In this document: positions 1 to 64,000 of the stretch, piece by piece
Position numbering within the stretch: position 1 is the first letter of the stretch
How the letters are laid out: every line of letters starts with the position of its first letter
NCBI RefSeq assembly: GCF_964204645.1
Contig: NW_027437452.1
Span: 39,400 to 103,399, forward strand
Length of the DNA: 64,000 nt
Direction: 5' to 3'
Source of the DNA: Tubulanus polymorphus
Taxonomy: Eukaryota > Animalia > Nemertea
Notes under the pieces: model-generated
Told to the model about the DNA's origin: nothing
The model's database searches: none
The model's input: only the letters and a program-made list of their open reading frames with translations
Position numbers and translations under genes: made by a program

Positions 1-1620
1 TCATTTTTTCGATACGGGGAAAACTTGATGAGAAAACGTCTTTCCTCGTGCTGAACGACGTTTACGGGTCGAAATGTGCTTTTCTCGTCGATTTGAGCGC
101 TTTTGCGTATCGGCATTTTCATTTTTTCGATACGGGGAAAACTTGATGAGAAAACGTCTTTTCTCGCGCTGAACGACGTTTCTGGGTCGAAATGTGCTTT
201 TCCCGTCGATTTGAGCGCTTTTGCGCATCGATATTTTTCATTTTTTCGATATGGGGAAGATCTGATGAGAAAACGTCTTTTCTCGCGCTTATCGACGTTT
301 TCGGGTCGAATTTTCCGTCGATTTGAGCGCTTTTGCGCATCGACAATTTCATTTTTTCGATACGGAAAAAACTTGGTGAGAAAACGTCTTTTCTCGCGCT
401 GAACGACGTTTTCGGGTCGAAATGTATCGAAATGTGCTTTTCCGTTCGATTTGAGCGCTTTTGCGTATCGACATTTTCATTTTTTCGATACGGGGAAAAC
501 TTGATGAGAAAACGTCTTTTCTCGCGCTGAACGACGTTTTTGGGTCGAAATGTGTCGAAATGTGCTTTTTCCGTCGATTTGAGCGCTTTTGCGCATCGAC
601 AATTTCATTTTTTCGATACGGGGAAAACTTGATGAGAAAACGTCTTTTCTCGCGCTGAACGACGTTTCTGGGTCGAAATGTGCTTTTCCCGTCGATTTGA
701 GCGCTTTTGCGCATCGACAATTTCATTTTTTCGATACGGAGAAAACTTGATGAGAAAACGTCTTTTCTCGCGCTGAACGACGTTTGCGGGTCGAAATGTA
801 TCGAAATGTGCTTTTCCGTTCGATTTGAGCGCTTTTGCGTATCGACATTTTCATGTTTTCGATACGGGGAAAACTTGATGAGAAAACGTCTTTTCTCGCG
901 CTGAACGACGTTTTCGGTTCGAAATGTGCTTTTCCCGTCGATTTGAGCGCTTTTGCGTATCGACATTTTCATTTTTTCGATACTGGGAAAACTTGATGAG
1001 AAAACGTCTTTTTACGCGCATAACGACGTTTCTGGGTCGAAATGTGCTTTTCTCGTAGATTTGAGCGCTTTTGCGCATCGACAATTTCATTTTTTCGATA
1101 CGGGGAAAACTTGATAAGAAAACGTCTTTTCTAGCGCTGAACGACGTTTTCGGGTCGAAATGTATCGAAATGTGCTTTTCCCGTCGATTTGAGCGCTTTT
1201 GCGTATCGACATTTTCATTTTTTCGATACTGGGAAAACTTGATGAGAAAACGTCTTTTCTCGCGCTGAACGACGTTTTTGGTTCGAAATGTGCTTTTCCC
1301 GTCGATGTGAGCGCTTTTGCGCATCGACATTTTCATTTTTTCGATACGTGGAAAACTCGATGAGAAAACGTCTTTTCTCGCGCTGAACGACGTTTTTGGG
1401 TCGAAATGTGCTTTTCCCGTCGATTTGAGCGCTTTTGCGCATCGACAATTTCATTTTTTCGATACGGGGAAAACTTGATGAGAAAACGTCTTTTCTCGCG
1501 CTGAACGACGTTTCTGGGTCGAAATGTGCTTTTCCCGTCGATTTGAGCGCTTTTGCGCATCGACAATTTCATTTTTTCGATATGGGGAAGATCTGATGAG
1601 AAAACGTCTTTTCTCGCGCT
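1..1620. repeat. Diverged subfamily of the 118-bp satellite (about 13-14 monomers, some 128 bp, one ~108 bp)
   Basis: Same backbone as the main array (GAAAACGTCTTTTCTCGCGCTGAACGACGTTT, GATTTGAGCGCTTTT) but with diagnostic variants (TTCATTTTTTCGATACGGGGAAAACTTGATGAG, CGAAATGTG, CCGTCGAT). Several monomers carry a 10-bp CGAAATGTAT duplication, and monomers differ more from each other than in the main array. Confidence 0.9.
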
Positions 1621-4600
1621 GAACGACGTTTTCGGGTCGAAAAGTGCTTTTCCTGACGATTTGAGCGCTTTTACGCATCGACATTGTCGTTTTTCCGATA
1701 GGGGGAATATTTGATACGAAAACGTATTTTCTCGCGCTGTACGACGTTTTCGCGTCGAAAAGTGCTTTTCCTGACGATTTGAGCGCTTTTACGCATCGAC
1801 ATTGTCGTTTTCCCGATAGGGGGAATATTTGATACGAAAACGTCTTTTCTCGCGCTGAACGACGTTTTCGGGTCGAAAAGTGCTTTTCCTGACGATTTGA
1901 GCGCTTTTACGCATCGACATTGTCGTTTTTCCGATAGGGGGAATATTTGATACGAAAACGTATTTTCTCGCGCTGTACGACGTTTTCGCGTCGAAAAGTG
2001 CTTTTCCTGACGATTTGAGCGCTTTTACGCATCGACATTGTCGTTTTCCCGATAGGGGGAATATTTGATACGAAAACGTCTTTTCTCGCGCTGAACGACG
2101 TTTTCGGGTCGAAAAGTGCTTTTCCTGACGATTTGAGCGCTTTTACGCATCGACATTGTCGTTTTTCCGATAGGGGGAATATTTGATACGAAAACGTCTT
2201 TTCTCGCGCTGAACGACGTTTTCGGGTCGAAAAGTGCTTTTCCTGACGATTTGAGCGCTTTTACGCATCGACATTGTCGTTTTTTCGATAGGGGGAATAT
2301 TTGATACGAAAACGTCTTTTCTTGCGCTGAACGACGTTTTCGGGTCGAAAAGTGCTTTTCCTGACGATTTGAGCGCTTTTACGCATCGACATTGTCGTTT
2401 TTCCGATAGGGGGAATATTTGATACGAAAACGTATTTTCTCGCGCTGTACGAAGTTTTCGCGTCGAAAAGTGCTTTTCCTGACGATTTGAGCGCTTTTAC
2501 GCATCGACATTGTCGTTTTTCCGATCGGGGGAATATTTGATACGAAAACGTCTTTTCTCGCGCTGTACGACGTTTTCGCGTCGAAAAGTGTTTTTCCTGA
2601 CGATTTGAGCGCTTTTACGCATCGACATTGTCGTTTTTTCGTTAGGGGGAATATTTGATACGAAAACGTCTTTTCTCGCGCTGAACGACGTTTTCGGGTC
2701 GAAAAGTGCTCTTCCTGACGATTTGAGCGCTTTTACGCATCGACATTGTCGTTTTTCCGATAGGGGGAATATTTGATACGAAAACGTATTTTCTCGCGCT
2801 GTACGACGTTTTCGCGTCGAAAAGTGCTTTTCCTGACGATTTGAGCGCTTTTACGCATCGACATTGTCGAATTCCCGATAGGGGGAATATTTGATACGAA
2901 AACGTCTTTTCTCGCGCTGAACGACGTTTTCGGGTCGAAAAGTGCTTTTCCTGACGATTTGAGCGCTTTTACGCATCGACATTGTCGTTTTTCCGATAGG
3001 GGGAATATTTGATACGAAAACGTCTTTTCTCGCGCTGTACGACGTTTTCGCGTCGAAAAGTGTTTTTCCTGACGATTTGAGCGCTTTTACGCATCGACAT
3101 TGTCGTTTTTTCGTTAGGGGGAATATTTGATACGAAAACGTCTTTTCTCGCGCTGAACGACGTTTTCGGGTCGAAAAGTGCTCTTCCTGACGATTTGAGC
3201 GCTTTTACGCATCGACATTGTCGTTTTTCCGATAGGGGGAATATTTGATACGAAAACGTATTTTCTCGCGCTGTACGAAGTTTTCGCGTCGAAAAGTGCT
3301 TTTCCTGACGATTTGAGCGCTTTTACGCATCGACATTGTCGTTTTTCCGATCGGGGGAATATTTGATACGAAAACGTCTTTTCTCGCGCTGTACGACGTT
3401 TTCGCGTCGAAAAGTGTTTTTCCTGACGATTTGAGCGCTTTTACGCATCGACATTGTCGTTTTTTCGTTAGGGGGAATATTTGATACGAAAACGTCTTTT
3501 CTCGCGCTGAACGACGTTTTCGGGTCGAAAAGTGCTCTTCCTGACGATTTGAGCGCTTTTACGCATCGACATTGTCGTTTTTCCGATAGGGGGAATATTT
3601 GATACGAAAACGTATTTTCTCGCGCTGTACGACGTTTTCGCGTCGAAAAGTGCTTTTCCTGACGATTTGAGCGCTTTTACGCATCGACATTGTCGAATTC
3701 CCGATAGGGGGAATATTTGATACGAAAACGTCTTTTCTCGCGCTGAACGACGTTTTCGGGTCGAAAAGTGCTTTTCCTGACGATTTGAGCGCTTTTACGC
3801 ATCGACATTGTCGTTTTTCCGATAGGGGGAATATTTGATACGAAAACGTATTTTCTCGCGCTGTACGACGTTTTCGCGTCGAAAAGTGCTTTTCCTGACG
3901 ATTTGAGCGCTTTTACGCATCGACATTGTCGTTTTCCCGATAGGGGGAATATTTGATACGAAAACGTCTTTTCTCGCGCTGAACGACGTTTTCGGGTCGA
4001 AAAGTGCTTTTCCTGACGATTTGAGCGCTTTTACGCATCGACATTGTCGTTTTTCCGATAGGGGGAATATTTGATACGAAAACGTCTTTTCTCGCGCTGA
4101 ACGACGTTTTCGGGTCGAAAAGTGCTTTTCCTGACGATTTGAGCGCTTTTACGCATCGACATTGTCGTTTTTTCGATAGGGGGAATATTTGATACGAAAA
4201 CGTCTTTTCTCGCGCTGAACGACGTTTTCGGGTCGAAAAGTGCTTTTCCTGACGATTTGAGCGCTTTTACGCATCGACATTGTCGTTTTTTCGATAGGGG
4301 GAATATTTGATACGAAAACGTCTTTTCTCGCGCTGAACGACGTTTTCGCGTCGAAAAGTGCTTTTCCTGACGATTTGAGCGCTTTTACGCATCGACATTG
4401 TCGTTTTTCCGATAGGGGGAATATTTGATACGAAAACGTATTTTCTCGCGCTGTACGACGTTTTCGCGTCGAAAAGTGCTTTTCCTGACGATTTGAGCGC
4501 TTTTACGCATCGACATTGTCGTTTTTCCGATCGGGGGAATATTTGATACGAAAACGTCTTTTCTCGCGCTGAACGACGTTTTCGGGTCGAAAAGTGCTTT

Positions 4601-7600
4601 TCCTGACGATTTGAGCGCTTTTACGCATCGACATTGTCGTTTTCCCGATAGGGGGAATATTTGATACGAAAACGTCTTTTCTCGCGCTGAACGACGTTTT
4701 CGGGTCGAAAAGTGCTTTTCCTGACGATTTGAGCGCTTTTACGCATCGACATTGTCGTTTTTCCGATAGGGGGAATATTTGATACGAAAACGTCTTTTCT
4801 CGCGGTGAACGACGTTTTCGGGTCGAAAAGTGCTTTTCCTGACGATTTGAGCGCTTTTACGCATCGACATTGTCGTTTTTTCGATAGGGGGAATATTTGA
4901 TACGAAAACGTCTTTTCTCGCGCTGAACGACGTTTTCGGGTCGAAAAGTGCTTTTCCTGACGATTTGAGCGCTTTTACGCATCGACATTGTCGTTTTTCC
5001 GATAGGGGGAATATTTGATACGAAAACGTATTTTCTCGCGCTGTACGACGTTTTCGCGTCGAAAAGTGCTTTTCCTGACGATTTGAGCGCTTTTACGCAT
5101 CGACATTGTCGTTTTTCCGATCGGGGGAATATTTGATACGAAAACGTCTTTTCTCGCGCTGTACGACGTTTTCGCGTCGAAAAGTGTTTTTCCTGACGAT
5201 TTGAGCGCTTTTACGCATCGACATTGTCGTTTTCCCGATAGGGGGAATATTTGATACGAAAACGTCTTTTCTCGCGCTGAACGACGTTTTCGGGTCGAAA
5301 AGTGCTTTTCCTGACGATTTGAGCGCTTTTACGCATCGACATTGTCGTTTTTCCGATAGGGGGAATATTTGATACGAAAACGTCTTTTCTCGCGCTGAAC
5401 GACGTTTTTGGGTCGAAAAGTGTTTTTCCTGACGATTTGAGCGCTTTTACGCATCGACATTGTCGTTTTTTCGTTAGGGGGAATATTTGATACGAAAACG
5501 TCTTTTCTCGCGCTGAACGACGTTTTCGGGTCGAAAAGTGCTCTTCCTGACGATTTGAGCGCTTTTACGCATCGACATTGTCGTTTTTCCGATAGGGGGA
5601 ATATTTGATACGAAAACGTATTTTCTCGCGCTGTACGACGTTTTCGCGTCGAAAAGTGCTTTTCCTGACGATTTGAGCGCTTTTACGCATCGACATTGTC
5701 GAATTCCCGATAGGGGGAATATTTGATACGAAAACGTCTTTTCTCGCGCTGAACGACGTTTTCGGGTCGAAAAGTGCTTTTCCTGACGATTTGAGCGCTT
5801 TTACGCATCGACATTGTCGTTTTTCCGATAGGGGGAATATTTGATACGAAAACGTATTTTCTCGCGCTGTACGACGTTTTCGCGTCGAAAAGTGCTTTTC
5901 CTGACGATTTGAGCGCTTTTACGCATCGACATTGTCGTTTTCCCGATAGGGGGAATATTTGATACGAAAACGTCTTTTCTCGCGCTGAACGACGTTTTCG
6001 GGTCGAAAAGTGCTTTTCCTGACGATTTGAGCGCTTTTACGCATCGACATTGTCGTTTTTCCGATAGGGGGAATATTTGATACGAAAACGTCTTTTCTCG
6101 CGCTGAACGACGTTTTCGGGTCGAAAAGTGCTTTTCCTGACGATTTGAGCGCTTTTACGCATCGACATTGTCGTTTTTTCGATAGGGGGAATATTTGATA
6201 CGAAAACGTCTTTTCTCGCGCTGAACGACGTTTTCGGGTCGAAAAGTGCTTTTCCTGACGATTTGAGCGCTTTTACGCATCGACATTGTCGTTTTTTCGA
6301 TAGGGGGAATATTTGATACGAAAACGTCTTTTCTCGCGCTGAACGACGTTTTCGCGTCGAAAAGTGCTTTTCCTGACGATTTGAGCGCTTTTACGCATCG
6401 ACATTGTCGTTTTTCCGATAGGGGGAATATTTGATACGAAAACGTATTTTCTCGCGCTGTACGACGTTTTCGGGTCGAAAAGTGCTTTTCCTGACGATTT
6501 GAGCGCTTTTACGCATCGACATTGTCGTTTTTTCGATAGGGGGAATATTTGATACGAAAACGTCTTTTCTCGCGCTGAACGACGTTTTCGCGTCGAAAAG
6601 TGCTTTTCCTGACGATTTGAGCGCTTTTACGCATCGACATTGTCGTTTTTCCGATAGGGGGAATATTTGATACGAAAACGTATTTTCTCGCGCTGTACGA
6701 CGTTTTCGCGTCGAAAAGTGCTTTTCCTGACGATTTGAGCGCTTTTACGCATCGACATTGTCGTTTTTCCGATCGGGGGAATATTTGATACGAAAACGTC
6801 TTTTCTCGCGCTGAACGACGTTTTCGGGTCGAAAAGTGCTTTTCCTGACGATTTGAGCGCTTTTACGCATCGACATTGTCGTTTTCCCGATAGGGGGAAT
6901 ATTTGATACGAAAACGTCTTTTCTCGCGCTGAACGACGTTTTCGGGTCGAAAAGTGCTTTTCCTGACGATTTGAGCGCTTTTACGCATCGACATTGTCGT
7001 TTTTCCGATAGGGGGAATATTTGATACGAAAACGTCTTTTCTCGCGGTGAACGACGTTTTCGGGTCGAAAAGTGCTTTTCCTGACGATTTGAGCGCTTTT
7101 ACGCATCGACATTGTCGTTTTTTCGATAGGGGGAATATTTGATACGAAAACGTCTTTTCTCGCGCTGAACGACGTTTTCGGGTCGAAAAGTGCTTTTCCT
7201 GACGATTTGAGCGCTTTTACGCATCGACATTGTCGTTTTTCCGATAGGGGGAATATTTGATACGAAAACGTATTTTCTCGCGCTGTACGACGTTTTCGCG
7301 TCGAAAAGTGCTTTTCCTGACGATTTGAGCGCTTTTACGCATCGACATTGTCGTTTTTCCGATCGGGGGAATATTTGATACGAAAACGTCTTTTCTCGCG
7401 CTGTACGACGTTTTCGCGTCGAAAAGTGTTTTTCCTGACGATTTGAGCGCTTTTACGCATCGACATTGTCGTTTTCCCGATAGGGGGAATATTTGATACG
7501 AAAACGTCTTTTCTCGCGCTGAACGACGTTTTCGGGTCGAAAAGTGCTTTTCCTGACGATTTGAGCGCTTTTACGCATCGACATTGTCGTTTTTCCGATA

Positions 7601-10600
7601 GGGGGAATATTTGATACGAAAACGTCTTTTCTCACGCTGAACGACGTTTTTGGGTCGAAAAGTGTTTTTCCTGACGATTTGAGCGCTTTTACGCATCGAC
7701 ATTGTCGTTTTTTCGTTAGGGGGAATATTTGATACGAAAACGTCTTTTCTCGCGCTGAACGACGTTTTCGGGTCGAAAAGTGCTCTTCCTGACGATTTGA
7801 GCGCTTTTACGCATCGACATTGTCGTTTTTCCGATAGGGGGAATATTTGATACGAAAACGTATTTTCTCGCGCTGTACGACGTTTTCGCGTCGAAAAGTG
7901 CTTTTCCTGACGATTTGAGCGCTTTTACGCATCGACATTGTCGAATTCCCGATAGGGGGAATATTTGATACGAAAACGTCTTTTCTCGCGCTGAACGACG
8001 TTTTCGGGTCGAAAAGTGCTTTTCCTGACGATTTGAGCGCTTTTACGCATCGACATTGTCGTTTTTCCGATAGGGGGAATATTTGATACGAAAACGTATT
8101 TTCTCGCGCTGTACGACGTTTTCGCGTCGAAAAGTGCTTTTCCTGACGATTTGAGCGCTTTTACGCATCGACATTGTCGTTTTCCCGATAGGGGGAATAT
8201 TTGATACGAAAACGTCTTTTCTCGCGCTGAACGACGTTTTCGGGTCGAAAAGTGCTTTTCCTGACGATTTGAGCGCTTTTACGCATCGACATTGTCGTTT
8301 TTCCGATAGGGGGAATATTTGATACGAAAACGTCTTTTCTCGCGCTGAACGACGTTTTCGGGTCGAAAAGTGCTTTTCCTGACGATTTGAGCGCTTTTAC
8401 GCATCGACATTGTCGTTTTTTCGATAGGGGGAATATTTGATACGAAAACGTCTTTTCTCGCGCTGAACGACGTTTTCGGGTCGAAAAGTGCTTTTCCTGA
8501 CGATTTGAGCGCTTTTACGCATCGACATTGTCGTTTTTTCGATAGGGGGAATATTTGATACGAAAACGTCTTTTCTCGCGCTGAACGACGTTTTCGCGTC
8601 GAAAAGTGCTTTTCCTGACGATTTGAGCGCTTTTACGCATCGACATTGTCGTTTTTCCGATAGGGGGAATATTTGATACGAAAACGTATTTTCTCGCGCT
8701 GTACGACGTTTTCGCGTCGAAAAGTGCTTTTCCTGACGATTTGAGCGCTTTTACGCATCGACATTGTCGTTTTTCCGATCGGGGGAATATTTGATACGAA
8801 AACGTCTTTTCTCGCGCTGAACGACGTTTTCGGGTCGAAAAGTGCTTTTCCTGACGATTTGAGCGCTTTTACGCATCGACATTGTCGTTTTCCCGATAGG
8901 GGGAATATTTGATACGAAAACGTCTTTTCTCGCGCTGAACGACGTTTTCGGGTCGAAAAGTGCTTTTCCTGACGATTTGAGCGCTTTTACGCATCGACAT
9001 TGTCGTTTTTCCGATAGGGGGAATATTTGATACGAAAACGTCTTTTCTCGCGGTGAACGACGTTTTCGGGTCGAAAAGTGCTTTTCCTGACGATTTGAGC
9101 GCTTTTACGCATCGACATTGTCGTTTTTTCGATAGGGGGAATATTTGATACGAAAACGTCTTTTCTCGCGCTGAACGACGTTTTCGGGTCGAAAAGTGCT
9201 TTTCCTGACGATTTGAGCGCTTTTACGCATCGACATTGTCGTTTTTCCGATAGGGGGAATATTTGATACGAAAACGTATTTTCTCGCGCTGTACGACGTT
9301 TTCGCGTCGAAAAGTGCTTTTCCTGACGATTTGAGCGCTTTTACGCATCGACATTGTCGTTTTTCCGATCGGGGGAATATTTGATACGAAAACGTCTTTT
9401 CTCGCGCTGTACGACGTTTTCGCGTCGAAAAGTGTTTTTCCTGACGATTTGAGCGCTTTTACGCATCGACATTGTCGTTTTCCCGATAGGGGGAATATTT
9501 GATACGAAAACGTCTTTTCTCGCGCTGAACGACGTTTTCGGGTCGAAAAGTGCTTTTCCTGACGATTTGAGCGCTTTTACGCACATTGTCGTTTTCCCGA
9601 TAGGGGGAATATTTGATACGAAAACGTCTTTTCTCGCGCTGAACGACGTTTTCGGGTCGAAAAGTGCTTTTCCTGACGATTTGAGCGCTTTTACGCATCG
9701 ACATTGTCGTTTTTTCCGATAGGGGGAATATTTGATACGAAAACGTCTTTTCTCGCGCTGAACGACGTTTTCGGGTCGAAAAGTGCTTTTCCTGACGATT
9801 TGAGCGCTTTTACGCATCGACATTGTCGTTTTTTCGATAGGGGGAATATTTGATACGAAAACGTCTTTTCTCGCGCTGAACGACGTTTTCGGGTCGAAAA
9901 GTGCTTTTCCTGACGATTTGAGCGCTTTTACGCATCGACATTGTCGTTTTTTCCGATAGGGGGAATATTTGATACGAAAACGTCTTTTCTCGCGCTGAAC
10001 GACGTTTTCGGGTCGAAAATTGCTTTTCCTGACGATTTGAGCGCTTTTACGCATCGACATTGTCGTTTTCCCGATAGGGGGAATATTTGATACGAAAACG
10101 TCTTTTCTCGCGCTGAACGACGTTTTCGGGTCGAAAAGTGCTTTTCCTGACGATTTGAGCGCTTTTACGCATCGACATTGTCGTTTTTTCGATAGGGGGA
10201 ATATGTGATACGAAAACGTCTTTTCTCGCGCTGAACGACGTTTTCGCGTCGAAAAGTGCTTTTCCTGACGATTTGAGCGCTTTTACGCATCGACATTGTC
10301 GTTTTTCCGATCGGGGGAATATTTGATACGAAAACGTCTTTTCTCGCGCTGTACGACGTTTTTGCGTCGAAAAGTGCTTTTCCTGACGATTTGAGCGCTT
10401 TTACGCATCGACATTGTCGTTTTCCCGATAGGGGGAATATTTGATACGAAAACGTCTTTTCTCGCGCTGAACGACGTTTTCGGTCCGAAAAGTGCTTTTC
10501 CTGACGATTTGAGCGCTTTTACGCATCGACATTGTCGTTTTCCCGATAGGGGGAATATTTGATACGAAAACGTCTTTTCTCGCGCTGAACGACGTTTTTG

Positions 10601-13600
10601 GGTCGAAAAGTGCTTTTCCTGACGATTTGAGCGCTTTTACGCATCGACATTGTCGTTTTTTCGATAGGGGGAATATTTGATACGAAAACGTCTTTTCTCG
10701 CGCTGAACGACGTTTTCGGGTCGAAAAGTGCTTTTCCTGACGATTTGAGCGCTTTTACGCATCGACATTGTCGTTTTTCCGATAGGGGGAATATTTGATA
10801 CGAAAACGTCTTTTCTCGCGCTGAACGACGTTTTCGGGTCGAAAAGTGCTTTTCCTGACGATTTGAGCGCTTTTACGCATCGACATTGTCGTTTTCCCGA
10901 TAGGGGGAATATTTGATACGAAAACGTCTTTTCTCGCGCTGAACGACGTTTTCGGGTCGAAAAGTGCTTTTTCCTGACGATTTGAGCGCTTTTACGCATC
11001 GACATTGTCGTTTTTTCGATAGGGGGAATATTTGATACGAAAACGTCTTTTCTCGCGCTGAACGACGTTTTCGCGTCGAAAAGTGCTTTTCCTGACGATT
11101 TGAGCGCTTTTACGCATCGACATTGTCGTTTTTCCGATAGGGGGAATATTTGATACGAAAACGTCTTTTCTCGCGCTGTACGACGTTTTTGCGTCGAAAA
11201 GTGCTTTTCCTGACGATTTGAGCGCTTTTACGCATCGACATTGTCGTTTTCCGGATAGGGGGAATATTTGATACGAAAACGTCTTTTCTCGCGCTGAACG
11301 ACGTTTTCGGTCCGAAAAGTGCTTTTCCTGACGATTTGAGCGCTTTTACGCATCGACATTGTCGTTTTCCCGATAGGGGGAATATTTGATACGAAAACGT
11401 CTTTTCTCGCGCTGAACGACGTTTTTGGGTCGAAAAGTGCTTTTCCTGACGATTTGAGCGCTTTTACGCATCGACATTGTCGTTTTTTCGATAGGGGGAA
11501 TATTTGATACGAAAACGTCTTTTCTCGCGCTGAACGACGTTTTCGCGTCGAAAAGTGCTTTTCCTGACGATTTGAGCGCTTTTACGCATCGACATTGTCG
11601 TTTTTCCGATAGGGGGAATATTTGATACGAAAACGTCTTTTCTCGCGCTGTACGACGTTTTTGCGTCGAAAAGTGCTTTTCCTGACGATTTGAGCGCTTT
11701 TACGCATCGACATTGTCGTTTTCCCGATAGGGGGAATATTTGATACGAAAACGTCTTTTCTCGCGCTGAACGACGTTTACGGGTCGAAAAGTGCTTTTCC
11801 TGACGATTTGAGCGCTTTTACGCATCGACATTGTCGTTTTTCCGATAGGGGGAATATTTGATACGAAAACGTCTTTTCTCGCGCTGTACGACGTTATTGC
11901 GTCGAAAAGTGCTTTTCCTGACGATTTGAGCGCTTTTACGCATCGACATTGTCGTTTTCTGGATAGGGGGAATATTTGATACGAAAACGTCTTTTCTCGC
12001 GCTGAACGACGTTTTCGGTCCGAAAAGTGCTTTTCCTGACGATTTGAGCGCTTTTACGCATCGACATTGTCGTTTTCCCGATAGGGGGAATATTTGATAC
12101 GAAAACGTCTTTTCTCGCGCTGAACGACGTTTTTGCGTCGAAAAGTGCTTTTCCTGACGATTTGAGCGCTTTTACGCATCGACATTGTCGTTTTCCCGAT
12201 AGGGGGAATATTTGATACGAAAACGTCTTTTCTCGCGCTGAACGACGTTTAAGGGTCGAAAAGTGCTTTTCCTGACGATTTGAGCGCTTTTACGCATCGA
12301 CATTGTCGTTTTTCCGATAGGGGGAATATTTGATACGAAAACGTCTCTTCTCGCGCTGAACGACGTTTTCGGGTCGAAAAGTGCTTTTCCTGACGATTTG
12401 AGCGCTTTTACGCATCGACATTGTCATTTTTTCGATAGGGGGAATATTTGATACGAAAACGTCTTTTCTCGCGCTGAACGACGTTTTCGCGTCGAAAAGT
12501 GCTTTACCTGACGATTTGAGCGCTTTTACGCATCGACATTGTCGTTTTTCCGATAGGGGGAATATTTGATACGAAAACGTCTTTTCTCGCGCTGTACGAC
12601 GTTTTTGCGTCGAAAAGTGCTTTTCCTGACGATTTGAGCGCTTTTACGCATCGACATTGTCGTTTTCTCGATAGGGGGAATATTTGATACGAAAACTTCT
12701 TTTCTCGCGCTGAACGACGTTTTCGGGTCGAAAAGTGCTTTTCCTGACGATTTGAGCGCTTTTACGCATCGACATTGTCGTTTTTCCGATAGGGGGAATA
12801 TTTGATACGAAAACGTCTTTTCTCGCGCTGAACGACGTTTTCGGGTCGAAAAGTGCTTTTCCTGACGATTTGAGCGCTTTTACGCATCGACATTGTCGTT
12901 TTCCCGATAGGGTGAATATTTGATACGAAAACGTCTTTTCTCGCGCTGAACGACGTTTTCGGGTCGAAAAGTGCTTTTCCTGACGATTTGAGCGCTTTTA
13001 CGCATCGACATTGTCGTTTTTTCGATAGGGGGAATATTTGATACGAAAACGTCTTTTCTCGCGCTGAACGACGTTTTCGCGTCGAAAAGTGCTTTTCCTG
13101 ACGATTTGAGCGCTTTTACGCATCGACATTGTCGTTTTTCCGATAGGGGGAATATTTGATACGAAAACGTCTTTTCTCGCGCTGTACGACGTTTTTGCGT
13201 CGAAAAGTGCTTTTCCTGACGATTTGAGCGCTTTTACGCATCGACATTGTCGTTTTCCGGATAGGGGGAATATTTGATACGAAAACGTCTTTTCTCGCGC
13301 TGAACGACGTTTTCGGTCCGAAAAGTGCTTTTCCTGACCATTTGAGCGCTTTTACGCATCGACATTGTCGTTTTCCCGATAGGGGGAATATTTGATACGA
13401 AAACGTCTTTTCTCGCGCTGAACGACGTTTTCGGGTCGAAAAGTGCTTTTCCTGACGATTTGAGCGCTTTTACGCATCGACATTGTCGTTTTTCCGATAG
13501 GGGGAATATTTGATACGAAAACGTCTTTTCTCGCGCTGAACGACGTTTTCGGGTCGAAAAGTGCTTTTCCTGACGATTTGAGCGCTTTTACGCATCGACA

Positions 13601-16600
13601 TTGTCGTTTTTTCGATAGGGGGAATATTTGATACGAAATCGTCTTTTCTCGCGCTGAACGACGTTTTCGCGTCGAAAAGTGCTTTTCCTGACGATTTGAG
13701 CGCTTTTACGCATCGACATTGTCGTTTTTCCGATAGGGGGAATATTTGATACGAAAACGTCTTTTCTCGCGCTGTACGACGTTTTTGCGTCGAAAAGTGC
13801 TTTTCCTGACGATTTGAGCGCTTTTACGCATCGACATTGTCGTTTTTTCGATAGGGGGAATATTTGATACGAAAACGTCTTTTCTCGCGCTGAACGACGT
13901 TTTCGCGTCGAAAAGTGCTTTTCCTGACGATTTGAGCGCTTTTACGCATCGACATTGTCGTTTTTCCGATAGGGGGAATATTTGATACGAAAACGTCTTT
14001 TCTCGCGCTGTACGACGTTTTTGCGTCGAAAAGTGCTTTTCCTGACGATTTGAGCGCTTTTACGCATCGACATTGTCGTTTTCCGGATAGGGGGAATATT
14101 TGATACGAAAACGTCTTTTCTCGCGCTGAACGACGTTTTCGGTCCGAAAAGTGCTTTTCCTGACGATTTGAGCGCTTTTACGCAACGACATTGTCGTTTT
14201 CCCGATAGGGGGAATATTTGATACGAAAACGTCTTTTCTCGCGCTGAACGACGTTTTTGCGTCGAAAAGTGCTTTTCCTGACGATTTGAGCGCTTTTACG
14301 CATCGACATTGTCGTTTTCCCGATAGGGGGAATATTTGATACGAAAACGTCTTTTCTCGCGCTGAACGACGTTTACGGGTCGAAAAGTGCTTTTCCTGAC
14401 GATTTGAGCGCTTTTACGCATCGACATTGTCGTTTTTCCGATAGGGGGAATATTTGATACGAAAACGTCTCTTCTCGCGCTGAACGACGTTTTCGGGTCG
14501 AAAAGTGCTTTTCCTGACGATTTGAGCGCTTTTACGCATCGACATTGTCGTTTTTTCGATAGGGGGAATATTTGATACGAAAACGTCTTTTCTCGCGCTG
14601 AACGACGTTTTCGCGTCGAAAAGTGCTTTACCTGACGATTTGAGCGCTTTTACGCATCGACATTGTCGTTTTTCCGATAGGGGGAATATTTGATACGAAA
14701 ACGTCTTTTCTCGCGCTGTACGACGTTTTTGCGTCGAAAAGTGCTTTTCCTGACGATTTGAGCGCTTTTACGCATCGACATTGTCGTTTTCCCGATAGGG
14801 GGAATATTTGATACGAAAACTTCTTTTCTCGCGCTGAACGACGTTTTCGGGTCGAAAAGTGCTTTTCCTGACGATTTGAGCGCTTTTACGCATCGACATT
14901 GTCGTTTTTCCGATAGGGGGAATATTTGATACGAAAACGTATTTTCTCGCGCTGTACGAAGTTTTCGCGTCGAAAAGTGCTTTTCCTGACGATTTGAGCG
15001 CTTTTACGCATCGACATTGTCGTTTTTCCGATCGGGGGAATATTTGATACGAAAACGTCTTTTCTCGCGCTGTACGACGTTTTCGCGTCGAAAAGTGTTT
15101 TTCCTGACGATTTGAGCGCTTTTACGCATCGACATTGTCGTTTTCCCGATAGGGGGAATATTTGATACGAAAACGTCTCTTCTCGCGCTGAACGACGTTT
15201 TCGGGTCGAAAAGTCCTTTTCCTGACGATTTGAGCGCTTTTACGCATCGACATTGTCGTTTTTTCGTTAGGGGGAATATTTGATACGAAAACGTCTTTTC
15301 TCGCGCTGAACGACGTTTTCGCGTCGAAAAGTGCTTTTCCTGACGATTTGAGCGCTTTTACGCATCGACATTGTCGTTTTTCCGATAGGGGGAATATTTG
15401 ATACGAAAACGTATTTTCTCGCGCTGTACGACGTTTTCGCGTCGAAAAGTGCTTTTCCTGACGATTTGAGCGCTTTTACGCATCGACACTGTCGTTTTCC
15501 CGATAGGGGGAATATTTGATACGAAAACGTCTTTTCTCGCGCTGAACGACGTTTTCGGGTCGAAAAGTGCTTTTCCTGACGATTTGAGCGCTTTTACGCA
15601 TCGACATTGTCGTTTTTCCGATAGGGGGAATATTTAATACGAAAACGTCTTTTCTCGCGCTGAACGACGTTTTCGGGTCGAAAAGTGCTTTTCCTGACGA
15701 TTTGAGCGCTTTTACGCATCGACATTGTCGTTTTTTCGATAGGGGGAATATTTGATACGAAAACGTCTTTTCTCGCGCTGAACGACGTTTTCGGGTCGAA
15801 AAGTGCTTTTCCTGACGATTTGAGCGCTTTTACGCATCGACATTGTCGTTTTTCCGATAGGGGGAATATTTGATACGAAAACGTCTTTTCTCGCGCTGAA
15901 CGACGTTTTCGGGTCGAAAAGTGCTTTTCCTGACGATTTGAGCGCTTTTACGCATCGACATTGTCGTTTTTCCGATAGGGGGAATATTTGATACGAAAAC
16001 GTCTTTTCTCGCGCTGAACGACGTTTTCGGGTCGAAAAGTGCTTTTCCTGACGATTTGAGCGCTTTTACGCATCGACATTGTCGTTTTTCCGATAGGGGG
16101 AATATTTGATACGAAAACGTATTTTCTCGCGCTGTACGACGTTTTCGCGTCGAAAAGTGCTTTTCCTGACGATTTGAGCGCTTTTACGCATCGACATTGT
16201 CGTTTTCCGGATAGGGGGAATATTTGATACGAAAACGTCTTTTCTCGCGCTGAACGACGTTTTCGGTCCGAAAAGTGCTTTTCCTGACGATTTGAGCGCT
16301 TTTACGCAACGACATTGTCGTTTTCCCGATAGGGGGAATATTTGATACGAAAACGTCTTTTCTCGCGCTGAACGACGTTTTTGCGTCGAAAAGTGCTTTT
16401 CCTGACGATTTGAGCGCTTTTACGCATCGACATTGTCGTTTTCCCGATAGGGGGAATATTTGATACGAAAACGTCTTTTCTCGCGCTGAACGACGTTTAC
16501 GGGTCGAAAAGTGCTTTTCCTGACGATTTGAGCGCTTTTACGCATCGACATTGTCGTTTTTTCGATAGGGGGAATATTTGATACGAAAACGTCTTTTCTC

Positions 16601-19600
16601 GCGCTGAACGACGTTTTCGGTCCGAAAAGTGCTTTTCCTGACCATTTGAGCGCTTTTACGCATCGACATTGTCGTTTTCCCGATAGGGGGAATATTTGAT
16701 ACGAAAACGTCTTTTCTCGCGCTGAACGACGTTTTCGGGTCGAAAAGTGCTTTTCCTGACGATTTGAGCGCTTTTATGCATCGACATTGTCGTTTTTCCG
16801 ATAGGGGGAATATTTGATACGAAAACGTCTTTTCTCGCGCTGAACGACGTTTTCGGGTCGAAAAGTGCTTTTCCTGACGATTTGAGCGCTTTTATGCATC
16901 GACATTGTCGTTTTTTCGATAGGGGGAATATTTGATACGAAAACGTCTTTTCTCGCGCTGAACGACGTTTTCGCGTCGAAAAGTGCTTTTCCTGACGATT
17001 TGAGCGCTTTTACGCATCGACATTGTCGTTTTTCCGATAGGGGGAATATTTGATACGAAAACGTCTTTTCTCGCGCTGTACGACGTTTTTGCGTCGAAAA
17101 GTGCTTTTCCTGACGATTTGAGCGCTTTTACGCATCGACATTGTCGTTTTCCCGATAGGGGGAATATTTGATACGAAAACGTCTTTTCTCGCGCTGAACG
17201 ACGTTTTCGGGTCGAAAAGTGCTTTTCCTGACGATTTGAGCGCTTTTACGCATCGACATTGTCGTTTTTCCGATAGGGGGAATATTTGATACGAAAACGT
17301 CTTTTCTCGCGCTGAACGACGTTTTCGGGTCGAAAAGTGCTTTTCCTGACGATTTGAGCGCTTTTACGCATCGACATTGTCGTTTTTTCGATAGGGGGAA
17401 TATTTGATACGAAAACGTCTTTTCTCGCGCTGAACGACGTTTTCGCGTCGAAAAGTGCTTTTCCTGACGATTTGAGCGCTTTTACGCATCGACATTGTCG
17501 TTTTTCCGATAGGGGGAATATTTGATACGAAAACGTCTTTTCTCGCGCTGTACGACGTTTTTGCGTCGAAAAGTGCTTTTCCTGACGATTTGAGCGCTTT
17601 TACGCATCGACATTGTCGTTTTCCCGATAGGGGGAATATTTGATACGAAAACGTCTTTTCTCGCGCTGAACGACGTTTTCGGGTCGAAAAGTGCTTTTCC
17701 TGACGATTTGAGCGCTTTTACGCATCGACATTGTCGTTTTTCCGATAGGGGGAATATTTGATACGAAAACGTCTTTTCTCGCGCTGAACGACGTTTTCGG
17801 GTCGAAAAGTGCTTTTCCTGACGATTTGAGCGCTTTTACGCATCGACATTGTCGTTTTTTCGATAGGGGGAATATTTGATACGAAAACGTCTTTTCTCGC
17901 GCTGAACGACGTTTTCGCGTCGAAAAGTGCTTTTCCTGACGATTTGAGCGCTTTTACGCATCGACATTGTCGTTTTTCCGATAGGGGGAATATTTGATAC
18001 GAAAACGTCTTTTCTCGCGCTGTACGACGTTTTTGCGTCGAAAAGTGCTTTTCCTGACGATTTGAGCGCTTTTACGCATCGACATTGTCGTTTTCCCGAT
18101 AGGGGGAATATTTGATACGAAAACTTCTTTTCTCGCGCTGAACGACGTTTTCGGGTCGAAAAGTGCTTTTTCTGACGATTTGAGCGCTTTTACGCATCGA
18201 CATTGTCGTTTTTCCGATAGGGGGAATATTTGATACGAAAACGTCTTTTCTCGCGCTGAACGACGTTTTCGGGTCGAAAAGTGCTTTTCCTGACGATTTG
18301 AGCGCTTTTACGCATCGACATTGTCGTTTTCCCGATAGGGTGAATATTTGATACGAAAACGTCTTTTCTCGCGCTGAACGACGTTTTCGGGTCGAAAAGT
18401 GCTTTTCCTGACGATTTGAGCGCTTTTACGCATCGACATTGTCGTTTTTTCGATAGGGGGAATATTTGATACGAAAACGTCTTTTCTCGCGCTGAACGAC
18501 GTTTTCGCGTCGAAAAGTGCTTTTCCTGACGATTTGAGCGCTTTTACGCATCGACATTGTCGTTTTTCCGATAGGGGGAATATTTGATACGAAAACGTCT
18601 TTTCTCGCGCTGTACGACGTTTTTGCGTCGAAAAGTGCTTTTCCTGACGATTTGAGCGCTTTTACGCATCGACATTGTCGTTTTCCCGATAGGGGGAATA
18701 TTTGATACGAAAACGTCTTTTCTCGCGCTGAACGACGTTTTCGGTCCGAAAAGTGCTTTTCCTGACGATTTGAGCGCTTTTACGCATCGACATTGTCGTT
18801 TTCCCGATAGGGGGAATATTTGATACGAAAACGTCTTTTCTCGCGCTGAACGACGTTTTTGGGTCGAAAAGTGCTTTTCCTGACGATTTGAGCGCTTTTA
18901 CGCATCGACATTGTCGTTTTTTCGATAGGGGGAATATTTGATACGAAAACGTCTTTTCTCGCGCTGAACGACGTTTTCGCGTCGAAAAGTGCTTTTCCTG
19001 ACGATTTGAGCGCTTTTACGCATCGACATTGTCGTTTTTCCGATAGGGGGAATATTTGATACGAAAACGTCTTTTCTCGCGCTGTACGACGTTTTTGCGT
19101 CGAAAAGTGCTTTTCCTGACGATTTGAGCGCTTTTACGCATCGACATTGTCGTTTTCCCGATAGGGGGAATATTTGATACGAAAACGTCTTTTCTCGCGC
19201 TGAACGACGTTTACGGGTCGAAAAGTGCTTTTCCTGACGATTTGAGCGCTTTTACGCATCGACATTGTCGTTTTCCCGATAGGGGGAATATTTGATACGA
19301 AAACGTCTTTTCTCGCGCTGAACGACGTTTTCGGGTCGAAAAGTGCTTTTCCTGACGATTTGAGCGCTTTTACGCATCGACATTGTCGTTTTTCCGATAG
19401 GGGGAATATTTGATACGAAAACGTCTTTTCTCGCGCTGAACGACGTTTTCGGGTCGAAAAGTGCTTTTCCTGACGATTTGAGCGCTTTTACGCATCGACA
19501 TTGTCGTTTTTTCGATAGGGGGAATATTTGATACGAAAACGTCTTTTCTCGCGCTGAACGACGTTTTCGGGTCGAAAAGTGCTTTTCCTGACGATTTGAG

Positions 19601-21238
19601 CGCTTTTACGCATCGACATTGTCGTTTTTTCGATAGGGGGAATATTTGATACGAAAACGTCTTTTCTCGCGCTGAACGACGTTTTCGGGTCGAAAAGTGC
19701 TTTTCCTGACGATTTGAGCGCTTTTACGCATCGACATTGTCGTTTTCCCGATAGGGGGAATATTTGATACGAAAACGTCTTTTCTCGCGCTGAACGACGT
19801 TTTCGGGTCGAAAAGTGCTTTTCCTGACGATTTGAGCGCTTTTACGCATCGACATTGTCGTTTTTTCGATAGGGGGAATATGTGATACGAAAACGTCTTT
19901 TCTCGCGCTGAACGACGTTTTCGCGTCGAAAAGTGCTTTTCCTGACGATTTGAGCGCTTTTACGCATCGACATTGTCGTTTTTCCGATAGGGGGAATATT
20001 TGATACGAAAACGTCTTTTCTCGCGCTGTACGACGTTTTTGCGTCGAAAAGTGCTTTTCCTGACGATTTGAGCGCTTTTACGCATCGACATTGTCGTTTT
20101 CCCGATAGGGGGAATATTTGATACGAAAACGTCTTTTCTCGCGCTGAACGACGTTTTCGGTCCGAAAAGTGCTTTTCCTGACGATTTGAGCGCTTTTACG
20201 CATCGACATTGTCGTTTTCCCGATAGGGGGAATATTTGATACGAAAACGTCTTTTCTCGCGCTGAACGACGTTTTTGGGTCGAAAAGTGCTTTTCCTGAC
20301 GATTTGAGCGCTTTTACGCATCGACATTGTCGTTTTTTCGATAGGGGGAATATTTGATACGAAAACGTCTTTTCTCGCGCTGAACGACGTTTTCGCGTCG
20401 AAAAGTGCTTTTCCTGACGATTTGAGCGCTTTTACGCATCGACATTGTCGTTTTTCCGATAGGGGGAATATTTGATACGAAAACGTCTTTTCTCGCGCTG
20501 TACGACGTTTTTGCGTCGAAAAGTGCTTTTCCTGACGATTTGAGCGCTTTTACGCATCGACATTGTCGTTTTCCCGATAGGGGGAATATTTGATACGAAA
20601 ACGTCTTTTCTCGCGCTGAACGACGTTTTCGGGTCGAAAAGTGCTTTTCCTGACGATTTGAGCGCTTTTACGCATCGACATTGTCGTTTTTCCGATAGGG
20701 GGAATATTTGATACGAAAACGTCTTTTCTCGCGCTGAACGACGTTTTCGGGTCGAAAAGTGCTTTTCCTGACGATTTGAGCGCTTTTACGCATCGACATT
20801 GTCGTTTTTTCGATAGGGGGAATATTTGATACGAAAACGTCTTTTCTCGCGCTGAACGACGTTTTCGCGTCGAAAAGTGCTTTTCCTGACGATTTGAGCG
20901 CTTTTACGCATCGACATTGTCGTTTTTCCGATAGGGGGAATATTTGATACGAAAACGTCTTTTCTCGCGCTGTACGACGTTTTTGCGTCGAAAAGTGCTT
21001 TTCCTGACGATTTGAGCGCTTTTACGCATCGACATTGTCGTTTTCCCGATAGGGGGAATATTTGATACGAAAACTTCTTTTCTCGCGCTGAACGACGTTT
21101 TCGGGTCGAAAAGTGCTTTTCCTGACGATTTGAGCGCTTTTACGCATCGACATTGTCGTTTTTCCGATAGGGGGAATATTTGATACGAAAACGTCTTTTC
21201 TCGCGCTGAACGACGTTTTCGGGTCGAAAAGTGCTTTT
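1621..21238. repeat. Homogeneous 118-bp tandem satellite array, left of the insertion (~166 monomers)
   Basis: Monomer TTACGCATCGACATTGTCGTTTTTCCGATAGGGGGAATATTTGATACGAAAACGTCTTTTCTCGCGCTGAACGACGTTTTCGGGTCGAAAAGTGCTTTTCCTGACGATTTGAGCGCTT repeats with period 118 and only a few recurrent SNVs. Confidence 0.98.
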
Positions 21239-21619
21239 TGCAACAGAAAATAAGTCGGAACAAATTGTTAGATGGAAAAGGCCAAGCGCCCCAGCTGCTT
21301 GACGTTTATTTGAAAAATTATACCAAAACACGTGACAACCTAATTTGCTGTCACGTACAAAATTACAATATCATCAATCTAACAAAGAAATACAAAGTCA
21401 TACAAAACTAACTAGGTCAACCGCCCCAGCTGGATTGACCTAGTTTCTGATTTAAACAATTATCGGAAAAAATACTACGCGGTCAAACGCCCCTGCTGTT
21501 TGACCTATTTATGAATACAAGTAACTACACCACTATTACTAAGAAGTCAAACGCCCCAGCTGTTTGACCTAGTTCGGAGTAAAAAGTCCTCGATTAATCG
21601 TAAGTGGGCTATAAAAATG
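21235..21619 (-). repeat. Split direct repeat B2 (3' terminus of the element, ~385 bp)
   Basis: Identical by eye to 21875-22259 (offset 640), from TTTTTGCAACAG to GGGCTATAAAAATG. Confidence 0.95.
21305..21310 (-). terminator. Candidate AATAAA polyadenylation signal in repeat B (second copy at 21945-21950)
   Basis: TTTATT on the + strand, ~70 bp before the element's 3' end. Motif match only. Confidence 0.4.
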
Positions 21620-21687
21620 GGCTAGAAAAGATTAATCGTAAGAGGGCTAACAAATGCCGTAGGCGCAGGTAGGGGATGGAGGGTGGT

Positions 21688-21878
21688 AAAATGTTAAACT
21701 TTACGCCTGAGTTCCGGAACTGAAAAGGACGTGTTTACTTCGCGTTGATTGGCTGGTTGGCTAATAGCACGAGGGCGGCGCCACCGGCTGGTGCTATGTT
21801 GCCCGCCGGGAGAAGAACTTCATTTTCTGTCGCAAAAATGCTGATGGGCAACTGGTCATTCGCACATCTTTTGTTTTT
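21688..21878 (-). repeat. Split direct repeat A2 (internal copy, ~191 bp)
   Basis: Identical by eye to 27728-27918 (offset 6040). Abuts B1 through a shared T6 run. Confidence 0.95.
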
Positions 21879-22259
21879 TGCAACAGAAAATAAGTCGGAA
21901 CAAATTGTTAGATGGAAAAGGCCAAGCGCCCCAGCTGCTTGACGTTTATTTGAAAAATTATACCAAAACACGTGACAACCTAATTTGCTGTCACGTACAA
22001 AATTACAATATCATCAATCTAACAAAGAAATACAAAGTCATACAAAACTAACTAGGTCAACCGCCCCAGCTGGATTGACCTAGTTTCTGATTTAAACAAT
22101 TATCGGAAAAAATACTACGCGGTCAAACGCCCCTGCTGTTTGACCTATTTATGAATACAAGTAACTACACCACTATTACTAAGAAGTCAAACGCCCCAGC
22201 TGTTTGACCTAGTTCGGAGTAAAAAGTCCTCGATTAATCGTAAGTGGGCTATAAAAATG
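21875..22259 (-). repeat. Split direct repeat B1 (internal copy, immediately after the YR stop codon)
   Basis: Identical by eye to 21235-21619. The B1/A2 join reproduces the predicted circle junction. Confidence 0.95.
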
Positions 22260-22295
22260 CCACAAAGCCACCCACCTGTGGCTGAGCCCACACGA

Positions 22296-23249
22296 TCACC
22301 TCGCAATCCTTATGTATTTACGGAAGGCCTCGGAATTCCACCGGCCTGCCGCCCTAATCTGTGCGTCGGGGACTCCCCTCGATGCTGCATCGGTTGCAGC
22401 GCCGATGCGGAAGGAGTGACCCTTGAACGCCCTAGGTGACAGTTTACACCATTCCAGCAGGCACACGAGGCGACGGTCGAATGCTCGCCTTAACCACGGA
22501 GCTCCACTGCAGTCTATAAAAAGCGGGCCTGGACGCGGGCCTCGGCGCTGTAAATAAGTGGTGATAGTCGATCGGGCATCGGTAACCCTGGTCGAAAGGG
22601 AGGAAAAATCAACCTGTATGACCTGAGGGCCAACGCGTGCGCTGTGCTTAAACTTCTTTAGGACTATTTGGAGACCAAAGGCGGTGAGTGCCACGTCTTC
22701 GAGCTGTACTACACTCTGCGTTAGGGCGAGTGTCCTCGGTAAGAGCTCCCCTAGGCGGAAATAACCACAAAACGCGATGGTCATAACCGATTTCACTAAA
22801 AGGCGGTTGTAGGACAGACTTTCCGTCACAGCAAGACAGTCAAATAAACGGGCCAAAACATCTGCGGTAATTGGGAGACGAACGTCGAAACTCCGCGATA
22901 GATTTCTCGCGCCTGCTAACATTTTCTGAATGATAAATGATCGACAAGGGTCGGCTTCCCCTTTTATCTTGTGAAAATATGAAATTGCCGACAATGTCGA
23001 CGCAGTAGCTGCGGCCGACAAACCCTTTTCGTGCAAATGTGCGACGAACAAGACGATGGAATATTCTGAAAGTGGGACCAAAATTGTGATGCCCAACTGC
23101 TGGCCAAACGCGACTAGCTTACCCCAAGACCGATCATAGGCCTTCGCGGTTTCCGTCGTCAAAGCCGCTGCTAACAGGGCGTCTATAGTAGGTTTATATT
23201 TGCTGGCAGCCAAGACTGGGGAACCGGCGTAGGTTGAGGGTCGGCCCAT
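22296..23249 (-). CDS. Tyrosine recombinase (phage-integrase family) of the retrotransposon, 317 aa
   Basis: Catalytic residues R (FCGYFRLGEL), K (LKKFKHS), HxxR (GHSFRIGAAT), W and Y (GRWNSEAFRKYIR). N-terminal core-binding region (TAKAY...W...F; STLSAISYFH). Overlaps the 3' end of the RT ORF by 67 bp. Confidence 0.95.
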   Translation of the reverse strand: MGRPSTYAGSPVLAASKYKPTIDALLAAALTTETAKAYDRSWGKLVAFGQQLGITILVPLSEYSIVLFVAHLHEKGLSAAATASTLSAISYFHKIKGEADPCRSFIIQKMLAGARNLSRSFDVRLPITADVLARLFDCLAVTESLSYNRLLVKSVMTIAFCGYFRLGELLPRTLALTQSVVQLEDVALTAFGLQIVLKKFKHSARVGPQVIQVDFSSLSTRVTDARSTITTYLQRRGPRPGPLFIDCSGAPWLRRAFDRRLVCLLEWCKLSPRAFKGHSFRIGAATDAASRGVPDAQIRAAGRWNSEAFRKYIRIAR

Positions 23250-24814
23250 GGCGCTTCCATGCGAAATCGACGAAACTGGAACCGAGAAAGTAGGTCGGGT
23301 AAAATGTTATATTTTCCGGGTATATGTTCGCTAATGAAAACGATGTTAAATTTCAAACAAACAGAGACCATCTTGCGTACGAGGGTCATCATAGCCTTGT
23401 CCCGTGAAGATTGTTTATTAATAACGTGGACCACCGATTGGTTATCGGAATTAAAACATATAGTCTTATTTTTCCAATGTGCCCCCCAGATTGATAGTGC
23501 GGCAACGATTGGGTATAGTTCAAGGACCGCGATCGAACAAGACTTCCAGCTTAAAGGCCACGAACCGTGGAACCAGTGGGTGCCGTAAACGGCACCGTAA
23601 CCAAAAGCACCGGCGGAATCAGTGTACAAATTCAAACGATCGTTAGTGAGCTTACGCTCATCGATGAAAAATGATCGACCGTTAAAATTTGAAAGGAAGA
23701 CGTTCCAGACCCGGAGATCATTCTTCGCGCTCGCCGTCAGTGAAATGTGCAACGAACGGTGAGGCACGCCCACGGTGAGGTCGATCAGCCTCCTGAGAAA
23801 CGGTCGTCCCGGTACGATGACTGAGCAGGCAAAATTCAACGTCCCTAGTAGTGACTGTAACTCTCGCAAAGTCACTTTCCGTTTAGACAGGAATGTTTCC
23901 ACCAGGGCCATGCATTTTGCCAATTTATCTTCCGGCAAACGTGCCTCGTGCAAAATAGTATCGAGCATGATGCCGGCAAACGGTAGGATTTGCGACGGGC
24001 GAAAAGTTTTGACTTCCTTTATGGGTACGCCGAGCTGTTCGCATAGGTCAAGAAAATTTATCAGATCGCGGTCGCACTTAGATTTGCCCTTAGCAATAAT
24101 CAAAAAATCATCTAAAATATGTACAATGTGGGAAATCCCGAGCTTATTAATCGCAATCCATTTAATACACGACGAGAACCGGTCAAAAATCGCGCAGGAG
24201 CTGGCTGCGCCCATGGGCAGAACAGCGTCGACGTAAAAAAGACCGTCTAAAGTGAAACCCAACAGTGGTTGGTCTAACTTATGTATAGGGATTATCCTGA
24301 AAGCCGACTCTATGTCGGTCTTTGCTAGGAAAACATCGTCACCAAGGGACTTGATGATTTTAATCGCATCCTGGATTGTCGAGTATTTAATGGTGGATGC
24401 CTCCTCGGGAATAAAATCGTTTATCGACGAGCCTTCCGGGTACGATAGATGATGAATAACCCTAAAACCCCCGGAGCTTTTAGGAACTACCCCTAGGGGT
24501 GAAACGTGAATTGGGGTACCGTCCGGCATGAATGGAGTCTGAAAAGGGCCCAGAACTCTACCCGTTGCAAGCTCTTTGTTGACTCTTTCGCGTATCACGT
24601 CAGGGCGCTCCCTAGCGGACTTAAGGTTATCGACGCATTTGGTAGATGAGGGGCCAGAGAAAAAACTATCTAAGCGAAAACCCGAAGTAAAACCTTCAAT
24701 AATAATGTCACGATCCTCGGCCTTGTAATCGTAAATGTATTTTCTAAGTTCGGAAATTTTGACCGGCGTCGGCAAACTATGATTTGTAGGTGGGGTCGCT
24801 ACGTTTATGTCCAT
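23183..24814 (-). CDS. Reverse transcriptase / RNase H polyprotein (DIRS/Ngaro type), 543 aa
   Basis: RT motifs SPLGVVPK, FRVIHHLS, KTDIESAFRIIPI, LPMGAASS, HILDDF. RNase H motifs LYTDSAG, VLELYPI, SDNQSVV, HIPGKYNILPDLLSR. No protease, integrase or methyltransferase domain. Confidence 0.96.
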   Translation of the reverse strand: MDINVATPPTNHSLPTPVKISELRKYIYDYKAEDRDIIIEGFTSGFRLDSFFSGPSSTKCVDNLKSARERPDVIRERVNKELATGRVLGPFQTPFMPDGTPIHVSPLGVVPKSSGGFRVIHHLSYPEGSSINDFIPEEASTIKYSTIQDAIKIIKSLGDDVFLAKTDIESAFRIIPIHKLDQPLLGFTLDGLFYVDAVLPMGAASSCAIFDRFSSCIKWIAINKLGISHIVHILDDFLIIAKGKSKCDRDLINFLDLCEQLGVPIKEVKTFRPSQILPFAGIMLDTILHEARLPEDKLAKCMALVETFLSKRKVTLRELQSLLGTLNFACSVIVPGRPFLRRLIDLTVGVPHRSLHISLTASAKNDLRVWNVFLSNFNGRSFFIDERKLTNDRLNLYTDSAGAFGYGAVYGTHWFHGSWPLSWKSCSIAVLELYPIVAALSIWGAHWKNKTICFNSDNQSVVHVINKQSSRDKAMMTLVRKMVSVCLKFNIVFISEHIPGKYNILPDLLSRFQFRRFRMEAPWADPQPTPVPQSWLPANINLL

Positions 24815-25748
24815 TCGAGGGGCTGGGCGTTTTCCGACGCGGACAGCGAGCGGCTGAATGTGGGCCTCTGCATAACTTGCATTGGTGGGCGTATATGCAA
24901 GATTTTCGGGGACAGGACGAGGCGGCGCTATTAAACGCGTAGCAGAAATTGACTGCCTGGCCCGAAGATGCTCGAAAGGGCCGTTTCAAGTTATTATTTC
25001 GAGTCTTCGCTTCCAACCACAGCTCCCAATTGGTGGCGTCCCACCTACCGGCGACATCTGAAGCCGCACGGAGCGCACGAAAATTCTGGTCGTAAAACGC
25101 CCAATCCCCGCCCTGGGACGCAAGGTTCTGGACGCTTCGACCGTACTTGATCAGAGGTATGGCGTCATGAGGATGACGGCGCAAATGGACAGTAGAAAAG
25201 ATTTCGAATGCCCTTACCCACTGCTCGATCGACTTAATGGCTGTAAGCCTGGGTGTCGCTATAGATACGTGAGGCGTTTCCTGACCAGGGGCGGGCAGCA
25301 CGTTAAAGGAATACGCCGCATCGGGCTTGCGCAAAAGCACCGCGAAATCCAGCCATTTTCCTGACCAAATAGATTCTTTTATCTTAACCGGCACTAACGC
25401 ATCCAATGCCACCGCGGCGGGCAGAAAAGACCCCGGGCCGCTCAACTGTGGTTGTTGATAAAAACCCATACCATCGGGGATGATATTACCTGCTTCCGGC
25501 GCTGCCACATCCAAGGCCTGTGGTACTGTTATGGTCCCCTGCTGAGGCGTATTCTCAGCCTGCTGAGGTGTATTTGCAGCGGTGTTTGCAGGGATGGCGT
25601 TGACCTGGGGTAACAAAGAGACCGCTCTTTCGAGAGTCTCCAGCAGGCGGTCTGCCCGAGCCTCCTTCTCTGAGATAGCCCCAGCTGGCGCTTTCCTCCG
25701 CTTGTTTAAGGCTGGGGTTGCCTGTTGCTTTCTCTTGGTGCGCTGCAT
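24777..25748 (-). CDS. Gag-like nucleic-acid-binding protein with C-terminal CCCH and CCHC zinc fingers, 323 aa
   Basis: Lies upstream of RT and overlaps it by 38 bp. Basic N-terminus (KRKQ, KRRK), W..YD..FR motif, and C-X9-C-X4-C-X3-H followed by C-X2-C-X3-H-X4-C (CYAFNSAASSCPRKSCIYAHQCKLCRGPHSAARC). Confidence 0.85.
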   Translation of the reverse strand: MQRTKRKQQATPALNKRRKAPAGAISEKEARADRLLETLERAVSLLPQVNAIPANTAANTPQQAENTPQQGTITVPQALDVAAPEAGNIIPDGMGFYQQPQLSGPGSFLPAAVALDALVPVKIKESIWSGKWLDFAVLLRKPDAAYSFNVLPAPGQETPHVSIATPRLTAIKSIEQWVRAFEIFSTVHLRRHPHDAIPLIKYGRSVQNLASQGGDWAFYDQNFRALRAASDVAGRWDATNWELWLEAKTRNNNLKRPFRASSGQAVNFCYAFNSAASSCPRKSCIYAHQCKLCRGPHSAARCPRRKTPSPSNGHKRSDPTYKS

Positions 25749-25819
25749 TACTACTCTATATGACTACTAAAACACAAAATACGTGCGGGTTATTAACTGT
25801 ATCAGTATTATGAATAAGA

Positions 25820-26610
25820 CCTGCCTACTGCCGGCAGCAGGAAAATTAAGCCCTAATATTAATGATTATTTCGTGGGCACCTGCCCAGAAGCAGGAAAAT
25901 TAAGCCCTTATACTAATTATTATTTCCTGGGCACCTGCCCAGAAGCAGGAAAATTAAGCCCTTATACTAATTATTATTTCCTGGGCACCTGCCCAGAAGC
26001 AGGAAAATTAAGCCCTAATATTAATGATTATCTCGTTGGCACCTGCCCAGAAGCAGGAAAATTAAGCCCTAATATTAATGATTATTTCGTGGGCACCTGC
26101 CCAGAAGCAGGAAAATTAAGCCCTTATACTAATTATTATTTTCCTGGGCACCTGCCCAGAAGCAGGAAAATTAAGCCCTAATATTAATGATTATCTCGTT
26201 GGCACCTGCCCAGAAGCAGGAAAATTAAGCCCTAATATTGATGATTAATTCGTAGGCACCTGCCCAGAAGCAGGAAAATTAAGCCCTTATACTAATTATT
26301 ATTTCCTGGGCACCTGCCCAGAAGCAGGAAAATTAAGCCCTTATGTTAATGATTGTCTCGTGGGCACCTGCCCAGAAGCAGGAAAATTAAGCCCAATATT
26401 AATGATTATATCGTGGTAACCCGCCCAGAAGCAGGAAAATTAAGCCCAATATTCATGATTAATTATCCCATGGGCACCTGCCTAGAAGCAGGGAAATTAA
26501 GCCCTATATCAATATGTATCACAGGAAAATTAAGCCCTCATATTAAACATTTATTCATGGGCACCTGCCCCGAAGCAGGAAAATTAAGCCCGATATTAAT
26601 GCTTATCTCC
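25820..26610. repeat. Internal 54-bp minisatellite (~15 copies) between the SGNH ORF and gag
   Basis: The core GCAGGAAAATTAAGCCC, or a close variant, recurs at 25837, 25891, 25945, 25999, 26053, 26107, 26162, 26216, 26270, 26324, 26378, 26431, 26488, 26521 and 26575. Degenerate copies continue to ~26750. Confidence 0.93.
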
Positions 26611-26944
26611 TGGGACCTCCAGTACAGTAGCATATTCTAAAAACCTTTATGGTAATGATCGGGAAAAATGCACGCCCTAATCAATGGTTATTGCAGGATT
26701 AGGAAAATTCCATGGGCCCCTGGCCAGAGGCAGGCAAAATTCAACCTTTCATCAATGAAGACCAGGTAAAAAACTTAAAGGTAATAACGTGCATAGAAAC
26801 ATCAAACTGTATCATTTCTGAGCATCCGAGCATTAAGTTATAGGCTCAAGGATTACTGAGTACGTAAACTATATATATATATTTAAGGAGGCTATATGAA
26901 TCACTAATTTATTTATTTATATGTTAACGAATACTATATAAATC

Positions 26945-26970
26945 TTTTTTTTTTTTTTTTTTTTTTTTTT
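26945..26970 (-). repeat. Poly(A)26 tract (T26 on the + strand) ~55 bp downstream of the SGNH stop codon
   Basis: 26 consecutive T. AATAAA motifs on the minus strand follow it at 26908-26917. Confidence 0.9.
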
Positions 26971-27025
26971 AATACTATACAAGCAGTTATGTATGTGTGT
27001 CCATATCACTACGTATTTCCATGCT

Positions 27026-27646
27026 TCAGACCCTTTCACTCCTATTAGTCCCGAGACACTTCCCGGCCTTAACCATCGCCCCACGGAGTGACCGATATAG
27101 TTTAATGTTGCCCTGTTTGTTCAAGTGAACTAGATCCCCACCATACAGATTATATCTAGAATTCCAAAACCCCCGATGCCGCCAGGAAAATATCTTTCCG
27201 CACCCTGTACAAGCGGCGTGCAGAAATTCCTGCGCTTGTCTAACCCTACTATTCCCAGTAATTTCGTTAAAACTGCGCCATCTCTGGCGGCGAATAGGGT
27301 CACATATATACACAACAGCACCCGTACGCTCGACAATGGTATTAGCGTATTGAAATATTTTCATTCCAACAAACGCTGGGGTTAGATACCGGTTATCTAG
27401 GTCGTTTGACCCAATCTGCAGCAAAACTAATGTAGGCCGCTGCTCACAGATCAATGAGAGCACATCACGGTTTATCAAACTATCTATTGTTGCTCCCCCA
27501 ATACCGATCAAATGAGGTGCCGCAAAGTCTAAACCAGCTAGACCCCAATCGGAATTAACAATAGAGGAAGCAGAACTATTCTCTCTCACAAAATCACCCA
27601 GGCGCCTGATATAACTATGGCCTACGACTACAATGTTCTTAGACAT
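27026..27646 (-). CDS. SGNH/GDSL-family hydrolase (esterase/lipase-like), 206 aa, element-encoded
   Basis: All four SGNH blocks are present: I VVVGHSY (catalytic Ser), II GIGGAT, III LQIGSNDL, V DLVHLN (DxxH). Lies inside the element boundaries, directly after A1. Confidence 0.88.
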   Translation of the reverse strand: MSKNIVVVGHSYIRRLGDFVRENSSASSIVNSDWGLAGLDFAAPHLIGIGGATIDSLINRDVLSLICEQRPTLVLLQIGSNDLDNRYLTPAFVGMKIFQYANTIVERTGAVVYICDPIRRQRWRSFNEITGNSRVRQAQEFLHAACTGCGKIFSWRHRGFWNSRYNLYGGDLVHLNKQGNIKLYRSLRGAMVKAGKCLGTNRSERV

Positions 27647-27727
27647 CCTATCTAAAAATACCGGTATACAAAATTATCGGATGAGTACGTAAAAAAAGGA
27701 TAATTAACGATTAAAAAAGGAGAAATG

Positions 27728-27918
27728 AAAATGTTAAACTTTACGCCTGAGTTCCGGAACTGAAAAGGACGTGTTTACTTCGCGTTGATTGGCTGGTTGG
27801 CTAATAGCACGAGGGCGGCGCCACCGGCTGGTGCTATGTTGCCCGCCGGGAGAAGAACTTCATTTTCTGTCGCAAAAATGCTGATGGGCAACTGGTCATT
27901 CGCACATCTTTTGTTTTT
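27728..27918 (-). repeat. Split direct repeat A1 (5' terminus of the element)
   Basis: Identical by eye to 21688-21878. The satellite resumes at CCTGACG (27919). Confidence 0.95.
27750..27820 (-). promoter_or_regulatory. Putative Pol II promoter within repeat A
   Basis: GC box GGGCGG (27813-27818), CCAAT on the minus strand (27788-27792), Inr-like TCAGTT (27763-27758) overlapping the 12-bp palindrome AGTTCCGGAACT. Motif-level evidence only. Confidence 0.4.
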
Positions 27919-30900
27919 CCTGACGATTTGAGCGCTTTTACGCATCGACATTGTCGTTTTCCCGATAGGGTGAATATTTGATACGAAAACGTCTTTTCTC
28001 GCGCTGAACGACGTTTTCGGGTCGAAAAGTGCTTTTCCTGACGATTTGAGCGCTTTTACGCATCGACATTGTCGTTTTTTCGATAGGGGGAATATTTGAT
28101 ACGAAAACGTCTTTTCTCGCGCTGAACGACGTTTTCGCGTCGAAAAGTGCTTTTCCTGACGATTTGAGCGCTTTTACGCATCGACATTGTCGTTTTTCCG
28201 ATAGGGGGAATATTTGATACGAAAACGTCTTTTCTCGCGCTGTACGACGTTTTTGCGTCGAAAAGTGCTTTTCCTGACGATTTGAGCGCTTTTACGCATC
28301 GACATTGTCGTTTTCCGGATAGGGGGAATATTTGATACGAAAACGTCTTTTCTCGCGCTGAACGACGTTTTCGGTCCGAAAAGTGCTTTTCCTGACGATT
28401 TGAGCGCTTTTACGCATCGACATTGTCGTTTTCCCGATAGGGGGAATATTTGATACGAAAACGTCTTTTCTCGCGCTGAACGACGTTTTTGGGTCGAAAA
28501 GTGCTTTTCCTGACGATTTGAGCGCTTTTACGCATCGACATTGTCGTTTTTTCGATAGGGGGAATATTTGATACGAAAACGTCTTTTCTCGCGCTGAACG
28601 ACGTTTTCGCGTCGAAAAGTGCTTTTCCTGACGATTTGAGCGCTTTTACGCATCGACATTGTCGTTTTTCCGATAGGGGGAATATTTGATACGAAAACGT
28701 CTTTTCTCGCGCTGTACGACGTTTTTGCGTCGAAAAGTGCTTTTCCTGACGATTTGAGCGCTTTTACGCATCGACATTGTCGTTTTCCCGATAGGGGGAA
28801 TATTTGATACGAAAACGTCTTTTCTCGCGCTGAACGACGTTTACGGGTCGAAAAGTGCTTTTCCTGACGATTTGAGCGCTTTTACGCATCGACATTGTCG
28901 TTTTTCCGATAGGGGGAATATTTGATACGAAAACGTCTCTTCTCGCGCTGAACGACGTTTTCGGGTCGAAAAGTGCTTTTCCTGACGATTTGAGCGCTTT
29001 TACGCATCGACATTGTCGTTTTTCCGATAGGGGGAATATTTGATACGAAAACGTCTTTTCTCGCGCTGAACGACGTTTTCGCGTCGAAAAGTGCTTTTCC
29101 TGACGATTTGAGCGCTTTTACGCATCGACATTGTCGTTTTTCCGATAGGGGGAATATTTGATACGAAAACGTCTTTTCTCGCGCTGAACGACGTTTTCGG
29201 GTCGAAAAGTGCTTTTCCTGACGATTTGAGCGCTTTTACGCATCGACTTTGTCGTTTTTTCGATAGGGGGAATATTTGATACGAAAACGTCTTTTCTCGC
29301 GCTGAACGACGTTTTCGGGTCGAAAAGTGCTTTTCCTGACGATTTGAGCGCTTTTACGCATCGACATTGTCGTTTTTTCGATAGGGGGAATATGTGATAC
29401 GAAAACGTCTTTTCTCGCGCTGAACGACGTTTTCGCGTCGAAAAGTGCTTTTCCTGACGATTTGAGCGCTTTTACGCATCGACATTGTCGTTTTTCCGAT
29501 AGGGGGAATATTTGATACGAAAACGTCTTTTCTCGCGCTGTACGACGTTTTTGCGTCGAAAAGTGCTTTTCCTGACGATTTGAGCGCTTTTACGCATCGA
29601 CATTGTCGTTTTCCCGATAGGGGGAATATTTGATACGAAAACGTCTTTTCTCGCGCTGAACGACGTTTTCGGTCCGAAAAGTGCTTTTCCTGACGATTTG
29701 AGCGCTTTTACGCATCGACATTGTCGTTTTCCCGATAGGGGGAATATTTGATACGAAAACGTCTTTTCTCGCGCTGAACGACGTTTTTGGGTCGAAAAGT
29801 GCTTTTCCTGACGATTTGAGCGCTTTTACGCATCGACATTGTCGTTTTTCCGATAGGGGGAATATTTGATACGAACACGTCTTTTCTCGCGCTGTACGAC
29901 GTTTTTGCGTCGAAAAGTGCTTTTCCTGACGATTTGAGCGCTTTTACGCATCGACATTGTCGTTTTCCCGATAGGGGGAATATTTGATACGAAAACGTCT
30001 TTTCTCGCGCTGAACGACGTTTTCGGGTCGAAAAGTGCTTTTCCTGACGATTTGAGCGCTTTTACGCATCGACATTGTCGTTTTTCCGATAGGGGGAATA
30101 TTTGATACGAAAACGTCTTTTCTCGCGCTGTACGACGTTTTTGCGTCGAAAAGTGCTTTTCCTGACGATTTGAGCGCTTTTACGCATCGACATTGTCGTT
30201 TTCCGGATAGGGGGAATATTTGATACGAAAACGTCTTTTCTCGCGCTGAACGACGTTTTCGGTCCGAAAAGTGCTTTTCCTGACGATTTGAGCGCTTTTA
30301 CGCATCGACATTGTCGTTTTCCCGATAGGGGGAATATTTGATACGAAAACGTCTTTTCTCGCGCTGAACGACGTTTTTGGGTCGAAAAGTGCTTTTCCTG
30401 ACGATTTGAGCGCTTTTACGCATCGACATTGTCGTTTTTTCGATAGGGGGAATATTTGATACGAAAACGTCTTTTCTCGCGCTGAACGACGTTTTCGCGT
30501 CGAAAAGTGCTTTTCCTGACGATTTGAGCGCTTTTACGCATCGACATTGTCGTTTTTCCGATAGGGGGAATATTTGATACGAAAACGTCTTTTCTCGCGC
30601 TGTACGACGTTTTTGCGTCGAAAAGTGCTTTTCCTGACGATTTGAGCGCTTTTACGCATCGACATTGTCGTTTTCCCGATAGGGGGAATATTTGATACGA
30701 AAACGTCTTTTCTCGCGCTGAACGACGTTTACGGGTCGAAAAGTGCTTTTCCTGACGATTTGAGCGCTTTTACGCATCGACATTGTCGTTTTTCCGATAG
30801 GGGGAATATTTGATACGAAAACGTCTCTTCTCGCGCTGAACGACGTTTTCGGGTCGAAAAGTGCTTTTCCTGACGATTTGAGCGCTTTTACGCATCGACA

Positions 30901-33900
30901 TTGTCGTTTTTCCGATAGGGGGAATATTTGATACGAAAACGTTTTTTCTCGCGCTGAACGACGTTTTCGCGTCGAAAAGTGCTTTTCCTGACGATTTGAG
31001 CGCTTTTACGCATCGACACTGTCGTTTTCCCGATAGGGGGAATATTTGATACGAAAACGTCTTTTCTCGCGCTGAACGACGTTTTCGGGTCGAAAAGTGC
31101 TTTTCCTGACGATTTGAGCGCTTTTACGCATCGACATTGTCGTTTTTCCGATAGGGGGAATATTTGATACGAAAACGTCTTTTCTCGCGCTGAACGACGT
31201 TTTCGGGTCGAAAAGTGCTTTTCCTGACGATTTGAGCGCTTTTACGCATCGACATTGTCGTTTTCCCGATAGGGGGAATATTTGATACGAAAACGTCTTT
31301 TCTCGCGCTGAACGACGTTTTCGGGTCGAAAAGTGCTTTTCCTGACGATTTGAGCGCTTTTACGCATCGACATTGTCGTTTTTTCGATAGGGGGAATATT
31401 TGATACGAAAACGTCTTTTCTCGCGCTGAACGACGTTTTCGCGTCGAAAAGTGCTTTTCCTGACGATTTGAGCGCTTTTACGCATCGACATTGTCGTTTT
31501 TCCGATAGGGGGAATATTTGATACGAAAACGTCTTTTCTCGCGCTGAACAACGTTTTCGGTCCGAAAAGTGCTTTTCCTGACGATTTGAGCGCTTTTACG
31601 CATCGACATTGTCGTTTTCCCGATAGGGGGAATATTTGATACGAAAACGTCTTTTCTCGCGCTGTACGACGTTTTCGCGTCGAAAAGTGCTTTTCCTGAC
31701 GATTTGAGCGCTTTTACGCATCGACATTGTCGTTTTTCCGATCGGGGGAATATTTGATACGAAAACGTCTTTTCTCGCGCTGAACGACGTTTTCGGTTCG
31801 AAAAGTGCTTTTCCTGACGATTTGAGCGCTTTTACGCATCGACATTGTCGTTTTTCCGATAGGGGGAATATTTGATACGAAAACGTCTTTTCTCGCGCTG
31901 AACGACGTTTTCGGGTCGAAAAGTGCTTTTCCTGACGATTTGAGCGCTTTTACGCATCGACATTGTCGTTTTTTCGATAGGGGGAATATTTGATACGAAA
32001 ACGTCTTTTCTCGCGCTGAACGACGTTTTCGCGTCGAAAAGTGTTTTTCCTGACGATTTGAGCGCTTTTACGCATCGACATTGTCGTTTTTCCGATCGGG
32101 GGAATATTTGATACGAAAACGTCTTTTCTCGCGCTGTACGACGTTTTCGCGTCGAAAAGTGTTTTTCCTGACGATTTGAGCGCTTTTACGCATCGACATT
32201 GTCGTTTTCCCGATAGGGGGAATATTTGATACGAAAACGTCTTTTCTCGCGCTGAACGACGTTTTCGGGTCGAAAAGTGCTTTTCCTGACGATTTGAGCG
32301 CTTTTACGCATCGACATTGTCGTTTTTTCCGATAGGGGGAATATTTGATACGAAAACGTCTTTTCTCGCGCTGAACGACGTTTTCGGGTCGAAAAGTGCT
32401 TTTCCTGACGATTTGAGCGCTTTTACGCATCGACATTGTCGTTTTTTCGATAGGGGGAATATTTGATACGAAAACGTCTTTTCTCGCGCTGAACGACGTT
32501 TTCGGGTCGAAAAGTGCTTTTCCTGACGATTTGAGCGCTTTTACGCATCGACATTGTCGTTTTTTCGATAGGGGGAATATTTGATACGAAAACGTCTTTT
32601 CTCGCGCTGAACGACGTTTTCCGTCCGAAAAGTGCTTTTCCTGACGATTTGAGCGCTTTTACGCATCGACATTGTCGTTTTTCCGATAGGGGGAATATTT
32701 GATACGAAAACGTCTTTTCTCGCGCTGAACAACGTTTTCGGTCCGAAAAGTGCTTTTCCTGACGATTTGAGCGCTTTTACGCATCGACATTGTCGTTTTC
32801 CCGATAGGGGGAATATTTGATACGAAAACGTCTTTTCTCGCGCTGAACGACGTTTTCGGGTCGAAAAGTGCTTTTCCTGACGATTTGAGCGCTTTTACGC
32901 ATCGACATTGTCGTTTTTCCGATAGGGGGAATATTTGATACGAAAACGTCTTTTCTCGCGCTGAACGACGTTTTCGGTTCGAAAAGTGCTTTTCCTGACG
33001 ATTTGAGCGCTTTTACGCATCGACATTGTCGTTTTCCCGATAGGGGGAATATTTGATACGAAAACGTCTTTTCTCGCGCTGAACGACGTTTTCGGGTCGA
33101 AAAGTGCTTTTCCTGACGATTTGAGCGCTTTTACGCATCGACATTGTCGTTTTTTCGATAGGGGGAATATTTGATACGAAAACGTCTTTTCTCGCGCTGA
33201 ACGACGTTTTCGCGTCTAAAAGTGCTTTTCCTGACGATTTGAGCGCTTTTACGCATCGACATTGTCGTTTTTCCGATAGGGGGAATATTTGATACGAAAA
33301 CGTATTTTCTCGCGCTGTACGACGTTTTCGCGTCGAAAAGTGCTTTTCCTGACGATTTGAGCGCTTTTACGCATCGACATTGTCGTTTTTCCGATCGGGG
33401 GAATATTTGATACGAAAACGTCTTTTCTCGCGCTGAACGACGTTTTCGGGTCGAAAAGTGCTTTTCCTGACGATTTGAGCGCTTTTACGCATCGACATTG
33501 TCGTTTTCCCGATAGGGGGAATATTTGATACGAAAACGTCTTTTCTCGCGCTGAACGACGTTTTCGGGTCGAAAAGTGCTTTTCCTGACGATTTGAGCGC
33601 TTTTACGCATCGACATTGTCGTTTTTCCGATAGGGGGAATATTTGATACGAAAACGTCTTTTCTCGCGCTGAACGACGTTTTCGGGTCGAAAAGTGCTTT
33701 TCCTGACGATTTGAGCGCTTTTACGCATCGACATTGTCGTTTTTTCGATAGGGGGAATATTTGATACGAAAACGTCTTTTCTCGCGCTGAACGACGTTTT
33801 CGCGTCGAAAAGTGTTTTTCCTGACGATTTGAGCGCTTTTACGCATCGACATTGTCGTTTTTCCGATCGGGGGAATATTTGATACGAAAACGTCTTTTCT

Positions 33901-36900
33901 CGCGCTGTACGACGTTTTCGCGTCGAAAAGTGTTTTTCCTGACGATTTGAGCGCTTTTACGCATCGACACTGTCGTTTTCCCGATAGGGGGAATATTTGA
34001 TACGAAAACGTCTTTTCTCGCGCTGAACGACGTTTTCGGGTCGAAAAGTGCTTTTCCTGACGATTTGAGCGCTTTTACGCATCGACATTGTCGTTTTTCC
34101 GATAGGGGGAATATTTGATACGAAAACGTCTTTTCTCGCGCTGTACGACGTTTTTGCGTCGAAAAGTGCTTTTCCTGACGATTTGAGCGCTTTTACGCAT
34201 CGACATTGTCGTTTTTCCGATAGGGGGAATATTTGATACGAAAACGTCTTTTCTCGCGCTGTACGACGTTTTTGCGTCGAAAAGTGCTTTTCCTGACGAT
34301 TTGAGCGCTTTTAAGCATCGACATTGTCGTTTTCCCGATAGGGGGAATATTTGATACGAAAACGTCTTTTCTCGCGCTGAACGACGTTTTCGGGTCGAAA
34401 AGTGCTTTTCCTGACGATTTGAGCGCTTTTACGCATCGACATTGTCGTTTTTCCGATAGGGGGAATATTTGATACGAAAACGTCTTTTCTCGCGCTGAAC
34501 GACGGTTTCGGGTCGAAAAGTGCTTTTCCTGACGATTTGAGCGCTTTTACGCATCGACATTGTCGTTTTCCCGATAGGGGGAATATTTGATACGAAAACG
34601 TCTTTTCTCGCGCTGAACGACGTTTTCGGGTCGAAAAGTGCTTTTCCTGACGATTTGAGCGCTTTTACGCATCGACATTGTCGTTTTTCCGATAGGGGGA
34701 ATATTTGATACGAAAACGTATTTTCTCGCGCTGTACGAAGTTTTCGCGTCGAAAAGTGCTTTTCCTGACGATTTGAGCGCTTTTACGCATTGACATTGTC
34801 GTTTTTCCGATCGGGGGAATATTTGATACGAAAACGTCTTTTCTCGCGCTGTACGACGTTTTCGCGTCGAAAAGTGTTTTTCCTGACGATTTGAGCGCTT
34901 TTACGCATCGACATTGTCGTTTTCCCGATAGGGGGAATATTTGATACGAAAACGTCTCTTCTCGCGCTGAACGACGTTTTCGGGTCGAAAAGTGCTTTTC
35001 CTGACGATTTGAGCGCTTTTACGCATCGACATTGTCGTTTTTCCGATAGGGGGAATATTTGATACGAAAACGTATTTTCTCGCGCTGTACGACGTTATCG
35101 CGTCGAAAAGTGCTTTTCCTGACGATTTGAGCGCTTTTACGCATCGACACTGTCGTTTTCCCGATAGGGGGAATATTTGATACGAAAACGTCTTTTCTCG
35201 CGCTGAACGACGTTTTCGGGTCGAAAAGTGCTTTTCCTGACGATTTGAGCGCTTTTACGCATCGACATTGTCGTTTTTCCGATAGGGGGAATATTTGATA
35301 CGAAAACGTATTTTCTCGCGCTGTACGACGTTTTCGCGTCGAAAAGTGCTTTTCCTGACGATTTGAGCGCTTTTACGCATCGACACTGTCGTTTTCCCGA
35401 TAGGGGGAATATTTGATACGAAAACGTCTTTTCTCGCGCTGAACGACGTTTTCGGGTCGAAAAGTGCTTTTCCTGACGATTTGAGCGCTTTTACGCATCG
35501 ACATTGTCGTTTTTCCGATAGGGGGAATATTTGATACGAAAACGTCTTTTCTCGCGCTGAACGACGTTTTCGGGTCGAAAAGTGCTTTTCCTGACGATTT
35601 GAGCGCTTTTACGCATCGACATTGTCGTTTTTTCGATAGGGGGAATATTTGATACGAAAACGTCTTTTCTCGCGCTGAACGACGTTTTCGGGTCGAAAAG
35701 TGCTTTTCCTGACGATTTGAGCGCTTTTACGCATCGACATTGTCGTTTTTTCGATAGGGGAAATATTTGATACGAAAACGTCTTTTCTCGCGCTGAACGA
35801 CGTTTTCCGTCCGAAAAGTGCTTTTCCTGACGATTTGAGCGCTTTTACGCATCGACATTGTCGTTTTTCCGATAGGGGGAATATTTGATACGAAAACGTC
35901 TTTTCTCGCGCTGAACAACGTTTTCGGTCCGAAAAGTGCTTTTCCTGACGATTTGAGCGCTTTTACGCATCGACATTGTCGTTTTCCCGATAGGGGGAAT
36001 ATTTGATACGAAAACGTCATTTCTCGCGCTGAACGACGTTTTCGGATCGAAAAGTGCTTTTCCTGACGATTTGAGCGCTTTTACGCATCGACACTGTCGT
36101 TTTCCCGATAGGGGGAATATTTGATACGAAAACGTCTTTTCTCGCGCTGAACGACGTTTTCGGGTCGAAAAGTGCTTTTCCTGACGATTTGAGCGCTTTT
36201 ACGCATCGACATTGTCGTTTTTCCGATAGGGGGAATATTTGATACGAAAACGTCTTTTCTCGCGCTGAACGACGTTTTCGGGTCGAAAAGTGCTTTTCCT
36301 GACGATTTGAGCGCTTTTACGCATCGACATTGTCGTTTTTTCGATAGGGGGAATATTTGATACGAAAACGTCTTTTCTCGCGCTGAACGACGTTTTCGGG
36401 TCGAAAAGTGCTTTTCCTGACGATTTGAGCGCTTTTACGCATCGACATTGTCGTTTTTTCGATAGGGGGAATATTTGATACGAAAACGTCTTTTCTCGCG
36501 CTGAACGACGTTTTCGGTCCGAAAAGTGCTTTTCCTGACGATTTGAGCGCTTTTACGCATCGACATTGTCGTTTTTCCGATAGGGGGAATATTTGATACG
36601 AAAACGTCCTTTTCTCGCGCTGAACAACGTTTTCGGTCCGAAAAGTGCTTTTCCTGACGATTTGAGCGCTTTTACGCATCGACATTGTCGTTTTCCCGAT
36701 AGGGGGAATATTTGATACGAAAACGTCTTTTCCTCGCGCTGAACGACGTTTTCGGGTCGAAAAGTGCTTTTCCTGACGATTTGAGCGCTTTTACGCATCG
36801 ACATTGTCGTTTTTCCGATCGGGGGAATATTTGATACGAAAACGTCTTTTCTCGCGCTGTACGACGTTTTCGCGTCGAAAAGTGTTTTTCCTGACGATTT

Positions 36901-39900
36901 GAGCGCTTTTACGCATCGACATTGTCGTTTTCCCGATAGGGGGAATATTTGATACGAAAACGTCTTTTCTCGCGCTGAACGACGTTTTCGGGTCGAAAAG
37001 TGCTTTTCCTGACGATTTGAGCGCTTTTACGCATCGACATTGTCGTTTTTCCGATAGGGGGAATATTTGATACGAAAACGTCTTTTCTCGCGCTGAACGA
37101 CGTTTTCGGGTCGAAAAGTGCTTTTCCTGACGATTTGAGCGCTTTTACGCATCGACATTGTCGTTTTTCCGATAGGGGGAATATTTGATACGAAAACGTC
37201 TTTTCTCGCGCTGAACGACGTTTTCGGGTCGAAAAGTGCTTTTCCTGACGATTTGAGCGCTTTTACGCATCGACATTGTCGTTTTCCCGATAGGGGGAAT
37301 GTTTGATACGAAAACGTCTTTTCTCGCGCTGAACGACGTTTTCGGGTCGAAAAGTGCTTTTCCTGACGATTTGAGCGCTTTTACGCATCGACATTGTCGT
37401 TTTTCCGATAGGGGGAATACTTGATACGAAAACGTCTTTTCTCGCGCTGAACGACGTTTTCGCGTCGAAAAGTGCTTTTCCTGACGATTTGAGCGCTTTT
37501 ACGCATCGACATTGTCGTTTTCCCGATAGGGGGAATATTTGATACGAAAACGTCTTTTCTCGCGCTGAACGACGTTTTCGGGTCAAAAAGTGCTTTTCCT
37601 GACGATTTGAGCGCTTTTACGCATCGACATCGTCGTTTTTCCGATAGAGGGAATATTTGATACGAAAACGTCTTTTCTCGCGCTGAACGACGTTTTCGGT
37701 CCGAAAAGTGCTTTTCCTGACGATTTGAGCGCTTTTACGCATCGACATTGTCGTTTTTCCGATAGGGGGAATATTTGATACGAAAACGTCTTTTCTCGCG
37801 CTGAACAACGTTTTCGGTCCGAAAAGTGCATTTCCTGACGATTTGAGCGCTTTTACGCATCGACATTGTCGTTTTCCCGATAGGGGGAATATTTGATACG
37901 AAAACGTCTTTTCTCGCGCTGAACGACGTTTTCGGGTCGAAAAGTGCTTTTCCTGACGATTTGAGCGCTTTTACGCATCGACATTGTCGTTTTTCCGATA
38001 GGGGGAATATTTGATACGAAAACGTCTTTTCTCGCGCTGAACGACGTTTTCGGGTCGAAAAGTGCTTTTCCTGACGATTTGAGCGCTTTTACGCATCGAC
38101 ATTGTCGTTTTTCCGATCGGGGGAATATTTGATACGAAAACGTCTTTTCTCGCGCTGTACGACGTTTTCGCGTCGAAAATTTTTTTTCCTGACGATTTGA
38201 GCGCTTTTACGCATCGACATTGTCGTTTTCCCGATAGGGGGAATATTTGATACGAAAACGTCTTTTCTCGCGCTGAACGACGTTTTCGGGTCGAAAAGTG
38301 CTTTTCCTGACGATTTGAGCGCTTTTACGCATCGACATTGTCGTTTTTCCGATAGGGGGAATATTTGATACGAAAACGTCTTTTCTCGCGCTGAACGACG
38401 TTTTCGGGTCGAAAAGTGCTTTTCCTGACGATTTGAGCGCTTTTACGCATCGACATTGTCGTTTTTCCGATAGGGGGAATATTTGATACGAAAACGTCTT
38501 TTCTCGCGCTGAACGACGTTTTCGGGTCGAAAAGTGCTTTTCCTGACGATTTGAGCGCTTTTACGCATCGACATTGTCGTTTTCCCGATAGGGGGAATAT
38601 TTGATACGAAAACGTCTTTTCTCGCGCTGAACGACGTTTTCGGGTCGAAAAGTGCTTTTCCTGACGATTTGAGCGCTTTTACGCATCGACATTGTCGTTT
38701 TTCCGATAGGGGGAATATTTTGATACGAAAACGTCTTTTCTCGCGCTGAACGACGTTTTCGCGTCGAAAAGTGCTTTTCCTGACGATTTGAGCGCTTTTA
38801 CGCATCGACATTGTCGTTTTCCCGATAGGGGGAATATTTGATACGAAAACGTCTTTTCTCGCGCTGAACGACGTTTTCGGGTCAAAAAGTGCTTTTCCTG
38901 ACGATTTGAGCGCTTTTACGCATCGACATCGTCGTTTTTCCGATAGGGGGAATATTTGATACGAAAACGTCTTTTCTCGCGCTGAACGACGTTTTCGGGT
39001 CAAAAAGTGCTTTTCCTGACGATTTGAGTGCTTTTACGCATCGACATTGTCGTTTTTCCGATAGGGGGAATATTTGATACGTCTTTTCTCGCGCTGAACA
39101 ACGTTTTCGGTCCGAAAAGTGCATTTCCTGACGATTTGAGCGCTTTTACGCATCGACATTGTCGTTTTTCCGATAGGGGGAATATTTGATACGAAAACGT
39201 CTTTTCTCGCGCTGAACAACGTTTTCGGTCCGAAAAGTGCTTTTCCTGACGATTTGAGCGCTTTTACGCATCGACATTGTCGTTTTCCCGATAGGGGGAA
39301 TATTTGATACGAAAACGTCATTTCTCGCGCTGAACGACGTTTTCGGGTCGAAAAGTGCTTTTCCTGACGATTTGAGCGCTTTTACGCATCGACATTGTCG
39401 TTTTTCCGATCGGGGGAATATTTGATACGAAAACGTCTTTTCTCGCGCTGAACGACGTTTTCGCGTCGAAAAGTGCTTTTCCTGACGATTTGAGCGCTTT
39501 TACGCATCGACATTGTCGTTTTTCCGATAGGGGGAATATTTGATACGAAAACGTATTTTCTCGCGCTGTACGACGTTTTCGCGTCGAAAAGTGCTTTTCC
39601 TGACGATTTGAGCGCTTTTACGCATCGACACTGTCGTTTTCCCGATAGGGGGAATATTTGATACGAAAACGTCTTTTCTCGCGCTGAACGACGTTTTCGG
39701 GTCGAAAAGTGCTTTTCCTGACGATTTGAGCGCTTTTACGCATCGACATTGTCGTTTTTCCGATAGGGGGAATATTTGATACGAAAACGTCTTTTCTCGC
39801 GCTGAACGACGTTTTCGGGTCGAAAAGTGCTTTTCCTGACGATTTGAGCGCTTTTACGCATCGACATTGTCGTTTTTTCGATAGGGGGAATATTTGATAC

Positions 39901-42900
39901 GAAAACGTCTTTTCTCGCGCTGAACGACGTTTTCGGGTCGAAAAGTGCTTTTCCTGACGATTTGAGCGCTTTTACGCATCGACATTGTCGTTTTTTCGAT
40001 AGGGGGAATATTTGATACGAAAACGTCTTTTCTCGCGCTGAACGACGTTTTCCGTCCGAAAAGTGCTTTTCCTGACGATTTGAGCGCTTTTACGCATCGA
40101 CATTGTCGTTTTTCCGATAGGGGGAATATTTGATACGAAAACGTCTTTTCTCGCGCTGAACAACGTTTTCGGTCCGAAAAGTGCTTTTCCTGACGATTTG
40201 AGCGCTTTTACGCATCGACATTGTCGTTTTCCCGATAAGGGGAATATTTGATACGAAAACGTCTTTTCTCGCGCTGAACGACGTTTTCGGGTCGAAAAGT
40301 GCTTTTCCTGACGATTTGAGCGCTTTTACGCATCGACATTGTCGTTTTCCCGATAGGGGGAATATTTGATACGAAAACGTCTTTTCTCGCGCTGAACGAC
40401 GTTTTCGGGTCGAAAAGTGCTTTTCCTGACGATTTGAGCGCTTTTACGCATCGACATTGTCGTTTTTCCGATGGGGGGAATATTTGATACGAAAACGTCT
40501 TTTCTCGCGCTGAACGACGTTTTCGGGTCGAAAAGTGCTTTTCCTGACGATTTGAGCGCTTTTACGCATCGACATTGTCGTTTTTCCGATAGGGGGAATA
40601 TTTGATACGAAAACGTCTTTTCTCGCGCTGAACGACGTTTTCGGGTCGAAAAGTGCTTTTCCTGACGATTTGAGCGCTTTTACGCATCGACATTGTCGTT
40701 TTTCCGATCGGGGAATATTTGATACGAAAACGTCTTTTCTCGCGCTGTACGACGTTTTCGCGTCGAAAATTTTTTTTCCTGACGATTTGAGGGCTTTTAC
40801 GCATCGACATTGTCGTTTTCCCGATAGGGGGAATATTTGATACGAAAACGTCTTTTCTCGCGCTGAACGACGTTTTCGGGTCGAAAAGTGCTTTTCCTGA
40901 CGATTTGAGCGCTTTTACGCATCGACATTGTCGTTTTCCGATAGGGGGAATATTTGATACGAAAACGTCTTTTCTCGCGCTGAACGACGTTTTCGGGTCG
41001 AAAAGTGCTTTTCCTGACGATTTGAGCGCTTTTACGCATCGACATTGTCGTTTTTCCGATAGGGGGAATATTTGATACGAAAACGTCTTTTCTCGCGCTG
41101 AACGACGTTTTCGGGTCGAAAAGTGCTTTTCCTGACGATTTGAGCGCTTTTACGCATCGACATTGTCGTTTTTCCGATAGGGGGAATATTTGATACGAAA
41201 ACGTCTTTTCTCGCGCTGAACGACGTTTTCGGGTCGAAAAGTGCTTTTCCTGACGATTTGAGCGCTTTTACGCATCGACATTGTCGTTTTCCCGATAGGG
41301 GGAATATTTGATACGAAAACGTCTTTTCTCGCGCTGAACGACGTTTTCGGGTCGAAAAGTGCTTTTCCTGACGATTTGAGCGCTTTTACGCATCGACATT
41401 GTCGTTTTTCCGATAGGGGGAATATTTGATACGAAAACGTCTTTTCTCGCGCTGAACGACGTTTTCGGGTCGAAAAGTGCTTTTCCTGACGATTTGAGCG
41501 CTTTTACGCATCGACATTGTCGTTTTTCCGATCGGGGGAATATTTGATACGAAAACGTCTTTTCTCGCGCTGTACGACGTTTTCGCGTCGAAAAGTGTTT
41601 TTCCTGACGATTTGAGCGCTTTTACGCATCGACATTGTCGTTTTCCCGATAGGGGGAATATTTGATACGAAAACGTCTCTTCTCGCGCTGAACGACGTTT
41701 TCGGGTCGAAAAGTGCTTTTCCTGACGATTTGAGCGCTTTTACGCATCGACATTGTCGTTTTTCCGATAGGGGGAATATTTGATACGAAAACGTATTTTC
41801 TCGCGCTGTACGACGTTATCGCGTCGAAAAGTGCTTTTCCTGACGATTTGAGCGCTTTTACGCATCGACACTGTCGTTTTCCCGATAGGGGGAATATTTG
41901 ATACGAAAACGTCTTTTCTCGCGCTGAACGACGTTTTCGGGTCGAAAAGTGCTTTTCCTGACGATTTGAGCGCTTTTACGCATCGACATTGTCGTTTTTC
42001 CGATAGGGGGAATATTTGATACGAAAACGTATTTTCTCGCGCTGTACGACGTTTTCGCGTCGAAAAGTGCTTTTCCTGACGATTTGAGCGCTTTTACGCA
42101 TCGACACTGTCGTTTTCCCGATAGGGGGAATATTTGATACGAAAACGTCTTTTCTCGCGCTGAACGACGTTTTCGGGTCGAAAAGTGCTTTTCCTGACGA
42201 TTTGAGCGCTTTTACGCATCGACATTGTCGTTTTTCCGATAGGGGGAATATTTGATACGAAAACGTCTTTTCTCGCGCTGAACGACGTTTTCGGGTCGAA
42301 AAGTGCTTTTCCTGACGATTTGAGCGCTTTTACGCATCGACATTGTCGTTTTTTCGATAGGGGGAATATTTGATACGAAAACGTCTTTTCTCGCGCTGAA
42401 CGACGTTTTCGGGTCGAAAAGTGCTTTTCCTGACGATTTGAGCGCTTTTACGCATCGACATTGTCGTTTTTTCGATAGGGGAAATATTTGATACGAAAAC
42501 GTCTTTTCTCGCGCTGAACGACGTTTTCCGTCCGAAAAGTGCTTTTCCTGACGATTTGAGCGCTTTTACGCATCGACATTGTCGTTTTTCCGATAGGGGG
42601 AATATTTGATACGAAAACGTCTTTTCTCGCGCTGAACAACGTTTTCGGTCCGAAAAGTGCTTTTCCTGACGATTTGAGCGCTTTTACGCATCGACATTGT
42701 CGTTTTCCCGATAGGGGGAATATTTGATACGAAAACGTCATTTCTCGCGCTGAACGACGTTTTCGGATCGAAAAGTGCTTTTCCTGACGATTTGAGCGCT
42801 TTTATGCATCGACATTGTCGTTTTTCCGATCGGGGGAATATTTGATACGAAAACGTCTTTTCTCGCGCTGAACGACGTTTTCGCGTCGAAAAGTGCTTTT

Positions 42901-45900
42901 CCTGACGATTTGAGCGCTTTTACGCATCGACATTGTCGTTTTTCCGATAGGGGGAATATTTGATACGAAAACGTATTTTCTCGCGCTGTACGACGTTTTC
43001 GCGTCGAAAAGTGCTTTTCCTGACGATTTGAGCGCTTTTACGCATCGACACTGTCGTTTTCCCGATAGGGGGAATATTTGATACGAAAACGTCTTTTCTC
43101 GCGCTGAACGACGTTTTCGGGTCGAAAAGTGCTTTTCCTGACGATTTGAGCGCTTTTACGCATCGACATTGTCGTTTTTCCGATAGGGGGAATATTTGAT
43201 ACGAAAACGTCTTTTCTCGCGCTGAACGACGTTTTCGGGTCGAAAAGTGCTTTTCCTGACGATTTGAGCGCTTTTACGCATCGACATTGTCGTTTTTTCG
43301 ATAGGGGGGAATATTTGATACGAAAACGTCTTTTCTCGCGCTGAACGACGTTTTCGGGTCGAAAAGTGCTTTTCCTGACGATTTGAGCGCTTTTACGCAT
43401 CGACATTGTCGTTTTTTCGATAGGGGGAATATTTGATACGAAAACGTCTTTTCTCGCGCTGAACGACGTTTTCCGTCCGAAAAGTGCTTTTCCTGACGAT
43501 TTGAGCGCTTTTACGCATCGACATTGTCGTTTTTCCGATAGGGGGAATATTTGATACGAAAACGTCTTTTCTCGCGCTGAACAACGTTTTCGGTCCGAAA
43601 AGTGCTTTTCCTGACGATTTGAGCGCTTTTACGCATCGACATTGTCGTTTTCCCGATAGGGGGAATATTTGATACGAAAACGTCTTTTCTCGCGCTGAAC
43701 GACGTTTTCGGGTCGAAAAGTGCTTTTCCTGACGATTTGAGCGCTTTTACGCATCGACATTGTCGTTTTTCCGATCGGGGGAATATTTGATACGAAAACG
43801 TCTTTTCTCGCGCTGTACGACGTTTTCGCGTCGAAAAGTGTTTTTCCTGACGATTTGAGCGCTTTTACGCATCGACATTGTCGTTTTCCCGATAGGGGGA
43901 ATATTTGATACGAAAACGTCTTTTCTCGCGCTGAACGACGTTTTCGGGTCGAAAAGTGCTTTTCCTGACGATTTGAGCGCTTTTACGCATCGACATTGTC
44001 GTTTTTCCGATAGGGGGAATATTTGATACGAAAACGTCTTTTCTCGCGCTGAACGACGTTTTCGGGTCGAAAAGTGCTTTTCCTGACGATTTGAGCGCTT
44101 TTACGCATCGACATTGTCGTTTTTCCGATAGGGGGAATATTTGATACGAAAACGTCTTTTCTCGCGCTGAACGACGTTTTCGGGTCGAAAAGTGCTTTTC
44201 CTGACGATTTGAGCGCTTTTACGCATCGACATTGTGGTTTTTCCGATAGGGGGAATATTTGATACGAAAACGTCTTTTCTCGCGCTGAACGACGTTTTCG
44301 GGTCGAAAAGTGCTTTTCCTGACGATTTGAGCTCTTTTACGCATCGACATCGTCGTTTTTTCGATAGGGGGAATATTTGATACGAAAACGTCTTTTCTCG
44401 CGCTGAACGACGTTTTCGGTCCGAAAAGTGCTTTTCCTGACGATTTGAGCGCTTTTACGCATCGACATTGTCGTTTTTCCGATAGGGGGAATATTTGATA
44501 CGAAAACGTCTTTTCTCGCGCTGAACAACGTTTTCGGTCCGAAAAGTGCATTTCCTGACGATTTGAGCGCTTTTACGCATCGACATTGTCGTTTTCCGAT
44601 AGGGGGAATATTTGATACGAAAACGTATTTTCTCGCGCTGTACGACGTTTTCGCGTCGAAAAGTGCTTTTCCTGACGATTTGAGCGCTTTTACGCATCGA
44701 CATTTTCGTTTTTCCGATAGGGGGAATGTTTGATACGAAAACGTCTTTTCTCGCGCTGAACGACGTTTTCGGGTCGAAAAGTGCTTTTCCTGACGATTTG
44801 AGCGCTTTTACGCATCGACATTGTCGTTTTCCCGATAGGGGGAATATTTGATACGAAAACGTCTTTTCTCGCGCTGAACGACGTTTTCGGGTCGAAAAGT
44901 GCTTTTCCTGACGATTTGAGCGCTTTTACGCATCGACATTGTCGTTTTTCCGATAGGGGGAATATTTGATACGAAAACGTCTTTTCTCGCGCTGAACGAC
45001 GTTTTCGGGTCGAAAAGTGCTTTTCCTGACGATTTGAGCGCTTTTACGCATCGACATTGTCGTTTTCCCGATAGGGGGAATATTTGATACGAAAACGTCT
45101 TTTCTCGCGCTGAACGACGTTTTCGGGTCGAAAAGTGCTTTTCCTGACGATTTGAGCGCTTTTACGCATCGACATTGTCGTTTTTCCGATAGGGGGAATA
45201 TTTGATACGAGAACGTCTTTTCTCGCGCTGAACGACGTTTTCGGGTCGAAAAGTGCTTTTCCTGACGATTTGAGCGCTTTTACGCATCGACATTGTCGTT
45301 TTCCCGATAGGGGGAATATTTGATACGAAAACGTCTTTTCTCGCGCTGAACGACGTTTTCGGGTCGAAAAGTGCTTTTCCTGACGATTTGAGCGCTTTTA
45401 CGCATCGACATTGTCGTTTTTCCGATAGGGGGAATATTTGATACGAAAACGTCTTTTCTCGCGCTGAACGACGTTTTCGCGTCGAAAAGTGCTTTTCCTG
45501 ACGATTTGAGCGCTTTTACGCATCGACATCGTCGTTTTCCCGATAGGGGGAATATTTGATACGAAAACGTCTTTTCTCGCGCTGAACGACGTTTTCGGGT
45601 CAAAAAGTGCTTTTCCTGACGATTTGAGCGCTTTTACGCATCGACATCGTCGTTTTTCCGATAGGGGGAATATTTGATACGAAAACGTCTTTTCTCGCGC
45701 TGAACGACGTTTTCGGTCCGAAAAGTGCTTTTCCTGACGATTTGAGCGCTTTTACGCATCGACATTGTCGTTTTTCCGATAGGGGGAATATTTGATACGA
45801 AAACGTCTTTTCTCGCGCTGAACAACGTTTTCGGTCCGAAAAGTGCATTTCCTGACGATTTGAGCGCTTTTACGCATCGACATTGTCGTTTTTCCGATAG

Positions 45901-48900
45901 GGAGAATATTTGATACGAAAACGTATTTTCTCGCGTTGTACGACGTTTTCGCATCGAAAAGTGCTTTTCCTGACGATTTGAGCGCTTTTACGCATCGACA
46001 TTTTCGTTTTTCCGATAGGGGGAATGTTTGATACGAAAACGTCTTTTCTCGCGCTGAACGACGTTTTCGCGTCGAAAAGTGCTTTTCCTGACGATTTGAG
46101 CGCTTTTACGCATCGACATTGTCGTTTTCCCGATAGGGGGAATATTTGATACGAAAACTTCTTTTCTCGCGCTGAACGACGTTTTCGGGTCGAAAAGTGC
46201 TTTTCCTGACGATTTGAGCGCTTTTACGCATCGACATTGTCGTTTTTCCGATAGGGGGAATATTTGATACGAAAACGTCTTTTCTCGCGCTGAACGACGT
46301 TTTCGGGTCGAAAAGTGCTTTTCCTGACGATTTTAGCGCTTTTACGCATCGACATTGTCGTTTTTCCGATAGGGGGAATATTTGATACGAAAACGTCTTT
46401 TCTCGCGCTGAACGACGTTTTCGGGTCGAAAAGTGCTTTTCCTGACGATTTGAGCGCTTTTACGCATCGACATTGTCGTTTTCCCGATAGGGGGAATATT
46501 TGATACGAAAACGTCTTTTCTCGCGCTGAACGACGTTTTCGGGTCGAAAAGTGCTTTTCCTGACGATTTGAGCGCTTTTACGCATCGACATTGTCGTTTT
46601 TCCGATAGGGGGAATATTTGATACGAAAACGTCTTTTCTCGCGCTGAACGACGTTTTCGGGTCGAAAAGTGCTTTTCCTGACGATTTGAGCGCTTTTACG
46701 CATCGACATTGTCGTTTTTCCGATAGGGGGAATATTTGATACGAAAACGTCTTTTCTCGCGCTGAACGACGTTTTCGGGTCGAAAAGTGCTTTTCCTGAC
46801 GATTTGAGCGCTTTTACGCATCGACATTGTCGTTTTCCCGATAGGGGGAATATTTGATACGAAAACGTCTTTTCTCGCGCTGAACGACGTTTTCGGGTCG
46901 AAAAGTGCTTTTCCTGACGATTTGAGCGCTTTTACGCATCGACATTGTCGTTTTTCCGATAGGGGGAATATTTGATACGAAAACGTCTTTTCTCGCGCTG
47001 AACGACGTTTTCGGGTCGAAAAGTGCTTTTCCTGACGATTTGAGCGCTTTTACGCATCGACATTGTCGTTTTCCCGATAGGGGGAATATTTGATACGAAA
47101 ACGTCTTTTCTCGCGCTGAACGACGTTTTCGGGTCGAAAAGTGCTTTTCCTGACGATTTGAGCGCTTTTACGCATCGACATTGTCGTTTTTCCGATAGGG
47201 GGAATATTTGATACGAAAACGTCTTTTCTCGCGCTGAACGACGTTTTCGCGTCGAAAAGTGCTTTTCCTGACGATTTGAGCGCTTTTACGCATCGACATC
47301 GTCGTTTTCCCGATAGGGGGAATATTTGATACGAAAACGTCTTTTCTCGCGCTGAACGACGTTTTCGGGTCAAAAAGTGCTTTTCCTGACGATTTGAGCG
47401 CTTTTACGCATCGACATCGTCGTTTTTCCGATAGGGGGAATATTTGATACGAAAACGTCTTTTCTCGCGCTGAACGACGTTTTCGGTCCGAAAAGTGCTT
47501 TTCCTGACGATTTGAGCGCTTTTACGCATCGACATTGTCGTTTTTCCGATAGGGGGAATATTTGATACGAAAACGTCTTTTCTCGCGCTGAACAACGTTT
47601 TCGGTCCGAAAAGTGCATTTCCTGACGATTTGAGCGCTTTTACGCATCGACATTGTCGTTTTTCCGATAGGGAGAATATTTGATACGAAAACGTATTTTC
47701 TCGCGTTGTACGACGTTTTCGCATCGAAAAGTGCTTTTCCTGACGATTTGAGCGCTTTTACGCATCGACATTTTCGTTTTTCCGATAGGGGGAATGTTTG
47801 ATACGAAAACGTCTTTTCTCGCGCTGAACGACGTTTTCGCGTCGAAAAGTGCTTTTCCTGACGATTTGAGCGCTTTTACGCATCGACATTGTCGTTTTCC
47901 CGATAGGGGGAATATTTGATACGAAAACTTCTTTTCTCGCGCTGAACGACGTTTTCGGGTCGAAAAGTGCTTTTCCTGACGATTTGAGCGCTTTTACGCA
48001 TCGACATTGTCGTTTTTCCGATAGGGGGAATATTTGATACGAAAACGTCTTTTCTCGCGCTGAACGACGTTTTCGGGTCGAAAAGTGCTTTTCCTGACGA
48101 TTTTAGCGCTTTTACGCATCGACATTGTCGTTTTTCCGATAGGGGGAATATTTGATACGAAAACGTCTTTTCTCGCGCTGAACGACGTTTTCGGGTCGAA
48201 AAGTGCTTTTCCTGACGATTTGAGCGCTTTTACGCATCGACATTGTCGTTTTCCCGATAGGGGGAATATTTGATACGAAAACGTCTTTTCTCGCGCTGAA
48301 CGACGTTTTCGGGTCGAAAAGTGCTTTTCCTGACGATTTGAGCGCTTTTACGCATCGACATTGTCGTTTTTCCGATAGGGGGAATATTTGATACGAAAAC
48401 GTCTTTTCTCGCGCTGAACGACGTTTTCGCGTCGAAAAGTGCTTTTCCTGACGATTTGAGCGCTTTTACGCATCGACATTGTCGTTTTCCCGATAGGGGG
48501 AATATTTGATACGAAAACGTCTTTTCTCGCGCTGAACGACGTTTTCGGTCCGAAAAGTGCTTTTCCTGACGATTTGAGCGCTTTTACGCATCGACATTGT
48601 CGTTTTCCCGATAGGGGGAATATTTGATACGAAAACGTCTTTTCTCGCGCTGAACGACGTTTTCGGGTCGAAAAGTGCTTTTCCTGACGATTTGAGCGCT
48701 TTTACGCATCGACATTGTCGTTTTTCCGATAGGGGGAATATTTGATACGAAAACGTCTTTTCTCGCGCTGAACGACGTTTTCGGTTCGAAAAGTGCTTTT
48801 CCTGACGATTTGAGCGCTTTTACGCATCGACATTGTCGTTTTCCCGATAGGGGGAATATTTGATACGAAAACGTCTTTTCTCGCGCTGAACGACGTTTTC

Positions 48901-51900
48901 GGGTCGAAAAGTGCTTTTCCTGACGATTTGAGCGCTTTTACGCATCGACATTGTCGTTTTTTCGATAGGGGGAATATTTGATACGAAAACGTCTTTTCTC
49001 GCGCTGAACGACGTTTTCGCGTCTAAAAGTGCTTTTCCTGACGATTTGAGCGCTTTTACGCATCGACATTGTCGTTTTTCCGATAGGGGGAATATTTGAT
49101 ACGAAAACGTATTTTCTCGCGCTGTACGACGTTTTCGCGTCGAAAAGTGCTTTTCCTGACGATTTGAGCGCTTTTACGCATCGACATTGTCGTTTTTCCG
49201 ATCGGGGGAATATTTGATACGAAAACGTCTTTTCTCGCGCTGAACGACGTTTTCGGGTCGAAAAGTGCTTTTCCTGACGATTTGAGCGCTTTTACGCATC
49301 GACATTGTCGTTTTCCCGATAGGGGGAATATTTGATACGAAAACGTCTTTTCTCGCGCTGAACGACGTTTTCGGGTCGAAAAGTGCTTTTCCTGACGATT
49401 TGAGCGCTTTTACGCATCGACATTGTCGTTTTTCCGATAGGGGGAATATTTGATACGAAAACGTCTTTTCTCGCGCTGAACGACGTTTTCGCGTCGAAAA
49501 GTGCTTTTCCTGACGATTTGAGCGCTTTTACGCATCGACATTGTCGTTTTTCCGATAGGGGGAATATTTGATACGAAAACGTATTTTCTCGCGCTGTACG
49601 ACGTTTTCGCGTCGAAAAGTGCTTTTCCTGACGATTTGAGCGCTTTTACGCATCGACACTGTCGTTTTCCCGATAGGGGGAATATTTGATACGAAAACGT
49701 CTTTTCTCGCGCTGAACGACGTTTTCGGGTCGAAAAGTGCTTTTCCTGACGATTTGAGCGCTTTTACGCATCGACATTGTCGTTTTTTCGATAGGGGGAA
49801 TATTTGATACGAAAACGTCTTTTCTCGCGCTGAACGACGTTTTCGGGTCGAAAAGTGCTTTTCCTGACGATTTGAGCGCTTTTACGCATCGACATTGTCG
49901 TTTTTTCGATAGGGGGAATATTTGATACGAAAACGTCTTTTCTCGCGCTGAACGACGTTTTCCGTCCGAAAAGTGCTTTTCCTGACGATTTGAGCGCTTT
50001 TACGCATCGACATTGTCGTTCTTCCGATAGGGGGAATATTTGATACGAAAACGTCTTTTCTCGCGCTGAACAACGTTTTCGGTCCGAAAAGTGCTTTTCC
50101 TGACGATTTGAGCGCTTTTACGCATCGACATTGTCGTTTTCCCGATAGGGGGAATATTTGATACGAAAACGTCTTTTCTCGCGCTGAACGACGTTTTCGG
50201 GTCGAAAAGTGCTTTTCCTGACGATTTGAGCGCTTTTACGCATCGACATTGTCGTTTTTCCGATAGGGGGAATATTTGATACGAAAACGTCTTTTCTCGC
50301 GCTGAACGACGTTTTCGGTTCGAAAAGTGCTTTTCCTGACGATTTGAGCGCTTTTACGCATCGACATTGTCGTTTTCCCGATAGGGGGAATATTTGATAC
50401 GAAAACGTCTTTTCTCGCGCTGAACGACGTTTTCGGGTCGAAAAGTGCTTTTCCTGACGATTTGAGCGCTTTTACGCATCGACATTGTCGTTTTTTCGAT
50501 AGGGGGAATATTTGATACGAAAACGTCTTTTCTCGCGCTGAACGACGTTTTCGCGTCTAAAAGTGCTTTTCCTGACGATTTGAGCGCTTTTACGCATCGA
50601 CATTGTCGTTTTTCCGATCGGGGGAATATTTGATACGAAAACGTCTTTTCTCGCGCTGAACGACGTTTTCGGGTCGAAAAGTGCTTTTCCTGACGATTTG
50701 AGCGCTTTTACGCATCGACATTGTCGTTTTCCCGATAGGGGGAATATTTGATACGAAAACGTCTTTTCTCGCGCTGAACGACGTTTTTGCGTCGAAAAGT
50801 GCTTTTCCTGACGATTTGAGCGCTTTTACGCATCGACATTGTCGTTTTCCCGATAGGGGGAATATTTGATACGAAAACGTCTTTTCTCGCGCTGAACGAC
50901 GTTTAAGGGTCGAAAAGTGCTTTTCCTGACGATTTGAGCGCTTTTACGCATCGACATTGTCGTTTTTCCGATAGGGGGAATATTTGATACGAAAACGTCT
51001 TTTCTCGCGCTGAACGACGTTTTCGGGTCGAAAAGTGCTTTTCCTGACGATTTGAGCGCTTTTACGCATCGACATTGTCGTTTTTTCGATAGGGGGAATA
51101 TTTGATACGAAAACGTCTTTTCTCGCACTGAACGACGTTTTCGCGTCGAAAAGTGCTTTACCTGACGATTTGAGCGCTTTTACGCATCGACATTGTCGTT
51201 TTTCCGATAGGGGGAATATTTGATACGAAAACGTCTTTTCTCGCGCTGTACGACGTTTTTGCGTCGAAAAGTGCTTTTCCTGACGATTTGAGCGCTTTTA
51301 CGCATCGACATTGTCGTTTTCCCGATAGGGGGAATATTTGATACGAAAACTTCTTTTCTCGCGCTGAACGACGTTTTCGGGTCGAAAAGTGCTTTTCCTG
51401 ACGATTTGAGCGCTTTTACGCATCGACATTGTCGTTTTTCCGATAGGGGGAATATTTGATACGAAAACGTCTTTTCTCGCGCTGAACGACGTTTTCGGGT
51501 CGAAAAGTGCTTTTCCTGACGATTTGAGCGCTTTTACGCATCGACATTGTCGTTTTCCCGATAGGGTGAATATTTGATACGAAAACGTCTTTTCTCGCTC
51601 TGAACGACGTTTTCGGGTCGAAAAGTGCTTTTCCTGACGATTTGAGCGCTTTTTCGCATCGACATTGTCGTTTTTTCGATAGGGGGAATATTTGATACGA
51701 AAACGTCTTTTCTCGCGCTGAACGACGTTTTCGCGTCGAAAAGTGCTTTTCCTGACGATTTGAGCGCTTTTACGCATCGACATTGTCGTTTTTCCGATAG
51801 GGGGAATATTTGATACGAAAACGTCTTTTCTCGCGCTGTACGACGTTTTTGCGTCGAAAAGTGCTTTTCCTGACGATTTGAGCGCTTTTACGCATCGACA

Positions 51901-54900
51901 TTGTCGTTTTCCGGATAGGGGGAATATTTGATACGAAAACGTCTTTTCTCGCGCTGAACGACGTTTTCGGTCCGAAAAGTGCTTTTCCTGACCATTTGAG
52001 CGCTTTTACGCATCGACATTGTCGTTTTCCCGATAGGGGGAATATTTGATACGAAAACGTCTTTTCTCGCGCTGAACGACGTTTTCGGGTCGAAAAGTGC
52101 TTTTCCTGACGATTTGAGCGCTTTTACGCATCGACATTGTCGTTTTTCCGATAGGGGGAATATTTGAGACGAAAACGTCTTTTCTCGCGCTGAACGACGT
52201 TTTCGGGTCGAAAAGTGCTTTTCCTGACGATTTGAGCGCTTTTACGCATCGACATTGTCGTTTTTTCGATAGGGGGAATATTTGATACGAAAACGTCTTT
52301 TCTCGCGCTGAACGACGTTTTCGCGTCGAAAAGTGCTTTTCCTGACGATTTGAGCGCTTTTACGCATCGACATTGTCGTTTTTCCGATAGGGGGAATATT
52401 TGATACGAAAACGTCTTTTCTCGCGCTGTACGACGTTTTCGCGTCGAAAAGTGCTTTTCCTGACGATTTGAGCGCTTTTACGCATCGACATTGTCGTTTT
52501 TTCGATAGGGGGAATATTTGATACGAAAACGTCTTTTCTCGCGCTGAACGACGTTTTCGCGTCGAAAAGTGCTTTTCCTGACGATTTGAGCGCTTTTACG
52601 CATCGACATTGTCGTTTTTCCGATAGGGGGAATATTTGATACGAAAACGTCTTTTCTCGCGCTGTACGACGTTTTTGCGTCGAAAAGTGCTTTTCCTGAC
52701 GATTTGAGCGCTTTTACGCATCGACATTGTCGTTTTCCGGATAGGGGGAATATTTGATACGAAAACGTCTTTTCTCGCGCTGAACGACGTTTTCGGTCCG
52801 AAAAGTGCTTTTCCTGACGATTTGAGCGCTTTTACGCATCGGGGGAATATTTGATACGAAAACGTCTTTTCTCGCGCTGAACGACGTTTTTGCGTCGAAA
52901 AGTGCTTTTCCTGACGATTTGAGCGCTTTTACGCATCGACATTGTCGTTTTCCCGATAGGGGGAATATTTGATACGAAAACGTCTTTTCTCGCGCTGAAC
53001 GACGTTTACGGGTCGAAAAGTGCTTTTCCTGACGATTTGAGCGCTTTTACGCATCGACATTGTCGTTTTTCCGATAGGGGGAATATTTGATATGAAAACG
53101 TCTCTTCTCGCGCTGAACGACGTTTTCGGGTCGAAAAGTGCTTTTCCTGACGATTTGAGCGCTTTTACGCATCGACATTGTCGTTTTTTCGATAGGGGGA
53201 ATATTTGATACGAAAACGTCTTTTCTCGCGCTGAACGACGTTTTCGCGTCGAAAAGTGCTTTACCTGACGATTTGAGCGCTTTTACGCATCGACATTGTC
53301 GTTTTTCCGATAGGGGGAATATTTGATACGAAAACGTCTTTTCTCGCGCTGTACGACGTTTTTGCGTCGAAAAGTGCTTTTCCTGACGATTTGAGCGCTT
53401 TTACGCATCGACATTGTCGTTTTCCCGATAGGGGGAATATTTGATACGAAAACTTCTTTTCTCGCGCTGAACGACGTTTTCGGGTCGAAAAGTGCTTTTC
53501 CTGACGACTTGAGCGCTTTTACGCATCGACATTGTCGTTTTTCCGATAGGGGGAATATTTGATACGAAAACGTATTTTCTCGCGCTGTACGAAGTTTTCG
53601 CGTCGAAAAGTGCTTTTCCTGACGATTTGAGCGCTTTTACGCATCGACATTGTCGTTTTTCCGATCGGGGGAATATTTGATACGAAAACGTCTTTTCTCG
53701 CGCTGTACGACGTTTTCGCGTCGAAAAGTGTTTTTCCTGACGATTTGAGCGCTTTTACGCATCGACATTGTCGTTTTCCCGATAGGGGGAATATTTGATA
53801 CGAAAACGTCTCTTCTCGCGCTGAACGACGTTTTCGGGTCGAAAAGTGCTTTTCCTGACGATTTGAGCGCTTTTACGCATCGACATTGTCGTTTTTCCGA
53901 TAGGGGGAATATTTGATACGAAAACGTCTTTTCTCGCGCTGTACGACGTTTTTGCGTCGAAAAGTGCTTTTCCTGACGATTTGAGCGCTTTTACGCATCG
54001 ACATTGTCGTTTTCCGGATAGGGGGAATATTTGATACGAAAACGTCTTTTCTCGCGCTGAACGACGTTTTCGGTCCGAAAAGTGCTTTTCCTGACCATTT
54101 GAGCGCTTTTACGCATCGACATTGTCGTTTTCCCGATAGGGGGAATATTTGATACGAAAACGTCTTTTCTCGCGCTGAACGACGTTTTCGGGTCGAAAAG
54201 TGCTTTTCCTGACGATTTGAGCGCTTTTACGCATCGACATTGTCGTTTTTCCGATAGGGGGAATATTTGAGACGAAAACGTCTTTTCTCGCGCTGAACGA
54301 CGTTTTCGGGTCGAAAAGTGCTTTTCCTGACGATTTGAGCGCTTTTACGCATCGACATTGTCGTTTTTTCGATAGGGGGAATATTTGATACGAAAACGTC
54401 TTTTCTCGCGCTGAACGACGTTTTCGCGTCGAAAAGTGCTTTTCCTGACGATTTGAGCGCTTTTACGCATCGACATTGTCGTTTTTCCGATAGGGGGAAT
54501 ATTTGATACGAAAACGTCTTTTCTCGCGCTGTACGACGTTTTTGCGTCGAAAAGTGCTTTTCCTGACGATTTGAGCGCTTTTACGCATCGACATTGTCGT
54601 TTTTTCGATAGGGGGAATATTTGATACGAAAACGTCTTTTCTCGCGCTGAACGACGTTTTCGCGTCGAAAAGTGCTTTTCCTGACGATTTGAGCGCTTTT
54701 ACGCATCGACATTGTCGTTTTTCCGATAGGGGGAATATTTGATACGAAAACGTCTTTTCTCGCGCTGTACGACGTTTTTGCGTCGAAAAGTGCTTTTCCT
54801 GACGATTTGAGCGCTTTTACGCATCGACATTGTCGTTTTCCGGATAGGGGGAATATTTGATACGAAAACGTCTTTTCTCGCGCTGAACGACGTTTTCGGT

Positions 54901-57900
54901 CCGAAAAGTGCTTTTCCTGACGATTTGAGCGCTTTTACGCATCGGGGGAATATTTGATACGAAAACGTCTTTTCTCGCGCTGAACGACGTTTTTGCGTCG
55001 AAAAGTGCTTTTCCTGACGATTTGAGCGCTTTTACGCATCGACATTGTCGTTTTCCCGATAGGGGGAATATTTGATACGAAAACGTCTTTTCTCGCGCTG
55101 AACGACGTTTACGGGTCGAAAAGTGCTTTTCCTGACGATTTGAGCGCTTTTACGCATCGACATTGTCGTTTTTCCGATAGGGGGAATATTTGATATGAAA
55201 ACGTCTCTTCTCGCGCTGAACGACGTTTTCGGGTCGAAAAGTGCTTTTCCTGACGATTTGAGCGCTTTTACGCATCGACATTGTCGTTTTTTCGATAGGG
55301 GGAATATTTGATACGAAAACGTCTTTTCTCGCGCTGAACGACGTTTTCGCGTCGAAAAGTGCTTTACCTGACGATTTGAGCGCTTTTACGCATCGACATT
55401 GTCGTTTTTCCGATAGGGGGAATATTTGATACGAAAACGTCTTTTCTCGCGCTGTACGACGTTTTTGCGTCGAAAAGTGCTTTTCCTGACGATTTGAGCG
55501 CTTTTACGCATCGACATTGTCGTTTTCCCGATAGGGGGAATATTTGATACGAAAACTTCTTTTCTCGCGCTGAACGACGTTTTCGGGTCGAAAAGTGCTT
55601 TTCCTGACGACTTGAGCGCTTTTACGCATCGACATTGTCGTTTTTCCGATAGGGGGAATATTTGATACGAAAACGTATTTTCTCGCGCTGTACGAAGTTT
55701 TCGCGTCGAAAAGTGCTTTTCCTGACGATTTGAGCGCTTTTACGCATCGACATTGTCGTTTTTCCGATCGGGGGAATATTTGATACGAAAACGTCTTTTC
55801 TCGCGCTGTACGACGTTTTCGCGTCGAAAAGTGTTTTTCCTGACGATTTGAGCGCTTTTACGCATCGACATTGTCGTTTTCCCGATAGGGGGAATATTTG
55901 ATACGAAAACGTCTCTTCTCGCGCTGAACGACGTTTTCGGGTCGAAAAGTGCTTTTCCTGACGATTTGAGCGCTTTTACGCATCGACATTGTCGTTTTTC
56001 CGATAGGGGGAATATTTGATACGAAAACGTCTTTTCTCGCGCTGAACGACGTTTTCGGGTCGAAAAGTGCTTTTCCTGACGATTTGAGCGCTTTTACGCA
56101 TCGACATTGTCGTTTTTCCGATAGGGGGAATATTTGATACGAAAACGTCTTTTCTCGCGCTGAACGACGTTTTCGGGTCGAAAAGTGCTTTTCCTGACGA
56201 TTTGAGCGCTTTTACGCATCGACATTGTCGTTTTTTCGTTAGGGGGAATATTTGATACGAAAACGTCTTTTCTCGCGCTGAACGACGTTTTCGCGTCGAA
56301 AAGTGCTTTTCCTGACGATTTGAGCGCTTTTACGCATCGACATTGTCGTTTTTCCGATAGGGGGAATATTTGATACGAAAACGTATTTTCTCGCGCTGTA
56401 CGACGTTTTCGCGTCGAAAAGTGCTTTTCCTGACGATTTGAGCGCTTTTACGCATCGACACTGTCGTTTTCCCGATAGGGGGAATATTTGATACGAAAAC
56501 GTCTTTTCTCGCGCTGAACGACGTTTTCGGGTCGAAAAGTGCTTTTCCTGACGATTTGAGCGCTTTTACGCATCGACATTGTCGTTTTTCCGATAGGGGG
56601 AATATTTAATACGAAAACGTCTTTTCTCGCGCTGAACGACGTTTTCGCGTCGAAAAGTGCTTTTCCTGACGATTTGAGCGCTTTTACGCATCGACATTGT
56701 CGTTTTTTCGATAGGGGGAATATTTGATACGAAAACGTCTTTTCTCGCGCTGAACGACGTTTTCGGGTCGAAAAGTGCTTTTCCTGACGATTTGAGCGCT
56801 TTTACGCATCGACATTGTCGTTTTTTCGATAGGGGGAATATTTGATACGAAAACGTCTTTTCTCGCGCTGAACGACGTTTTCCGTCCGAAAAGTGCTTTT
56901 CCTGACGATTTGAGCGCTTTTACGCATCGACATTGTCGTTTTTCCGATAGGGGGAATATTTGATACGAAAACGTCTTTTCTCGCGCTGAACAACGTTTTC
57001 GGTCCGAAAAGTGCTTTTCCTGACGATTTGAGCGCTTTTACGCATCGACATTGTCGTTTTCCCGATAGGGGGAATATTTGATACGAAAACGTCTTTTCTC
57101 GCGCTGAACGACGTTTTCGGGTCGAAAAGTGCTTTTCCTGACGATTTGAGCGCTTTTACGCATCGACATTGTCGTTTTTCCGATAGGGGGAATATTTGAT
57201 ACGAAAACGTCTTTTCTCGCGCTGAACGACGTTTTCGGGTCGAAAAGTGCTTTTCCTGACGATTTGAGCGCTTTTACGCATCGACATTGTCGTTTTCCCG
57301 ATAGGGGGAATATTTGATACGAAAACGTCTTTTCTCGCGCTGTACGACGTTTTCGGGTCGAAAAGTGCTTTTCCTGACGATTTGAGCGCTTTTACGCATC
57401 GACATTGTCGTTTTTTCGATAGGGGGAATATTTGATACGAAAACGTCTTTTCTCGCGCTGAACGACGTTTTCGCGTCTAAAAGTGCTTTTCCTGACGATT
57501 TGAGCGCTTTTACGCATCGACATTGTCGTTTTTCCGATCGGGGGAATATTTGATACGAAAACGTCTTTTCTCGCTCTGAACGACGTTTTCGGGTCGAAAA
57601 GTGCTTTTCCTGACGATTTGAGCGCTTTTACGCATCGACATTGTCGTTTTTTCGATAGGGGGAATATTTGATACGAAAACGTCTTTTCTCGCGCTGAACG
57701 ACGTTTTCGCGTCGAAAAGTGCTTTTCCTGACGATTTGAGCGCTTTTACGCATCGACATTGTCGTTTTTCCGATAGGGGGAATATTTGATACGAAAACGT
57801 CTTTTCTCGCGCTGTACGACGTTTTTGCGTCGAAAAGTGCTTTTCCTGACGATTTGAGCGCTTTTACGCATCGACATTGTCGTTTTCCGGATAGGGGGAA

Positions 57901-60900
57901 TATTTGATACGAAAACGTCTTTTCTCGCGCTGAACGACGTTTTCGGTCCGAAAAGTGCTTTTCCTGACGATTTGAGCGCTTTTACGCATCGACATTGTCG
58001 TTTTCCCGATAGGGGAATATTTGATACGAAAACGTCTTTTCTCGCGCTGAACGACGTTTTCGGGTCGAAAAGTGCTTTTCCTGACGATTTGAGCGCTTTT
58101 ACGCATCGACATTGTCGTTTTTCCGATAGGGGGAATATTTGAGACGAAAACGTCTTTTCTCGCGCTGAACGACGTTTTCGGGTCGAAAAGTGCTTTTCCT
58201 GACGATTTGAGCGCTTTTACGCATCGACATTGTCGTTTTTTCGATAGGGGGAATATTTGATACGAAAACGTCTTTTCTCGCGCTGAACGACGTTTTCGCG
58301 TCGAAAAGTGCTTTTCCTGACGATTTGAGCGCTTTTACGCATCGACATTGTCGTTTTTCCGATAGGGGGAATATTTGATACGAAAACGTCTTTTCTCGCG
58401 CTGTACGACGTTTTTGCGTCGAAAAGTGCTTTTCCTGACGATTTGAGCGCTTTTACGCATCGACATTGTCGTTTTTTCGATAGGGGGAATATTTGATACG
58501 AAAACGTCTTTTCTCGCGCTGAACGACGTTTTCGCGTCGAAAAGTGCTTTTCCTGACGATTTGAGCGCTTTTACGCATCGACATTGTCGTTTTTCCGATA
58601 GGGGGAATATTTGATACGAAAACGTCTTTTCTCGCGCTGTACGACGTTTTTGCGTCGAAAAGTGCTTTTCCTGACGATTTGAGCGCTTTTACGCATCGAC
58701 ATTGTCGTTTTCCGGATAGGGGGAATATTTGATACGAAAACGTCTTTTCTCGCGCTGAACGACGTTTTCGGTCCGAAAAGTGCTTTTCCTGACGATTTGA
58801 GCGCTTTTACGCATCGGGGGAATATTTGATACGAAAACGTCTTTTCTCGCGCTGAACGACGTTTTTGCGTCGAAAAGTGCTTTTCCTGACGATTTGAGCG
58901 CTTTTACGCATCGACATTGTCGTTTTCCCGATAGGGGGAATATTTGATACGAAAACGTCTTTTCTCGCGCTGAACGACGTTTACGGGTCGAAAAGTGCTT
59001 TTCCTGACGATTTGAGCGCTTTTACGCATCGACATTGTCGTTTTTCCGATAGGGGGAATATTTGATATGAAAACGTCTCTTCTCGCGCTGAACGACGTTT
59101 TCGGGTCGAAAAGTGCTTTTCCTGACGATTTGAGCGCTTTTACGCATCGACATTGTCGTTTTTTCGATAGGGGGAATATTTGATACGAAAACGTCTTTTC
59201 TCGCGCTGAACGACGTTTTCGCGTCGAAAAGTGCTTTACCTGACGATTTGAGCGCTTTTACGCATCGACATTGTCGTTTTTCCGATAGGGGGAATATTTG
59301 ATACGAAAACGTCTTTTCTCGCGCTGTACGACGTTTTTGCGTCGAAAAGTGCTTTTCCTGACGATTTGAGCGCTTTTACGCATCGACATTGTCGTTTTCC
59401 CGATAGGGGGAATATTTGATACGAAAACTTCTTTTCTCGCGCTGAACGACGTTTTCGGGTCGAAAAGTGCTTTTCCTGACGACTTGAGCGCTTTTACGCA
59501 TCGACATTGTCGTTTTTCCGATAGGGGGAATATTTGATACGAAAACGTATTTTCTCGCGCTGTACGAAGTTTTCGCGTCGAAAAGTGCTTTTCCTGACGA
59601 TTTGAGCGCTTTTACGCATCGACATTGTCGTTTTTCCGATCGGGGGAATATTTGATACGAAAACGTCTTTTCTCGCGCTGTACGACGTTTTCGCGTCGAA
59701 AAGTGTTTTTCCTGACGATTTGAGCGCTTTTACGCATCGACATTGTCGTTTTCCCGATAGGGGGAATATTTGATACGAAAACGTCTCTTCTCGCGCTGAA
59801 CGACGTTTTCGGGTCGAAAAGTGCTTTTCCTGACGATTTGAGCGCTTTTACGCATCGACATTGTCGTTTTTCCGATAGGGGGAATATTTGATACGAAAAC
59901 GTCTTTTCTCGCGCTGAACGACGTTTTCGGGTCGAAAAGTGCTTTTCCTGACGATTTGAGCGCTTTTACGCATCGACATTGTCGTTTTTCCGATAGGGGG
60001 AATATTTGATACGAAAACGTCTTTTCTCGCGCTGAACGACGTTTTCGCGTCGAAAAGTGCTTTTCCTGACGATTTGAGCGCTTTTACGCATCGACATTGT
60101 CGTTTTTCCGATAGGGGGAATATTTGATACGAAAACGTATTTTCTCGCGCTGTACGACGTTTTCGCGTCGAAAAGTGCTTTTCCTGACGATTTGAGCGCT
60201 TTTACGCATCGACACTGTCGTTTTCCCGATAGGGGGAATATTTGATACGAAAACGTCTTTTCTCGCGCTGAACGACGTTTTCGGGTCGAAAAGTGCTTTT
60301 CCTGACGATTTGAGCGCTTTTACGCATCGACATTGTCGTTTTTCCGATAGGGGGAATATTTAATACGAAAACGTCTTTTCTCGCGCTGAACGACGTTTTC
60401 GCGTCGAAAAGTGCTTTTCCTGACGATTTGAGCGCTTTTACGCATCGACATTGTCGTTTTTTCGATAGGGGGAATATTTGATACGAAAACGTCTTTTCTC
60501 GCGCTGAACGACGTTTTCGGGTCGAAAAGTGCTTTTCCTGACGATTTGAGCGCTTTTACGCATCGACATTGTCGTTTTTTCGATAGGGGGAATATTTGAT
60601 ACGAAAACGTCTTTTCTCGCGCTGAACGACGTTTTCCGTCCGAAAAGTGCTTTTCCTGACGATTTGAGCGCTTTTACGCATCGACATTGTCGTTTTTCCG
60701 ATAGGGGGAATATTTGATACGAAAACGTCTTTTCTCGCGCTGAACAACGTTTTCGGTCCGAAAAGTGCTTTTCCTGACGATTTGAGCGCTTTTACGCATC
60801 GACATTGTCGTTTTTCCGATAGGGGGAATATTTGATACGAAAACGTCTTTTCTCGCGCTGAACGACGTTTTCGGGTCGAAAAGTGCTTTTCCTGACGATT

Positions 60901-63900
60901 TGAGCGCTTTTACGCATCGACATTGTCGTTTTTCCGATAGGGGGAATATTTGATACGAAAACGTCTTTTCTCGCGCTGAACGACGTTTTCGGTTCGAAAA
61001 GTGCTTTTCCTGACGATTTGAGCGCTTTTACGCATCGACATTGTCGTTTTCCCGATAGGGGGAATATTTGATACGAAAACGTCTTTTCTCGCACTGTACG
61101 ACGTTTTCGGGTCGAAAAGTGCTTTTCCTGACGATTTGAGCGCTTTTACGCATCGACATTGTCGTTTTTTCGATAGGGGGAATATTTGATACGAAAACGT
61201 CTTTTCTCGCGCTGAACGACGTTTTCGCGTCTAAAAGTGCTTTTCCTGACGATTTGAGCGCTTTTACGCATCGACATTGTCGTTTTTCCGATCGGGGGAA
61301 TATTTGATACGAAAACGTCTTTTCTCGCGCTGTACGACGTTTTCGCGTCGAAAAGTGTTTTTCCTGACGATTTGAGCGCTTTTACGCATCGACATTGTCG
61401 TTTTCCCGATAGGGGAATATTTGATACGAAAACGTCTTTTCTCGCGCTGAACGACGTTTTCGGGTCGAAAAGTGCTTTTCCTGACGATTTGAGCGCTTTT
61501 ACGCATCGACATTGTCGTTTTCCCGATAGGGGGAATATTTGATACGAAAACGTCTTTTCTCGCGCTGAACGACGTTTTCGGGTCGAAAAGTGCTTTTCCT
61601 GACGATTTGAGCGCTTTTACGCATCGACATTGTCGTTTTTCCGATAGGGGGAATATTTAATACGAAAACGTCTTTTCTCGCGCTGAACGACGTTTTCGCG
61701 TCGAAAAGTGCTTTTCCTGACGATTTGAGCGCTTTTACGCATCGACATTGTCGTTTTTTCGATAGGGGGAATATTTGATACGAAAACGTCTTTTCTCGCG
61801 CTGAACGACGTTTTCGGGTCGAAAAGTGCTTTTCCTGACGATTGAGCGCTTTTACGCATCGACATTGTCGTTTTTTCGATAGGGGGAATATTTGATACGA
61901 AAACGTCTTTTCTCGCGCTGAACGACGTTTTCCGTCCGAAAAGTGCTTTTCCTGACGATTTGAGCGCTTTTACGCATCGACATTGTCGTTTTTCCGATAG
62001 GGGGAATATTTGATACGAAAACGTCTTTTCTCGCGCTGAACAACGTTTTCGGTCCGAAAAGTGCTTTTCCTGACGATTTGAGCGCTTTTACGCATCGACA
62101 TTGTCGTTTTCCCGATAGGGGGAATATTTGATACGAAAACGTCTTTTCTCGCGCTGAACGACGTTTTCGGGTCGAAAAGTGCTTTTCCTGACGATTTGAG
62201 CGCTTTTACGCATCGACATTGTCGTTTTTCCGATAGGGGGAATATTTGATACGAAAACGTCTTTTCTCGCGCTGAACGACGTTTTCGGTTCGAAAAGTGC
62301 TTTTCCTGACGATTTGAGCGCTTTTACGCATCGACATTGTCGTTTTCCGATAGGGGGAATATTTGATACGAAAACGTCTTTTCTCGCGCTGTACGACGTT
62401 TTCGGGTCGAAAAGTGCTTTTCCTGACGATTTGAGCGCTTTTACGCATCGACATTGTCGTTTTTTCGATAGGGGGAATATTTGATACGAAAACGTCTTTT
62501 CTCGCGCTGAACGACGTTTTCGCGTCTAAAAGTGCTTTTCCTGACGATTTGAGCGCTTTTACGCATCGACATTGTCGTTTTTCCGATCGGGGGAATATTT
62601 GATACGAAAACGTCTTTTCTCGCGCTGTACGACGTTTTCGCGTCGAAAAGTGTTTTTCCTGACGATTTGAGCGCTTTTACGCATCGACATTGTCGTTTTC
62701 CCGATAGGGGGAATATTTGATACGAAAACGTCTTTTCTCGCGCTGAACGACGTTTTCGGGTCGAAAAGTGCTTTTCCTGACGATTTGAGCGCTTTTACGC
62801 ATCGACATTGTCGTTTTTCCGATAGGGGGAATATTTGATACGAAAACGTCTTTTCTCGCGCTGAACGACGTTTTCGGGTCGAAAAGTGCTTTTCCTGACG
62901 ATTTGAGCGCTTTTACGCATCGACATTGTCGTTTTTTCGATAGGGGGAATATTTGATACGAAAACGTCTTTTCTCGCGCTGAACGACGTTTTCGGGTCGA
63001 AAAGTGCTTTTCCTGACGATTTGAGCGCTTTTACGCATCGACATTGTCGTTTTTTCGATAGGGGGAATATTTGATACGAAAAGTGACGTCTTTTCTCGCG
63101 CTGAACGACGTTTTCCGTCCGAAAAGTGCTTTTCCTGACGATTTGAGCGCTTTTACGCATCGACATTGTCGTTTTTCCGATAGGGGGAATATTTGATACG
63201 AAAACGTCTTTTCTCGCGCTGAACAACGTTTTCGGTCCGAAAAGTGCTTTTCCTGACGATTTGAGCGCTTTTACGCATCGACATTGTCGTTTTCCCGATA
63301 GGGGGAATATTTGATACGAAAACGTCTTTTCTCGCGCTGAACGACGTTTTCGGGTCGAAAAGTGCTTTTCCTGACGATTTGAGCGCTTTTACGCATCGAT
63401 ATTGTCGTTTTTCGATAGGGGGAATATTTGATACGAAAACGTCTTTTCTCGCGCTGAACGACGTTTTCGGTTCGAAAAGTGCTTTTCCTGACGATTTGAG
63501 CGCTTTTACGCATCGACATTGTCGTTTTTTCGATAGGGGGAATATTTGATACGAAAACGTCTTTTCTCGCGCTGAACGACGTTTTCGCGTCTAAAAGTGC
63601 TTTTCCTGACGATTTGAGCGCTTTTACGCATCGACATTGTCGTTTTTCCGATCGGGGGAATATTTGATACGAAAACGTCTTTTCTCGCGCTGTACGACGT
63701 TTTCGCGTCGAAAAGTGTTTTTCCTGACGATTTGAGCGCTTTTACGCATCGACATTGTCGTTTTCCCGATAGGGGGAATATTTGATACGAAAACGTCTTT
63801 TCTCGCGCTGAACGACGTTTTCGGGTCGAAAAGTGCTTTTCCTGACGATTTGAGCGCTTTTACGCATCGACATTGTCGTTTTCCCGATAGGGGGAATATT

Positions 63901-64000
63901 TGATACGAAAACGTCTTTTCTCGCGCTGAACGACGTTTTCGGGTCGAAAAGTGCTTTTCCTGACGATTTGAGCGCTTTTACGCATCGACATTGTCGTTTT
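27915..64000. repeat. Homogeneous 118-bp tandem satellite array, right of the insertion (~306 monomers; runs off the window)
   Basis: Same monomer and orientation as the left array, with shared variant monomers and local multimer duplications. Confidence 0.98.

Follow-up and report, generated by a model that had tools for sequence, protein, structure and literature searches.

The window, i.e., the whole 64-kb stretch of DNA analysed here, consists of a 118-bp satellite broken by a single 6.68-kb stretch of distinct composition. The satellite array on the left of this stretch (positions 4–21238, plus strand) has a TRF period of 118 with 179.7 copies and 96% matches, and the array on the right (27915–64000, plus strand) is in phase again from CCTGACG. 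The interruption itself, 21239–27914, is a Ngaro-type retrotransposon on the minus strand, the only copy of the element within the window. Its order is A1, an SGNH esterase, a 54-bp tandem array, gag, RT/RNase H, a tyrosine recombinase (YR), B1, A2, a 68-nt spacer, and B2. Repeat A has 192 nt and occurs as the 5′ terminal copy A1 (27728–27918, minus strand, including the right junction T-run of five T at 27914–27918) and as the internal copy A2 (21688–21879, minus strand), which is exactly identical and terminates in a 6-T run (21874–21879) at the internal B1/A2 junction. Repeat B—380 nt plus the six shared T—occurs as the internal copy B1 downstream of the recombinase gene (21880–22259, minus strand) and as the terminal copy B2 at the coding-strand 3′ end (21240–21619, minus strand); B1 and B2 are exactly identical, and B2 contains four palindromic hairpin motifs (z = −4 to −6 in three of them). 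The unique 68-nt spacer between A2 and B2 (21620–21687, minus strand) was delimited by sequence reading and the repeat limits.

All four minus-strand ORFs are uninterrupted. The first is the SGNH/GDSL esterase ORF (206 aa, 27026–27646), separated from gag by an internal array of ~14 tandem 54-bp units (25836–26613, from tandem-repeat detection) that has fewer units in older family copies. The gag-like ORF (323 aa, 24777–25748) precedes RT, as it does in relatives, and is followed by the RT/RNase H ORF (543 aa, 23183–24814) and the YR ORF (317 aa, 22296–23249). With these ORFs open, the catalytic residues in place, and A1 and B1 identical to A2 and B2, the element is intact, as the initial annotation had claimed.

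RT matches Pfam RVT_1 with E = 4.7e-12, and a protein search yields at least 1782 RT/RNase H homologues, the closest being 71% identical and the majority 50–56%. The catalytic residues D167 and D235–D236 of RT are invariant across 24 homologues, and the same comparison shows D399, E432, D457, and D507 of RNase H to be invariant as well. The predicted RT/RNase H model has a pLDDT of 87.8; its Foldseek matches (E ~1e-19) are RT with RNase H from Ty3 and from the retroviruses HERV-K, foamy virus, and MMLV. YR features a Pfam Phage_int_SAM_1 match of 27 bits (cut-off 22.3) and a weak catalytic-domain match to Phage_integrase of 16.8 bits, which is under the cut-off; its C-terminal H-x-x-R, W, and Y align with H289/R292/W315/Y324 of Cre. 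The SGNH ORF reaches 26.3 bits in Lipase_GDSL_2, under the 32.9 cut-off, and S11, G48/G51, N81, D171, and H174 are invariant in four homologues. Its predicted model has a pLDDT of 83.4 with PAF acetylhydrolase Ib and sialate O-acetylesterase as top folds (TM 0.67). A word search with the esterase returned two relatives only, and a comparison with the sequences of solved structures a single weak, spurious match. The gag-like ORF bears a Cys/His knuckle-like motif at the C-terminus and has no Pfam match. Pfam detects neither an rve or endonuclease domain nor a methyltransferase domain in any of the four ORFs, and, since the 543-aa RT/RNase H ORF overlaps the YR ORF, there is no coding room for a methyltransferase.

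As judged by repeat layout, domains, and junctions, the element belongs to the Ngaro type of the DIRS order. Its split direct repeats are arranged as A1-[ORFs]-B1-A2-B2, where the internal copies follow YR, and it encodes a tyrosine recombinase in place of a DDE integrase or endonuclease as well as an LTR-retroelement-type RT with RNase H; in addition, it is devoid of a methyltransferase and of a target-site duplication and has a short core common to circle junction and target. Ngaro elements of zebrafish (DrNgaro) and Xenopus (DIRS-53_XT/DIRS-54_XT) likewise carry gag, RT/RNase H, and YR, have no methyltransferase, and possess an extra SGNH hydrolase ORF (PMC9210276, PMC4157794). However, the hydrolase ORF follows YR in amphibian Ngaro (PMC9210276), whereas here it comes first, upstream of gag and beyond the 54-bp array. 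The spacer between A2 and B2 is a further difference from Ngaro. PAT-like elements of the DIRS group share the split direct repeats, RT/RNase H, and YR but carry a methyltransferase domain (PMC4157794), which was found in none of the ORFs here. DIRS-1 of Dictyostelium discoideum also has a YR, an internal circle-junction replica, and a short shared core at its flanks (PMC7192593). It is set apart from the present element by a methyltransferase-like domain and by inverted terminal repeats together with an internal complementary region; the number of inverted repeat pairs of at least 40 nt in 21100–28050 is zero. ORF1 of CR1-like LINEs reportedly bears an SGNH esterase domain resembling PAF acetylhydrolase, a finding attributed to Kapitonov and Jurka in 2003. 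These LINEs are a different retroelement class, and their esterase forms part of ORF1 as a domain, whereas that of the present element is a stand-alone first ORF; the likeness lies in PAF-AH Ib being the best fold match.

The junctions are resolved to the single base. The satellite itself has four T at the insertion site (GTGC-TTTT-CCTG), and the left junction carries a T-run of five (21235–21239), so that five T on the left and five on the right equal the six of the internal B1/A2 junction plus the four of the empty site. A paralogous empty site lies in the same array at 17285–19288 (plus strand): The flanks joined via TTTT (1 kb + TTTT + 1 kb) match it at 99.8% with no gap, so integration proceeded without target-site duplication. 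This near-identical empty site bears out the earlier reading of a young insertion. Such pairs of filled and empty sites are rare for DIRS-order elements, and this one makes the integration of an animal Ngaro visible base by base, with target DNA neither lost nor duplicated and a short core shared with the circle-junction replica—a step known to the standard model only by inference. The 5/6/5 T pattern is repeated in three other family copies; moreover, five or more T precede nearly every B terminus, and 3–5 T or more come after each A terminus. From the sequences, these counts fit conservative recombination of a circle within a shared TTTT core, in keeping with the core-nucleotide integration model (PMC7192593) and with Xenopus, where a TTT is present at the ends of DIRS elements (PMC9210276). 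In a life cycle as described by the standard DIRS/Ngaro model, reverse transcription would start from an RNA spanning A1 to B2, the internal B1/A2 junction—the circle-junction replica—would act as the template uniting the cDNA ends into a circle, and the recombinase of the element would carry out strand exchange between the circle-junction TTTTTT and a genomic T-run. The target would be a short T-run, frequently with an A-run a few bases upstream, at sites found genome-wide. Repeat layout, RT/RNase H and YR domains, and T-count arithmetic agree with the initial assignment as a Ngaro-like, YR-integrated element.

A census of the 268-Mb genome by termini (24 B and 26 A termini; no matches of reversed control patterns) yields ~15 young insertion events and 26 in total. 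The element, initially taken to occur once, does so within the window but is not single-copy in the genome. Three independent insertions lie inside the 118-bp satellite—on C35, the contig of this window, on C52, and on C4—and the satellite share of the family amounts to 12–20%. The C4 copy is located at 13.556 Mb within a 75–125-kb array, lacks 1.8 kb, and is ORF1-less. The C52 copy is opposite in orientation to the monomer. All four ORFs are open only in the two full-length satellite copies, the window copy having the fewest private changes; in the sole full-length copy in euchromatin, RT is frameshifted.

The array bears kb-scale duplications, and the C52 and C4 copies share site and orientation, as would be expected if a single satellite insertion had been multiplied by duplication of the array or represented twice as haplotigs. 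This origin is largely refuted by orientation, flanks, and the empty paralogue and is very improbable: Relative to the monomer, the window copy has the opposite orientation to C52 and C4, the C4 copy is without its 1.8 kb, and the nearest paralogue of the window site is empty. The C52 and C4 copies represent separate events because their flanks are only 94% alike, with indels, in-register comparison being no better than out-of-register comparison. The three copies differ, moreover, in element sequence by 0.25–0.53%, which together with orientation and flanks argues against one event counted thrice.

The satellite comprises 10,683 monomers, ~1.29 Mb, or 0.48% of the assembly. Arrays were mapped with "not-this-base" IUPAC patterns, which revealed those of C7, C9, C18, and C27, lengthened that of C1, and were uninformative for C2, C5, C6, C8, and C10–C12; a DNA-mode genome search with 10 monomers scored two of 246 candidates and was not used for mapping. 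On C1, C3, C4, C7, and C9, the arrays are positioned at 42–60% of the length, making the 118-bp array a candidate centromere-like repeat by position. Further transposons reside in the arrays: The C1 array contains a second, unrelated SDR-type YR element with a shared GATAG core, its RT being 20% identical, and the C3 array has a gap of 16 kb occupied by LTR-type and LINE-type ORFs. The presence of other retroelements, including an unrelated recombinase element, points to the arrays being a general transposon sink.

Three of 15 young events in the satellite constitute a ~40-fold excess by length (P = 4.8e-5) and a ~13-fold excess by T-run count (P = 0.0015–0.0076 when T-runs are modelled as the target). 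Random T-run insertion, with the three satellite insertions being a sampling accident or an assembly counting artefact, could draw on the small numbers (three events) and on the repetitive nature of the arrays, which are partly on unplaced contigs (C35, C52). However, the P values of the T-run model and the three distinct sites make chance, a possibility raised in the initial annotation, improbable. Under an A-run/T-run motif model, P rises to 0.035–0.13; the motif, which removes most of the excess, was defined post hoc from the sites. Relative to a background of 71 kb only, adjoining other family copies, runs of T≥4 are 3.3× denser in the satellite and the A3+ N2-7 T4+ motif is 10.7× denser. 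Outside the satellite, the T-run has an A-run ahead of it at six of 12 sites versus 17% of the background (P = 0.009). A C-rich base after the T-run was considered as part of the target and is nonsignificant outside the satellite (5/9, P = 0.19).

The monomer bears a good version of the target site, the quasi-palindrome GAAAAGTGCTTTTC. With ~7 T-runs available per monomer, all three satellite insertions fall into the two arms of this one quasi-palindrome, which hints at a finer recognition. The enrichment over the satellite's share of the genome expected by the initial annotation is present by length and is mostly explicable by motif density. Mapping by the A and B termini nevertheless places the majority of copies outside the satellite at T-runs, 12 of the 15 young events and 23 of the 26 overall. 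An element that targets centromeres would have most copies in the repeat, and here three of 15 young and three of 26 total insertion events are found there. The satellite is struck more than its size predicts, yet it is neither the only nor the main target of the family; the proposed satellite- or centromere-associated family is only partly supported.

The association is probably best described as a recent, coding-intact, low-copy Ngaro-type insert whose satellite excess stems from dense motifs and weak selection rather than from dedicated targeting. Over-representation would most likely arise because target motifs are dense and because selection against insertions is weak in a centromere-like array that tolerates transposons; a mechanism dedicated to targeting the satellite is less likely. 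Most of the excess can be explained by the ~3–11× motif density plus retention where other transposon types accumulate. Mere longer retention would make satellite copies look older, not younger, which counts against this explanation. If any run of T≥4 is a target, three of 15 in 0.48% remains an excess (P 0.0015).

True satellite or centromere targeting would imply that the recombinase, gag, or esterase ORF recognises GAAAAG-YR-CTTTTC or array chromatin; the satellite would then be the preferred home and reservoir of source copies, and copies elsewhere would be decaying off-target events. The ~40-fold and ~13-fold excesses, the use of two arms of one palindrome, and the location of both four-open-ORF copies argue for this mechanism. 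There are also precedents: In Dictyostelium, DIRS-1 occurs only at centromeres (PMC7192593)—a case overlooked when the initial annotation described the retroelements associated with centromeres as typically of LTR or non-LTR type—and Ngaro types of Cafeteria vary in site preference (PMC8547959). Nevertheless, targeting is doubtful given the bulk of copies outside the satellite, the reduced excess under the A-run/T-run motif, the lack of a chromodomain or other tethering domain in any of the ORFs, the unrelated transposons in the same arrays, and a second YR family with only one of its eight copies there. Somewhat more doubtful still is the reading that the family genuinely prefers the site GAAAAG-YR-CTTTTC in a centromeric satellite and has its only coding-intact source copies there. 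Such a site preference, if true, would represent an animal YR lineage persisting in centromere repeats like DIRS-1 in Dictyostelium, and it would provide a defined DNA site that can be tested in vitro.

DIRS-1 accumulates in centromeric heterochromatin (PMC7192593), its copies being nearly confined to centromeres, whereas most copies lie elsewhere here. Ngaro types of Cafeteria burkhardae have copies concentrated in one AT-rich kind of host DNA, endogenous virophages, and the preferred target takes up to 91% of a type (PMC8547959), compared with 12–20% here. ORF1-less variants also occur in Cafeteria (PMC8547959), and the ORF1-less copy of the present family, that of C4, sits in the satellite. 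None of these findings overturns current views. They illustrate in a small worked case that motif density and insertion tolerance can produce what looks like a preference for centromere-like repeats, which is useful for weighing centromere-targeting claims in new chromosome-scale assemblies. In addition, the esterase-first gene order widens the known Ngaro layouts, and the unrelated SDR-type YR element of the C1 array follows the same logic with another core, GATAG.

The 118-bp satellite array occupies 4–21238 and 27915–64000 of the window, with monomers matching at 96%, and is interrupted once, by 6.68 kb differing in GC content and strand skew. This insert features four ORFs on the minus strand: an esterase ORF (27646..27026, 206 aa); a gag-like ORF (25748..24777, 323 aa); an RT/RNase H ORF (24814..23183, 543 aa); and a tyrosine recombinase ORF (23249..22296, 317 aa). 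Along the coding strand, A1 is followed by the ORFs, B1, A2, a 68-nt spacer, and B2. The two copies of repeat A (192 nt, in the region 27728–27918 and at 21688–21879) show 0 mismatches, as do those of repeat B (380 nt, 21880–22259 and 21240–21619). The ORF and repeat analysis thereby bears out the initial annotation, which had reported a single insert with four open ORFs and identical repeat pairs. Repeat B carries four palindromic motifs with 7–11-bp arms (21281–21572 and 21921–22212) and a conserved loop-like center, CGCCCC-A/T-GCTG; in folding, three of them greatly outperform shuffled sequences (z −4 to −6). The motifs may represent binding sites of the recombinase or an accessory protein, or hairpins of the RNA or cDNA. 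Between the esterase ORF and gag lie approximately 14 tandem units of 54 bp (25836–26613), which number 8 to 10 in older family copies (stretches L026, L027, and L025). This array may act as an internal promoter, as a spacer separating two expression units, or as a small-RNA target.

In Pfam, the RT/RNase H ORF hits RVT_1 (E=4.7e-12); its homologues number over 1,700, with identities of 71% for the best and 50–56% for most. In an alignment of 24 homologues, D167, D235, and D236 of the RT and D399, E432, D457, and D507 of the RNase H are invariant. Its AlphaFold model (pLDDT 87.8) resembles full-length RT–RNase H structures of HERV-K, foamy virus, Ty3, and MMLV (E ~1e-19). The recombinase has a SAM-like N-domain above the Pfam cut-off and a weak catalytic domain match; aligned with Cre, H-x-x-R, W, and Y of its C-terminus fall on H289, R292, W315, and Y324. 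The esterase ORF matches GDSL lipase under the Pfam cut-off, and the four SGNH blocks (S11, G48/G51, N81, and D171-x-x-H174) are invariant in four homologues. Its model (pLDDT 83.4) resembles PAF acetylhydrolase Ib and sialate O-acetylesterases (TM 0.67). The gag-like ORF has no Pfam match and occupies the place of gag in relatives.

By the published feature set, the sequence of the window element belongs to the Ngaro type. A DIRS1 identity was rejected since inverted repeats (none of at least 40 nt in the element by repeat search) and the internal complementary region are absent. No methyltransferase, integrase, or chromodomain was found among the ORFs, and coding room for one is also absent; the lack of a methyltransferase speaks against a PAT identity. 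Two features depart from described Ngaro elements: the A2–B2 spacer, and the SGNH ORF in first position, whereas it lies downstream of YR in amphibian Ngaro (PMC9210276). The esterase-first order also occurs in the unrelated ENA assembly ERZ25073254 (L054–L056; RT 55% identical), where a 207-aa ORF sharing 29% identity with the esterase (E=6e-27) precedes gag, RT, and YR—with an additional 127-aa ORF between the esterase and the 500-aa gag. This layout is therefore not private to the Tubulanus polymorphus genome. Site preference differs by type in Cafeteria Ngaro (PMC8547959), and DIRS-1 is a YR element that accumulates in centromeres (PMC7192593); the literature search returned no paper on Ngaro within satellite DNA.

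The empty target in the satellite reads GTGC-TTTT-CCTG. Five T flank the window element on either side, and six lie in the internal B1|A2 junction. A 4-T target and a 6-T junction thus account for the 5-T flanks: 5 + 5 = 6 + 4. With TTTT placed between 1 kb from either flank, the resulting sequence matches window 17285–19288 at 99.8% and free of gaps, so satellite bases were neither lost nor duplicated, and an almost identical paralogous site is unoccupied. The recent insertion with an empty paralogous site, as initially proposed, holds on this evidence. Under the DIRS/Ngaro model, the internal B1|A2 junction replicates that of the circle. The T-run of the circle junction would exchange with a genomic T-run target through the common core. 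The junctions bear the hallmark of a conservative, site-specific recombination in which circle and target share a short core; the recombination product is observed directly, and we infer the circle together with its RNA and the activity of the enzyme. The element is a young, clean variant of the Ngaro type, and its junctions are well documented.

Across the assembly (267.8 Mb in 77 contigs), a search with the RT–YR region yielded seven copies at 99–100% identity, another at 95%, plus older relatives; terminal patterns recovered 24 B ends along with 26 A ends, against 0 matches for their reversed controls. The four best copies are 0.2–0.5% apart. The window copy (contig C35, where the window spans 39400–103399) and that of contig C52 are full length, lie in satellite, and have all four ORFs open. 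On contig C4, the copy at 25.27 Mb is full length and outside satellite, with a 1-nt insertion disrupting its RT frame; the one at 13.556 Mb lies in satellite and lacks 1.8 kb, comprising the esterase ORF and the bulk of the 54-bp array. Copies that are truncated or rearranged reside on C3, C4 (20.71 Mb), C10, and C12. Approximately seven T-run-flanked units of 640 bp (A–spacer–B) occur on C2, C3, C4, C6, and C8 (L030, L031, L037–L040, and L049) and are the analogue of solo LTRs, with A1 × A2 recombination as their probable origin. Those on C8 (2.35, 3.16, and 3.56 Mb) have identical flanks, indicating a segmental triplication, and were counted as one event. At least five T precede nearly every B end, and three to five or more follow every A end. 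In total, there are ~26 insertion events, ~15 of them young, that is, with termini free of mismatches. The C52 copy has one palindromic motif changed, in B1 only. Non-element DNA on the two sides of the truncated C12 copy (L027) forms a 259-nt direct repeat (2027–2285 and 6944–7202; 99% identical), which may reflect duplication of a large segment upon insertion or a recombination event involving some other repeat.

The three satellite copies are, as judged from sites and flanks, independent insertions. The window copy occupies GTGC-TTTT-CCTG on the monomer plus strand; the C52 and C4 copies, in inverted orientation with respect to the monomer, occupy GCAC-TTTT-CG, which forms the second arm of the quasi-palindrome GAAAAGTGCTTTTC. 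A single insertion behind the C52 and C4 copies was rejected: the site is the same, but the flanks are 94% alike, with indels, and match in register no better than at shifts of one to four monomers. The elements differ by 0.53% and the 1.8-kb deletion. Around the C4 copy, satellite is detected at 13.525–13.600 Mb but not at 13.500 or 13.625 Mb.

A 30-nt monomer pattern (≤3 mismatches) has 10,683 matches in the assembly which, calibrated on the window (475 matches per 57,324 bp), correspond to ~1.29 Mb of satellite, or 0.48% of the assembly. Three of the 15 young events (20%) lie inside it. This excess is real by length (P=4.8e-5; P=0.00026 for 3/26). Relative to 71 kb of non-satellite, non-element background, T runs of at least four are 3.3 times as dense in the satellite (P=0.0015 and 0.0076, respectively), and the motif A3+, 2–7 nt, T4+ is 10.7 times as dense (P=0.035 and 0.13). 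The A-run motif, chosen post hoc, is present at 6 of 12 non-satellite sites versus 17% of background T-runs (P=0.009). The wealth of good target sites in the monomer explains much of the excess, perhaps all of it. The initial annotation had suggested a satellite-associated family: its observation is confirmed and its interpretation partly supported, since the over-representation by length stands, but most mapped copies (12 of 15 young events) lie at T-runs outside satellite. The family targets T-runs genome-wide and shows moderate over-representation in a satellite that is centromere-like and tolerant of transposons.

The arrays harbor further insertions, located via two gaps in the monomer listing. 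Within the C1 array lies a second YR element with split direct repeats (7.1 kb, C1:15703054–15710189; L086:255–7390), with ORFs for an RT (730 aa, only 20% identical to that of the window element), a protein combining an ALOG domain with a zinc ribbon, and a recombinase (249 aa). Its circle-junction replica GTGTG-GATAG-TATAAT and the monomer TTTCC-GATAG-GGGGAA (CCGATAGG) have the core GATAG in common, and both products carry GATAG on each side; these junctions follow the same integration logic as the window element with a different core. One of eight young copies of its family is in satellite, and left flanks of the others end in GATAG, TATAG, TTAG, or AAAG. Inside the C3 array, a 16-kb non-satellite block (C3:16784551–16800797; L087:252–9901 and L088:1–6597) contains gag-pol ORFs with a retroviral-type aspartic protease and a LINE-like pair of APE endonuclease and RT. 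The presence of several unrelated integration machineries in the arrays favors tolerance and retention rather than a particular affinity on the part of a single family. True satellite targeting by the window element's family is unlikely, and the weakening of the excess to P 0.035–0.13 under the A-run/T-run motif points the same way; in its favor, all three satellite insertions fall in one quasi-palindrome among ~7 T-runs per monomer, both copies with all ORFs open are satellite copies, and private changes are fewest in the window copy. Such younger satellite copies run against pure retention, which predicts older ones there.

Among the contigs in the matches listed, arrays lie at 15.70–15.80 of 32.06 Mb on C1, 16.78–16.81 of 27.81 Mb on C3, 13.5–13.6 of 27.38 Mb on C4, and 6.83–6.95 of 16.48 Mb on C9; C7 has two blocks in opposite orientation, 2.4 Mb apart (10.45–10.53 and 12.89–12.94 of 21.62 Mb), and the small unplaced contigs C18, C27, C35, C52, and C58 also carry arrays. 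By position alone, this arrangement suggests a centromere-like satellite. The opposed C7 blocks may stem from an inversion across this centromere-like region or from an assembly join. Within the window, a 97-bp deletion-variant monomer occurs three times in 52626–59031, spaced 2.1 kb and 3.9 kb, a recurrence that indicates kb-scale higher-order duplications in the array.
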